Source: Octopus vulgaris
Lineage: Eukaryota
Assembly: GCA_951406725.2 (NCBI GenBank)
Contig: OX597819.1
Location: 104,842,001-104,906,000 of the forward strand
Length of the DNA: 64,000 nucleotides
Reading direction: 5' to 3'
The notes beneath the pieces were generated by a model that searched no databases, was not told the DNA's origin, and saw only the letters and a program-made list of their open reading frames with translations. How positions within the stretch are numbered: the stretch's first letter is position 1; every line of letters begins with the position of its first letter. Of the stretch, positions 1-64,000 are shown in pieces. The position numbers were made by a program, and so were the translations under genes.

Positions 1-99
1 CAAGGGGAAAAATTGGAAAATTACCGGACAAATTCAAAAACGATTTAACAGAAAATGAATTAGATTACATAACTAATTTTAAGTTTTTTGGGGGGCAGC

Positions 100-720
100 C
101 TATAAAAGACGCTTTAAAAAAAGCAGTTTTTATGGGATACCAGAAATTCATAAATCTAAAGAAATCCACAACAGCTGAAAGATTCTCAAACCGTCTGATT
201 TAAAATTACGTCCAAGACCAACATCAAACACCCAATAATTAAATACTTTACTGGACAGTATATTTAAAACTATTCTGCAACTTGGTTCTGAATTTCATTA
301 GAGATGACGTGGCCTTTTGAATCACATTCCAAAAAGAGTAAATGTAGAGACTGGTTAGCTTCGACGTGGCCAGCACCTACACAAATATCCCCCCACCCAC
401 CATTTGGAATGAGACGGTCGAATTTTCAAGTGACAAACACTCATTTATAATTCAGGATAGTTTCTCAGAATTTATACTGGGATTACGAGTGTTTTGTTTA
501 TTTTTTGATTTTTTTTTATAACTAATGTACCTTCAAATAAAAAGGACTGCAGTGGTTACAATAGTCGCACCCACTTTTGCAACATTTTTTATGGGATTCC
601 TACAAAAGAAAATCTACGTCTGATCCTGAATTATTCTTATCGGCATTTCTATTTTAAAGGAAACTAGAAAAGGTTCCTAAATGGCTGTTTCATATTTTTG
701 GACAGGAGTCCGAAAGTCCT
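100..720 (+). mobile_element. Degenerate Penelope-like element reverse transcriptase fragment
   Basis: Manual translation: FYGIPEIHKS (~128), SFDVASTYTNIP (~357), YLQIK.TA..T..APTFATFFMG (~528), decayed KRFL..CFIFW (~670), with frameshifts. Confidence 0.75.
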
Positions 721-1442
721 TACAAAATAAAAGAAGAGAAATTATCGCAAAAGAGAAATATTCATAAAGATTTTCAATCTGAAAGCAAACCAAGAGTAGT
801 GACAACGTGCAACCGAATATAATTGCTATTATGTGGATTATCTCTTACTATATGTATTTGAAAAAGCTGTAGAGAGTGAAAACAAATACGCAAGAACTTT
901 CTCCCATCAGGTCTGTGTTAATCTGCATCAAAATAATTTCTTAAATTTATGTATACACTACCGTCAGAAATTAATTAGCACCCTTGATTTGCTCTTCACT
1001 CAAGGTATGTGCTGTCACCTAGTGGCCATATCTCGAACTATTGCTTTGTTGCAGAACGATGACGTAACTTTGTTTGCAGAGCAGTTTGAGAGTCTACAGC
1101 CTTATGATGTTGACATAGCAGTGCAACAACAACTTGGAGTGCGGATGCAGACAAATCTTCCTTTGTTTAATAGATATAGGTAGCGCCTCGCAAGGACCGA
1201 AATCACACCATACTAAGTTTTCTCATCGCGTAAGACGTTTTGAACAGCTCATAGGTTGATTTAACCTATTTAATGTAGAAATTTGAGAAGTGCTAATTAA
1301 TTTCTGACGCAAGTGTATATGTACTTGTGTATATGTGTATGTGCTTTTACATGTGTGTGAGCACCTATGGGTATAATCTCATGTATATGTGTTTGTGAGT
1401 ATGTGTGCGTGTATACACATACACACACTCACACACACACAA

Positions 1443-1517
<75 letters not shown>

Positions 1518-1929
1518 TCTGGTAATTCCTCGAGATCGGAGTTGGTGGCCTTCATTCCATTGATCAGTTTATGGACTCTTGGCGGACTTATGAGTTCAAT
1601 CTTGGTTTTGAAAGAATGGGGGCAGAGCAAATGCTCAGGCTTTCGTTGTCATTTCCTCTTTTACCGTTTTCTTCAAATTTTGCTTATTTGTGGACATCGA
1701 AACTTATTGTTCCGCCACAAATAACGGTTTTATAAGTATTTACTTCCTTGGCATTAGTTTTCCAGTTATTTTTTTGTCAGCGATATTTTTTCGTCATGTT
1801 GTTTTTCAAAACATCTTTGACTATTATATATGCTTTTTTTTTAATAGTACGCATAGAAGATATGCTTCAGCTAACATATATCTTCCATTCGAACAAATGA
1901 CCTCTGCAGCACGCACGCATACACACACA

Positions 1930-1996
<67 letters not shown>

Positions 1997-2332
1997 ACAC
2001 TGGCGGTGAGGAATTCAAAGATTATTTACTAAATATTGGTTCATAAATATATAATTTCAGAACCACGTATGTAGGTTAGCATTTGTCTAAGTATCCTTCA
2101 TGAATTTTGTAACTATGAAGACAGTTCATCAAAAATACACGGATTCTCTTCACAGGTTCCACTTTCGGTATATAAAGGAAGGCGTGATTGTTCTAAATAC
2201 TGGTTGTATGCCGTGCACCTAAACTAGCACTTCATAATACATACCTACCTACCTACATACTACATACATACATACATACATACATACATACATACATACA
2301 TACATACATACATACATACATACATACATACA

Positions 2333-2915
2333 GAAAAAAGACTATGCATGGGTATGTTGCCCGGAAATTTGAAGAAGACAGAATTGACACGAAGCGCAGC
2401 CTCCCTTGGACATAAGACCCCTACATCACACTTTGAAGGCTATGCGTTTGCAATCCAGGAACAGGAGATTACCACAGAGTACCTGGTACACAAGAAAAAC
2501 AGTGACGCTCTTGTAATCCCAAGGTGCAACCGCATGTGTAGACAATGTCATGTTTCTATAGAAGACATCACACATGTGATTAGCAGCTGTTCTAAAATGT
2601 CTTCACAGTACTATCTCCCTATGCGGCACAATGTTGTCGCTAAAACAATTTACAATGTCATCCGCAAAAAAGACTGTCCTGAAACAAACTTAGAAAATCC
2701 CTCTGTTAGGGAATGCATTCATAAACACCAACTCAAGGAATAACTAGCGGAATATTCCCATCAAAATTTCTGTCAAATGTAAACAAACAGGCTGGATAAT
2801 GTTGTTTGGGACAGAGGGGCAAAAGTATGCACCGTCATAGAGGTCATCTGCCCGGCAGATATAAATATCTCTTTGAAAATCAAAGAAAAAGATTCCGAGT
2901 TCGATTCCAGGCAGT
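2333..2915 (+). mobile_element. Restriction-like-endonuclease non-LTR retrotransposon (R4/NeSL-type) C-terminal fragment
   Basis: CCHC knuckle CRQC..EDITHVISSC, RHNVVA, then past a stop NRLDNVVWDR..KVCTVIEVICP..KEK (REL nuclease motifs); lies between (TACA)n and (TAA)n. Confidence 0.75.
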
Positions 2916-2919
2916 GACA

Positions 2920-3037
<118 letters not shown>

Positions 3038-4179
3038 CAACAACAACAACAGCAACATCGAAAAATACCTTAGGAATGAGAACCCAAGTTCGAAATTTCC
3101 CCAAGGCACCTGATGAAGGCTGGAGGGTGTATCCGTGAAATGTAAATAATGTAAATAATACACATTATTAGACTCCTCAAAACCAGAAAGGAGAAGACTG
3201 ATTTGAAGACTACAAATCACTTTCCAGAAGTATATCATACATACATATAATACCCTGTTGTTGATGTTGAAATTCCAATGAAGCAGCCTTGGATCTAGGT
3301 TAGAAATCTTGAAATAAAACTGAATAGTAACAGTAAAAAATAAACTCCTGACACTTTGGAAATAGTTGTAATTGATGTGATTGATGTGATCAGTATGGTC
3401 GATGTGACTGGTGCAATAGATGTGACTGGTGTGATAGATGGTTCCTTTTAAGCAGCTGCAGAAGGAACATGAGCAAAGAGGGAACTTTAGGTTTAATTTA
3501 GAATACCCTCCCTCATAAATCCGTGGCTTTGTGCTAGTATAAGAAAGCAATATTTCTATAAACAAGGGAGGGAGGTCTATAAACAAAAGGAGGGTCTCTT
3601 TTAACTCAGTCGCCATTTTTGTTCAATTGCAAATGGGATCACAGCTTCAAGGAATCTCTAAGTGTTCGTGCGACCTCCTAAAAGTAACAGCCAAATCTTC
3701 CTTGAATCATATCATACTATCTAAAAAGTGAAGGTGATATGTATATAAAGAAAAAACAGGATAATATATAAAGATAGCATATTTGATACCGACATAAACT
3801 TTAAAAGTCGTGATGTTCACGAATGGTTTGACTCGTATGGAGCAACCTGAGGATAAGCAACACATTGATTATTTCATTTTCTTTCTCTCTTTTTTTCAGT
3901 CAAAAGGGAAGATCAAATTTGTACCCATGACCGTTTGCAAGACTTAAAGGATTATTTGGAGGGACGGAGAGAGGAGTAGTATCTTCAAACTGGAGACCTG
4001 GACCGAACCTTTACAACAAAATGGACTCCATTAAAAAATGTCTGGTGAGTTAGATGGTGATATTAGGGAAGGTGATGGATTTAGTCTACTATAAATCCGA
4101 CAAATCTCTATAAACATGGAATTGTGTCTGCTCCAGATTTTCCATAAGAACAGAGTTCCAAATACATCAACAGATTCGA

Positions 4180-4550
4180 GAGTCACTCTTCTGAAGTCAC
4201 CAGGTTTTGGAAAGTATCTCACCAGAACCGCTTTTTTTTTTTTGATTGGGAGAAATCAATAGAGATTGGAAATACACTGGCCAAAGGTCGTAAGAAAACA
4301 GAAATTCACTCATCTAACGTTACAATATTTTGAGGGACTAGAATTTGGAAAGTCACTCATATGAAGTTAGTAGAACATAGAAAGTTCCTCATCTGAAGTG
4401 AATGAAGCTTGGAGAGTCACTAGTATTGGGAAAGTCACTTTCCTGAAGTTAGTGACAATATGGGATTCGCTTTCTTGAAATTACTACAGCATGGAAATTC
4501 ACCCAAATGAAGCTTAAAGCTACTTCGATTTGGAGCTACTTTTCTGTAAC
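4180..4550. repeat. Degenerate ~30-bp minisatellite
   Basis: Recurring ggaaagtcactcatctgaagtta-like units. Confidence 0.55.
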
Positions 4551-4895
4551 GTTTCAATGGGTTCATTTTCAATTGCTGGATATATCTGAGGAGAAAATTC
4601 ACGATATTTGTTTGAAAGAAATAATACTGACTAAAACTGACAACTCATCGCATATATTACCTGTAGGAAAACTGTGACGTTGTACAGTTCTTGTATTTTT
4701 AAAACTACATCGATAGACGTGAAATGCCAGAGGTGGAATATGAATTTGTATAACAGTGTCAACTGGTTACAGCAAACACTCAACAACATACAACAGCGCT
4801 CAGGATACTCAGTTATATATTGATTTATTGATTTGGTCAATTAATTCATCCATTTATCCATTAGATTAATTGATGAAACTGGACAGACTCGCAAA

Positions 4896-4956
<61 letters not shown>

Positions 4957-5019
4957 GTGTGTGTACGTGCGTATGTATGTAGGTGTATGAAGAGAGAGAG
5001 GGAGAGAGAGACAGTTAAT

Positions 5020-5151
<132 letters not shown>

Positions 5152-5944
5152 AAAAACTGGTTGCTTTGTTATGGAATGCAGTTTGTTGAACTAAGGAATA
5201 TTGTGATGAAATCTATTTAACAAAGGCTGAGAAAGTTTTTTTTTTTTTTTAAGGAGGGAGACAACTCTATCCACCCAGCTGGGATAAGATCCCGTTCATC
5301 TCGCCAACTTTTCAAGCCAGCCTGTTCATTCGACCAAATACCCCACTACTGAACGTCAGACTCGTCCTGTTACATCAATACTTCAGATTTTTTATATAGA
5401 GAGAGAGAGTTTCAAATGTATCAATACTCAATGAAACCTAAATGATTGAAAACTAATAATTCAGAATACATATATTTGTGTACTCGAAGATTATACAATT
5501 AGAATTAACTATTATATTTCAGTAAAATCGGACAATTTTTTAAAAAAACTCGCTCTATTTTTATCAAGTTTAATATGTGTTAAAAATGGATAATTTTTTT
5601 ATTTTTGTTATACTTTTATAATTTTTATATTTTTTTTTAATAATTTTATTTTCATTCCTGTTAGATCCCGCTTAGCTATCCTCGACAGCTTTTTTTTCAA
5701 TTTGGTTGCAATTATTTTCCCTACCTACTTCCCTAGAAAATGTGTTTTGCCACGCTAAAGATGGATTTGAAATTTCCAGGGATACAGACGGATCACATAT
5801 TGAAATTTGCAATAATGCCCTGATGTAAAATTATAAAACTATTTGTTTTGGTATCATAGTTAAGTAATAAATGGAAAATTCTGTAAGTTTTTTATTTTTA
5901 TTTCATTTGTTCGATTTCATTGAAATAGTTAATTTTGGGACATC

Positions 5945-5994
<50 letters not shown>

Positions 5995-6154
5995 ATATAT
6001 ACATACACATGCACATGTATACATACATACATACATACATACATACATACATACATACATACATACATACATACATACATGCATACATACATACATACAT
6101 ACATACTAAATAATTAGGGTTCAGCAAAGATTTGCTTTACCACATACCTAAGCT

Positions 6155-6199
<45 letters not shown>

Positions 6200-6201
<2 letters not shown>

Positions 6202-7105
6202 ATTCAGTCAGTCATTCATCCGTTTTATCCATCTTCTCCACCCAGTATTCTTGAGTGGATTATGAAGGTTTCTGTCCTGAGGCACATACCCCTCCATAGG
6301 GTTGTATCGAAAGCAACCGTCATTAGACTTTCCTGTTAAATTCCTAAACGCCATCAGCTGAGACTACGGATATTATCCAACCAGATCGTTTTGGGTCTAC
6401 GCCTAAGTCTCCTGCCGGTTGGTTCAACTTGAAGAATCCATCTCGCGACTCTCTCCAGCGAAGTTCTAGCCACATGTTTGTAGTACCGGAGCTGTGAACT
6501 CCCAATGCAGAAAGGTAGCGGCTCGACCTGGCGAGATACCCTGATCTCCAAGTAACGCATCCTGTCAAATAACATTACTCTAGGGCAGAGCTCTGCAACC
6601 TTTTTTCACTTGCGGTACACTTATATTCTTTTCAAAATTTGGTGGCACACCTGAACTAGAAATATGACTAAAAGTTACACTACAATAAACACCTACCAAG
6701 GTCACGTGGTACACCAGTGTGCCACAGCATAAAAATTACGAAAAGGAGAGGTGACAATATACATCCCTGCCGAAGGCAAACATCTACGTTGAAAGGAAGC
6801 TGCATGTACCCGAACAAAAAACACCTTGGCATGTGTATAGGGACTTCACGGCAACCAGAAGTTGCCCATTAATCTCAAACTCCTGCAAAACTCTCAACTG
6901 CATATCCCGCGGCACACTGTCATACGCCTTTTCGACGTCTACGAAACAAGTGCATGCCTCTTGACAATATTCCCACCAATTCTCAAGCATCTACCGTAGA
7001 GAGAACATATGGTCGGTTGCGCAACGTCCTTGACTGTTCTTCAGCAAGCTTGGGCTCGACAATTTCCTTACAGCTTTTTTCCACACACCGAGCGTAGACT
7101 TTACA
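6200..7105 (-). mobile_element. RTE-clade LINE 3' fragment with internal deletions, interrupted by a short insertion (~6580-6780)
   Basis: TDHMFSLR, CFVDVEKAYDSVPR (RT) and RRRPKTIWLDNI (RTE C-terminus) motifs in minus-strand ORFs. Confidence 0.75.
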
Positions 7106-7172
7106 TTTACACATATGTATACATACACATATACATAATATATACATGTATATACATACGAGCAAATGAGAT

Positions 7173-7205
<33 letters not shown>

Positions 7206-7225
7206 CAGACAGACAAATAGATAGA

Positions 7226-7289
<64 letters not shown>

Positions 7290-7293
7290 TAGA

Positions 7294-7401
<108 letters not shown>

Positions 7402-7412
7402 CAGACAGACAA

Positions 7413-7489
<77 letters not shown>

Positions 7490-7499
7490 TAGATAGATA

Positions 7500-7925
7500 G
7501 ATATGTTTCTTTATTAGCCACACAGGGCTGCACACAGATAGAACAAATTACAAGGTAGAGCTTTTCTTTTGGGGGTAAAAAAAAAAAAAAAAAGGAGAGT
7601 GGTGGTTTTCGATCAAAAGGGATCGTAAAAGGAAAGAAAAAGGACAAAAAAAAAGGGGAGGGGTTAAAAAAAGGGGGGGGAGAGAAAAAAATGAATATTA
7701 GGGATCGTTATCACAGAAATGTCAATATGAAGTGTAAAGGGGAGGACAGGTGAGGTTTACCCGTGGAAAGAAAAGCCTACGGAAAAGACCACGGTAACCT
7801 CGGTCAATGAAGTCACATGTTATATTACTTTTTTTTTTTTTTTTTGCAAATAAGCAACTCTCTGTATTAATTTTTATGGTTCATAGAAATTAATACAGAG
7901 AGTTGCTTATTTGCAAAAAAAAAAA
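7500..7925 (-). mobile_element. LINE-like 3' UTR fragment embedded in GATA repeats with terminal fold-back
   Basis: Minus strand ends agccctgtgtggctAATAAAgaaa followed by (TATC)n; ~45-bp inverted repeat at 7830-7925. Confidence 0.5.
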
Positions 7926-7941
7926 GAAAATAGATAATAGA

Positions 7942-8064
<123 letters not shown>

Positions 8065-8495
8065 TTTTCTATCTGCTTTAGATTTCATACAAAATACAAT
8101 TTAGAATGTGGCAAAGCTGAATCAAGGGAGGCGACTTTTGTCTGTCTTAAACCATGTACTGCGATTTGATTCATTTTTAGCATTTTAACATCTCTTCGCC
8201 TCTTACTACGTCTGCAGTCTTTTGCCCTCTTCTACTGTTCGGTCTCTTCTCTTTCTTTTCTTCTCTCTCCCACCCCACTCTCCATATCAACTGTTTTCCT
8301 TACTCTCCTCTTCACCTACTATTTCTTCTTCGTCTTGACCACTACCACCACATCACATTGACTATTTCTTCTTCCAATTCGCTTCTCCCTCTTTTCTTTA
8401 GTCCTTTTCTTTAGTCCTTTTCTCCGTCTGTTTTTCACCTTTCTTAATTTTCTCTCCTTTCTCTTCATGTCTACTGTCCCTTCAGTTCCTCCTTC

Positions 8496-8531
<36 letters not shown>

Positions 8532-9068
8532 ACTCTTTCTCTCTTTCTTTCTTTCTATCTATCTATCTAACTCTATCTCTCTCGCTCTCTCTCACTTGCT
8601 CGCTTTCTCGCTTTCCCTCTCCCTTTCCCTCTCTCTTTTCACTCTTCTCTCTTCACCTACTTCCTCTTTTTCCCCCTTTCCGCCATCCTGCTGTGCCCTT
8701 TATATATCCTCCTTCTCTTCCTCTTCCTCCTACTTCTCTAATACATCTCTCTCTTCTACTTCAACTACTTTATTCTTCTATAGTTTACTCTCATCTCCTC
8801 CCCTTCTTCCTTCTCCTTTCACTCTAGTTTGAGCTTTGCCCTCCCTCCACTTATCCTTTTACCACAGTTTATCCTCAGTAAGATGGAGGAGATATGCTGC
8901 AAGGGGCGAAACAGATCTGTATCTCGTGTCTCGTAGTTCGACCAACTTCCCTGCTAAGTCGAGATTGATTCGAGGCTAAGCCAGCCATGGACAAACTGCG
9001 ACCCGTGGGACTTATCTGAATAACACGCCTAAATTTTTAATAGTACCATCCTCTTCATGAAAAAGGTT

Positions 9069-9228
9069 GCGCAGGCGTAGCTGTGCGATAAGAAGCTCAC
9101 TTCCCAACCACATGGTTCTGGGTTCAGTCCCATTGCGTGGCGCCTTGGGCAAATGTCTTCTACTATAGTTTCGGACCGGCCAAAGTTTTGTGAGTGGATT
9201 TGGTAGACAGAAACTGAAAGAAGTCCGT

Positions 9229-9269
<41 letters not shown>

Positions 9270-9515
9270 ATATGTGTACATATCTATATCTATATGTGCT
9301 TGTCTTTGTGTCTGTGTTTGTCCCCCCACTACCGCTTGGCAACCCGTGTTGGTGTGATTGCGTCCCTGTAACCTAGCGGTTCGGCTAAAGTCACCAACAG
9401 AATAAGTACCAAGCTTTAAAGTACGCCCTGGGGCCGATTCATTCAACTGAACATTCGAGACGCTGCCCCAACATGGTCGCAGTCTAATGACTGAAACAAG
9501 TAAAAGATAAAAGAT
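9069..9515 (+). mobile_element. tRNA-derived SINE (abundant family; further copies near 19022, 22139-22775, 38068-38380, 43215-43550, 49565-49960, 57550-57710, 60460-60805, 61445-62340)
   Basis: Box A/B-like head (ggttcagtccc), shared body ttgggcaagtgtcttctactatag, internal CA/TA microsatellite, tail tgactgaaacaagtaaaaga; repeated on both strands through the window. Confidence 0.85.
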
Positions 9516-10090
9516 ATTATATAGTCATACCTTTTAACTTGTTTCAGTCTGATATTTTTATTTCATGCCCCTTCCTCTTGAAGAAGTACCGCAGGCGAAT
9601 GACTCGACTTCAGCACTTTTTTTAAGCCTAATTACTTATTCTATCGGTCTATTTTGCCGAACCTCTGAGTTACGAGGACGTAAACACACCAACACCGGTT
9701 GTCAAGCGGTGATGAGAGACAAAACTCTTACCCAAGGTGGGACCGAAACTGGAACCTTGTGATTGGGAAGCAAACTTCTTACCACACAGCCAAGTACATT
9801 CTATGGATATGATTAGTCCTATTACCTTTCTATCCTCGATTTATAACTGATAACGCCTATTACTGCCTAAGCCGTGACCATGATATAACCATCCCAAAAT
9901 CGGACGAGAGCCAACCGAAACACAACCGAACGTCTGAAAGAAAAGAACAACGAACTGGACAAAGACACGGATCGACGTCGTCGCTAGTATTTCTTCCACT
10001 TCTTGGGGTTCTAAGTTCAAATCTCGCCAAGATCATCTTTGCCTTTCAACCTTACAATGTTCGACAATATAAAGTGCAAGTACAGAATCC

Positions 10091-10168
<78 letters not shown>

Positions 10169-10855
10169 TCTCTCTCTCTCTCACTCTCTCACTCTCTCTC
10201 TCTCATGTGTGCGTGTGGTGGGGTGATGATAATATTCATGTCGAAAGTTGCTATTGATAGGACATACTGTAGAAATATATTTACTCAATACATCCATGTA
10301 CTTTGAGAATTGCTTTAACGCGAAAATTTGAATCGAGGAGTAAGGTAAGGGAAACCTTAGGGGTCAATAACCCTTTTAAATGTTCAACATGTAACTAAGT
10401 TTATATTCACGTACATGGAAACCCAAGTAGGATCTTCACGCCTGAAAAACGTACTTGGGTTTCCACGTACGTGAAACTATTAGTAGCGTGGTTTATGCAT
10501 GTGAGGTGACCGTATAAAACAGTGTGGGGGGGGGTACAGGGTTGTCAAATAAATTCGTTCGTTTTATTTTTTACCCCATTTACTGTAATCTGTATTATTC
10601 GTCAACAATTTTCCACAAATCTGTCTGCTTCATTGTTCACTACTTCTTGTCGACGTTCTGCGAGTTTCTTCTCAATGCCTTGACGGTAAAAATCATCGGG
10701 TCTTGACTCAAAGACTTCATTGAACCACGTTTTACAGCTCCACGTCGTTGTTGAACATACGCATCACATTCTGTTAGAGAACGAGCGGAAAAGGGGTTAA
10801 TCTGAAGACGTTGAATCAGAAGAATTAGGTGAGTGCAGTAGAATGTTCTAAGCGA

Positions 10856-11841
10856 AGGCGGCGAGCCGGCAGAAACGTTAGCACACCGGGTGAAATACTT
10901 AGCGGTATTTCGTCTGCCGCTACGTTCTGAGTTCAAATTCCGCCGAGGTCGACTTTGCCTTACATCCTTTCGGGGTCGATTAAATAAGTATCAGTTACGC
11001 ACTGGAGTCGATATAATCAACTTAATCATCCGTTTGTCTGTCCTTATTTGTCCCCTCTATGTGTAGCCCCTTGTGGGTAGTAAAGAAATAGGTATTTCGT
11101 CTGCCGCTACGTTCTGAGTTCAAATTCCGCCGAGGTCGACTTTACCTGTCATCCTTTCGGGGGTCGATTAAATAAGTACCAGTTACGCACTGGGGTCGAT
11201 ATAATCGACTTAATCCGTTTGTCTGTCCTTGTTTGTCCTCTCTGTGTTTAGCCCCTTGTGGGCAGTAAAGAAATAGGTATTTCATCTGCCGCTATGTTCT
11301 GAGTTCAAATTCCACCGAGGTCGATTTTGTCTTTCATCCTTTCGGGGTCGATAAATAAGTACCAGTTACGCACTGGGGTCGATGTAATCGACTTAATCCC
11401 TTTCTCTGTCCTTGTTTGTCCCCTCTATCTTTAGCCCCTTGTGGGCAATAAAGAAATAAGAAACGTTAGCACGCCGGGCGAAATGCGTAGCCTTATTTCT
11501 TCTATCGTTACGTTCTGAGTTCAAATTCAGCTGAGGTTGACTTTGTCTTTCATCCTTTCGGGGTCGATAAATTAAATACCAGTTACGTACTGGGGTCGAT
11601 ATAATCGACTTAATACCTATGTCTGTCCTTGTTTCTCCCCTCTATGTTTAGCCCCTTGTGGGTAATAAAGAAATAGGTATTTCGTCTGTCTTTACTTTCT
11701 GGGTTCAAATTTCGCCGAGGTAGATTTTTGCCTTTCATCCTTTCGGGGTCGATAAATTAAGTACCAGTTGCATACTGGGGTCGTTCTAATCGACCGCCGC
11801 CCTCTCTAAAAGTTTCGGGCCTTGTGCCTAGAGTAGAAAAT
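10856..11841 (+). mobile_element. Multimeric SINE (5 tandem ~185-bp units)
   Basis: Repeated ggtatttcgtctg...ttcatcctttcggggtcgat...aaagaaata units; imperfect 14-bp TSD at 10842-10855 and 11842-11855. Confidence 0.88.
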
Positions 11842-12775
11842 AATTTTCTAACCGAGCTCTTGAATAGCACATAAATGTCTTGAGCGGCATTGGTGGTATT
11901 ATAATCTTGATTGAAAGCTAACAGAGGCAGTTAACGAAAATACTCTTTTTTTTTTTTACTTGGCATTCCACCGTCGTATGTCTGAAAAGAGATGAAATGT
12001 ATTTAAATTTCAAAAACGATAAACAAAAGTTGCAGTGGAAGAAATGAACTACAGAAAACAACCACAAAATACTACGGCAAAAATATTTTTCATGTTAATT
12101 CAAATAACAATGGAAAGAAACGAACGAATATATCTGAATGGATTAATCTTATATATATATATATACACGTATTTATGTATGTATATATCGAAACGCTCCC
12201 AACTGAGGAGGGTTTACGTAATGGGTGCACTACCCGTCACATATAACGCAAACCTGAAGCGTGCGTATTAAATTATTTCAAAGTATCACTATTTAATTTG
12301 ACTTCATTATTACTAATACATATATACATACACGCACACATGCATACATGCATACATACATACATACATACATACATACATACATACATACATACATACA
12401 TACATACATACATACATACATAACGTAAGTTGTGAAGTTAATAAAGATTTACAATATAGTGCACACATTATCTGATAGAAAGCTCAATAGAGTAGAGTGG
12501 ATAACTGTGCTTATTACATCAAAAGTGAAGTCAACTCTGAGCTTCGCCCCAGGCTAGGCTGTGCACGGCTGGGGGATGATAAATCTCTTTGAACCCTAAT
12601 TTAAAATTGCAGGTATTATATTAGTAAGTTATTGTTGTGATGGGTGAGACACTGCTGCTATCTTCTGCTTGTAGGGAAATATCTTGGGACTTGAAATACT
12701 TAGAGGGTTGAATTTGGGAGATTGAGCTTCGTTTTTGTTCAAAGAATAAATTCCTCAAGGTAAGAAGTAATTACG

Positions 12776-12858
<83 letters not shown>

Positions 12859-12860
12859 GC

Positions 12861-12926
<66 letters not shown>

Positions 12927-13124
12927 TATACATAGAGTCTCACTTACACACACAATCATACATTTTCTGTGTTTACATGTCCTGTTTTCCATTTTTTACC
13001 TCGTTGTTTACGTATTTCACTCGTTTGTTTACGTATTTCATGTTATTTCTCCCGTTGGTGACGTCCTGTACCCATACGTATATGCATGAATGAATGCATG
13101 TATATATATATATATATATTATTA

Positions 13125-13189
<65 letters not shown>

Positions 13190-13431
13190 TATTATTTATT
13201 ATTTAACGCAATGCTTCCATTTTCAAGCAAGTTTATCTATACATACATTTACATATATATATACATATATACATGTGTGTACGTGCGCGCGCGTGTATGC
13301 TTTTTCAGTGTGTGTGTGCCTTTTCGCCGTATCTGAGTCACAGAGAGGATAAATGTGACGTGGTTTCAACTGAAAATTGAAACCACATTACTACCTTTGC
13401 CCAAAGGTTATTTCTTCCTCTTCCGTGCTTT

Positions 13432-13471
<40 letters not shown>

Positions 13472-13739
13472 GCATAAATACATACATACGTGCATGCCTA
13501 CATATGCATCAATATATAGATGTGTGTGTGTGTGTGTGTGTATGTGCAATTGCATGTGTGTGTGTGCGCGCACGCGCGTGTATGCGTAGATATGCATACA
13601 GCGATTCTAATCAAGAGAATAATGATATGACTAGCGATCAGCCAAGTGGGAGTTTGATGAGAGATTTATTTCATTAGATATCAAGTTATCTCATGAGCCT
13701 CTCCCCTTCACCAAACCTCCCTCCCTCTCCCGCTGCCCC

Positions 13740-13770
<31 letters not shown>

Positions 13771-14044
13771 TCTTTCTGTCTCCCTTTTCTCTCCTTCTCT
13801 CCCTTTCTCTCGCTCTTCCTTTCTATCGACAATCTTGACGGTGATTAATAAACCTAATTTGAATTGTTTTAATTTTCATTAAAATAAAACTTTTATAAAA
13901 CCAAAAATCGACCCAGCCGCCTCCATTGTCACAATCTTGACAATGGTTTGGTGTTGTGTGGTTGGCAGGGACGGGCAGGTGGGTTATTCATGAGATTTTA
14001 CTGTTCATATCAGAAATCGCGGCATTAGCGCATCCATTATTTTC

Positions 14045-15780
14045 ACCACTACCACTACTACAACCAATACATACGCTACCAAACCAACACAGCCACCACC
14101 AACACCACCGCCACCAGTAACAATAGGATCACTATCACTATCAATATCAGTATCATCATTACCACCACCGCCACTACAACAACCAGCAACAGCACTACTA
14201 CCACCACAACCACAACCATCACCACTTCAGTCATCATCTGTAATAACACAGCCACCGATACCGCCACCACCAGGAATAACACTACCGCCAGTGCCACGGC
14301 TGCCACCTCCACAATTGACACAACCACCACCAACTATACCATCACTAAAACCACCACCACTACGACCACAACCATCCCTATCTCAACCATCATCTATAGC
14401 AACACAGCCACCGATACCGCCACCACTAGGAACACTACTACCACTATTTTTTGTTTACCTTGGACTACACTGTCTAAAGTGCCCTTTCTTTTGAAGATGG
14501 GCTGTGTGATTTGGGGGGGATTTAGCTGCTATTACCAACAGGTTAAGCGGCCACGTAGAAACTCGTGGCTGTGGTTTTATTGCAGGTGCTGGTGCTGGTA
14601 TTGGGGCCTAAACTGGTGGTCACCTCCACCATTGACACAGCCATCACCAACTATACCATCACTACAACCACCACCACCACCACTACCACAGCTAATAACA
14701 ACACTATCACCACCTCCATCGCAACCAGCAATGAAAGTATCATCGATAACACCGCCATCACCACCACTACCAAATTCATCCATTACCACCAACAACAACA
14801 GAAATGGAGGTGCAATGGCCCAGTGGTTAGGGCAGCGGACTCACGGTCGTAAGAACGCGGTTTCGATTCCCAGACCAGGCATTGTGAGTGTTTATTGAGC
14901 AAAAACACCTAAGCTCCACAAGGCTCCAGCGGTGTGGGGTGAAACCCGCTGTACTCTTTCACCATAACTTTTTCTCACTTTTTCTTCCTACTTCTGCCAC
15001 AAAGCAGAGGAACCATGGTGTAACCCACTATGGTGTGGTAAAGTTTCAGGTCCTAGTCTAGATTGCGAATCCTCTGTACCTCAGGATGGTTCAGCTCTCC
15101 ACATGTTAAAAGCCACCGTTTACGGAATGAGGATAACAATGTAGCTTTCGCGTCCGTGCAACCGCCAGTCTATCGCGTGTGGTGAGTGGATCTTCAAGTT
15201 GCCACACGCATTCTTAGTAGCTTAGAGTAGGCTCAAATTAGAGATTATTCTTTGTAGCTAATGGCGTGAGTTCTGATTGGAAGAAGAAGAAGAAGAAGAA
15301 GAAGAAGAAGAAGAAGAAGAAGAAGAAGAAGAAGAAGAAGAAGAAGAAGAAGAAGAAGAAGACGACAACAGAACCACTACCTGCACCAATACTTCCACCA
15401 ACTACACTGTCACTACCATAGCTGTCACCACCAACACCTACGCCATCGCACTACCACCACCAATGTTACCGCCGTCACCACCACCACTACCATTATCAAT
15501 ACGACCGCCACTAATACCACCAACCTGACCGCAAACACTACCAGCAACACTAACATCAACATCACCATGAACACCGCCACCATTTACACTTTCACAACAA
15601 CCACTACCACCAACATGAATACAACCACTACCAATACTATTGCAACCACTCCACCATTAACACTACTGCCACGAACACTACTCCAACGACCAATACTATC
15701 ATCAGCACAACTACTCTGACCACCAGTTTAGCCACCAACACCAACACCTGCAATAAAACTACTACAACTACTACAGCCCA
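14045..15780. repeat. Degenerate (CAC/CAA/CTA)n low-complexity tract with (GAA)n and an inserted tRNA-derived SINE (~14805-14990)
   Basis: Trinucleotide composition; SINE head tggcccagtggttagggc...ggtttcgattccc. Confidence 0.75.
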
Positions 15781-16049
15781 TCTTAATAGTAATAACAGCT
15801 AAGTCTCACCCAGATCACACAGTACATCTTCAAAAAGAAAGAACACTTTGAACAGTGTAGTCCAAGGTAAACAAAAAGACAGGGCGATGATAGTTGGAAT
15901 GCCTTTCGTTGTAGTTCTGCACATTCAGGGTTGATCTAGGGTTTAAACAACAACAGCAAGAACATCACTACTCAAAACCCTGCGTAGATATGTTTAGAGC
16001 AACCACAGGCTCCAAATTTGGACAACAGAAAGAGCAACAACTGTGTACA

Positions 16050-17900
16050 GCATTACATTAAATCTGTCATAGAGTATTCCAGTCATAGCTAGGGGTTAAT
16101 CACTCTTCAACAACTCACAATGAACCTGAGAGGACACGAAACAACGTTTTCCGTATCATAAAAGGTTCTATGCAGACTACATACGCGGATCACCACAAAC
16201 CACTTAGGCAATAAAACTATGGTACTAAAAATAAATGAAAAACCACCTGGACTGCTGAGGAAGATACAGTTTGTTCTCGTAGCAAGCTTTAACTTATACA
16301 CTATGCCACTGCATGAAAAAATGATTTCTAAATACTCAGACAAATATACAATACCCAGGGTACTACTACTACATCTTAAAAGCACGGTCTCTCCCACTCA
16401 GTCCGGACAAACATAAAAAATACATACACGCAGAAATAATTGTAATGTCAATAGCTTCACTGGGCCCTAAACATCATGCTAGAGTGCACACCGCCAAATA
16501 TAAGTACAGAGGAGCAGAAGTGTCACATGCTGTCTAAATCCACCTTGCCTGCCTCCATTTTGGCAACTACTCAAAATATATGGTGAACAAGCATTGGCTG
16601 AATAATGAAAATAATACAGACTATCTAGACTATCACACTTATAACCCATGCGAATCATCTCTACATATTAAAATGTGCAGTGTGGGCCTCGGTTACATGG
16701 TGATATGATAAAACTGGAAAGCTGAGTCTATGGATCACACCTTGTTGTTCCGTTGCCTAGCTATGTGCCAAAGGACTGCTCGATTAGGGCTCACCTGAGG
16801 GCTACACGACAACAAGAGTAGTAACATTTCCACCACTATCATGATAGTCCTCAGACACACTCCAACCAACATCACCAACACTACCACTAGCCTTAACATT
16901 AATAGGTACTTCTCCGGATCTCTGGTCAAGCAGACCTATCCGTGAGCATTGTCGCCAGTCGACTTTTTGTGAGATGAGTAAACAGTGGCGAAACCATTCT
17001 CCAAGCATCCTTTCAGTTCCTGAATGCTGTTGTGTACGTAGGAGAAATCTGATTACCGCTCAAGTCCACTATATATGTTCCAAAAGTGAAACAGTTATCT
17101 AGGGTTAATCAGAGAAACCCCAAACATCCACGATTAGCTTAACTGCCTGTAGTATGTATCCACACCCAGTTGTGGTCCCCGGCCTGCAGTCAAATATTCA
17201 GAGTAGACCCATTCATCCAAATCATATTCACAATGGCCGACTTCCTTCCAGTTTATTTACTGGAACGCAATACTTTCCTCATCGCCCCCATTACCTTCTG
17301 AAAAAGTACTCGAAATAGTTGAATAGACATTAGCAGAAAGTGAAACACATTGTCGTTAGTAAGTTCAATTTAGGCCACTACGTTATCTCACTATAGCCAC
17401 CACATGACTATCTTCTTTGCTAAAACAAGTCAGAAGAAATATCTTCGCGATGGACTTGGCTGGTAGAAGAATCTGAGCAGCGCACACTACAGCAGTGTTT
17501 GAGAACTAGACGAGTGCTTGGAGAATGATTTCGCCTCTATGCATGCATTTTGCATAGGGTCAACTGGAGATGACGTTCTCTAGCAGGGATGTCAGATCAG
17601 AGATCTCGAGACTTATCCATAGTTGCTGTGCCAATGTCCTGTGGAGTGGATTTTCTATGGGATATTTATCGACAACCAAGGTGTTCCCCGGAACTTCATT
17701 ACTTATGCCCACTACAAATTCTTCATAAGCTTCAAGATTTGACAATGTCCTACCGGCCGTATTTCCGACTGGCGGAGAACTGGAGACACCTGACAACATT
17801 CCAGAACCCATGTGCTCAATCTCAGTCTATGCATGACCCGTGACTGCAGCTCTGTCAAAGAGATAAGTACACCTGACAAAAGGCGACACATCTGATCTCC
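16050..17900 (-). mobile_element. Possible highly decayed DIRS-like retroelement RT/RNase H remnant
   Basis: Fragmentary motifs RVLFQKVM..LR, Y.LDEW (~17215), LGF.IN (~17110), ENV...LSR (~16140); many stops and frameshifts. Confidence 0.35.
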
Positions 17901-18375
17901 ATCTAGGATTTTCTGCAAATTTTACAGCCTCAGGGCATACCTATGCATCATTAGGCATCTCATACCATGCAGAAGATATCAGCAGCAGGTGACAGTCTGA
18001 CCAACGAAACCCGTCCCTTTCATAAAGAACAAAAAAGTAAAAACTCTAATCTGCTCAGATGTGATCTCTTTACCCAAGGAATTTGTATTTTTCATCCATC
18101 AAACAAAATGAAATTTCACGATTTATAGTCATTGTATTTACATCTGTAACTATCTTAGTTATACATCCGTAACGTGTATTTTTCTTTTCCCACGTCCTCC
18201 TTTATAATCTTTACCTCCGTCTACCACTCTCCTTCCCTTACCCTTTCATCCTCTGTTTCTTTCGAATTTCTCTTTCACCTGTAAAGTGCCTTACTATCTC
18301 TAAACCTTTTCTGTATTCATGTTTCAAAGGCATTTCATGTCCCCTGTCCCCTTTTTAACTCTTTTCCTATTTCCT

Positions 18376-18437
<62 letters not shown>

Positions 18438-18752
18438 ACTCTCCTATCACATTGATGTCAAACAACGATATACGTAATCCCTGTGCTAACTTTCGCCTTC
18501 ACCTTCCTCTTATTTCCTTTCTATTTCCTTTCTCTTTCCTCGCGTTTTTCTATTTTCTTGCTTTTGCTTATCTGTTTTCTTTTGTTTTATTATTACTTCC
18601 TTGTTATTTTCGTTCTTTTTCTCTTACAATTAAGAATTATTTTTATAGACAAGTTTTACTCTATTTCAGTATTCTCCACACTTCCTATCTAATAGTTATT
18701 TCAAACCTTAATCCTGTTTATTTTTGTACACAAATATATATATACATGCATA

Positions 18753-18849
<97 letters not shown>

Positions 18850-19180
18850 TACAAACATACACACACATACAAACACACACACACACACATACACAAACAC
18901 ACACACATATAACCAGGCGCAGCTATAGGCGCAGTGTGCCTCACTGGTGCAAAGTGTTTCATGGACGCAGAGGTGGCTTGTAGACGCAAGCGTGTCTCAT
19001 AGGCAAATGCGTGGTGTGTCATAGGCGCAGGTGTAGATTTGTGGTAAGAAATTTGCTTTTTAGCCACTTGGTTCTGGGTTCAGTCCCACGTAATTGAACT
19101 GAACATAGATAGATAGAGAGAGAGAGAGAGAGATTTTTCTTACGAAACATATTGACCACATAGAAGTGCTGAGGTCGCAC

Positions 19181-19516
19181 TTCAGCACTTCTATGAGAGC
19201 TCAAAATCTCTCGTGGAAGCGTCATCCAACCAAAATGCAAATATATGGGAAACTACCACCTGTGTCATCTCTTGTGAAAGGTAGGAGAGTCCAGTTTGCT
19301 GGACATTGTTGTAGAGCTGAAAACGAGGCAATTTCTACTCTTCTCCTCTGGAAGCCATCTACTCGCGATACCAGAGGGCGCACACTCTCCTACCCTGATG
19401 TAATCTCCAGGGATACAGGCATCCAGCAACAGGACCTCCGTAATGCTATGATGGACCGTGGAGTCTGGCGTAGCATGGTAAATTCCATTGTCTCGACCAC
19501 GGTCGAACAATGATGA
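19181..19516 (+). mobile_element. 5'-truncated RTE-clade LINE 3' end
   Basis: QFAGHCCRA..LLLWKP..RGR..AMMDRGVWR motif, (TGA)n tail, imperfect 14-bp TSD tgctgaggtcgcac / tgctgaagtcgaac. Confidence 0.8.
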
Positions 19517-19779
19517 TGCTGAAGTCGAACCTGAGACATTAGATAAGTATAATAAATAAAATGGAAAAGTTCAAATTAGGCAAACTACAATGAACACATA
19601 TGTGTACGGATTTAATTAAGCTAAAAATTGCCCAAAATAAAACATATATTGATATATTAAAAATATAGAAATATTTGAATATTAAAAGTATATTCGAACA
19701 TATAAACATATGATATATAAACATAATAATAATATAATGAAGTATAGGAATATAGATAAAAACGTTTTTAAAAATGAAT

Positions 19780-20950
19780 TAGAAATATGATGAAAAGAAA
19801 ATAATAAGCATCAAAAAAGTTTTGGATTACATATTAAGAGAAAATATCCTAACGGCCGTTTCTGGGGTCCATTCGTCCGAGTAAAAAATGAACCTTAAAA
19901 TCCATTTTCAGAGAATATCTCCCTCATCAGGCAAAAGTGATATCTACAGCAGACATTCATTTAGTTCGTTGCCAGGGTAGATATAGGTATGCAAATAATG
20001 GAAGTCTTTACTGTCTTTATTAAAATTTATGTTTATATTGGCAATATAGTATTACAGGCAATAGGATGTTAAGTTGTGCGGCGGAAATTACTAAGGCTAT
20101 TGTTGGGTATATTGAGTACATGTGTGTGTGTGTGTAATAAGCACAAACAAGAAATTAAATTTTCCAGATGTAACATAAAGAAATGCAAGCAAACACCATC
20201 TTTCGAGGAAACCAAAAATTAGAGAGAGGATGGTGATATGCAGACAGACAGACCTGGCCACAATTATAAAAAAACAGCAGAGATAATATGATCAAACGCA
20301 TACCTAATCAGACAAAGAAGTATTAAATAAAATAGTTCATATTTCAACAGATCTCTCAACGCGAAATATATAGAACAACCCACAGCAAAAAATATAGAAA
20401 ATTAATATGCAACATAATAGTAACTAAGTATATAACAAGGAACTTCGAACGTTTGCTAAGTATAAACTTTTCCACTTCACAGATATAATATTTTAATAGA
20501 ATTTCAGCTAAAGTTTACAGCTCTTTGGGGAATATAGGATACACAAATTTTTACAGTAATCAAAAACCTACAAACAGTACACAACTAGCTCAATCTGAAT
20601 GCAACTCTGGAAATATAACAAATTACGAACCGAAAGGGATTGTAGGTAAAGCTGGCACAAATTCAATAGAGATGGCACAGAGAAGACATACATCAGGTTA
20701 ATTGGAAACACATTTAAAAACCTGACACACGCAACATATCTCCTCGATAAACTATAAGAGTAAAAACAATTCCGCTTCAGTATCAAACTATATTCGGTAC
20801 TTAAAAGTCAGGAAAGAAAAAAAAACCCTCCGTAAAATAAAGCATTGCTGGAAAATCAAATCTATGCAACAGTCCTGATAATAATTTTATGTGCAAATGA
20901 GAGACTCGAAATATTGATTCTGCCAACACCTTTAATATGAGAAGGAATTT
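19780..20950. mobile_element. Decayed Penelope-like element: GIY-YIG endonuclease remnant (+) and hammerhead-like motif (-)
   Basis: GIV.KA...EKTYI.L.GNTFK...H-like reading at ~20630-20750; minus-strand CTGATGA (19924-19930) ... GAAACGGCCGTT (19791-19802). Confidence 0.45.
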
Positions 20951-21041
20951 TTTTTTTCTCTTTTTACACATAAAAATTTTGAAGTTTAGTCTTTCAAATA
21001 CATATCTTTGTGCCAGTCAGTTGAAAATATATAATTGAAAT

Positions 21042-21623
21042 AAGGCGGCGAGCTGGCAGAAACGTTAGCACGCCGGACGAAATGCTTAGCGGTATTTCGT
21101 CTGCCGCTACGTTCTGAGTTCAAATTCCGCCGAGGTCGACTTTGCCTTTCATCCTTTCGGGGTCGATTAAATAAGTACCAGTTACGCACTGGGGTCGATA
21201 TAATCGACTTAATCTGTTTGTCTATCCTTGTTTGTCCTCTCTGTGTTTAGCCCCTTGTGGGTAGTAAAGAAATAGGTATTTCGTCTGCCACTACATTCTG
21301 AGTTCAAATTCCGCCGAAGTCGACTTTGCCTTTCATCCCTTCGGGGTCGATTAAATAAGTACCAGTTACGCACTGGGATCGATATAATCGACTTAATCCG
21401 TTTGTTAGTCCTTGTTTGTCCTCTCTGTGTTTAGCCCCTTGTGGGTAGTAAAGAAATAGGTATTTCGTCTGTCTTTATGTTCTGAGTTCAAATTCCGCTG
21501 AGGTCGACTTTGCCTTTTATCTTTTCGGAGCCGATAAATTAAGTACTAGTTGCATACTGGGGTTAATCTAATCGACAGGCCCCCTCCTCAAAAGTTTCGG
21601 GCCTTATGCCCAGAGTAGAAAAG
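21042..21623 (+). mobile_element. Multimeric SINE (3 tandem units), same family as 10856-11841
   Basis: Same head, units and final tail; perfect 16-bp TSD aatatataattgaaat at 21026-21041 and 21624-21639. Confidence 0.9.
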
Positions 21624-21803
21624 AATATATAATTGAAATTTGGAATTAGGATTGCAAAAGTTAGAAGCACAATTTAAGTCTGGATTATGAGAAATTTCAG
21701 TCAATGACACTTTGCGTTGCCTTTCCTGAAAAAAGTTGTTCCATGAACAATTTCTTCTGAAAGCTTATAGATGTTTATCGTAAAGTTTCGCCCTTGTAAC
21801 TAT

Positions 21804-21880
<77 letters not shown>

Positions 21881-22180
21881 GTGAGAGTGAGAGATAGAAT
21901 AATTGAAAATATTCAGAACACTCGTGTATAAGCACATAGATATTTATATATTTACAAAATTAATTTACAAGGAATGCTAAACTTATGGAAAATTAAAGGG
22001 AGAAGGCATATTTCAAGTCTGACAGCTGATTCGGGGGGGGGGGGTACGTAATAGCTGTAATGTTCTCCTGTGATGAAACAACAGCTAATAGTTGTTGTCT
22101 CGTCACAGGAGAACAGTTGTATATATACACAGATAGATAGGCGCAGGAGTGGCTCTGTGGTAAGTAGTGTGCTTACCAAC

Positions 22181-22238
<58 letters not shown>

Positions 22239-22798
22239 AAATGGGACAAGAACGCAAAACATCCGGACAGTTAGGTGATACAAAAATGGGACAACAAAAC
22301 ATCCAGACAGACGATACAAAGAAAACAGAGACGGGTCATTCAAAGTTTTCTTTTCTCAGTCAAGTACCAGATTATCTTCGCAATTTCGTCTGATTATACT
22401 TGAGATTGCTCCGATCTGGCCAGCCCCAAGGAAAAACTAAGCTAAGAGCATTAGACTCCTTGGAAGAAAGCAGCAAATGTATACAAAAACAAGGACGGAA
22501 GAAAACAGTGTTACACAAATACAATAAAAATAACAGGACATAACAACAGGTGTCTTTCGACTATACGTGTGCGTGTGTGTGTGTGTATGCATATGTTTGT
22601 GTCTGTGTTTGTCACTACCACCATCGCTTGACAACCGACGTTGGTGTTTACGTCCCCATAACTTAGCGGATAGAATAAGTACTCAGCTTACAAAGAATAT
22701 GTCCTGAGGTCGCTTTGTTCGACTAAAGGCAGTTCTTTAGCATGGCCGCAGTCAAATAACTGAAACAAATAAAAAGAAAAAAAGAAAAAAGATAGATT

Positions 22799-22849
<51 letters not shown>

Positions 22850-24167
22850 GTGTAATTGGTGTCTTTGTGCGTGCGAGTGTGTATCTATGTATTCTTATTG
22901 CGTGTGCTTAAATGTGTTGGCATAAGTACATGTTTGACAATTTAAAGAAACCAGTGACTATATTATATCTATGTTCATATAAACGGATAGTTAAATGGTG
23001 GCGACGGGGCTGACGTTGATAATATCACAGAGAGTTAATTGTGTTGGTGTTAGTAAAAATTGTGATGGTGCAAGTGGTATTAATAGTGGTGGTGATAATA
23101 GTATTGGAAGGAGTGGTAGTAGTAGTTTGGTAGAAAGAATTGGAAGGAGTTGTGGTGGTAGTGCCGATAGTGCTTCTGATGGTTTGATGGCAATGGTGAT
23201 GGTGATGGTGATTGTCTTGCATGTGGTTACGATGTTGATGCCGAAAACAAATATGGTGGTGGTGGTGCTGGTGCTGGTGGTGGAGATAGTGGTTGACTGA
23301 GGTGGAAGTGATGAAGATGTTGGTGGTGATGTTGATCGTGATGGATTTACGACGTTGAGGATGATGATAACTTCTCGTTACTTCTAGAGATGTTTGAATT
23401 ACAATTGATTGTGGTTATAGTAATTGTGAAAGTGACGGCGACGGCGGCTGTGATAGTTGTGGTGGTGGTGGTGGTGGTGGTCGTGGTCGTCGTCGTCGTC
23501 GTGATGGTCTCGTTGAAGGTAGCTGAGACGGTGGTAGTATGGTAACACTGACGATGTTGTCGATTGTGGTATTGAAGGTGTTCGTATCGCCGGTAGCGAC
23601 GGCAGCGATGGCGGCAATGGCAGCGATGGCAGCAATGGCAGCGATGGCAGCAATGATGGTATAACGACGGTAGCGAACGGCAGACAGCAATGTCGATGGC
23701 GATATCGTTGTTATATCGAACGGCCATCTTGTTCAACCACCACCACCATCATACCGCCAGCATAAGCTAAGCTAGATAACCAAAGATTGTCAGTTAGTAA
23801 AGCTGGATGCCATCAAACAGGCACCACATTTACTATAGTGACAGCCATACAATCTACAACAGACTTTACCGAAAAGCTCTGATAAGGACAGTTTCAAGTC
23901 AGAGGAATTTGGCATGGATTTGCCACTTGGGGAATGGATTGTGACTTGAGTGGGTCGGATAGGGGAACCGGTCGGGGGTTCTTTTGTAATTTTATGTTTA
24001 GTTTCAGGGTTTTCTTGTTGTTCATTGTTATTTCTTTGCTTTTCTTGTGAATTTTGTTGGTTTTTTTTTTCCTTGGCGGTTTTTTTTTTCCTTTATCTAT
24101 TCCTCTGGCCATAAATATGGTATTCAAAATTACCATTAGTATCTCACTTCGATATATTCTCTGTCTT

Positions 24168-24211
<44 letters not shown>

Positions 24212-24263
24212 TGTGTGTCTGCGCACAAACACACATTCACACACACACACACACATCTGTATG

Positions 24264-24323
<60 letters not shown>

Positions 24324-24594
24324 TGTATATGTGTGTGCATACACATACGCATATATATATATATATATGCATGGTAACACGTATATGCGTACGCAAATTA
24401 TAAACGCACACGCACGCACATACACATATGTATGTATGTATAAATATATAAATGCACACACTATATATATGTGTGTATATACATATATGCATCGGCATCT
24501 CTAATTCCACACTCGGCTTTTTTTCTCTCTTGTCTCTCTCTTTCTCTCTCGCTTTCTCTCTCCCTCTCTCTATCTCTCCCTCTCTCTCACTCCC

Positions 24595-24682
<88 letters not shown>

Positions 24683-25266
24683 ACACTACATATGTTTACC
24701 CTATCTATATTTATATCTCCATCAATTTCTTTCTGTCATCTCTTCCATGAGCAATTTATTTGGCCCACCCACCAATATTTACCTCACACTTGTCTCACAC
24801 AGTCTCTCTCTCTCTCTCTCCATCTCTCTCCTTCTCTCTCTCTCCATCTCTCTCCTTCTCTCTCTCTCTCTCTCACACACACACTATCAGACACACACAC
24901 TCTCTCTCTCACGCACAAATAAACACTGCATATAGCTTCCTCTCCATTTCTTCTTGTCTCTTATAGGTCAGTTTAAGAAACTTGACAACGAACAGTGGCA
25001 ATAACAACAACTGCAGCTACAACAGCAACAACAACAACAACAATATTAGCAACAATAATAAGCATTATCTTTTGTAACGGCGTCACGAATGAAAATACTA
25101 TCATCTTTTTTTTTTTTTGAGAAATAGCTTACAACAACAATTGAAGTCACAAAATAAAAACAATAAAAATAAATGGCATTAGAATATTTTACAACGAGGA
25201 TAACAACACAACACCATAAGCAGAAACAACAACAGCATTGACTATATACATATATATATAAATATG

Positions 25267-25336
<70 letters not shown>

Positions 25337-25607
25337 ATTTGAAAGTCTTTGTGACAATTACTTAATACAGTTTTTAAGTATAAAGGAGGTATTTCAAAAA
25401 TGTATTTTTTTTTTTAAATGTTATAAAATCTTTTATCGGGATGTTACTAACCTGTTTGGATGAAGGGTTTTTTTTTTCTAGTTGTATGTGACCACTTTCG
25501 ATTAATCTTTTCAAGCACACGTGCTCTTGGTTTTATGTGTGTGTGTGTGCGTGCCCGCGCGCGCGCGTGTGTGTGTGTGTGTACATATGTATATATACAT
25601 ATATATG

Positions 25608-25682
<75 letters not shown>

Positions 25683-25687
<5 letters not shown>

Positions 25688-25848
25688 ATCCAAACAAGAA
25701 AACAAAAACAAAAAAACAACAACGCAAGGACGTGGAACAAATAAAGTATTATTGGACGCTCAGGAAAGAAGGGAAGAGAAGGAGGGTTTGACGTTTCGAG
25801 CGGAGCTCTTCGTCGGAAACATAGGAGAAGGAAAGATCCCGAGAAGTA
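25683..25848 (-). mobile_element. Short (TA)n-flanked repeat with minimal hammerhead, copy 1
   Basis: Homologous to 26330-26526; hammerhead motif at 25786-25820. Confidence 0.7.
25786..25820 (-). ncRNA. Predicted minimal type I hammerhead ribozyme (U4C variant)
   Basis: Minus strand: GUUU-CCGACGA-a-GAGC ucc GCUC-GAAA-CG-UC|AAAC. Confidence 0.6.
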
Positions 25849-26268
25849 AGGTAGAATCTTATAAGATTCTACCTTACTTTTTATTAGAAGCTCTGAGTCC
25901 AATGAAGATAGCATTAGCTCTTTAAAGTCGTTCAATTTTTCTCAGTCGATCAATGGACCCATTGAGCAAAGCGATCAAAGAAGGAACCTCCAATAACAAT
26001 TGACGCAGCTGTAAGTCGAATTTGCAACAATTAAAGAATATGTAAAGATCAATATTTATACCTTGTCTTGTGTATGACGCTGTGTAGTAGACCAGTCTAA
26101 CTGGATTTACAATGCAAAATGGTGATAAACTATAATCTCTAACTCTGCCACAAGAATATGCGTAGTTCTTTACTAATCCCCCAAATTTTGTTAACTTGGT
26201 GTATTTGTATTAACAGACAACTTATAAAGTAATTTGTCCGGATTAATAATCCCTTTTAATAATTCCTC

Positions 26269-26329
<61 letters not shown>

Positions 26330-26334
<5 letters not shown>

Positions 26335-26526
26335 ATCCAAGCAAGAAAGCACACAAAAAAACACAACGCGAGGACGTGGAACAAATATAGTATTATTGGA
26401 CGCTCAGGAAAGAAGGAGGGTTTAACGTTTCGAGCGGAGCTCTTCTTCGGAAACATAGGAGAAGGAAAGATCCAGAGAAAGGAAGACAGAGGGAAAAAAA
26501 TCGCCAACGGTACACACGTGGTCATA
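26330..26526 (-). mobile_element. Short (TA)n-flanked repeat with minimal hammerhead, copy 2
   Basis: Hammerhead motif at 26420-26454: GUUU-CCGAAGA-a-GAGC ucc GCUC-GAAA-CG-UU|AAAC. Confidence 0.7.
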
Positions 26527-28544
26527 AGAACAGATGAATAATAGTTCGTTCACTACAGTTGTTTCCAACGAATTTTTTATAATTGATAAACAGAGATATT
26601 ACATCATGTGAAAAAAAAAAACGTTTTCATCAGGTGATATACACGAATTGCATATTTAAAAATCCCAAAAGTCACCAGTCTGTAGCACAGGCGTGCAGAA
26701 GAGTGTAGGTCCTTAACAGGACTCCAAAACCTTGTTCGTGCTGCTCAAGAGAATAGTCAAGCGATGGCATTGCTCAAAATTGAGTTGCAGCCGTTATGTG
26801 TGTATGTATGTATGAGTGTATGTATGTATATTTGTAGTATATTTGTACGTATGTATGTATGTAAGTATTATGTATGTGTATGTATGCATGCATATACGTA
26901 TGTGTTTGTATATATGTATGTGTGTATGTATGTATGGGTGTGAATGTATGTGTGTATGTATGTATGCAAGCATGCATGCACATATGTATGTGTGTGTATG
27001 TATGAGTGTATGTATGTATATATGTACGCATGTATATATGTGTACGTATGTGTACGTATGCATGCATATATGTATGTGTGTGTATGTATGTGTGTATGTA
27101 TATATGTATGTAAGTATGAGTGTATGTATGTCTGTATATATGCATGTGTGTGCGTATGTGTGTATGTATGTATGTATATATGTATGTATGTATGTATGTG
27201 TGTATGTATGTATGTATGTATGTATGTATGTATGTATGTATGTATGTATGTATGTATGTATGCATATGCATGTGGAAAGAGAAAGAGTGAGGAGAACAGA
27301 AAGCCCAAAAAGTAATAAACAAGAAGACAAGATAGTTTCACAATCAAAATTATTATTTTGTCGCTCGGAGAAGAGGAAAATGTTAATTTAGACGTTTCGA
27401 ACATAGTCATTCTTCAAAGTATAGGTGGAAACTGGAGCAAGGAAAATTTGTATATGTGCATTTTATCATTGATAATGTTTGTATGCATATTCATAGATGC
27501 ATGTGTACTTTGTAGAAGCACAATATGTACAGTTATATTTACGTGTTTGAATGTGAGAATGCATATTTGCATTTGAATGCATATTCGCAAATATGTTCGT
27601 GGATATGTGTGAGCAAAGCTGTGTGTGCATGAGTCATATATTGGGATAGCGAAGTGGTCGTCGTCAACATTGACTTCATCGTTTGTGTGCAAGTGTGTGC
27701 GCGCGCGCGAGCGTTTGTGTGTGTGTGCGTGTGTGTGTGTGTGTGAAATTATGACCTTATAGACATACATGTATAACTTCATATGCTGCTTTATATTATC
27801 ATATGTGACTGTATGTGTGCGTGTGCGTGTAGGTGTGTCTGTGTTCAGAAGCGCTCCAGCCACGACAATCCCAACTTTTGTATATGATTGACTGATTTAA
27901 TGTATTTTAATGAAGTAGTGTTTAATTTGAGGGACATTTGACTGATGTTTCTGACAGGTCTAGCGACCGCCTGGTTGATCTTTCCCTGTATGTCATTGAT
28001 GTATATATATTTGTGTGTGTGTGTGTGTGTGTGTGTGCTATGTGGTATTTGTGGTATTATGTGTATGTATTTGCTTATATATGTGTTCGTGGGCATGTGA
28101 GTGCATATTTTAATATTTATATATGCATATATATAGTATATATATATATGCTTTTGTATCTGTGTAGGGACATATGTGTGTATGTGTATATGTTTTTGTG
28201 CATTTGTGCCACTCCGTGTGTGTATATATGAAAGTATATATATTCATTGATATATGTATGCATAAGCATATGTATGTATACTGATATGTATGGCCGTAAG
28301 GATGCTTGCATATGTATGTGTATATATATGTGTGCATGTATGATATGTTTGTGTGCATGTATGTGTGTGTATGCATAGATATTTATATTAGTGCATGTCC
28401 GTATGTGGTGGGTATGTATAAGTGTGTGTGTGTGTAAATGTGTGCTTATAGATATGTATATTAGTGTAAGCATATTCAGAGATGTTTGTGAATGCGGGTG
28501 TGTTTCTGTGTACGTAAGAGACCATATATGTATGTGTGTGTGTG

Positions 28545-28624
<80 letters not shown>

Positions 28625-29495
28625 AATGTGTGCATGCACGTGTGTTCGGAAACATGTATATTAGTGTATAAGTATATTTATATATGCATATGAGTATGAT
28701 ATCAGTGTATAATATGCGTGGTTGTATACGTATAGTGATGTGTAAGTCTATGTGTACATGCGTACATGTGTATGTGTTTGTGTCTGTGTGTTCGCATATG
28801 TACATATATATGTGTGTGCACATGGATATGTGCGTGAATCAGCTTATGTATATATGCATATATGTGTGTTGATATGTATCTGTGTGCCTGTAGAAGTATG
28901 TGTGTGTGCGCGCGCGTGTGTTGTGACTATGTATATTTATACGTGTGCGTTTAATAAACCACCAATTCCTCCCTTTCCCCCGTCCCTGACAGGAAGATAA
29001 GGAGATTATCAGTAAACTATGATACAACAGCGGTGATTCGGTCAATCATGTGTTAAGATATTTCATCTGTCAGACATAATACCGAACAATCTTCAATTTG
29101 TTCTGGCACCAGTTACCTCCCCTGTCTACACTTACCCCACCCCCCGTCACATCATCTTTTCTCTCCACTTTCTTACATGTAAAGAAGCAAGCATGGCCGA
29201 GAGGTTGAAAAGTTCGCTTCGCAGTCGCGTCTGACTATTATAATATCTAAACACTTGATCGACTGAATGATTACTGTTGTACTGTAGTTCAATTCCATTG
29301 CGTGTTATCTAAGAAAAATGTTTCTTTTTTTTTTTACCTACTGAATCTGAAGAAAATGGTTGTGTCCTTGGTTCTCACGGGCCCTCCAAGAGTAGTGACA
29401 TTGATGCCGATATAAGACAATGCTTGCAAGAAAAACATAAACATAGAGAGAATTCCAAACAACCGTTGTCCTCAGAAAGAAAGACTAGACAGAGT

Positions 29496-32400
29496 TGTTA
29501 CGTATTCTTTTGGGTTGTGTTGGGACAATAAACAACTCATTGAAGGCGTTATTATGATTCTATATGTTTATTTACTTGGCATGTTTACAAACTGTATATG
29601 TATAGTGGGGTGATACACACTGTTCTTATTCGCTTTATTCACAGTTCATACTGTTTACTAGATGCGCTTAACAAAATAGTACTAATCATAATCAAGTACC
29701 ATTTTTGGTTCTCTGTGAACAGATCTACTCCAATAGCTTGCCATGACTTTCTTGGGATGTCACTAGGTATCATTTCCTTCTTTTGTTGTGAGTTTCTGTA
29801 CCTTTGACTGATGTGGCATATAGAAGCTATCTTTACTATGTCTTTGTATATGCCTACCCAATATACAGCTGGCTTGGATCAGAGTTTGCATTTTTCTTTT
29901 CCCAGATGCCCTTGGTAGATCTTGTCAAGAATCTCTTTTTGCATTGATATGGGTATGATTATTCGGGGTCCAGCCATCAGGACTCCATTCTCTACTAATA
30001 TGTCATCATGGATGGCCCAATTTTCACGAATGAGGGGCTGCACCTGATGTCTCTTCTCTGGCCGCCCTTGAATCACCATCTGGGAAAGGAGCTGGAGTTC
30101 TTCATCTCTGTTGGCCTCCTCTTTCATTTGTTCCAGCTTTGTATTTGTCACATTTACAATGTAGTGGCCCTTTACACTGAGTCCTTCCATCTCCTGTTTA
30201 TCGTATGATGATAGTCTGGAAAGAGCATCCGCCAATATCAGGGCCTTTCCTGGCTTGTACCTGATATTGTAGTCGTACTTTTGGAGTCTCAACAGTAACC
30301 TTTGCAGTCTGGTTGGTGCTTTTGTGAGGTTTTTTTCTGTCTATTTGTTCTAGAGGGCGATGGTCTGACTCAATATTGAAATGTCTGCCATACAGATATG
30401 TATGAGACTTTTCACAGCCATAGAATACTGCCAGGAGTTCCCTTTCAATGTTTGAATATCTTGTCTCTGTAGGTGAGAGAGCTTTCGAGGCATATGCAAT
30501 AGGTTTGCCTTCTTGTATCAATGCCGCGCCAACTCTTCTCTTAGAAACTGGTTTGCGTCTGTCATAATACTTCAGAGTTGTCTCTTTGCTCACCTTCAAC
30601 CCAAATGGGAGTCAGTTGAATCTGTATCTGCCAAATGGTGTGTTGAAGGTAGTGAGCATGGATGATTCTTTGTCTATCTTTATATTCCAGTTTGCTAAAT
30701 ATCTTAGATCCAGCCAATGATAGTGTGATTTCATCGAGGGTTGGAATTGGATAGTAATCTCGTTTTAATGCCTTGTTCAAATCCCTGGGGTCGAGTCATG
30801 TTCGTAGGGTACCACTGGGTTTTTCTTTGATTACAATTGAATTCACCCAGTCAGTTGGTTGTGTCACTTTGCTGATCATTCGTCTTTTTTTTCTATTATG
30901 TTCAACTCTGCCTTCAGTTTCTCTCTTAATTCTAGTGGAACGCGGCGAGGTAGGTGAACAATTGGTTTGGCATTGGGGTCGACTGTTATATGGTATCAAC
31001 ATTTCTCAAATCACCCGACTGTATCGTCAAAACGTTCTGGATACATGCTCATCAGTTCATCTTTATTTGTGATTGGTGGTCGGTCTTTGATAGGCATATC
31101 TCTATCAATCCTGCTTGGAGCTGCCTTCACTTCACTGTTGATTGCCACAATGTTGAGCTTTTGATAGGTATTAAGTCCGAGAATTGCGAGTCCTTCTGTT
31201 CTTATGGCATAAAAAGAACACTTGATTTTTCTTCCTTTGTGTGTCCCTGTAATGGTTGTTTTGCCCAGTTGTGGAATCCTAGTACCTCCGTATGCAGTTA
31301 GGATTACATCACTGGATGTGAGGATTCCTTCTTTGACTTTATCCTATTGTGTCGTGTGTTCTGGGAACATCTTTTTGTAGAGGTTGACAGGCAAGATATC
31401 ACTCTGGGTTCCAGTATCAATCTTTAGCTTTAGATCAATGTTTATTCGTTTCTTGTTCGACTTCTTTTGGATTTGTATTGTTGTGTATGCCTCATTTTTT
31501 TTTTTCGGTTGTCATTTCTCATCTCATGTTCATTTATTGTGCCGACTGCCAAGAATTCCTCCTCTGAGGTGTTTTCTTCTTGTTGTTGGGCATGTACATC
31601 TGTTTGTCTTCTCTTTCCGCTCCTCTTCGAAAACTGGGGTTTGTATTTGTGAGATTTTGTTAGTCTACACATTTTTCCCCAGTGGTTGGACTTTCCACAT
31701 GCTTTGCAGTGTGTACCGAATGCAGGACATTTCTTCCGGTCATTGAACTCATGCTCTGTACCACAGTACTGGTATGTTCTCTGTGGGTATGTTTCATCCC
31801 ATGTCTAGATAAAATATCTTCACTGCTGTCTATTGTGTTTGTTTGTAAAGTAAGTGAGGCCAGTTGTTTGGTAGTGGCTTCAAATGCTCTTGCAGTGTCC
31901 ACTGCTTCTATCACCTGGAGAGCGTCCTTACCTATGAGGGATTTCTGGACTTCTTTATGAGCACACCCCCATATGAGTTGATCAACAATCCTTTCGTCCT
32001 TGTCTTTGAATCTGCATTTCTCGGCAACATTCTTTAGTCTGTATAGGAAGTTGTCAATCGTTTTTTGTTGGTCTTGTTTCAGACCCTGGAATTCGTACCT
32101 ATGGATTCTATGGTTTGATCTGGGCTCTAGGTATCTTTCACATCTCTCTAAAAGTGTGTCTGGATTAATGCAATCCGATTCTGACATGTCCCAACTATTG
32201 AATAGGTCTAAGCCCTTCTCTTCTGTCCATAAAAGGATGTAGCTTACCTTTTCATCGACAGTTGTACCTTTCAGGGAGCTTTTGAAAGCTAGTTGACTTT
32301 TCTATTTGAATTTCTTGAACGCTTCCACGATATCATCGGCGTCCCAGTTCATGGTCGGATGTAGATTCATCTGTATGGCGACGGGAGGACCGCCATTTTG

Positions 32401-32694
32401 GATCCTCGTGTGTGTCCGAAGACGAAGAGATATTCAGTTTGTTAAATTCAGGCTTGTTGTGTTCCTGTTTTGTTGTAATGACACGGTTTTAGTTTAAGTA
32501 TTTATCGCTGCCACCATGTTATGTTTTCTTTTGATTCGTGTTGGGACAATAAACAACTCATTGAATGCGTTATTATAATTCTACGTGTTTATTTACTTGA
32601 CATATTTACAAACTGTATATGTATAGTGGAGTGATACACACTGTTCTTATTCGCTTTATTCACAGTTCATACTGTTTAGTAGATGCGCTTGACA
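29496..32694 (-). mobile_element. Internally deleted Ty3/Gypsy LTR retrotransposon (pseudogenised gag-pol)
   Basis: Two 178-bp TG..CA LTRs (32517-32694, 29496-29673); PBS TGGTGGCAGCG (32506-32516, tRNA-Leu-like); gag ORF 31660-32187; RT (WVNSIVIKEKPSG, YPIPTLDE); RNase H (PIAYASKALSPTETRYSNIERELLAV); integrase start truncated; order RT-RH-IN. Confidence 0.92.
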
Positions 32695-35415
32695 AAATAA
32701 TATTAATAGAGGGGATGTATTCATATATACGTATCCCAACGCATACACATAGATATGAACATATAACAAGAGTGATTGATTCGGAGCCTGATGAGTTTGA
32801 TAAAATGAGGATGATGAAAAGATGAAAGACTGACAGGTTGAGAATGCCTGTGCTCGGGCTTGTCGCCAGAGCTGGATTGACCATTTAGCAAAATAAACAT
32901 GTGCTTAAGGCATCATGGGAAGAGGGCACCACAGAAATGATAAAAGAAACCACTATAAACTTGCTAAAATAATATTCGGGGTGCCTTATCTCTACAAAGT
33001 ATAGAAGTAAATGTGTTACGTATGTATCCCATCAAAGACTTCGCAATTTAAAAAAAGTAGGAGAAAACTTTTCAAATATAAAGAAAGTGGAAATACAAAA
33101 ATAAACATTATTTTCCATCTTACTGTTAGTTTTGTTTCATTTTCAAGAAATAAAAATTTATTTTATGGTTTATAATCGTTTTATATTTTGAATGACATAT
33201 ATATGGGAGCACCAAAATCTTTTACGTACTCAGGACCTCTAACGGTCTTAATGTGACCCAACGTGTCGCGCTAGTTCTTACATAAATCGTGGTGTGAAAT
33301 TATTATAGATTGGGTTGGGCTACGTGTGCTGTAAACAAGAACGAAACTCATGAACATTTTATAACATATCTTTTTAAGGAAATGCTATACACATATATAC
33401 AAGATTTTTCAGGTACTCACTGGTAGAGACTTGGGATTTAAGGATTGACCTTCACAGTGTCTAAATTCTACAGTCATTAATGGCTTACTCAAGTGGCAGG
33501 AACGAATTGGTCTTGATTGAAAATAGAGATGTGATTTTATCCGAAACACTCGAAGTTCTGCCCTTGATTTGTATGGCGAGAGGTGGGAAAATTGAGTATA
33601 TGCTGCTTACATAGAGAAGTGCATTAGAGACAAGTAATTCTTCATAACCGGTACCAAGAATCATGTGTTGCTCTTTGATGAGTCTCTCAATCTCAGCAAT
33701 TGTTCTGGTTTGTTTGGCAATAATTAAGGTGCATATTCTTTGATTGCCCTCAAACTCTGCATTTGATCTTTGAGTGGTTTTCTTATCACTAGAGATAAGC
33801 GTGCGAATCCCAAGAACATTCACTTTTGTTCCAACTTTGTGGCGTAATCTCTTTCAAGTTGATTGGCCAATAAACAGAATTTACACGAGAAACAAGCGTG
33901 GTTCACTCGTACGGCTAGCCTGATAACTTAGAGAATAGGGTTCGTATTCTTGCTACATTCAATTGTAGAAGTGATTGAAAAAGCAGAAAGAGGAGACAAT
34001 ACGCCTATGAGAGTGACTTAATGTTAACCTGACAAATGCCCCTTGCGGTGCGGGGATATTATCTAGGTTGTCTGTGCAACAGTGGTACTGTCCTAGATTT
34101 GAGTAAAATACTCCATCCTGGACTTTATCTGAGCTTTGAAAAGTTCATATCTAATAACTTACTTACTTAAACCCTTTGATTCTTAAGGTGTGTAAACCAA
34201 TGACGAATTTTCTTCACTTTTTTTTTCGATTCTGGACTTTGTCATTGATGCTTCTATAACTTTGCTATTTTTTCTAGTTGGGTTGCTGGCCCTTACAAAT
34301 CCATTTTGCTTCTGGTGGGAGCCTGGCTTCTATTTCTTGACCTGTCCAGCATGAGAGGTCCTACCAGAAGTTTGCGTTCCGGTAAAATAACTCTCATGGT
34401 CCCTGACGCACTTAAGCCACCACACTACCACAAAACCTGGACCACCTTGCGGTAGCCCAGGAGCTGTTGGAACTGAAGTATCTCCTGAACCCTGAAGAGT
34501 AAAACTGAGTAGATGAACATTATATCGATGGGGTGGCCCCACTTTCTTGATGGGGTGGCCCCACTTAAAGTTGAAAGGGCTGACTTTGGTCATACACGAT
34601 GTCTTGATAATTCTACCAGAGAACTTCGTCAAGAATACGAGATTAGTTAAACATTCGGTTACTTACACGATAATTCAAACATTATCAGCTAGTGTTACGG
34701 CCCCCAGTTTTCCACATAATGTTCACATGTGTGCCACGAATTCTTTAGGTTATTTCGAAAATGCCAGAATTTTGAGAAAAGCCGAGAGTGTTTTGTTTTG
34801 TTTTTTGTTTTTATCTATATACCTTCAGCGATATATATGTATTCATTTGTAATAACGTGCAACGCAGACCCATCTTAATATTGAAACCATTTTAAAACAT
34901 CTTGGTGTGACGAGTAATGGCAACGGTCTTCTATTGAAATAATGAAACTGTGTTCAAGTTGGGTTTCTTTCCTCAAATTGATTGTATTATCCATTGGCTG
35001 CAGAAATGTCACTGACATTTTATATTTTCTTATTCTTTTACTCTGACGTCGCGGTATTTGAACCCATAATGTACAGTTGTAACATATCTAAAACGCATGC
35101 TCTATCCCCACCCTAGATTGATACCTATTTTTAACTTTTGTTTAATCGTCCCCTAAAGTATGAAAATCAAAGCTGACGTCGACTCAGGGCGAAGAAAGTC
35201 GGAATAAATACTTCGAGGCATTCTGTCCAGTATTCTCACAGCTCTGCCAGCCTGCTGTCTTTAACGGATTATCAGATGAAAGCGTTGTTTTTTTTGTTTT
35301 TTGGGGGTTTTTTTTTTCATAAATATTTAGATAGATATATAGATAGACAGACAGACAGACAGACGGACAGACAGACGGACGACGGACAGACGGACGGACA
35401 GACAGACAGACAGAC

Positions 35416-35486
<71 letters not shown>

Positions 35487-35550
35487 CAGACGGACGACAG
35501 GCGGACGGACAGACAGACAGACAGACAAGCAGACTGACAGATAGATAGAG

Positions 35551-35624
<74 letters not shown>

Positions 35625-35661
35625 GTATGTATATAAACACATGTATGTAAGTGTATGTGTG

Positions 35662-35719
<58 letters not shown>

Positions 35720-37199
35720 AACGCAACATGTACTTGCCGGTGGACTGCGATTTACGTGTTTGAGATTACTGTCTCAAAGCTCCAAGTGTTAAAACACCTG
35801 AAAGTCATGGACAGGCGAGACAACTCACCCCAAATCCCATTCGGGAGTAACGGACATTGACGTTTTGCAACTTTTACAGCATATCAACATCACGTACTCG
35901 AACTGAATCAGAATCCTTCCTAATGTTATTTAAATTCACACAGAAAACATTTTTATCGTAGTATTTTATGGGAAGTGGGATTACGCCCTTTTTTTCCCGT
36001 AGCTCTATTCCCTACAACTTTCATCATTTTTGAAATTTGAATACATTTTACCCTTTTTCAGACAATGGAGCGACAAGTAGACAAAAAAAATGAACATATT
36101 TATCTGATATCCCAATATATGCTATGTATCAAATCTTTTTAAAAGCTGGTGCTATTTAGTAAACATATCGCCTTAATTCAGTGAGTCAGGGGCCAGAAAC
36201 GGCTGAAAATAGCTGCTGATGTTGTTTAGCCACAGGCAATAATTTAGCATATCTATGTGAAAAGACGTCCCATTACATGACCCTTGCATCATTTTTTTTT
36301 CCTCTTTCTAAACCACAATTTAACCCAAAATACAATATTCCCCGTGACCTTCCTTTTTCTTCCATGAAAACAAAGTGTGATTGAAGGAGATTTAGCTACC
36401 ATTTCCAACAGATCGATTGATCACTTAGAGACCCCACCACCGTCATTGGTCCTTCTTGTGTAGTGAAATGCTGTTGTTGATTTCCTTATCGTCGCCGTTG
36501 TTCTTTATCCCCCAGATCAGCGGCGGGAGGGAGACTTAGTAAATCCATGATCAAAAACGCTCCAGCTACGACTGACCCATCATTTTGTACATCTACATCT
36601 AGAATCAAATAGGTCCTTCTATTTCTAAAATGGCAAGGAGATTTGGCTGTTATTTCTTACAGGTCGAACGACCACATAGAGGTTTCCTCATTGGTTGTTT
36701 AGTGTTGTGTGGTTTGTATGATGTGCTATGATATTGTATAATGCACAGTGGTGTTTCATCTTTTGTTTCAGTTTTTTAGACTACGGCCATACTGGAGCAC
36801 CGCACTTGATGCAGAAAGCAGTGCTTATTTGACTAAATTGTTAATCCAACGCTGGATGTGTTGCGTTGTATAGTGTTGCGCGTTGCGTTGGTGTGGTGCT
36901 GCGTAGTATTGTGTGGTGTATTGTATGAAGTTGTGGAACGTAATTTAATGAAGTGTAGCGTGATGTGATGCGAGGAGACGTTGTGAGGTGTTTTGAGGCG
37001 TTGTGCGGAGTGCGGGATGCTGCGATGTGATGTGATGCGTTGTTGTGCGGTTTTGTGTGGTGAATCATTTGGACATTTAGTATTGTATAGAATCAATAAA
37101 ATAAATACCAGTAGTCAGATCATTCCGTAAAACAAGATATTTTTTCCCATAAAATTATAATTATTATTAATCATTATATTATAGATTTTTCAGATTTAC

Positions 37200-37780
37200 T
37201 CATTTTCATATTACGTCATATTTACATTGTCCATCATATTATATATGTATGGAGTCAAATTTGGATATTGCGTAACAGTTATGTATGACGTCATGTTTAT
37301 GTATGTGTTGATAATTTAATATTTCACCATATTTAGAAAGCCTGTCATATTTGCAGATGACGTCATAAATTTGAACATGACGTCATATACACATCGCCTG
37401 TCACATTCACGTATGATGTCATATTCTGATATTACGTCATATTTACAGAACCCGTCATATTTACGTATGACGTCAAATTTAAATATTACATCATATTTAC
37501 ATAGTCCATCACATTCTCGTGTGACATCATGTTCTGATATTAAGTAATGCATAGTCCGTCATATTTCCGTATGACGTCATGCTTGAATATTACGTCATAC
37601 ATAGCCTGTCGTATTTATGTACAACGTCAGATTTGAATGTTCCATCATATTTACATATTCCGCTATATTTATGTCAGATGACATATTTGAATATTACGTC
37701 ATCATTACGGACTGCGTCATATTTACAGATGAAATCATAATTACGTATAACGTTATATTTGAACAATGCGTCATTTCTCA
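37200..37780. repeat. Degenerate ~18-bp minisatellite rich in TGACGTCA
   Basis: Recurring atgacgtcatatttac-like units; translates as a YDVI repeat on the minus strand. Confidence 0.75.
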
Positions 37781-38378
37781 ATTGTATTTTGCATCTTATT
37801 TGCTTCAACACAGCAAAATACTCTTATTTCTGACTGTGAAAGTAGAATTCAAATCTATAAAGAAGTACTGTGTATAGCTAGATGTTATTATTAGTGTCCG
37901 CTTAGTTGAAAAGTCGTTGCCGTAATCGTCGGTGGTGTTGCTGCTACTACTACTGTTGTTGTTGTTGTTCAGTTGATTCAGTGCAGGCCTGGTTAAGTAA
38001 ACCGACTGAGAGTCAACTGCAGTAGTCGGCCAAACGACCAGATACAACCCATAGATCTATTGTTTCATAGGAGTGGCTGTGTGACAAATAGCTTGCTTAC
38101 CAATCACATGGTTCCGGGTTCAGTCCCACTGCGTGGCACCTTGGGCAAGTGTCTTCTACTATAGAACCGAGCCGACCAAAGCATTGTGAGGAAATTTGGT
38201 AGACGGAAACTGAAAGAAGCCCGTCGTATATATATGTATATGGTGTGTTTAAGAGACCGATAGAATAAGTACTAGGCTTACAAAGAATAAGTCCTGGTGA
38301 CGATTTGCTCGACTAAAGGCGGTGCTGCAGCATGGCCGCAGTCAAATGAATGAAACAAGTAATAGAGAGAGTAAAAGA

Positions 38379-38425
<47 letters not shown>

Positions 38426-38483
38426 TGTATTCATATATATATACGTATATATATTTATAAATACATACATATATACATATATA

Positions 38484-40109
38484 CAGTTGCGGCCAAAATG
38501 TTCAGAACGGCATTGTTTTCGTCAGAAAAGTAGGTATAAGTTTTTATCAAAGTTTTTTTTTATATTCTATAATTTTCACAGACAATAAATACGATATTAT
38601 TTGTTATTGTCTCAGATTTTGGTGTAATTTGAGAGGATAATACAAAAGTTATGGATGATTTACTGATTTACTGCAAAACCCATTGCGGCCAAAATGATCA
38701 GAACGGTTGCTTTTACTCCATGTTTTAGTATATTTTACCAGCGAACTCTAATGTTTTGAATTTGTTTACGTGGCGGTTCATTTACTAAACACGCCTAAGA
38801 ATATCTGCAGTGTACTTTGTTAATATAATGCCACTTACTCCGTTACCAATTCGTCAGCAGATTATTAAGCTTCGAAAGAAGTATAATTTAAGTATTAGGT
38901 CTATTGCAAAGATTGTTAACAAGTCAAAAAGTGTTGTTCACGGTATTTTTAAGGTCTACGATGATTGTGGTTCGTGTGAAGCAAGAAAGTCTACAGGCTG
39001 GCCAAGAAAAACGACCAAGAGAGAAGATCGTGCTATGGTAAAGTTGGTTAAAAAGGACAGATTTAAAACTGCTGCTGCTGTTTCTCGGGAAATGAGCATT
39101 GTACTGAAGAAAACTTTATCTCGAAAAACTTTGTCTCGTCCTTTAGTTGAACATAACCTACAAGCAAGAGCACCTGCAGTGAAGCCACTGATCAGCTCCA
39201 AGAATAAAAAATGTCGTCTTACCTTTACAACCGAACATGTGTTGTGGTCTCAAGAAAAATGACAAATGGTGCATTTCAGTGATGAATCTAAGTCTATGTT
39301 ATTTGGCTCAGATGGGAAAAGGTACGTTCGTCGAAAAGCAGGTGAAAAATTGTCACCTAAATGCCTTAAGACTAGTGTTAAATTCGGTGGAGGAAGTGTC
39401 ATGGTTTGGGAGATGATATCTGGAGATGTTGTGGGCCCTTTGCTGCGATTACATGGAAAGGTAAATGCAGGAGTTTATAAACAACTTGTAAAAGATCATG
39501 TCTTGCCTGTGCTGAGAAATTCAACTAAGCGACCACCTATATTCATGTAGGACAATGCCCCGTGTCACAAGGCTAAGGTGGCCATGAACTTCCTCAAGGC
39601 TGAAAAGGTTACTGTTATGGATTGGCCTGCTCAAAGCCCAGACCTCAATCCTATTGAAAATGTGTGGAATATTCTAGGAGAACGTTTGAAAGCCAGAAAT
39701 CCTAAAACAACCGAGCAATTATGGAATGCCCTTCAGAAAGAATGGAATAAGATCACCCAGCAAGAAATTGAAAATTTAATTTCCCCATGCAGTCGAAAAT
39801 GTCAAACTTTGATTGAAGCTAAAGGGCTTCACACTAAATATGAAATAATTCCAGCATTCTCTGTCACTTTTTGATTATTTTGTTATTTTTTCAACCGTTC
39901 TGATCATTTTGGCCTCCATGGGTTTTGCAGTAAACCACTATATCATCCATAACTTTTGTATTATCCACTCAAATTACACCAAAATCTCAGACAATACCAA
40001 TTAATATCGTATTTATTGTCTGTGAAAATTATAGAATAAAAAACAACTTTTAAAAAACTTATACCTACTTTTCTGACAAAAACAATGCCGTTCTGAACAT
40101 TTTGGCCGC

Positions 40110-40114
<5 letters not shown>
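38484..40114 (+). mobile_element. Tc1-family DD34E DNA transposon, IR/DR type, full length
   Basis: ~225-bp TIRs (cagttgcggccaaaatgttcagaacgg) each with an inner direct repeat (~38683, ~39892); TA flanks. Confidence 0.96.
38828..39844 (+). pseudogene. Tc1 transposase with two in-frame stops
   Basis: One frame: HTH region, G.PRKT, FSDES, (Q)DNAPCH, WPAQSPDLNPIEN (D-34-E counted), HTKY; stops at 39260-39262 and 39548-39550. Confidence 0.93.
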
Positions 40115-40189
<75 letters not shown>

Positions 40190-40191
<2 letters not shown>

Positions 40192-40731
40192 ACAATTGAG
40201 GGTAAAATTAATTAATCAATTTCACCAAGTGTTCAGTATGTAAAAGGACCATTTAAGGCGAATTCAAAATATTACATTATATAATTAGGGCTTAGTAAAA
40301 TAAAGTACTTTGCCACATACTGAACTTAGTAGAAATAGCAGCCAAAAAAATTTTTTTTATCCATTTCTACTACTTAAAGAAAATTTCTCTCAGATAATGT
40401 TTACTCCAGACAGCTCACGAAGGTTTGGAGGTAAATACAGAAAAATATCACAAGTACATAGATCCAAATTAAGAAATTTTGAGCTGACGAAAGAAATGCT
40501 GATTTTATTTGGCTAATCTTGAAACGTTGACGTACTCAAACGATCTATGTACTTGTGATATTTTTCTGTATTTACCTCCAAACCTTCGTGAGCTGTCTGG
40601 AGTAAACATTATCTGAGAGAAATTTTCTTTAAGTAGTAGAAATGGCTAAAAAAATTTTTTGGGGCTGCTATTTCTACTAAGTTCAGTATGTGGCAAAGTA
40701 ATTTATTTTACTAAGCCCTAATTATATAATG

Positions 40732-40732
<1 letters not shown>
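40190..40732 (+). mobile_element. Fold-back element A (191-bp arms) with hammerhead in loop
   Basis: Arms 40274-40464 / 40542-40732 near-identical; (TA)n on both sides. Confidence 0.85.
40478..40540 (+). ncRNA. Predicted type I hammerhead ribozyme (canonical C3:G8 core)
   Basis: UUUGAG-CUGACGA-AAGA...UCUU-GAAA-CGU ug ACG-UA|CUCAAA: all core bases and three stems present. Confidence 0.85.
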
Positions 40733-40771
<39 letters not shown>

Positions 40772-40773
<2 letters not shown>

Positions 40774-41048
40774 CAATTGCAGCGTGGAAGGTGTTTGTAA
40801 GCCATTTAAGAAACACACAAAAGCCGTTCGATTCACTACAACATTTAAGTTTGATTTGTCAAAATATTTTCGTTGCTATAAGACCGCGACCTGTTCGCTG
40901 ACAAAAATCCGTGCTTTTGTCAGTGAACAGGTCGCGGTCTTATAGCGACGAAAATATTTTGACAAATTAAACTTAAATGTTGAAGTGAATCGAACGGCTT
41001 TGAGTGTTTCTTAAATGGCTTACAAACACCTCCCACGCTGCAATTGTT
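40772..41048. mobile_element. Fold-back element B (135-bp arms, 8-nt loop) with G3:C8 hammerhead-like motif in the arms
   Basis: Arms 40772-40906 / 40915-41048; motif UUUGUCA-GUGAACA-g-GUCGC..GCGAC-GAAA-AUAU-UU|UGACAAA at 40916-40966. Confidence 0.8.
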
Positions 41049-41100
41049 TTCGTTCCAGCACACGATCTCAGATCAAATCACTTGCTATGCAAGTACATCT

Positions 41101-41189
<89 letters not shown>

Positions 41190-41193
<4 letters not shown>

Positions 41194-41525
41194 AGGCGCA
41201 TGACTCAGTGGTTAGAGCGTCAAACTTACGACCGTGAGGTTGGGAGTTCGAATCTCGAACCGAGCTGCATGTTGTGTTCTTGAGCAAGACACTTTACTTC
41301 ACGTTGCTCCGGTTGACTCAGTTGTAGAAATGATTTGCGACGATACTGGTGCCAAGCTATATCGGCCTTTGCCTTTCCCTTGGATGACATCGGTCCCGTG
41401 GAGAGGGGAGGTTGGTATGCATGGGCGACTACTGGTCTTCCATAAACAACCTTGCCCGGACTTGTGCCTCCGAGGGTAACGTTCTATGTGCAATCCCATG
41501 GTTATTCGTGACTGAAGTGGTTTCC
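41190..41525 (+). mobile_element. tRNA-derived SINE (different family) between TA arrays
   Basis: Head tgactcagtggttagagcg...ggagttcgaatct (box A/B). Confidence 0.75.
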
Positions 41526-41555
41526 GATATATATATATATATATATAACATATAT

Positions 41556-42336
41556 ATCTGAATGTGGCTAGGGACAGGGCAGGGCGGTGGGGGTGTTACT
41601 GATGCATTTAGCCCCAGGCGATCATCAACGTCACCAGGATGGCTGACGCCATCACGGCGTCCTCTAGCCTGCAAAAGGAGATCATTCCCCGAAGAAGCGG
41701 ATGCCACATACGGACCTAGGTTTCAAGGTGTTTGCCTATTATCAACGTATGGCAGGCACCGCTCCTCGACGAACGACTCTCTGTGCAGGCTATATATAAA
41801 GATTTTCACAGTAAATACATTTACTGATGTAGAAAATCTGTTCGACAGCAATAATAATTCTCTAAACGAGATATAGACAGTAACTGCTCCATAACATAAG
41901 GGACGTTAGCCATCTGAATGTGGCTAGGGACAGGGCAGGGCGGTGGGGGTGTTACTGATGCATTTAGCCCCAGGCGATCATCAACGTCACCAGGAGGGCT
42001 GACGCCATCACGGCGTCCTCTAGCCTGCAAAGGGAGATCATTCCCCGAAGAAGCGGATGCCACATACGGACCTAGGTTTCAAGGTGTTTGCCTATTATCA
42101 ACGTATGGCAGGCACCGCTCCGTGGCATCCGCTTCTTCGGGGAATGATCTCCCTTTGCAGGCTAGAGGACGCCGTGATGGCGTCAGCCCTCCTGGTGACG
42201 TTGATGATCGCCTGGGGCTAAATGCATCAGTAACACCCCCACCGCCCTGCCCTGTCCCTATCCACATTCAGATGGCTAACGTCCCTTATGTTATGGAGCA
42301 GTTACTGTCTATATCTCGTTTAAAGAATTATTATTG

Positions 42337-42338
<2 letters not shown>
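41556..42338 (-). mobile_element. Element C: 356-bp tandem repeat plus inverted copy, with two U3:A8 hammerheads
   Basis: Direct copies start at 41556 and 41912; inverted arms 41847-42063 / 42122-42338; hammerheads at 41707-41751 and 42063-42107. Confidence 0.85.
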
Positions 42339-42402
<64 letters not shown>

Positions 42403-42419
42403 GTATACGTATATGTATA

Positions 42420-42551
42420 ATGGTAGGGAATATAATTCCAAACTTACAAGGAAAAATTCAATTTAGCAATTCTAAATCAAAGTTCACAATATATAATATA
42501 TGAATATAATTTAGAGAAAATCCTCTATTAAGCAATTCAATAGTGAAAGAC

Positions 42552-42612
<61 letters not shown>

Positions 42613-42869
42613 ATTATTATTATTATTTTAGACCTGATGAATGACTATATTTTTAAATAGAATTAATTTTAGATCGATTTAATCTTAAATCGAATTGATT
42701 TTATTATTATTCTCTATTTGAAAATATGGCCACAAAACACGCGTAGTCAATTTACTATTTATTGTTTATGTACTTTATTGATGTTTAGAATAATGTTTTT
42801 TTATAGTATATTTATTTTTTTCTATATGGTGTGAATAACGTCTTTCGCTATTGAATTGCTTAATAGAGG
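42420..42869 (+). mobile_element. Fold-back element D with degenerate long-stem-II hammerhead
   Basis: 36-bp IR 42522-42557 / 42834-42869; GAC-CUGAUGA-(~90-nt hairpin)-aAAA-CACGCG-UA|GUC at 42631-42748. Confidence 0.65.
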
Positions 42870-42937
<68 letters not shown>

Positions 42938-44118
42938 CTCCGTACTCTGAGGTCGAATAGCGCAAACGTTATTTTTTTAATACTCCTTTCATCCATGCAG
43001 GGCCCGTCGTTAAATAAAGAACCACTTCAATGTAGTAGATTGGCAGAATTACCAGAATGCTCTTAGTTCAAATTTCATCAAATACAAATCCTATCGCTAG
43101 CCATTTCCTTACTCCTCACAAAGAGAGATGTCAAGATGGATTTTACTATGACGTCTTTCTGCAATGATACAGGTTTCCTGACTTCTCAACACAGAAGACC
43201 AAACATTTTTCTCTTTTCTCTTTTCCTTGTTTCAGTCATTTTGACTGCGGCCATACTGGAGCACAGCCTTTAGTCGAGCAAATCGACCCCAGGACATATT
43301 CTTTAGAAGCGGGGACGTAAACACACCACCATCGGTTATCAAGCGATGTTGGGGGAACAAACACAGACACACACATACATATATATATATATATACATAT
43401 ATACAACGGGCTTCTTTCAGTTTCCGTCTACCAAATTCACTCACTAGGCTTTGGTCGGCCCGGTTCTATAGTAGAAGACACTTACCTAAGGTGCCATGCA
43501 GTGGGAATGAACTCGGAACCATGTGGTTCTTACCACACAGCCATTCCTGCATTATGGACACAAGTCTTTTCCCACACTAACGAAACTTACTGAGTAATGA
43601 CTCCATAATCTCAGAAAGCTGAGAAATAATAGTACTGCCAACGATAACCATGTCTCCTTCAGGATGCAGATCATACTGTACGACTCCGATATGCTGTAGT
43701 TAATCTTATATAATATCATGTGAGTCTAGACGAGTTGTAATATATACACTGCTTAGTCTGTTTCTATATAACTCTTGTCGTCGTTGTCGCTGCCGCCTTA
43801 AACAAATGAGATCACCTTCAACAAAGTAGTTCCTCGGAATGATCACGATTGGAAAAACATTTTAACATAATCCTGCTCCATCAGGTCTTTAGATGTTATA
43901 TGTGTCTGATGTTCAATCCCAAATCAGCCCAGATCGAGTAGGTGTATGATTACAGGCTTTCTAGCCGCAATCATCCCATGTTTTTGTATATGAGCGTGTG
44001 ATTTGAGGAAGGTTTGATTGTTATTTCTGACAAACCGAGGCTTCTACTACAGCCTCGGTCCGACCAAAGCCTTCTGAGTGAATTTGGTAGACGGAAACTA
44101 ACGAGACTCTCAGAAGGC

Positions 44119-44726
44119 TGTTATGTTACTGTGGTGGTAGGAACCCGGTAAAGAATGTATAAAACACACGGTGGTAACTTTAACACGTTTATTGTGGCTA
44201 CACGCACATACACAATGGAATGAGGAATAGAATGGTAGATGGACTTCCATATATATCTACAGGCATATGCGTGGGTTGTGTGTAAGCTGTTAACCCCGGT
44301 GAGAAGCTCACGAACAGTGATGTAGGAATCAGAGCAGTGTGTTGGTGCTGTGTGGATATTGACGACGTTGGTGAGAGACATCTGGTGTGGCGACGAAGAT
44401 GGAGGTCGCTGCAAGGTGGTCAGTGATTAGACCTTAGAAAGTCTAGAACCAACTGACGTCGAACCTAGGAAGAGGTGAGCTTTTATAGCTGACGGATGGA
44501 CTCAAATGCTCGTTTGGAACAGACTGTTTGAAATGACTTATTTGCAGGTTGTGATTGGTTGGGTCGCATATTGGCGCGCGATAGAGTATGAGACAAATTG
44601 CGCCAATATCAACCAATCGGAGTGGTAGACACAACAGGATCCAAAACAGCGCCCAAAGACTAGCCGTTACCTGCTATTTTCGTATGTACTTAATATAAGA
44701 GAGGAAGTTCACTAGAGTTCGCAACA
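44119..44726 (-). mobile_element. Probable solo LTR
   Basis: TGTT...AACA ends; on the minus strand CCAAT boxes, TATAAAA (~44481-44487) then AATAAA (~44188-44193); no TSD found. Confidence 0.6.
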
Positions 44727-45639
44727 GGACTAATTTGAGGTAAAACAAAAACAAGCCACTATATTGTCGCTCGGCTTGTCAGAAATAACAATCAAATCTT
44801 CTCAAATCACACGCTCATATACAAAAACATGGAATGATTGCGGCTAGAAAGCCTGTAATCATACACCTACTCGATCCGGGCTGATTTGGGATTGAACAGT
44901 AACATCAGACATATAAATGATCCTCTAATTACCATTAATCATTAGAGACTGTGAGGAATGGAATTCGCTCCAGCAACAACCTGTACCACTTACGTCTTGG
45001 TTGTCTTTCATTTTTTGTATATCCCTTTCATTGTGTAGTTGGTCTGTAGACGTACGGCCCTTGTTGATCTAAAATGTACTATTTTGTGTTTCTTTGTAGT
45101 TTATTTTGGATTGTTGCAGAGAGATTGACGGCCCAAGCAGTGCTGATATAATCTATGATTGATATAATATATCGTTTGAACATTAATGCAGTTCGTTAGC
45201 CCGCTTTTTAAATCGTTTGGTTTCTTTTTTTAGACGAACTTATATTTTTATCACATTCAGTGATAACCATCGGAATGTGTGGCATTCCGATTAGACATTT
45301 TAAAGTTGTTGTTTAGTTCCCAAATCAACCCTAAACAAGCTTAAAGGAATTCCAGCTAGTTATTTATTCTTCGTATTAATAGTTATCGCCATGGACACAG
45401 GTTCGTGTGTCACATAGCTAGCTAGAGGTGATGGCTACTTGGAGCTAATCAACGGCAGCATTCGTCCTATTTTTCTAGACTGCCATGTTTGCTTGGCGAT
45501 AAGTATTAATATCCAATACCGCTGCCGTAGTCACCTTTAGAGAAAGACTTATAAATATTAATATTTCTATTTATTCTTCGTTTTTGCAAAAAAAAAGATA
45601 ATCTAGATATGTTTTACAAACCCCCCATAGGCCCCATAA

Positions 45640-46120
45640 TAATTTTAAGAGCACTGATTACTTTGGAAAATGTTTTTAAGGCTATACCTAGCCACTGCCC
45701 AGATCGTCTATTTTTGACAAACGATATCCATTTATCATCACAAGTAATGACATAAGGCATAAAGATATATTTTTTTTATTGCGGATTAGCAGCATTAAAC
45801 ACCACTAGTTGCTGCAATTTTTGATGTTCAATCAATTCGTACGGAATCCATTTATTCAACTGGATCACTTTTCTTATGGGATAAAAATGGCAGGAACAGT
45901 TATAGAAAATACTACCAAGTTTTCTGTAAGTTGCCGAACTATTGATTCTTTCCATCAATTCTCTTAATTCACCATTTATGACAAACCTTGGTTTCCCTGA
46001 TACCTCACTCTGAAGGCTCTCGTCTGTGGACGAAATTTCTGAAATTACAGTCGCGCCGTTCGTAGGCTAACATAATTCCTACCAAATGTCAAAGTGATGC
46101 TTATAGTAACTTCAAATACA
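45640..46120 (-). mobile_element. Decayed mariner transposase fragment
   Basis: KWIPYEL (WVPHEL-like) and VITCDDKWI (IVTCDEKWI-like) motifs. Confidence 0.6.
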
Positions 46121-48224
46121 TTATATCCTGAGAAATCGTGCAAAAAAAAGAAGAAAGAAAAGAAAAAAAAGAAACAGTCGCCATATTATTGTTGGGTACG
46201 AAATCGATGCTTACAAGACAAACGCCACCTGAAAGTGAAGCCAAATGAATATCAAAGCTAATCAAATAATAAAAGATACGCTGATCCAGCAGCTATTTTC
46301 CTTAACATGTATAATCATAACTTTACAATGGTTCATATTAAAAGATGATATTTCATACGGTCCGCTTTACTATAATGAGTTGGCCACGGTTGACATAGCA
46401 GTGGAATAATGACAAATTGATACGAAAAAGAAACTGGTTTCTATGACTTCCGTCGACCAAGACTGACCATGTACCTGCATGTGCACGCCTGAGCATGCAG
46501 CTGATCATATATGCAAGTCTCATTTCTTCATGCCACCGATGTTTATTCAAGGAAAAGCAGCTTGGTGTCAGTGTCATCGCAGGCATGGCCACCATAGTCG
46601 GAACAGTAACCGCAGAGCATTTTGCTCAACCCTCTGCCAGTTCCGCCAACAATACCCTAGATTGGTATTTTTTATTAGTCACGAAAAGATGAAAGGCAAA
46701 GTTGACTACGGTGGAATTTGAACTCAGAGTGCAGAAATTAGGGACCAATTCCTGCGAGGTTACTTTATCCAGTGTTCTAATGACTAACAATTTGTCATCT
46801 AAAACTGAGTGACCCACATGCAAAACAGCAGATATGAAAGGGAACTTAGGACTGACAACTCTGAACAAAACAAGGCATAGCAAAAAGGCGTACAAAGAGC
46901 ATTTCCTAATGAGACTGGTTGATGGAAAAAAATAAGATAACTTCAAACCGAAAACCTTGTCCAAATGCTTGCAACCAAGTGGAATCTACTAAAAGCATCC
47001 AAAGACCATGTAGTGATGTTAAACTGGTTGACGGATTACATCTACGACCCACAAGTACCACTAGGACTACGACAACTACAGTACGTATTTATCATAATAT
47101 TTTCGACAATACAAGGATAATTTCCTATCTTCCTTCGAGTATTTTTAACAAGACACCATTTTGTTGGCAATGTACAGATACATTGGCTACACCTACTTGA
47201 GCACTTATAACACAAAGAGCTGAAATAAATATCACAGAGCATTTTCTCCAACGCTCAAACATCTTCATCATTCTCATATTCATCTGTTGAGCCCTTTTGT
47301 GTCCTTAGATTGCTCCCATTTAATAAGGACATAAACTCCTTTGAGTCTGGTGCCATTTTTTGGAGGAAGGGTTATTAATCTAAGAGAAAACGATACTATT
47401 CAAGGAAACAATAACAGGCAGAACAAACGAGAATTGATCCAGCGAATATGAGAACGATGAAAATAAGGCAAAGATCAATCCTTAACAACTGCGTCCAGCG
47501 TTATTGGCGTAGGCTAGGGCTAAGCAGCACTATCCTAAATGCCGAAACTGCATATTCCTTAGACTGGACAGCTGATGAAAGGATAATTCCCCGGTTGTTC
47601 CGTGTTATATTTTCGTTATATTTTCCTGTTTATATGGCGATGCATACAGCGCTCCCAACCACCGCCACCACTTAGGTCTGGGCTAGTAAGATCGGAGCTT
47701 AACCTGGTTTCCAACGTGTATAAGTGATTGAGATTACAGCACTTCCCCTGAACGTAACGTCAGTCCATCTCAGGGTTAACTTCCAACAATTGCTAGGAAC
47801 TCATTTATAACTGAGTGGATTGGAGCAATGTGAAATGAAGTGATTTTCTCAAGAACCCAATGCACCACACTAATCACTAGACCACACGCCTTCATCTACT
47901 CCCAACCCCACCACACACTATTTTTTCTTTTATTTCATTTGCCTATCTGGAAGCGGTTTCTTTGCCATAATGGTGAGCAGGGTGAGGTTTTGACCTCTGA
48001 ATGTTCAGAGCCAGAACAAATACCATAAGACAATCAAACAATTTTGCCAATCCACTACCATCAGCTAGTTCTTCATTTATCAATCTCGAAATATGAAAGA
48101 CAAAATTGACCCCTGAATGTAGAGAATTTGGAACAAATACCAATAAAACATAATCCAACACCTAGCGTTTCTGCCAGTCTACCATCATGGACTGGTACTT
48201 CCTCCTAGAATGATGAAATACTTA

Positions 48225-49463
48225 GCTGACCTTCATAGGATTTGAACTCAAAATATAAAGACCCAAACAAATACTTCAAGCTATTTTTGTCCACTATTCT
48301 AACAATTCTGCCAATGTACTGCCTGACTGTCTTTCAAAAAGGGAACACTGCTTTGGACAATGTAGATTTATATGACAGAAAAGGCTGGATGGTCAGGACT
48401 GGAATATCTTTAATCAGAGATCAGCTGGATTATGCTGATTTCAAGCTAAACAATGTGTTTAATCTAAAAGCAAACATTACAATACTCAATTCACAATACT
48501 GAATTAATTAACATATCCAAGCTAATGAGGGAGCTTCTAGAAACCACATGACATGCTAGAAATAGTAGTTAAATATTCCTCAAAGAACAATTTGGCATCT
48601 TAAAAAAAAAAAGACACACTAATGTAATTCTGAAAATAAGATGAGATGGTCATGCATGGAAAGCCTTTGGATACAGTGCTGTTTGAACAGAGCTGCCCTG
48701 GGGCTAAATAACAAGAGCAACAACAATACCAACAAAAGAAATTAAATATTTCCATTTATGATATAAATTTAATTTGAACTTGAATTTATATTCTATTTAT
48801 ATTTTATTTTATTTTATATTTTGTTTTTATTGAATGTTATATCCTGAGGAGGATGGATATGGCCCGTGGCCTTTTCAGAGCCTCATGAGATAGAATAGAA
48901 ATAACAGCAGTTTGTGTTTTGAAATTTTGAGGATCTGTGATTAGAATGGGCAAAAGCCATGATTAGGGATGGAATGTCAGGGGTTTACAAAGTTCAGTTT
49001 CATTTTCCTTTTTGGCTTTCTTTTTTGTCTATTTTTTTTTTAGCTGTTTCATATTATTTTGTCTTTCATGTGACATGCATGCCTGTGGGTGGGTGTGTGT
49101 GTTATTTTTCAATTTGGAATCTGAAAAATATCTGAGTGGAATATGATCCATGACAAAACAAGGATATCTAACATTGGGAATTCCATCCAACCTGCAACTG
49201 ACCAGTGTGGACAGATAGCTCTACAACCAGTGTAAATAAGCAGGCAATGGTGTGCTGAGGCTTTCATCCAGTTGTGGATTGACAACGACTGAATGGAATA
49301 TGTGGAATATGACACAACACTATAGATAGTTTGGTGGGAGATTAATTCAACTGAATCAACATAAAGTAAATGGCTGCCAACGGGGACACAGAATGATGAT
49401 GATAACACACTCACACACACATATGTAATTAAATATATATATGCATGTATATAAACAGATATG

Positions 49464-49541
<78 letters not shown>

Positions 49542-49962
49542 CATGTACATACATAAATTTTTTTATTCTTTTACTTGTTTCAGTCATTTGACTACAGCCA
49601 TACTGGAGCACTGCCTTTAGTCAAGCAAATCGACCCAAGAACTTATTCTTTGTAAGCCTAGTACTTATACTATTGGCCTCTTTTGCTGAACTGCTAAGTT
49701 ACGGGGACATAAACACACTAACATCGGTTATCAAGCAATGCTGCAGGGAGAAACACAGACACAAATATATACACACACATTCATATACATATATATATAT
49801 ACGACGGGCTTCTTTCAGTTTCCATCTACCAAGTTCACTCACAAGGTTTTGGTTGGTCCAAGACTATAGTAGCAGACACTTACCCAAGGTGTCATACAGT
49901 GGGACTGAATGTAGAACCATGTGGTTGGTAAGCAATCTACATACCACAAAGCCACTCCTACA

Positions 49963-50007
<45 letters not shown>

Positions 50008-50257
50008 GTGTGCGTACACACATATACACACACACACACATCTATCCATGCATTCATGCATGCATACACACACATAATTAAATATATAGATGCATGTATA
50101 TAAACAGATAAGTAGATAGATAGATAGATAGATAGATACATGTATATATACATGTGTGCATACACACACATACATACACACATGCATACACACATACACA
50201 GATCTATTCATCCATCCATCCAAATGTACATACATGCATGCATACACACACACACAC

Positions 50258-50288
<31 letters not shown>

Positions 50289-51070
50289 CACATACATAAA
50301 ACAAAATATGCAGATATGCATATGTACTGATTCTAAATACTTATGCACGCACACACACACACACACACATGCACAACTACCCTGTTTTTGATGTTGAAAT
50401 TCCAATGAAAGAACCTTGATTCCCGATTAGAAACCAGCACTTTCTCCATTGACAATAAACCTAGAATTAAAACTAAATAATAACACACACATTATCTTTT
50501 AGTTACAAGTAAACTGTAGCACTCATGATCCTTTACAGAACTTCTGAGATTAGTAGATGGGTGGGATGGATTTAGGGTGTCCTCCAACCAGAGATTAAAC
50601 CTGGATTTTTAATCTTCACATTGGAGGCAAGATGCCTAATATCAATTCCATCAACCCCAACCTCAGTACTTCACTGATACTTTATTTTATCAACCCTAAA
50701 AGGGATAAAAGGCACAGCTGACCTTCATAGGATTTGAATTCAGAATATAAAGACCCAAACAAATACTCCAAGGTATTTTTGTCCAATATTCTAATAATTC
50801 TGTCAGTTTGCTGTCTGACTGTCGTTACAAAAGGGAAGGCCGCATTGAACAATATAGATTAATATGACAGAAAAGGCTGAGTGGTGAGGGCTGGAACACC
50901 TTCATCAGAGATCAGCTGGATTATGCAGACCTCAGGCTAAACAATGTAGTTAATCTGAGAGCAAACATTACAATTTCACAATACTGAATTAATTAACATG
51001 TTTAAACCAATGAGGGAGCTTCTATGAAATCACATGACATACAAGAAATTGTAGCTAAATCTCCTTCATT
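48225..51070. repeat. Local dispersed direct duplication (~350 bp): 48225-48580 vs 50716-51070
   Basis: Collinear similarity from gctgaccttcataggatttgaa through aatgagggagcttcta. Confidence 0.75.
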
Positions 51071-51189
51071 GAACAGGAGGGATAAAAGGCACAGCTGACC
51101 TTCACAGGATTTGAACTCAGAATGAAAGAGAATTATAACTAAATGCTACCAAAGCATTTTATCCCTCACTCAAATCTTCTAACACTGGT

Positions 51190-51396
51190 TTAACCCATTA
51201 GCATTCAGATTACGCTGTATTATTTATTTACATTGTCTTGAATTAATCATGCATTATCTTGTAGCTTCAAGATTTCAATGATGTAGCTGTTTAGTTTTAC
51301 AACGACATTGTAGAGTAGGTGTGAGATATTGGATCTGACCAGTTTGAACATAAAAGAGGCAGAATATTTTGGCCAGTTTAAATGCTAAAGGCTTGA
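51190..51396. mobile_element. piggyBac-like MITE
   Basis: TTAA-cccattagcatt ... aatgctaaaggc-TTGA termini. Confidence 0.55.
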
Positions 51397-51890
51397 TACC
51401 AACATTGGTAAATTGTAGCTGACCACCCTCTGTTCTCCACCAGTCTCTATATTCTTTGGAAACAAAGAATATAGTACACTTGTTTATTTGTTCCCCAATA
51501 AACACTGTTGACTAATTCCAGTTAGTAGTTTCAAGCAGAGGTATTTTCTTCTGTTGATCATCAATTGTAATGAACTGATGGCAAACAGTGAACTCCACAA
51601 GTTGGACAACATCTTTTACATCACTCCATTAAAACCCACCACCATTCAACCTCTCAAAAACATATTATATTTTATTATATTTATTTATTGCCTTTCATTT
51701 CTTTCTTCTGTTTTTTTTAAATGTTTCTTGAGGAAGGTAAGGAGATGGAGCACTGTTAAACTTTGTCACCACTTTCTGAAATATACAAATATTAAGCTAT
51801 ATATATATATAGATAGATAGACAGATACACACACACACATAGGTTTGGTGATGCAAACAGAAAAACAAAATTCCAAAGATGTAATATATG

Positions 51891-51935
<45 letters not shown>

Positions 51936-52004
51936 ATAGAAATGGCAAGACAACGAAAAAATGAAAGAGACCTCGATATTATGTAAATAGAGGAATTTAT
52001 CTGT

Positions 52005-52200
52005 AAATATAATATGTGACAATTATTCAGTAGCTATAATAAAACTTCAAGTTTCAGATGTCGGGGCGGAAACACACGCTGGCATCTCTTCAGTTATCAA
52101 TGGCCCAATAACTGAAGAGATACCGGCATGTGTTTCTGCCCTGACATCCGAAACTCAGAGTTTTATCATGGCTACCGAATTATTGTCACATATTATATTT
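52005..52200. mobile_element. Fold-back element E (93-bp arms) with a hammerhead motif in each arm
   Basis: Arms 52005-52097 / 52108-52200; plus-strand AUAA-CUGAAGA-GAU...AUCc-GAAA-CUC a GAG-UU|UUAU at 52108-52166; TA array nearby. Confidence 0.75.
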
Positions 52201-52299
52201 AATATATACTTAAGACAATTTGTACTTATTCATTTTTCAGTTCTTTAATTTAATATAATCATCTTATATAAGACCATACTGGACCACTACATTGAAAAT

Positions 52300-52455
52300 T
52301 TAATTTCACTGTTAGAATAGATAATTTCAAAGTTGATAAATTTAACATTAGAATAAATCACTTTAAAATTTGATAATTATAACCTTAAAATAGATCATTT
52401 TAATGTTGATAATTTTAAAGTTAGAATAGATAATAATGCTGACAATTTCAATGGA
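52300..52455. repeat. ~33-bp AT-rich tandem repeat (about 4 copies)
   Basis: ttagaatagataatttcaaagttgataa-like units. Confidence 0.65.
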
Positions 52456-52604
52456 AAGAGCAAAAATAGCTCTTCCATGATGCAATTGCTTATTCAAGAA
52501 AGAAAAATGATGAAAACAATGAAGAAAACATGTATACTTACATTAAGAGTCAATTTTTCATGCAATGGTCAGTCACTGGTCTAAGAAATGCAGGGACTAA
52601 GTTA

Positions 52605-54586
52605 TCAGTCTGACGTCATTGGACTGACTCTACTTGAAGTGTTGGTAATCTGGTCTAACGGCAAACAGGACGAAAGATCTGTTGAACCAGAACTCGTTAC
52701 TTGTACAATAATTTCTCCATTGGCTGTTGTTGGGATGTTGATTGTATTAGCAGTGATATTAGCAGCAGATGTTAAAGTGCTAACCTGCTGTATGGTAGCT
52801 GGTGTCGGTTGAAGACTTGGTGGTAGGATCAACTGAAGTGAAGCTGAAGGCAAACCAGCTGCACTGCATTGTTCAAGAAGTTCGTTTTTGATATTTGAAG
52901 CATCAATGTCAACACGAGATATTTGGACATTAATAGGAATGGTGCCGGTCTGTGAAGTATGTTGGGATAGGATATGAAGAGGGATTTCGGATGTGGCAGA
53001 ATGGTGTTGTTGGTGGCTCGTCAAAGTAGGACTTAGAGGTGAATTCACAATGCTTATTTGCTCAGGACGTTGTCCAGCAACTTGGTTAGGTAGAAGCTGA
53101 GTACTGAGTGATGCTGCCGGCATACGTATGAAAGGCAAAGAGATATTTGAAATAAGCTGTAGAGTGTTGGGAGCTGCCTGCAAGAATTGTGGAGTAACAA
53201 TGGTACTCTGCTGTGGCTGGCTACTCAACAAGATACCATTCATAACACTCTGAGCACCACTACTTACAGATGGACTACTCACAGTTGAAGGTAACACTTG
53301 CGACACTGTCGTCTGTGAGCCAGTTGCTAAAGTTGATAAAGGGGCTCCTATTGAGTCCCTTGGCAGGCAATGTACTGTCTGAGATGTATGATCAACCAAG
53401 TTTTGGCTGATAGTCTGGGGTAGACTACCAGCTTGGCTTTCTAAAGATGCAGAATTTGTGGATTGTGAGAAAATAATATTATTAGAAGCCAAGTCTTTAG
53501 AAATTGATATAAAAGACGAACTGCTTGGTGTCATCGCTATCGTCGCTGGGGTACTGTTTGTTGATGATAGTGTTACTTGTTGTTGTAGCCGCTGCTGTTG
53601 TTGATGTTGTTGTTGTGATTGTGGTTGGCCACTGACTAAAAGAGATTTTGAGGTCACCAAACTTTTTAAAATGGGTTGCTCTACATCTGAAGAAACTGAA
53701 TTGCTGCTCAGGTTCCCAATATTCAAGAACGATTGTTGACAAACAGGAGCACTTTTATTCGATTTTGAAATGTGTGGCGCTGTGATGATGTTGACAATGG
53801 ATGATGTGGATACCAAAGAAGGAGACTCCGACACAGATTTCACAGATGAGCTGCTCCCAGCACCAACAAGTAATGTTGCAAATTTGTTAGTAGAAGACAC
53901 TGACTGGTTACTATTACTATTGTTGGTTGTGTTAGCAGTGAGAAGACTTGTCAGAGTTTGTGGTGAAGAATCTTTCATAGTATGGCTTGCCTGAGAGTTC
54001 ACTGGCACCATGGGATTCTGTACTTCAAGCACTCTCATCGTTGAAGTCTGCAGAGCCTTTTCAATATCTCGGTGTTGTCGCATGTGACTTCGTAAAGAAT
54101 CCTGTCGGACAAACGAGGCATTACACTGCACACAGCAAAAGGATTTCTTGCAGTTTGGTTTGATTCTCATTTGAGATCCACCAGATGGTTCCAGATTTGT
54201 TATAGGTGAAGAATTGGTGCTTGCATTAGCAGAAACTTTCTCGATAGGTTCTGATTTTTTGCGAGAACCTGTCTTCCTCTTCTGTTTCAGTTTGTCTGAA
54301 TGTTTCTTTGCCATGTGAGTTTTCACATTGCTGTTCTGTTTGGAAGTGTAGGCACAATAATCACAAGAGAATGGACGATCTTCACTGTGTGTGCGCAGGT
54401 GGTTAATTAATGCACTTTTACGGGAGCACTGATATGGACAAGATGGACATTTGATGGGGCGGTCAGTATCATGAGTCTTGATATGTTCTCGGTAACTCTT
54501 GCGAGAAGATGTAGCATAATTACAATTATCACAGTGGATCTGGTCATCTGTTGAGTGGTTGATTCGATAGTGACTTTTGAGGTTAG
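52605..54586 (-). CDS. ZFP64: ZFP64-like terminal coding exon: fingers 6-10 and long S/Q/T-rich C-terminus
   Basis: Acceptor cctacag|CT AAC CTC (ANLKSH); three further tandem fingers, isolated finger FCCVQCNASFVRQDSLRSHMRQH; TGA at 52605-52607. The five exons total 3429 nt = 1143 codons with no internal stop. Confidence 0.93.
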
Positions 54587-55228
54587 CTGTAGGAGAGAGA
54601 GAGAGAAAGAGAGATAAATTCAGTGATGGGTATATCATCATATTTTTAAATATGATGGCTAAGAGTTGGGAAGCAAAACATTCTACAGAAACAATCAAAT
54701 GGACATTTACAAATATACACATGAGGGTGTAGGACAAAGGTGGGATCAAAAAAAGGAATATTGTTTTAGGGTTACAATGATAAATATGTTGGCAGTGGTG
54801 GTGGTGGTGGCGGCCTTTTCATTAACATCATCATCATCAAGTTTGTATTTGTGCAGGCAGCTTTTGGTAGGGGTGGCAAGAGTAAGGATAAAAATTAACT
54901 TTAGTGGTGGGGAGGGTGTTGGGTAAGTGTCTTCCTTCAATGCCATAAGTTCACCAAAGTCTTGTTAGTAAAATTTGGTAGACAGAAGCTATGCAAAAGC
55001 TTGTCAGATGTGTGTGTTTGTGTGTGTGTGTGTGTCTATATACATACATATGTGTTCATGTATGAATGCATGTATGTATGTAGTTTTGCGTGTTGTATGC
55101 ATGTATGACAGAGGGAAGAGTGAGAGAGAAGAGACAGAAAGAAAGAAAAACAGAGAGAAGAAGAGACAGAGAGAAGATGGGAAGAGAGACAGAGAAAGAG
55201 AGGTGATTTGGCAATATATATGCCATAC

Positions 55229-55431
55229 CTTTAATTGAACACCTGTAATCACAGAGATCACACTTGTATGGCTTCTCCCCAGTGTGGATGCGGACATGTC
55301 GCTTGAGGTCTGAATTTATTTTGAACTTTGCATCACAAAGTTGACATTGAAATGGTGAGTCCCCTGTGTGTGTACGAATGTGGACAATCAACTGACTGGA
55401 ATTACGACTGGCATATGGACATATCTGGCAC
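55229..55431 (-). CDS. ZFP64: ZFP64-like exon: fingers 4-5 and start of finger 6
   Basis: ctacag|G TGC CAG...; CQICPYASRNSSQLIVHIRTHTGDSPFQCQLCDAKFKINSDLKRH, very close to recalled ZFP64 fingers; donor AAAG|GTATGG. Confidence 0.95.
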
Positions 55432-55519
55432 CTGTAGATATAACAAACAACACACAAATATGTTAGCATTATTTCAGTTTTAATCCGTCTGACTTCTGTT
55501 ATCTTTTACTTACCTTTTA

Positions 55520-55554
<35 letters not shown>

Positions 55555-55557
<3 letters not shown>

Positions 55558-55950
55558 TTAGTGTCCACTTTCCATGCTAGCATGGGTTGGACGGTTCAAC
55601 TGGAGTCTGGGAAGCCAGAAGGCTGCACCAGGCCCAGTCTGATCTGGCAATGTTTCTACGGCTGGATGCCCTTCCTAACGCAAACCACTCCGTGAGTGTA
55701 GTGAGTGCTTTTTACGTGCCACTGGCACAGGTGCCAGACGAGGCTGGCAAACGGCCACGATCGGATGGTGCTTTTATGTGCCACCGGCATGGGGGCCAAG
55801 CAAGGCTGGCAATGATCGGATGGTGCTTTTTATGTGCCACTGGCACGGAGGCCAGTCAGGGTGGCGCTGGCAACGGCCACGTTCAGACGGTTCTCTTACG
55901 TACCACCGGCACTGGTATCACAGCTGCAATTTCCATTGATGTTGATCGAT
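55555..55950 (+). mobile_element. Intronic repeat following (CAT)n with internal tandem subrepeats; related copy ~56455-56770
   Basis: tttccatgctagcatgggttgga...ggatgcccttcctaa...(gtgcttttacgtgccac) repeated in both copies. Confidence 0.7.
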
Positions 55951-57503
55951 TTCGATTGTAAAATACAATTTCTTGTTTCAGTTTATTTATTTTGGTCATT
56001 CGATTGCAACCATGCTGGGGCACCACCCTGAAGGATTTAGTCAAACAACTCAGTATTTATTCTCTTTTTTAAGCCTGATACTTATTCGATCAGTCTCTTT
56101 TGCCAAACTACTAAGTTACAGGGCTATAAACAAGCCAACACCATTTGTCAAGCAGAGGTAGAGGACAAACACAAAGACACACACACATAGATATATACAA
56201 GTGTGTGTGCATGTGTGAAGTGTTAGGTGGCTGAATAGACATAGATATATGTGTATATACTAAAGAGGAGGGCTGCTCAGAAAGCAAGAGCAATGCCAGC
56301 TCCTAACTCTGCTATTACATACTCCCACTGCAACCATGAATTTCAGCCAAAATTAGCCTAATAAGCCACTTCAGGACCCACAAAATGTAAAGCTGATAAT
56401 CTGGTCATCTTCACGGACATGAAGTAAGAATGTCACGTGTGTGTCATCATCAACACCATCATTTAACATCTGTTTTCCATGCTAGCATGGGTTGGATGGT
56501 TTGACTAAAGACTGGCAAGTCAGCAGGCTGCACCAGGCTCCAATTTGCTCTGGATGCCCTTCCTAATGCCAGCCACTCTGAGAGTGTAGAGGGTGCTTTT
56601 TACATGCCACCAGCACAGGAGTCAGTCAGAGGGCACTGGCATCAAAAACAATCAGTTGGTACTTTTTACATGCTACCATCACAGGAGCCAGTCAGGGGGC
56701 ATTAACATTGACTATGTTTGCAAGGTGCTTTTTACGTGCCACTGGCACAGGAGCCAGTCAGGGGGCACCATCATCACACACACACACACACACACAATGG
56801 GCTTCTTTCAGTTTCCACCTACCAAATCCACCACACAAAGCTTTGATCAGCCTGAGGTTATAGGGGAAGACATTTACCCGGAGTACCACACAATGGAACT
56901 GATCCCAAAACTGTTACTGATATTTATTTATTTATCTTATCAATTGGCACAGGAATAATTATGTTATGACGTTTGTCTTGTCACCAGAGGATTCTGACTC
57001 CTGGATTCAATCTTACTGCATGGCTACCTTGGGCAAGTGTCTTCTATTATACTACCTACTGTAACCTCAAGACACCCAATGCCCTGTGCGTGTATTTTCT
57101 AAACAGAAACTGGAAAAAAACATATCACATATGTGTGTGTGCATTATTTTTTATGTGGGTGAGTGAGTGTGTATGTGCATGTAGATGTGTTTGTGCTTAT
57201 GTGTGTATATGTGTATGTGTGCACACAAGTGTGTTTGTGTGTGTGATTTTCACTAACATGTGTTGGTTTGCAATATCCCACAAGCAAGAAGCCCCATAGT
57301 TTCACCTCTCACTGTGTAAGAACCAGTGGATCAGCAAATGCTATGTAGTTGAACAGAATTCAAAATAACTCAAGGCAAATATATAACAGGCCAATCACTA
57401 GTTCACTGCATTTCCAACAGAGGGAGTGATGAGGGAGTGTCATCTGTGCAACAAAGATGGAATAAAAACCCCATGGTATTTTACTCCATCCACCCATCCT
57501 ACA

Positions 57504-57543
<40 letters not shown>

Positions 57544-58585
57544 TATGTACATCTGTGTATGGTTAAGAAGTTTGCTTCTTAATCACATGAACTCAGGTTC
57601 AGTCTCACTATGTGGCATCTCAGGCAAGTGGCTTCCACTTTAGCCCTTAGGTTGACCCATGCCTGATGAGAGAATTTGGAAGACAGAAGCTCAAAAGTTG
57701 TGCAGAAGTCCTCATATATCTGATTAAGGAGAGGTGATCAGCAAGGGTACTCACCAACAATAACCACAATTTATTAACTCACAACAGTAGATTTCACCAT
57801 TTCTTCCATACCATCCATTTATTTGTTTATTAATGTCTGTTTTTTCCATACTAACATGAACCGGAGGGGTACAAATCTGAAGCAGGATTTTACAGCCAGA
57901 TGCTCTTTGTGTCATCAGCTCTGACTTGTTTTTCAAATAAGGAAATTTATTTTTATTTCATGCATCTCTCAAAGCTCAGAACAACTGCTTGTAATGTCAT
58001 CAAGAAATGTAAACATCATTTCACTGAAGCAGTGACAAATTGTGGAATATCAACATTCATACACACACATCCATAAATATGCACACACAAACACACACAC
58101 ACACAAACAAACAGCTTCTTGTAGTTTCTGTCTACCAAATTTACTCTCAAATCATTAGTTATCCTGGGTCTATAGTAGAAGGCACTTACCAAGATGCCAA
58201 GCATGGAACTGAACCTGAGACCAGGTGACTACAAAGCAAATACTTCAATCACACAGTTATGCTTGTAATCAATTTTGTAGTCTATTGGCAGTTGATTTAC
58301 TGTTCCTTTCGTCGACTGTCTTACCATCCACTATACCAGTCAATTTACCATTTCTTTTACTATTTCCCTTAACAGTCAATTTACTACTCTTTTTACCAGT
58401 CAACATGTCCTCCCTTTCATCAGTTATTTTTACATGCCTTTTATTACTCCTTTACCAATTCCTTTACTATTCTTCATTAACATCTCTTTTACCACTGATT
58501 CTATTAATCCTTTTGTCAGATACTATGCCAATTCAGCAATGCTACAGAAGTGGCACAAAAACAACAGAATTTGATACCAACTCAC

Positions 58586-58658
58586 TTGAAAGGCCTCTCA
58601 TTTGTGTGAATCCGGAGATGTTTTTTCAAACTGCTGCTGTCGGCTGACGAATATGGAC
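58586..58658 (-). CDS. ZFP64: ZFP64-like 73-bp exon: rest of finger 3 (not in ORF track)
   Basis: cttcag|GTCCATAT...TTCAA|gtgagt; encodes (C)PYSSADSSSLKKHLRIHTNERPF(K), resembling the ADSSSLNKHLRIH finger I recall from vertebrate ZFP64; phases match on both sides. Confidence 0.92.
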
Positions 58659-59837
58659 CTGAAGTAGAAAATAATATCATAGATAGAGGGGTAGTGATGG
58701 CTGTGAGGATGGGGTTTTGACTTCTGCTTTAACAAACAACCTCACAAAGCATTTCTGTACTGTGTTTCTAGGTAACTAGCAGTAAAATGATATTGAACTA
58801 TCAGACCAGAGATATTAAGTCTGATTTCTATTTAAGGTCTAAAGATGTCTGTCTCAAGTTTTTAACCTCATTAGACAGGACTCATCTCAGTTTCACAACC
58901 TAGAAGCAACCAAGAATACAATACTCTCCTTGAAAAGATGTTTGCCTGTTGCAGAGTTAACTCCCAGCTGTTGCTGTGACTCATTTTCATCTGAATGAAC
59001 TGGAGTAACATAAAATGAAGTATTTTGCTCAAGAACATATTGTGCAGCTGTCTTAGAATTGAAAGCTTGACCTTATGATTGTAAGTTAAACACACTAACT
59101 AGCCAATCATGTGCCTTCAGAATTTCGATAGTGGGACCTTTTGAATTCTATCTTATTCTTATTGTTAATGTCATTTAACCCCAGAAAAATCCTGATCCAG
59201 TTGATCTATAATAAAATGCTTTCCAGCAGAGACTATCTCATCTTGATTTCAGACATAGTGTATCTAAAACTACATTACATTATCTTACTTTTGCTATTAT
59301 GATCATAAATTATGTAAAATGTTTTTTATGGGTTACTCAGAAGAAGAAAAAAATCTGCCTCAATAAATTCAATCTGACTTCAATATTTCGTCCAGGGTCT
59401 CCCTCTTCCACACATTCCCAACACCCTGAATAAATCTGTATAGGACTGTCAACCTTTGGATTTCTATGTGTACCATAAATAATTAAATATAAATCAATTA
59501 AATGCACAAAACTATTATATCAAAGAACCTGAAGACACTTATTCAGCAGAAAAATGTGTCGGAATGTAATATGAAGAAAATGCTTTTTAATAAATTTTCA
59601 AGATGTATAACTCTCCATTTTTCATTATTATGTCTTGATAAGATTCTCTGTATTCCACATGAAATCCACTGAAGCGAACTCGGGGTTTACCATTCAAAGG
59701 GAGTACAGTTTAATTGTTTATTCTAAATACTTCCTATCTATCAATGTGGTTAGCGAAATCTGGATTTTATCAGATCGCTTGCACAGTATCTGCCCAGATT
59801 TAAAATCCCTATTCTTTTGTGTAGTGTGTGTGTGTGT

Positions 59838-59924
<87 letters not shown>

Positions 59925-59939
59925 TGTGTGTGTGTGTGT

Positions 59940-59992
<53 letters not shown>

Positions 59993-60008
59993 GTATGGAT
60001 ATACATAC

Positions 60009-60260
60009 ACATTTCACATTGATATGGTTTGGTGCCAGTATGGCCCCTCTCATGGATCTTCAGCTTGTCACTGCGATTAAAAGACTTCTGACACTTTGTA
60101 CATTGGAAAGGCCTCTCGCCTGTGTGTGTACGGGTATGTCGGTCAAGGTCCTTCATGTAGGCCGTCTGAAATTCACACACTTCAAAAGTGCACTTGAACT
60201 TCTTGTGGAGTGTTGGTCTGGATTTGACGGACGTTTTACTTCCACTGGATGTTTGGGCCG
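60009..60260 (-). CDS. ZFP64: ZFP64-like exon: C2H2 fingers 1-2 and start of finger 3
   Basis: Acceptor tttctttcag|, encodes [36 protein letters not shown]...[11 protein letters not shown], donor T|GTATGT (phase 1). Confidence 0.93.
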
Positions 60261-60975
60261 CTGAAAGAAACAAACAGAAAGAGTAAAGGTGAGACAATGG
60301 GAAAGTATGTGATACATGATGATGTCTCTCTCTCTCTCTCTCTCACAAATACACACACACAAACAAATACATACAAACACATACACAAACACACACAAAC
60401 ATATATACACACATATGCACACACATAGAATACCATATGTACACACACAAACACATATACATGTGACACTCTGGACAAGTGTTTTCAACTATAACTTCAA
60501 GCAGACCAAAGCCTTGTGAGTGGATTTGGTAGATGGAAAGTGAAAGAACCCTTGCATATATGTATATATATATATGTATGTGTGTAATGTGTCTTTGTGT
60601 CTGTATTTGTCCCCCACTACCACTTGACAACTAGTGTTGGTGTGTTTACATCTGGTAACTTAGTGGTTCAGCAAAAGACACCAACAGAATAAGTACCAGG
60701 CTTCAAAAAAAAATATAATAATAATTAACGGGATTCATTCATTTGACTAAAATTCTTCACAGCAGTGCCCCAGCATGGTCACAGTCTAATGACCGAAACA
60801 AGTAAAAATTTTTGAAAATGAAATAAATACATAGGCTGAAAATAGCCAGTTTCAATGCTAAAGGGCCAAAGTGAGGAAAGGCCTTGTGCAGGGTCAATCT
60901 CACTATCTAAACAATGTATACATTTTCTCAAAAAGAAGAACTAGTCTATAACATTAGATGCAAACAAAGTCACAG

Positions 60976-61182
60976 GTGATGGCTGGTTACCAACTTAATA
61001 TGGCAGTCCCAGGAAAAGGAAGAATGCTACTGCTATTTAGCCCCAAGAAACACCATTTCCAGTTGGCTATTAGAACGCTTGTGTTGCATAGCCAACTAGG
61101 AACGGTGTTTCTTGGGGCTAAATAGCAGTAGCATTCTTCCCTTTCCTAGGACTGTCATATTAAGTTGGCAACAAGCCATCAC
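60976..61182. repeat. Intronic fold-back (95-bp arms, 17-nt loop)
   Basis: Arms 60976-61070 / 61088-61182. Confidence 0.85.
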
Positions 61183-62001
61183 TTTATTATGCTATTACTG
61201 CATAACTCTCTCTGAGAGATTTAGAAATCTAAAGTCATAGGTGTTACATCAGAATTTATCAGCCTCACTCACAACTGTTGGATACCCATTGACTCTACTG
61301 AGTTCATCTACCCTTTGACAGGTCCTTTTGTTTTTCATCCTTCAGGGGATCCAATGAAAATCACCCTCCTTGCCAAACAAGCTTGATACAGTTGGCAGTT
61401 TAATTGCTGACCACCTAATCATATGTGTGTGTGTGTTTATAGATGCAGATATGACTGTGGGGTTAAGAAGTATATTTCACAACCATGTGGTTTAAGGTTC
61501 AGTTCTACTGTACCTACTTTGGACAAGTGTCTTCTTCTATAGCCCCAGATTGACTAATCCCTTGTGAATGGATTTGGTAAACAGAAACTGTTCAGAAGCA
61601 CACTATGGGCATGTGTTTTCTTTGTGTTTGTCTCTTACCACTCGACAAATGGTGTTCACGTGTTTACATCCCCATAACTTAGTGGTTCAACAAAAAGAGA
61701 CAGATAAAATAGGTACCATACTAAAAATAAAAGTAACAGGATTGATTTCATCAATTAAACTTATAAGACAGTGCCCCAGCATGGCCACAGTGTAGTCCAA
61801 TGTATGTAAATGTGTATATGTATACATATGTATATGTGTGTTTGTATACATATGTGTGTGTGTGTGTTTATCCCCCACCATTGCTTGACAACTGGTGTTG
61901 GTTTGTTTACATCCTGTTTCTTAGCAGTTTGGCAAAAGAGACCAATGAAATGAGTATCAGACTTAGAAATGGGAAACTGGGATTGATTTGTTCAATGAAA
62001 C

Positions 62002-62271
62002 CAGTGATTCTCAACCCATTTTTTACCCATGGACCCCTTTGATTTCTATTTTACTCTACTGGATCCCCTCCGTAACCATTCACTGTGTATAAAAATAAAA
62101 TCTTACTGTGTTTTTATAATTAGATATTATCAAGAATTGTATTTAAAAAATTGTTAAAATACTTTGTGTATTGCACAAGTTTTAACCAATTTATTATACA
62201 TAAATTTTAACAACAAAATCTTATATAGACCACCTGCCAAGGGCCATATGAATCTTGGTTGAGAACCACTG
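62002..62271. mobile_element. hAT-like MITE inserted into a SINE
   Basis: TIRs cagtgattctcaacc / ggttgagaaccactg; 6/8-matching 8-bp flanks; SINE sequence resumes after it. Confidence 0.7.
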
Positions 62272-62697
62272 AACCAAACCCTTCAAGGCAATGCCCCAGC
62301 ATGGCCACAATCCAATGACTGAAGCAAATAAAAGATAAAAGATAAACTGAAAAGATAAGAATTTCTATGAGAAAGATAAAAATAAATATATGCGCCCTTT
62401 TAAAGCCTAGCCAGGCTCATGGGCCTGGTTTCCCGGTTTCTATGACATATGTGTTCCCCAGCTGGATGGGACGCCAGTATATCGCAGCATTACTAATTTT
62501 TGCCAGCTGAGTGGACTGGAGCAATGTGAAATGAAGTGTTTTGCTCAAGAACACAACGCATCACCCAATCCAGGAATCGAAACCACAAACTTATGATCAC
62601 GGTGCTGACACTCTAACCACTAAGCCACGTGCTTCCACTTCTATGAGAAAAGAAAATGAATTTTATAGGAAGAAGGTAAACGATACATAATACATAC

Positions 62698-63616
62698 CTT
62701 GTTTTGTTGATGTTGTTGTAGAGGTGGTGCTTGCAGTGGTTGCTGGTAGCACAGGTATTAGACAAGTAGACTGCGACTGAAAGACTGGGTTAGCTTCAAC
62801 AGGATTGACATTGTTAGAACAATCACTAACAGCAATGTTGTGTTGGGTGACGTGGGATGATACTTGTGTAGATTGAGGCTGTTGCTGGTGGGAAGAGGAA
62901 GAAGTTTCCAGAGACTGGCACTCGGATAAAAGGGAACTGGCATGACCCACAGAACTGTCAAATTCCTGAACGATAGCCATCAAACTACTAACAGAACCTG
63001 CTTCTGAACTACCTAGCATCCGCAGCCGGTAGCTATCAATCTGTGAAGTGTTCTGTGACTGAGTAGATGATACACACGAAGAGATATTGTTGATGGTAGT
63101 GATGGGGGTGGTGGTATTGTTGTTGGTGGTGGATGTAATGGTGGTATTGGTGGCAGTGGCAGTGGTAGTATTAATGGTGGTGGTAGTAATGATGTTGTTG
63201 TTATTGTAGGGTTGTTGATTATCACAGGAGAGTAAAGTGAAGTTTTGTGGGAGAGCCTGCTGGTTGCTAGGCAATACATCAGAGCTGATCGGAGCCAAAT
63301 TCTCTAAAGATTCTGTAATGATTTGGTCAGTGAAAAACTGTTGTGCAACTGCAGCGTCTCTTGAAGACGTCGCATCTGCCTGAAGCTGTTCTTGGACACG
63401 TTTTACCAGAACCTGATTGCTGACATTGGTTGATGGAGCCACAATAGATGAAGATGAGGGGCTGCTGTTCAATCCCAGGCTCTGTACTAACTGTTCTGTT
63501 GTCACAGCAACACACACTTGTGATGAGTTTTGATCCATTTTTGTAATATAAGCATTCTTTGCTTCATTCGACAGTTCCGACAGATCTGTGGTACCATCAA
63601 TAACATGACTGCTGGC
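62698..63616 (-). CDS. ZFP64: ZFP64-like zinc finger gene, first in-window coding exon (S/T/Q-rich N-terminal region)
   Basis: Acceptor ttttctag| before 63616, frame open (ASSHVIDG...MDQNSS...STKQ), donor CAAG|GTATGT at 62698/62697 in phase 1, matching the next exon. Frame is open upstream of the Met at 63538, so further exons probably lie beyond the window. Confidence 0.8.
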
Positions 63617-63650
63617 CTAGAAAATAGAGTTGTCAATAATGAATGTTCAT

Positions 63651-63717
<67 letters not shown>

Positions 63718-63886
63718 TTCTTTATCTGTCTATCTCTTTGTCTCTCAAATATATACATTCTCTCTTATTCTCTCATACACTCACACCCTCTCTAACACAC
63801 ACACAAATCCATGCAATCTCTTTCACACAATGCTCTCTCACTCTCTCTCTCTTACACACAATCCATACAATCTCTGTCACACATTC

Positions 63887-63939
<53 letters not shown>

Positions 63940-64000
63940 AGTACACGTGAAGAGTAGACAACACAAAGATTACACACAGAGTACACAAACAGATTATCTT

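Follow-up and report, generated by a model that had tools for sequence, protein, structure and literature searches.

The locus analyzed here raises the question how four short units, each associated with a hammerhead ribozyme motif, came to lie one behind the other between (TA)n arrays, and which machinery inserted them. The units, designated A to D, occupy positions 40190-42869 of a stretch of 64,000 nucleotides of Octopus vulgaris DNA (assembly GCA_951406725.2, contig OX597819.1), referred to below as the window. The window consists of repeat-dense animal DNA of 38% GC, with C2H2 zinc-finger exons from 52605 upward and a 185-bp tandem repeat at 10.9 and 21.1 kb. The coordinates of all features are listed in Table 1.

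The outer ends of A to D all lie in (TA)n (8/8); such arrays make up 1.7% of the window. No pair of units scored above its 100 shuffles when compared for sequence relatedness, in agreement with the preliminary description of this DNA, which had presented a stack of four TA-bounded units of different sequence. The TA boundaries were found as described, but the stack is split between B and C by a SINE (41190-41526), and B, thought to end at 41048, reaches 41103, a tail of 54 nt having been overlooked. Judging from its box patterns, the SINE is presumably a Pol III tRNA-type element. It has three diverged matches elsewhere in the window, and ARAGORN found no tRNA in it. The Tc1-type transposon that adjoins A has terminal inverted repeats at 38405-38709 and 39892-40112 (inverted self-match 90%) and Pfam matches to HTH_Tnp_Tc3_2 (E 2.5e-16) and DDE_3 (E 3e-13). 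Since Tc1 and SINE sequences occur in the same array, the array is a general sink that takes several element types; the idea of a TA-targeting ribozyme system is backed by the eight outer ends and weakened by this sharing. The cluster consists mostly of known kinds, namely three Penelope-type ends and one retrozyme, plus the SINE and the Tc1 element. Two further ribozyme-bearing elements outside the stack also adjoin TA arrays. A relation between C and a fold-back at 60976-61182 was rejected, its score merely equalling the best shuffle, and a CAATTG motif common to A and B near their outer ends did not rise above shuffles.

Table 1 Units, ribozymes and neighbouring repeats of the TA-rich locus (positions are those of the window)
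Feature	Position	Strand	Remark
Tc1-type DNA transposon	38405..40112	+	Broken ORF, TA tract on both sides; adjoins A, not a ribozyme unit
(TA)n array left of A	40113..40188
A inverted arm	40190..40464	-	Tail of ~84 nt; 5' limit 8 nt behind predicted cut
A sense arm	40462..40732	+	5'-truncated; 3-nt overlap with other arm
A hammerhead	40478..40540	+	Type I; predicted cut after 40534
(TA)n array separating A from B	40733..40772
B inverted arm	40772..40914	-	Decayed ribozyme copy (U4C, one stem II pair lost)
B sense arm	40915..41103	+	Tail 41049-41102 (54 nt)
B hammerhead	40916..40966	+	Type I; predicted cut after 40959
(TA)n array between B and SINE	41104..41189
tRNA-type SINE between B and C	41190..41526	+	Pol III A-box 41201, B-box 41244
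(TA)n array	41527..41546
C sense arm	41556..42121	-	1.6 copies of a 356-nt non-coding unit, two intact hammerheads
C hammerhead 2	41707..41751	-	Sequence identical to hammerhead 1; predicted cut after 41713
C hammerhead 1	42063..42107	-	Predicted cut after 42069
C inverted arm	42122..42338	+	Tail of 65 nt; 5' limit 6 nt behind predicted cut
(TA)n array between C and D	42338..42419		Right part degenerate; (TA)n at 42338-42395
D inverted arm	42420..42557	-	36 nt of common 3' end and 102-nt tail
(TTA)n(CTA)n(TTA)n tract at D junction	42553..42627
D sense arm	42628..42870	+
D hammerhead	42631..42748	+	Decayed in window; predicted cut after 42745
(TA)n array right of D	42871..42934

Each unit contains the same 3' region twice, as two unequal arms that meet at their 5' ends and whose 3' ends face outward into (TA)n. 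An inverted, 5'-truncated copy is present in 4/4 units, and one arm of each unit extends further 3', leaving a tail at one end only (84 nt in A, 54 in B, 65 in C and 102 in D); the Penelope-type anatomy proposed earlier was thereby confirmed. The long inverted repeat ascribed to every unit was found in A (40270-40464/40542-40736; 195 nt, 6 mismatches), B (40772-40906/40915-41048; 135 columns, 6 mismatches, 1 gap) and C (41847-42063/42122-42338; 217 nt, 2 mismatches), but in D it comprises only 36 nt with 1 mismatch (42522-42557/42834-42869). The tail-less arm of A, C and D runs through the ribozyme, and their tail-bearing arm stops 8, 6 and 89 nt behind the predicted cut, respectively; in B both arms pass the ribozyme. 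Target-site duplications of the units are masked by (TA)n, as has also been described for Naiads (PMC8557442).

Scanning the region with a strict type I hammerhead descriptor revealed 3 cores, one in A and two in C; the mean for 100 dinucleotide shuffles was 0.01. A relaxed descriptor, allowing one unpaired base after A9 and requiring a palindromic stem III, added B and raised the count to 4 cores, whereas 300 shuffles averaged 0.01 and never exceeded 1. This descriptor was relaxed only after B had been spotted by eye. In the whole window the relaxed scan found 5 cores against 0.2 in 20 shuffles. No hammerhead family was present among the best 150 of 251 Rfam matches (E<=10), which represent microsatellite and hairpin noise. 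Descriptors with a fixed CUGANGA miss both B and C, so that ribozyme counts obtained with them in such genomes would be too low.

In the window, A, B and C display the core N3-UGA-N-N8-A with a Watson-Crick 3:8 pair, GAAA and UH at the cut. The same full core occurs in D in the family majority only; the D copy of the window, with A at G12, fails both scans. A type I hammerhead with palindromic stem III, attributed to all four units before, therefore applies to A, B and C and not to this copy of D. The 3:8 pair is C:G in A and D, U:A in C and G:C in B. The A hammerhead has a stem I of 6 bp, the core CUGACGA (C3:G8), a stem II of 4 bp and a near-palindromic stem III. Hammerhead 1 of C has a stem I of 6 bp, the core UUGAUAA (U3:A8), a stem II of 3 bp and the palindrome ACCUAGGU. 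In B, a stem I of 7 bp is combined with the core GUGAACA (G3:C8 swap), one unpaired G, a stem II of 5 bp starting from G10.1-C11.1, the palindrome AAUAUU, U17 and the cut triplet UUU. D has a stem I of 3 bp, the core CUGAUGA at 42634, a long stem II hairpin and the change of G12 to A at 42734. The combination of an unpaired base after A9 with G10.1-C11.1 is present in B, the pair being A-U in A, U.U in C and A.C in this copy of D. The minimum-energy fold of B forms stems I and II (z -2.73; 3/200 shuffles were as good), and the monomer folds of A and C favour alternative pairing over the hammerhead core. Stem III homodimer energies were -10.8, -0.2, -11.4 and -8.1 kcal/mol for A, B, C and D, respectively, the value for B being marginal.

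Family evidence was obtained by aligning contigs of public runs to the A+B and C+D stretches at 80% likeness, with four runs per stretch bearing three organism labels each; one run may be the source of the window. The runs yielded 17840, 11241, 5637 and 1538 contigs on A+B and 3295, 1588, 1727 and 38 on C+D, placing the units in multi-copy families; contig depth figures do not equal copy numbers, and a third of the C+D bins has no cover in run X19. Position 42734 of D is G in 89%, 96% and 95% of the depth in X1, X3 and X5 (X19 has no cover here), and G at 42739, which perfects the stem III palindrome, accounts for 79-90% in the same three runs. At 40897 the family letter restores U4 in the inverted arm of B (98-99.6% of the depth in 4/4 runs), and positions 3, 8 and 17 of B showed no change among the best 40 of 73 variant rows.

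Inverted junctions were also found in other copies, at other points. In B, the left arm at 40814-40867 is joined to 40915-40950, or 40914/40915 to 41024-41064 (most of the best 15 of 120 joints). Among the best 15 of 33 C+D joints, C showed 41883 joined to 42135, 41948 to 42167 and 41955 to 42202, and D showed 42478 joined to 42835, 42486 to 42814, 42499 to 42752, 42516 to 42819 and 42523 to 42816. An independent contig of run X19 ends in TA at the exact end of C (41847). Because the inversion points vary between copies, fixed terminal repeats are ruled out and an artefact is unlikely. An origin of the fold-backs as MITEs or Foldback DNA transposons, with terminal inverted repeats, TA target duplications and merely incidental ribozyme motifs, is very improbable: the arms are unequal, the variable junctions leave no fixed terminal inverted repeats, B occurs next to unrelated flanks at 40915 in hundreds of contigs, the cores exceed chance and the family majority repairs the broken cores of D and B, however much B resembles a 277-nt palindrome between TA runs with a TA-flanked Tc1 element adjacent to the stack. 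Assembly artefacts at microsatellites, named beforehand as a possible source of the fold-backs, were judged extremely improbable. No listed contig spans the A+B or the C+D stretch, so the order of the units is without independent confirmation; on the other hand, the arms differ by 1-5%, and inverted and tandem joints of the same types recur in runs with different organism labels.

The families differ in what they disclose about the size of the elements. Loose contig ends upstream of 40462 were found in 4/4 runs (4-10 contigs each, agreement 0.77-0.86); the A family thus runs on upstream with shared sequence, and the A of the window is truncated. The upstream part of the D family is masked by the microsatellite. 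The B family is very abundant: in each of the runs X2, X3 and X7, 108-209 contigs have a loose end at 40915 and 140-220 have one at 41102. Its copies mostly begin ~15-20 nt upstream of the ribozyme and end at ~41102, with mixed flanks. At the long end the flanks were mixed AT-rich sequence, not TA runs (agreement 0.49-0.5), a result that is biased since the tool skips repeats. B could be either a family of short elements or the terminal part of a larger one. A short inverted motif occurs at both family ends. The loose ends hinted at a circular or tandem junction, but a short target duplication fits equally, and no circular or tandem joint was present among the best 15 of 120 joints. A Helitron-like reading of B, considered for its 3' hairpin, was not supported by the inverted junctions. 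Five pattern-scan loci for B (metagenomes 0 and 1, viral 4) were rejected as chance matches, none of them exceeding 26 nt.

C contains a direct repeat of 210 nt (99%) with a spacing of 356. The cut-to-cut unit has a predicted circular fold of -120.1 kcal/mol (z -5.05 against 60 shuffles), and its longest ATG frames comprise 33 aa in sense and 104 aa in antisense orientation. A head-to-tail joint of C was found in 3/4 runs (X1, X3, X5) with junction letters unlike those of the window, and these joints therefore come from other copies. A retrozyme, in the working definition of Li et al. 2026 (10.64898/2026.07.22.740005), has two consecutive tandem units that each contain a complete type I hammerhead; this arrangement is present in C and not in A, B or D as they occur in the window. 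By its sequence, C is a non-autonomous retrozyme.

The preliminary description regarded all units as non-autonomous. This agrees with the tandem, non-coding unit of C, but the A family extends upstream and the upstream part of D is hidden by the microsatellite. The same observations bear on the reading that all four are dedicated non-autonomous families of one TA-specific ribozyme retroelement system, with a mechanism that overlaps the explanation preferred here. The nearly fixed start of B copies in 108-209 contigs per run speaks for such a system, as do the character of C and the location of all eight outer ends in sequence that forms 1.7% of the window. It is nevertheless considered unlikely in view of the A and D families, of the Tc1 and SINE insertions in the same array, and of the choice of this locus for its TA arrays.

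With regard to the source of the enzymes, positions 9-721 encode a decayed Penelope-like RT, bearing out the remnant noted at 100-720. A full phmmer search yielded 77 homologues (best E 2.8e-32), 73 of which align back to 9-721. RVT_1 was found in 8/12 and GIY-YIG in 6/12 of the homologues scanned, and 17/20 homologues of more than 600 aa contain the cysteine linker that is given for Neptune and Nematis (PMC8557442). Word-indexed protein searches, Pfam, PDB and phage tblastn found nothing for the remnant. It shares no sequence with A to D, from which it is 39 kb distant, and no ORF with RT plus GIY-YIG was found in or beside the units. The stretch 20630-20950, which may resemble a Penelope endonuclease, received no database support as a second Penelope-like remnant: it had no Pfam match and no tblastn match from the 77 RT homologues at E<=1e-3.

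The units are best explained as four separate insertions by Penelope-like RT/GIY-YIG proteins, which is probable though not certain, one RNA having probably been copied from both cut strands. The endonuclease would nick both strands within an AT-rich tract. On a single template, two cDNAs would begin from fixed sites separated by 54-102 nt, giving the tail, and would stop at different points near the ribozyme before being joined at their 5' ends. As each insertion would split the TA tract and leave new targets, the elements would pile up by successive independent insertions. For C, cleavage by dimeric hammerheads is predicted to release a 356-nt RNA that would circularise, and A, B and D would be short ends of an autonomous element or a short non-autonomous family. 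Purified Penelope protein was shown to cut and extend both strands at AT-rich DNA, with two internal starts that bound the tail (Frangieh et al. 2024, PMC11167929). Several observations count against the mechanism. The purified protein started at sites without homology to the cut DNA and did not depend on ribozyme cleavage (PMC11167929), none of the units has an RT ORF linked to it, the tails measure 54-102 nt versus the published 30-40 nt, and the long-end flanks of B are mixed instead of TA runs.

The letters of the arms bear on the number of templates. Of 23 positions at which the window differs from the majority of its family, 14 have the same minority letter in both arms (A 2/6, B 6/11, C 6/6), and at the other 9 the second arm has the family letter; this count left out rows hidden by the tool, rows below 50% and rows without a mirror position, and one of the C positions lies near an end site. 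The shared letters fit a single template for each insertion; gene conversion, a common subfamily or fold-back synthesis would account for them as well. The last of these belongs to a different proposal for the inversion, namely self-priming on an antisense template or fold-back synthesis after a single cDNA, instead of two primed strands. Such an origin has been proposed for head-to-head Penelope junctions (PMC3846280), it accounts equally well for the letters common to both arms, and in B the arms form a near-perfect hairpin, with 8 nt separating them at the junction. The arms of A, C and D are 58-276 nt apart, with an unpaired, ribozyme-bearing stretch between them and two different outer sites, and purified Penelope protein extends both strands (PMC11167929); for these reasons a single-cDNA origin was deemed quite improbable, and copying from both cut strands is preferred.

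The positions at which the arms end suggest a possible function of the ribozyme in this twin-primed insertion. Arm limits lie behind the predicted cut at +8 in A, +6 in C and +5 to +8 in a cluster of the D family, where 14 loose ends occur at 42750 (X1) and 4 of the best 15 joints fall at 42750-42753; changes of the D majority letter at 42749-42750 may clip alignments, so that the true ends are possibly nearer the cut. Limits so close behind the cut could reflect either cleavage of the template or stalling at stem I. In vitro, ribozyme cleavage was found to be unnecessary, and no RNA-seq reads end at the cut (Frangieh et al. 2024, PMC11167929). The role of the hammerhead in Penelope-like elements and the origin of the inverted structures have been stated to be open questions (PMC8557442; PMC11167929). 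An in vivo role, in which one cDNA would stop at the cut template, together with B being an active natural G3:C8 hammerhead in one of the most abundant repeats of the genome, is a possible but rather doubtful combination. Cleavage by B is disfavoured by U17 and by the very weak stem III dimer predicted for it (-0.2 kcal/mol). If the combination were true, the stack would be a natural panel of three 3:8 pairs (C:G, U:A, G:C) moved by one twin-primed Penelope machinery, and C would be direct footprint evidence of Penelope enzymes copying retrozyme circles; the proposed link between retrozymes and Penelope enzymes, so far based on co-occurrence and similarity of sequence, would then have a mechanistic footprint. 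If neither the G3:C8 activity nor the C footprint holds, the locus is an ordinary repeat pile in a microsatellite. The families offer cheap tests, with arm ends that can be compared with the cut across thousands of copies and three natural core variants.

The general concept and layout of these units are already published, comprising retrozymes as Penelope derivatives, inverted copies, tails and (TA)n bias. Naiad and Neptune insertions were described with an inverted 5'-truncated copy, a tail at one end and a (TA)n bias (Craig et al. 2021, PMC8557442), and head-to-head Penelope junctions and the insertion structure are also found in PMC3846280. The units share with Penelope, Neptune and Naiad insertions the inverted 5'-truncated copy, the one-ended tail, the partial tandem and the (TA)n or AT-rich targets. 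They differ, as far as those descriptions were compared, in having tails of 54-102 instead of 30-40 nt, no coding part, and arm limits that cluster behind the cut. That arms of A, C and the D family end so near the predicted cut, 5-8 nt behind it, goes beyond the cited papers in the parts considered.

Minimal type I hammerheads of Penelope-like elements occur 100-700 bp apart on opposite strands and have a conserved unpaired base after A9 (Cervera and de la Pena 2014, PMC4209133). They have the same fold as the ribozymes described here, with a small palindromic stem III for which dimerisation is predicted to be necessary, and share U3:A8 with C and the unpaired 9/10.1 base and G10.1-C11.1 with B. 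As in the present locus, many unrelated families per genome and opposite-strand pairs were reported. The G3:C8 pair of B with U17 is not among the features described in the parts of that paper compared.

Retrozymes have been argued to be non-autonomous Penelope derivatives, and 1/9 Xenopus retrozyme dimers showed in vitro cleavage (Li, Clavereau and Pollet 2026, 10.64898/2026.07.22.740005). Metazoan non-LTR retrozymes resemble C in their short non-coding tandem unit, a type I hammerhead per unit and a proposed Penelope-like mobilisation; mussel retrozyme units measure 350-390 bp (Cervera and de la Pena 2020, PMC7229834). A, B and D, in contrast, are not tandem here. C differs from the retrozyme descriptions compared in its inverted arm and tail, which are those of a Penelope insertion, and this Penelope-type footprint on a retrozyme goes beyond the portion of the literature compared.

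As to the 3:8 pair, U3:A8 was the sole natural change given by Perreault et al. 2011 (PMC3088659) in the sections consulted. In laboratory hammerheads, the C3G/G8C double mutant partly restores cleavage (PMC11167929; PMC8495972). A natural G3:C8 hammerhead was not found in the parts of the literature searched, which include PMC3088659 and PMC10085705. B has the same swapped pair as the laboratory mutant, in B as a natural family letter, and the presence of this predicted G3:C8 core as the family letter of an abundant repeat goes beyond the cited papers.

The preliminary description had placed Penelope-like remnants at 100-720 and at ~20630-20950. The first was borne out, since 9-721 is a decayed reverse transcriptase of the Penelope-like kind, with homologues of the Neptune/Nematis type. 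The second, a frameshifted remnant at 20620-20950 that we take to resemble a Penelope endonuclease, received no support from database searches.

The family of unit B, an abundant hammerhead-bearing unit of the stack, ends at 40915 and 41102. A short inverted motif is present at both ends and was seen in the loose ends of many contigs; in these, the same few AT-rich letters lie beyond both family ends. These features may reflect either a hairpin at the joint of a circular form or a short duplication of the target.

Exons of a C2H2 zinc-finger gene span 52605-63616 on the minus strand; the stack of units A-D lies downstream, ~10 kb beyond the final long ORF. A 207-nt fold-back (60976-61182) is faintly similar to the retrozyme unit C, at a level not above that of shuffled sequences, and no hammerhead was seen in it. 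Nor was one seen in a short head-to-head fold-back with outward-pointing poly(A) tails at 7830-7930, adjoining a (GATA)n tract. An inverted repeat of 130 nt (96%) around ~730 nt at 43910-44898 is MITE-like. A broken LTR-retrotransposon-like remnant (29496-32707) has 191-nt direct repeats (92%), and one of its ORFs had no match in Pfam. A 185-bp repeat forms tandem arrays at 10855-11844 and 21042-21626 (at least three units each, ~90% alike).

Transposon and further hammerhead elements in the window
Feature	Position	Strand	Description
Tc1 element	38405-40112		TA tracts flanking both sides
Predicted type I hammerhead	26637-26550	minus	long loop II; within 25683-26640
Fifth element	51894-52215		(TA)n, then head-to-head pair 52004-52201

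At 26329, the 3' part of the minus-strand hammerhead element terminates in (TA)n. So does a second truncated copy, at 25682; it is followed by a 36-nt palindrome (25844-25879).

The fifth element has the same design as the stack units and carries predicted ribozymes. It was missed by the strict as well as the relaxed hammerhead scan of the window; by eye, a CUGAAGA core, GAAA, a palindromic stem III and U17 were found in each arm. Its junction lies just upstream of stem I, like that of unit B.

Follow-up and report, generated by a model that had tools for sequence, protein, structure and literature searches.

Hammerhead motifs of three Penelope-like repeat families at one Octopus vulgaris locus, one of them with a flipped G3:C8 core pair

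Four hammerhead motifs lie within 1.7 kb of the window (the whole 64-kb stretch of Octopus vulgaris DNA that was analysed), whereas 800 kb of randomly taken genome sequence contained 9; the four come from three repeat families of Penelope-like element (PLE) type that are unrelated to one another. The pair formed by positions 3 and 8 is part of the active core of the hammerhead; it differs among the three families and in one of them it is flipped to G3:C8. Judged from its sequence, this motif seems to be a natural core variant of the known PLE hammerheads and a putative ribozyme. The explanation that we favour, and that we consider reasonably probable, is that the motifs are the terminal hammerheads of three PLE families lying in adjacent (TA)n tracts, that they are likely to cut themselves slowly, as dimers or with the help of a protein, and that selection is likely to keep positions 3 and 8 paired, whichever letters make up the pair. 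The anatomy of the locus, the copy numbers, the link of the G3:C8 family to an ORF with RT, Cys-linker and GIY-YIG parts, and the double changes at 3:8 between homologous families were all observed directly.

The first-pass annotation had described four cores, each accompanied by stem I, stem II, GAAA and NUH, and all of them were recovered both by inspection of the sequence and by a descriptor scan. They are CUGACGA (40484-40490, +), GUGAACA (40923-40929, +) and UUGAUAA (41739-41745 and 42095-42101, both -). In the order of the cores at 40484, 40923, 41739 and 42095, stem I measures 6, 7, 6 and 6 bp and the NUH triplet is GUA, UUU, GUC and GUC. A short self-complementary stem III is found in all four motifs, which gives a complete type I minimal-hammerhead layout. 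The descriptor, in which positions 3, 7 and 8 were left free, found 8 distinct sites in the 64-kb window, where 30 block-wise dinucleotide shuffles gave 0.27 on average. Each motif sits inside its own insertion, and each insertion is bounded by (TA)n tracts and has an inverted arm. The features of the locus are the following.

40190..40737, + strand: family 1 insertion, a 5'-truncated copy with an inverted upstream copy, between (TA)n tracts
40269-40464 and 40542-40737: arms of family 1, an inverted pair
40478..40540, + strand: type I hammerhead motif with the standard C3:G8 pair (family 1), predicted cut after 40534
40478-83/40535-40: stem I of the family 1 motif, with core 40484-90, stem II 40491-94/40517-20 and GAAA 40521-24
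40773..41103, + strand: family 2 insertion, the 3' end (pLTR and tail) of a Penelope-like element with RT and GIY-YIG
40820-40906 and 40915-41001: fold-back arms of family 2, the long tail solely on the right arm
40892..40898, - strand: core of the inverted-arm copy of family 2, GCGAACA, damaged (U4 to C), a fifth motif
40916..40966, + strand: minimal hammerhead motif of type I (family 2) whose 3:8 pair is flipped to G3:C8, predicted cut after 40959
40916-22/40960-66: stem I of the family 2 motif, with core 40923-29, extra G 40930 and stem II 40931-35/40945-49
40950-53: GAAA of the family 2 motif, with a 10-nt palindrome at 40951-60 and U17
41015..41017, + strand: probable start codon of the family 2 PLE, 56 nt downstream of the predicted cut
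41556..42338, - strand: family 3 insertion, made up of 1.6 non-coding tandem units of 356 nt and an inverted arm at 42122-42338, between (TA)n tracts
42063..42107, - strand: type I hammerhead motif with U3:A8 (family 3), core 42095-42101, stem III an 8-nt palindrome, predicted cut 42069/42068
41707..41751, - strand: second U3:A8 motif (family 3), core 41739-41745, predicted cut 41713/41712

The annotation had spoken of three neighbouring hammerheads with three different core pairs. The three pairs stand, but both U:A cores come from a single 356-nt tandem, one core in each of two units; the second motif lies 356 nt downstream of the first in the sense of the transcript, its stem III self-duplex has -11.4 kcal/mol, and the two can possibly act as partners in a double hammerhead. 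Family 1 elsewhere in the genome is a tandem unit of 563-570 nt without an ORF, as judged from the spacing of same-strand pairs. At position 40897, in the damaged inverted-arm core of family 2, contigs of four runs (organisms A-D) have another letter in nearly all of their depth.

Only in family 1 are the core letters CUGANGA...GAAA...UH complete; families 2 and 3 depart from CUGANGA at positions 3 and 8 alone and keep the remaining core letters intact. U:A is an accepted variant at 3:8, and G:C is absent from the consensus. The G:C motif has in addition one added G between positions 9 and 10.1 and a U at position 17, and stem II of the U:A motif begins with a U-U mismatch or one added base. 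Stems I, II and, in the dimer, III surround the core as in a three-way junction, and covariation agrees with this layout.

The neighbourhood of the three families is by itself uninformative on selection, because they are unrelated, and their clustering is likely to reflect a common targeting of microsatellites. A first look at the genome (2.8 Gb) gave 1,196 candidates for family 1, 682 for family 2 and 609 for family 3, and the members, of which 40 were scored in each family, were near-identical. No PLE ORF was found within the 64-kb window. Between families 2 and 3 there is a SINE-like repeat with a tRNA-like head (41190-41528, +), matched at 27 loci, in which ARAGORN found no tRNA. Upstream of family 1, at 38485-40112, lies a TA-flanked element of about 1.6 kb with long terminal inverted repeats, which we take to resemble a Tc1/mariner-type DNA transposon. 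Further members of C3:G8 hammerhead repeat families are present at 52087-52093 (-), 3054-3141 and 25692-26516. A further motif (10436-10500, +; CUGAAAA at 10442-10448) is hammerhead-like and well formed, with C3·A8 left unpaired, and the DNA examined contained no second copy of it. The window also holds a 737-codon frame with C2H2-like zinc fingers, a host exon (52608-54818, -), and a 213-codon gag-like retrotransposon fragment (31663-32301, -), both labelled by eye, as well as a degenerate tandem array with an 18-nt unit (37200-37800). Cores in which U4 has become C (CCGACGA, CCGAUGA) occur in several families (loci of the L100, L265 and L111 types).

The assignment of family 2 to the PLEs comes from copies elsewhere in the genome. 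In four loci (L250, L255, L242 and L345) an RT region, a Cys linker and a GIY-YIG part precede the G3:C8 motif, and in L345 an unbroken frame of 839 codons with a YVDD motif ends about 1 kb upstream of it. An ORF fragment of family 2 matched GIY-YIG with 26.2 bits (cut-off 22.6); the whole 839-aa protein matched no Pfam family and no PDB chain, and its RT part matched no profile. The linker that stands before GIY-YIG in L250, L255 and L345 reads C-X3-C-XX-C, in agreement with the CX2-5CxxC that is used as a criterion for Neptune/Nematis. Moreover family 2 has a pLTR with a hammerhead, inverted or partial-tandem copies and a tail on one side only, as PLEs do. No complete pLTR-ORF-pLTR copy was seen among the family 2 copies examined. 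Two candidates for tandem full-length PLEs, a 5.0-5.2-kb array on C28 and a 3.6-kb pair on C20, were set aside as copies inside other duplicated DNA. One flank was common to 5 of 20 sampled family 2 loci, which are passengers of one larger repeat, so that the counts of this family are inflated. A single family 2 insertion transported inside a larger dispersed repeat was likewise noted at L099, L193 and L201-L204.

The ATG at 41015 is likely to start the ORF of the element, because the frame in the tail resembles the N-terminus of the 271-codon frame of a sister PLE (L320). The motif would then lie in the 5' UTR, outside the coding sequence. A coding constraint on 3:8 was also set aside on account of this likely start downstream and of the stops in the frames across the motif in several subfamilies.

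The earlier annotation had regarded the G:C and U:A pairs as compensatory double changes. This cannot be drawn from three unrelated neighbours, but it holds between homologues elsewhere in the genome. The protein of the sister PLE is 50% identical to that of family 2 over 280 aa and its tail can be partly aligned. At the homologous place it carries a motif whose alignment shows no gap across the core, and this motif has C3:G8 in 35 of 36 copies. A further relative (L341) has C3:G8 too, and C8 is found as well in an old and diverged relative (L344). The sister family is a high-copy one (L291-L320, e.g. L304:2410-2470) in which position 9 of the core has C instead of A (CUGAUGC, 29 of 36 copies); it escaped the first descriptor through this C and was found by eye and by a relaxed scan. 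Since this family has C at position 9, the cores evidently tolerate departures. In an alignment of five rows, 4 of 12 pairs were double-changed, namely 3:8 and one pair in stem I, one in stem II and one in stem III, and 95% of the cells were paired, as against 18-47% for slid partners; four double-changed pairs were also reached in 81 of 500 shuffles. A clade-wide pattern gave 10,792 matches and none in the control. Among the 100 of these matches that were listed, all on chromosome C1, a hand count gave 49 G:C, 46 C:G and 5 other pairs. In an unrooted tree of seven rows with positions 3 and 8 masked, and with the L311 row left out, the three C3 rows split from the family 2 rows at 99/98.

Because C:G is the general state, we infer that G:C is the derived one, and the flip happened once, in a single lineage, which counts as a point against the favoured explanation. 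The homology also bears on the idea that the G3:C8 motif is a chance look-alike in a fold-back repeat and no descendant of a hammerhead. In keeping with that idea, Rfam gave nothing at gathering score, its 34 weak matches included no hammerhead family, and single-strand folding energies were no better than those of shuffles (z -0.55 to -1.65). However, the homology to a motif with a CUGAUG core, found in the corresponding position after an ORF that is 50% identical, largely refutes it, and we hold a chance resemblance to be extremely improbable. At minimum energy the G:C motif forms stem I and stem II. The U at position 17, the pairing of G3 with this U17 in that fold and a stem III duplex that is the weakest of the motifs (-3.8 kcal/mol) tell against the explanation that we favour.

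The U:A lineage provides a second case. Its 11 aligned rows comprise 5 U:A, 4 U·G and 2 C:G, with none unpaired at 3:8, and 6 of 12 pairs in the alignment are double-changed. The succession of the three pairs is not ordered by the family 3 tree, in which 3 of the 8 inner branches are open. When families are taken as clusters of at least 3 distinct copies in 2.0 Mb of DNA that was partly chosen for these families, 14 of 16 are Watson-Crick at 3:8 against 6.4 expected (p 3e-5; the families are related, and the p value overstates their independence). They are divided into 8 C:G, 5 U:A, 1 G:C and 2 unpaired families, the last two probably not hammerheads; four two-copy clusters and 24 singletons, several of them C·A, were left out of this count. 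In a random 800 kb, 7 of 9 descriptor matches were Watson-Crick, against 0 of the 5 matches obtained in shuffles of 5 x 800 kb. Compensatory change at 3:8 is thereby supported by the comparison of homologous sequences, and selection on catalysis, for which the double changes had been taken to argue, may be what lies behind it.

An alignment of genomic copies had been proposed to check whether the pair is fixed within families. Fixation is mostly what these copies have, with exceptions in family 3 (14 of 83 with U·G) and in family 2 (255 that are not G:C). The family 2 pattern found 2,475 matches genome-wide and 0 in the control, divided into 2,220 G3:C8, 182 with G3 and a base other than C at position 8, 73 without G3, and 0 C3:G8. 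Family 3, with 83 exact pattern matches, has 69 U:A, 14 U·G and 0 with C3, and in family 1 all 29 distinct copies have C:G. Watson-Crick pairs at 3:8 are accordingly found in 2,220/2,475, 69/83 (the remaining 14 being wobble pairs) and 29/29 copies of families 2, 3 and 1. This fixation is no evidence of selection, because the expansions are young. Covariation within families was also rejected as a test of selection; the families are young and single-position deviations dominate, most of the copies that deviate at 3 or 8 doing so at just one of the two positions.

The single changes in genomic copies would mostly be decay after insertion. Among the family 2 matches listed on C1-C15, however, by hand count C8 to G accounts for 41 of 84 single changes and its mirror image, G3 to C, for 8 of 73 (Fisher p 3e-7 between the two), and C8 to G is roughly as frequent as C8 to U. 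There is an excess of copies in which G8 is retained although the pair is broken, as G3·G8 in family 2 and as U3·G8 (14/83) in family 3, and this speaks against strict selection. G3·G8 copies differ little in divergence from G:C copies (5.0% and 4.0%). On C16, at about 1.7-6.9 Mb, at least 15 G3·G8 copies of family 2 form a local cluster, and one of them adjoins an ORF fragment (L346). Since G3·G8 occurs on every subfamily background, and in some loci on both arms, these counts suggest that templates with G8 but without a proper partner for it were mobile.

The spread of the broken-pair G·G and U·G forms is also what would be seen if drift or hitchhiking had fixed G:C and U:A in a small number of successful masters, with little selection on the ribozyme. 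The expansions are indeed young and clonal, with about 4-5% divergence, and the 5 of 20 sampled family 2 loci that travel in one larger repeat inflate the counts. Against drift stand the Watson-Crick end state of 14 of 16 families, the transitions from C:G to U:A and from C:G to G:C that are both seen between homologues, and the presence of C8 in the old and diverged L344, and we regard it as quite unlikely.

The ends of the copies can be compared with the predicted cut. The 5' ends of family 2 copies peak 40-70 nt upstream of it and only 1 falls in the first 10 nt past it; the 3' ends form groups at +80-99 and from +140 onward. The points of 5' truncation gather at a branch-point/pyrimidine/AG signal just 5' of stem I (L345:3900-3940 and other copies), and the 5' ends look as if they were set by a splice acceptor or by an internal RNA start. 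That insertions do not start at the predicted cut suits the possibility that the fold is maintained for its shape, as a signal for protein binding or RNA folding close to the splice acceptor and start codon, and that cleavage is negligible, above all in the G3:C8 family. The compensatory changes in stems I, II and III require a fold and no more than that. Moreover, as far as the available text of the two papers goes, unprocessed RNA is the main in vitro substrate of the anole element and no reads end at the cut (PMC11167929), and the activity of minimal hammerheads (min-HHR) is low (PMC4209133). Against this stands the fact that the changes restore, by double transversion, a pair that belongs to the active core in the account given in PMC3088659 (seen in part), and this restoration, like the retained U4-G5-A6, GAAA and U16.1, agrees with selection for the catalytic conformation. 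A purely structural role is in our opinion unlikely.

If the motifs are indeed slow self-cutting PLE hammerheads, as we prefer to think, the following course can be proposed. In read-through or tandem transcripts two motifs would fold with each other by way of the palindromic stem III, and cleavage would give unit-length RNA just upstream of the ORF start. This trimming would be slow and would proceed either as a double hammerhead or with the help of the element's protein. In family 3 the motifs 356 nt apart could pair in cis and release unit-length RNA. Selection on master elements would maintain the 3:8 pair and intermediates that keep G8 would be temporarily tolerated, the route in the masters leading from C:G through U·G and G·G intermediates to U:A and G:C. 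U17, which is present in some C:G relatives, may have permitted the flip to G3:C8, because a G3-C8 variant has been reported, in the part of the source available and with data not shown there, to be less active with C17 than with G17 (PMC3884650). A more far-reaching version, less likely than not but worth stating, is that an autonomous lineage has long run on a truly cutting G3:C8 hammerhead, that the genome preserves the whole path from C:G over U·G to U:A and from C:G over G·G to G:C with intermediates that remained able to transpose, and that U17 avoided a G3-C17 trap.

The neighbourhood of the motifs and the U3:A8 form are ordinary. It is true that a CUGANGA search misses variant cores, as had been pointed out for this locus, and for U3:A8 this is already stated in the accessible part of PMC4209133, where about 1,300 Schistosoma matches with U3:A8 in PLE hammerheads had been missed by a first descriptor. 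Natural U3:A8 covariation and a U10.1-U11.1 mismatch have been described in other hammerheads too (PMC3088659), and in the portion of that paper at hand G3:C8 was not found. The min-HHRs have in common with the present motifs, on the evidence of the sections seen, the type I topology, a short palindromic stem III, an extra base at 9/10.1, G10.1-C11.1, the location in the pLTR and pairs on opposite strands (PMC4209133). In its supplementary Fig. S3, also seen in part, 0 of 56 rows have G3, 2 are U:A, 1 is U·G and the rest are C:G. As a laboratory mutant G3:C8 appears in the available text of PMC11167929, PMC8495972 and PMC3884650. No natural G3:C8 was found in the literature searched, apart from Lünse 2017 (PMC5785218) and PMC3334697, which may list one; the accessible parts of PMC10085705, PMC11014351 and PMC6466107 held nothing on it, and those of PMC6765202 served as background. 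Of the three core pairs, only G3:C8 may therefore be unreported in nature. If this motif cuts, censuses based on CUGANGA or YUGANRA overlook whole high-copy families.

Families 1 and 3 fit a retrozyme-like type on their sequence. They resemble the non-LTR retrozymes, as these are described in the parts seen of PMC7229834 and 10.64898/2026.07.22.740005, in being non-coding tandem units of 563-570 nt and 356 nt with one type I hammerhead each. Unlike those retrozymes, they are mostly dispersed monomers or dimers with PLE-like inversions, and family 3 has U3:A8 and U3·G8 cores. Family 2 resembles the Neptune/Nematis EN+ PLEs in its layout, its (TA)n targets, its inversions and its tail on one side only, as far as the consulted portion of PMC8557442 describes them; its assignment to that clade is by domain layout only, and its core pair is flipped.

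The closest comparison is with the anole Poseidon element (PAc), again from a partial view of the source (PMC11167929). Single mutants at 3 or 8 abolish cleavage there and the double mutant C3G/G8C partly restores it; cleavage requires a protein, and hammerhead mutants insert normally in vitro. PAc has two RT start sites that give short and long tails, which can be compared with the 3' ends of family 2 at +80-99 and from +140. Its motif overlaps the ORF start, whereas that of family 2 seems to sit upstream of the start codon, at a distance of about 56 nt. The C:G and G:C sister elements, together with the U·G and G·G intermediates, form a test set for the question whether PLE hammerheads are selected for cleavage. 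The base swap is the same in both PLE hammerheads, engineered in PAc and natural in family 2, and if the family 2 motif does cut, the swap that established the 3:8 pair in the laboratory has happened in nature too.
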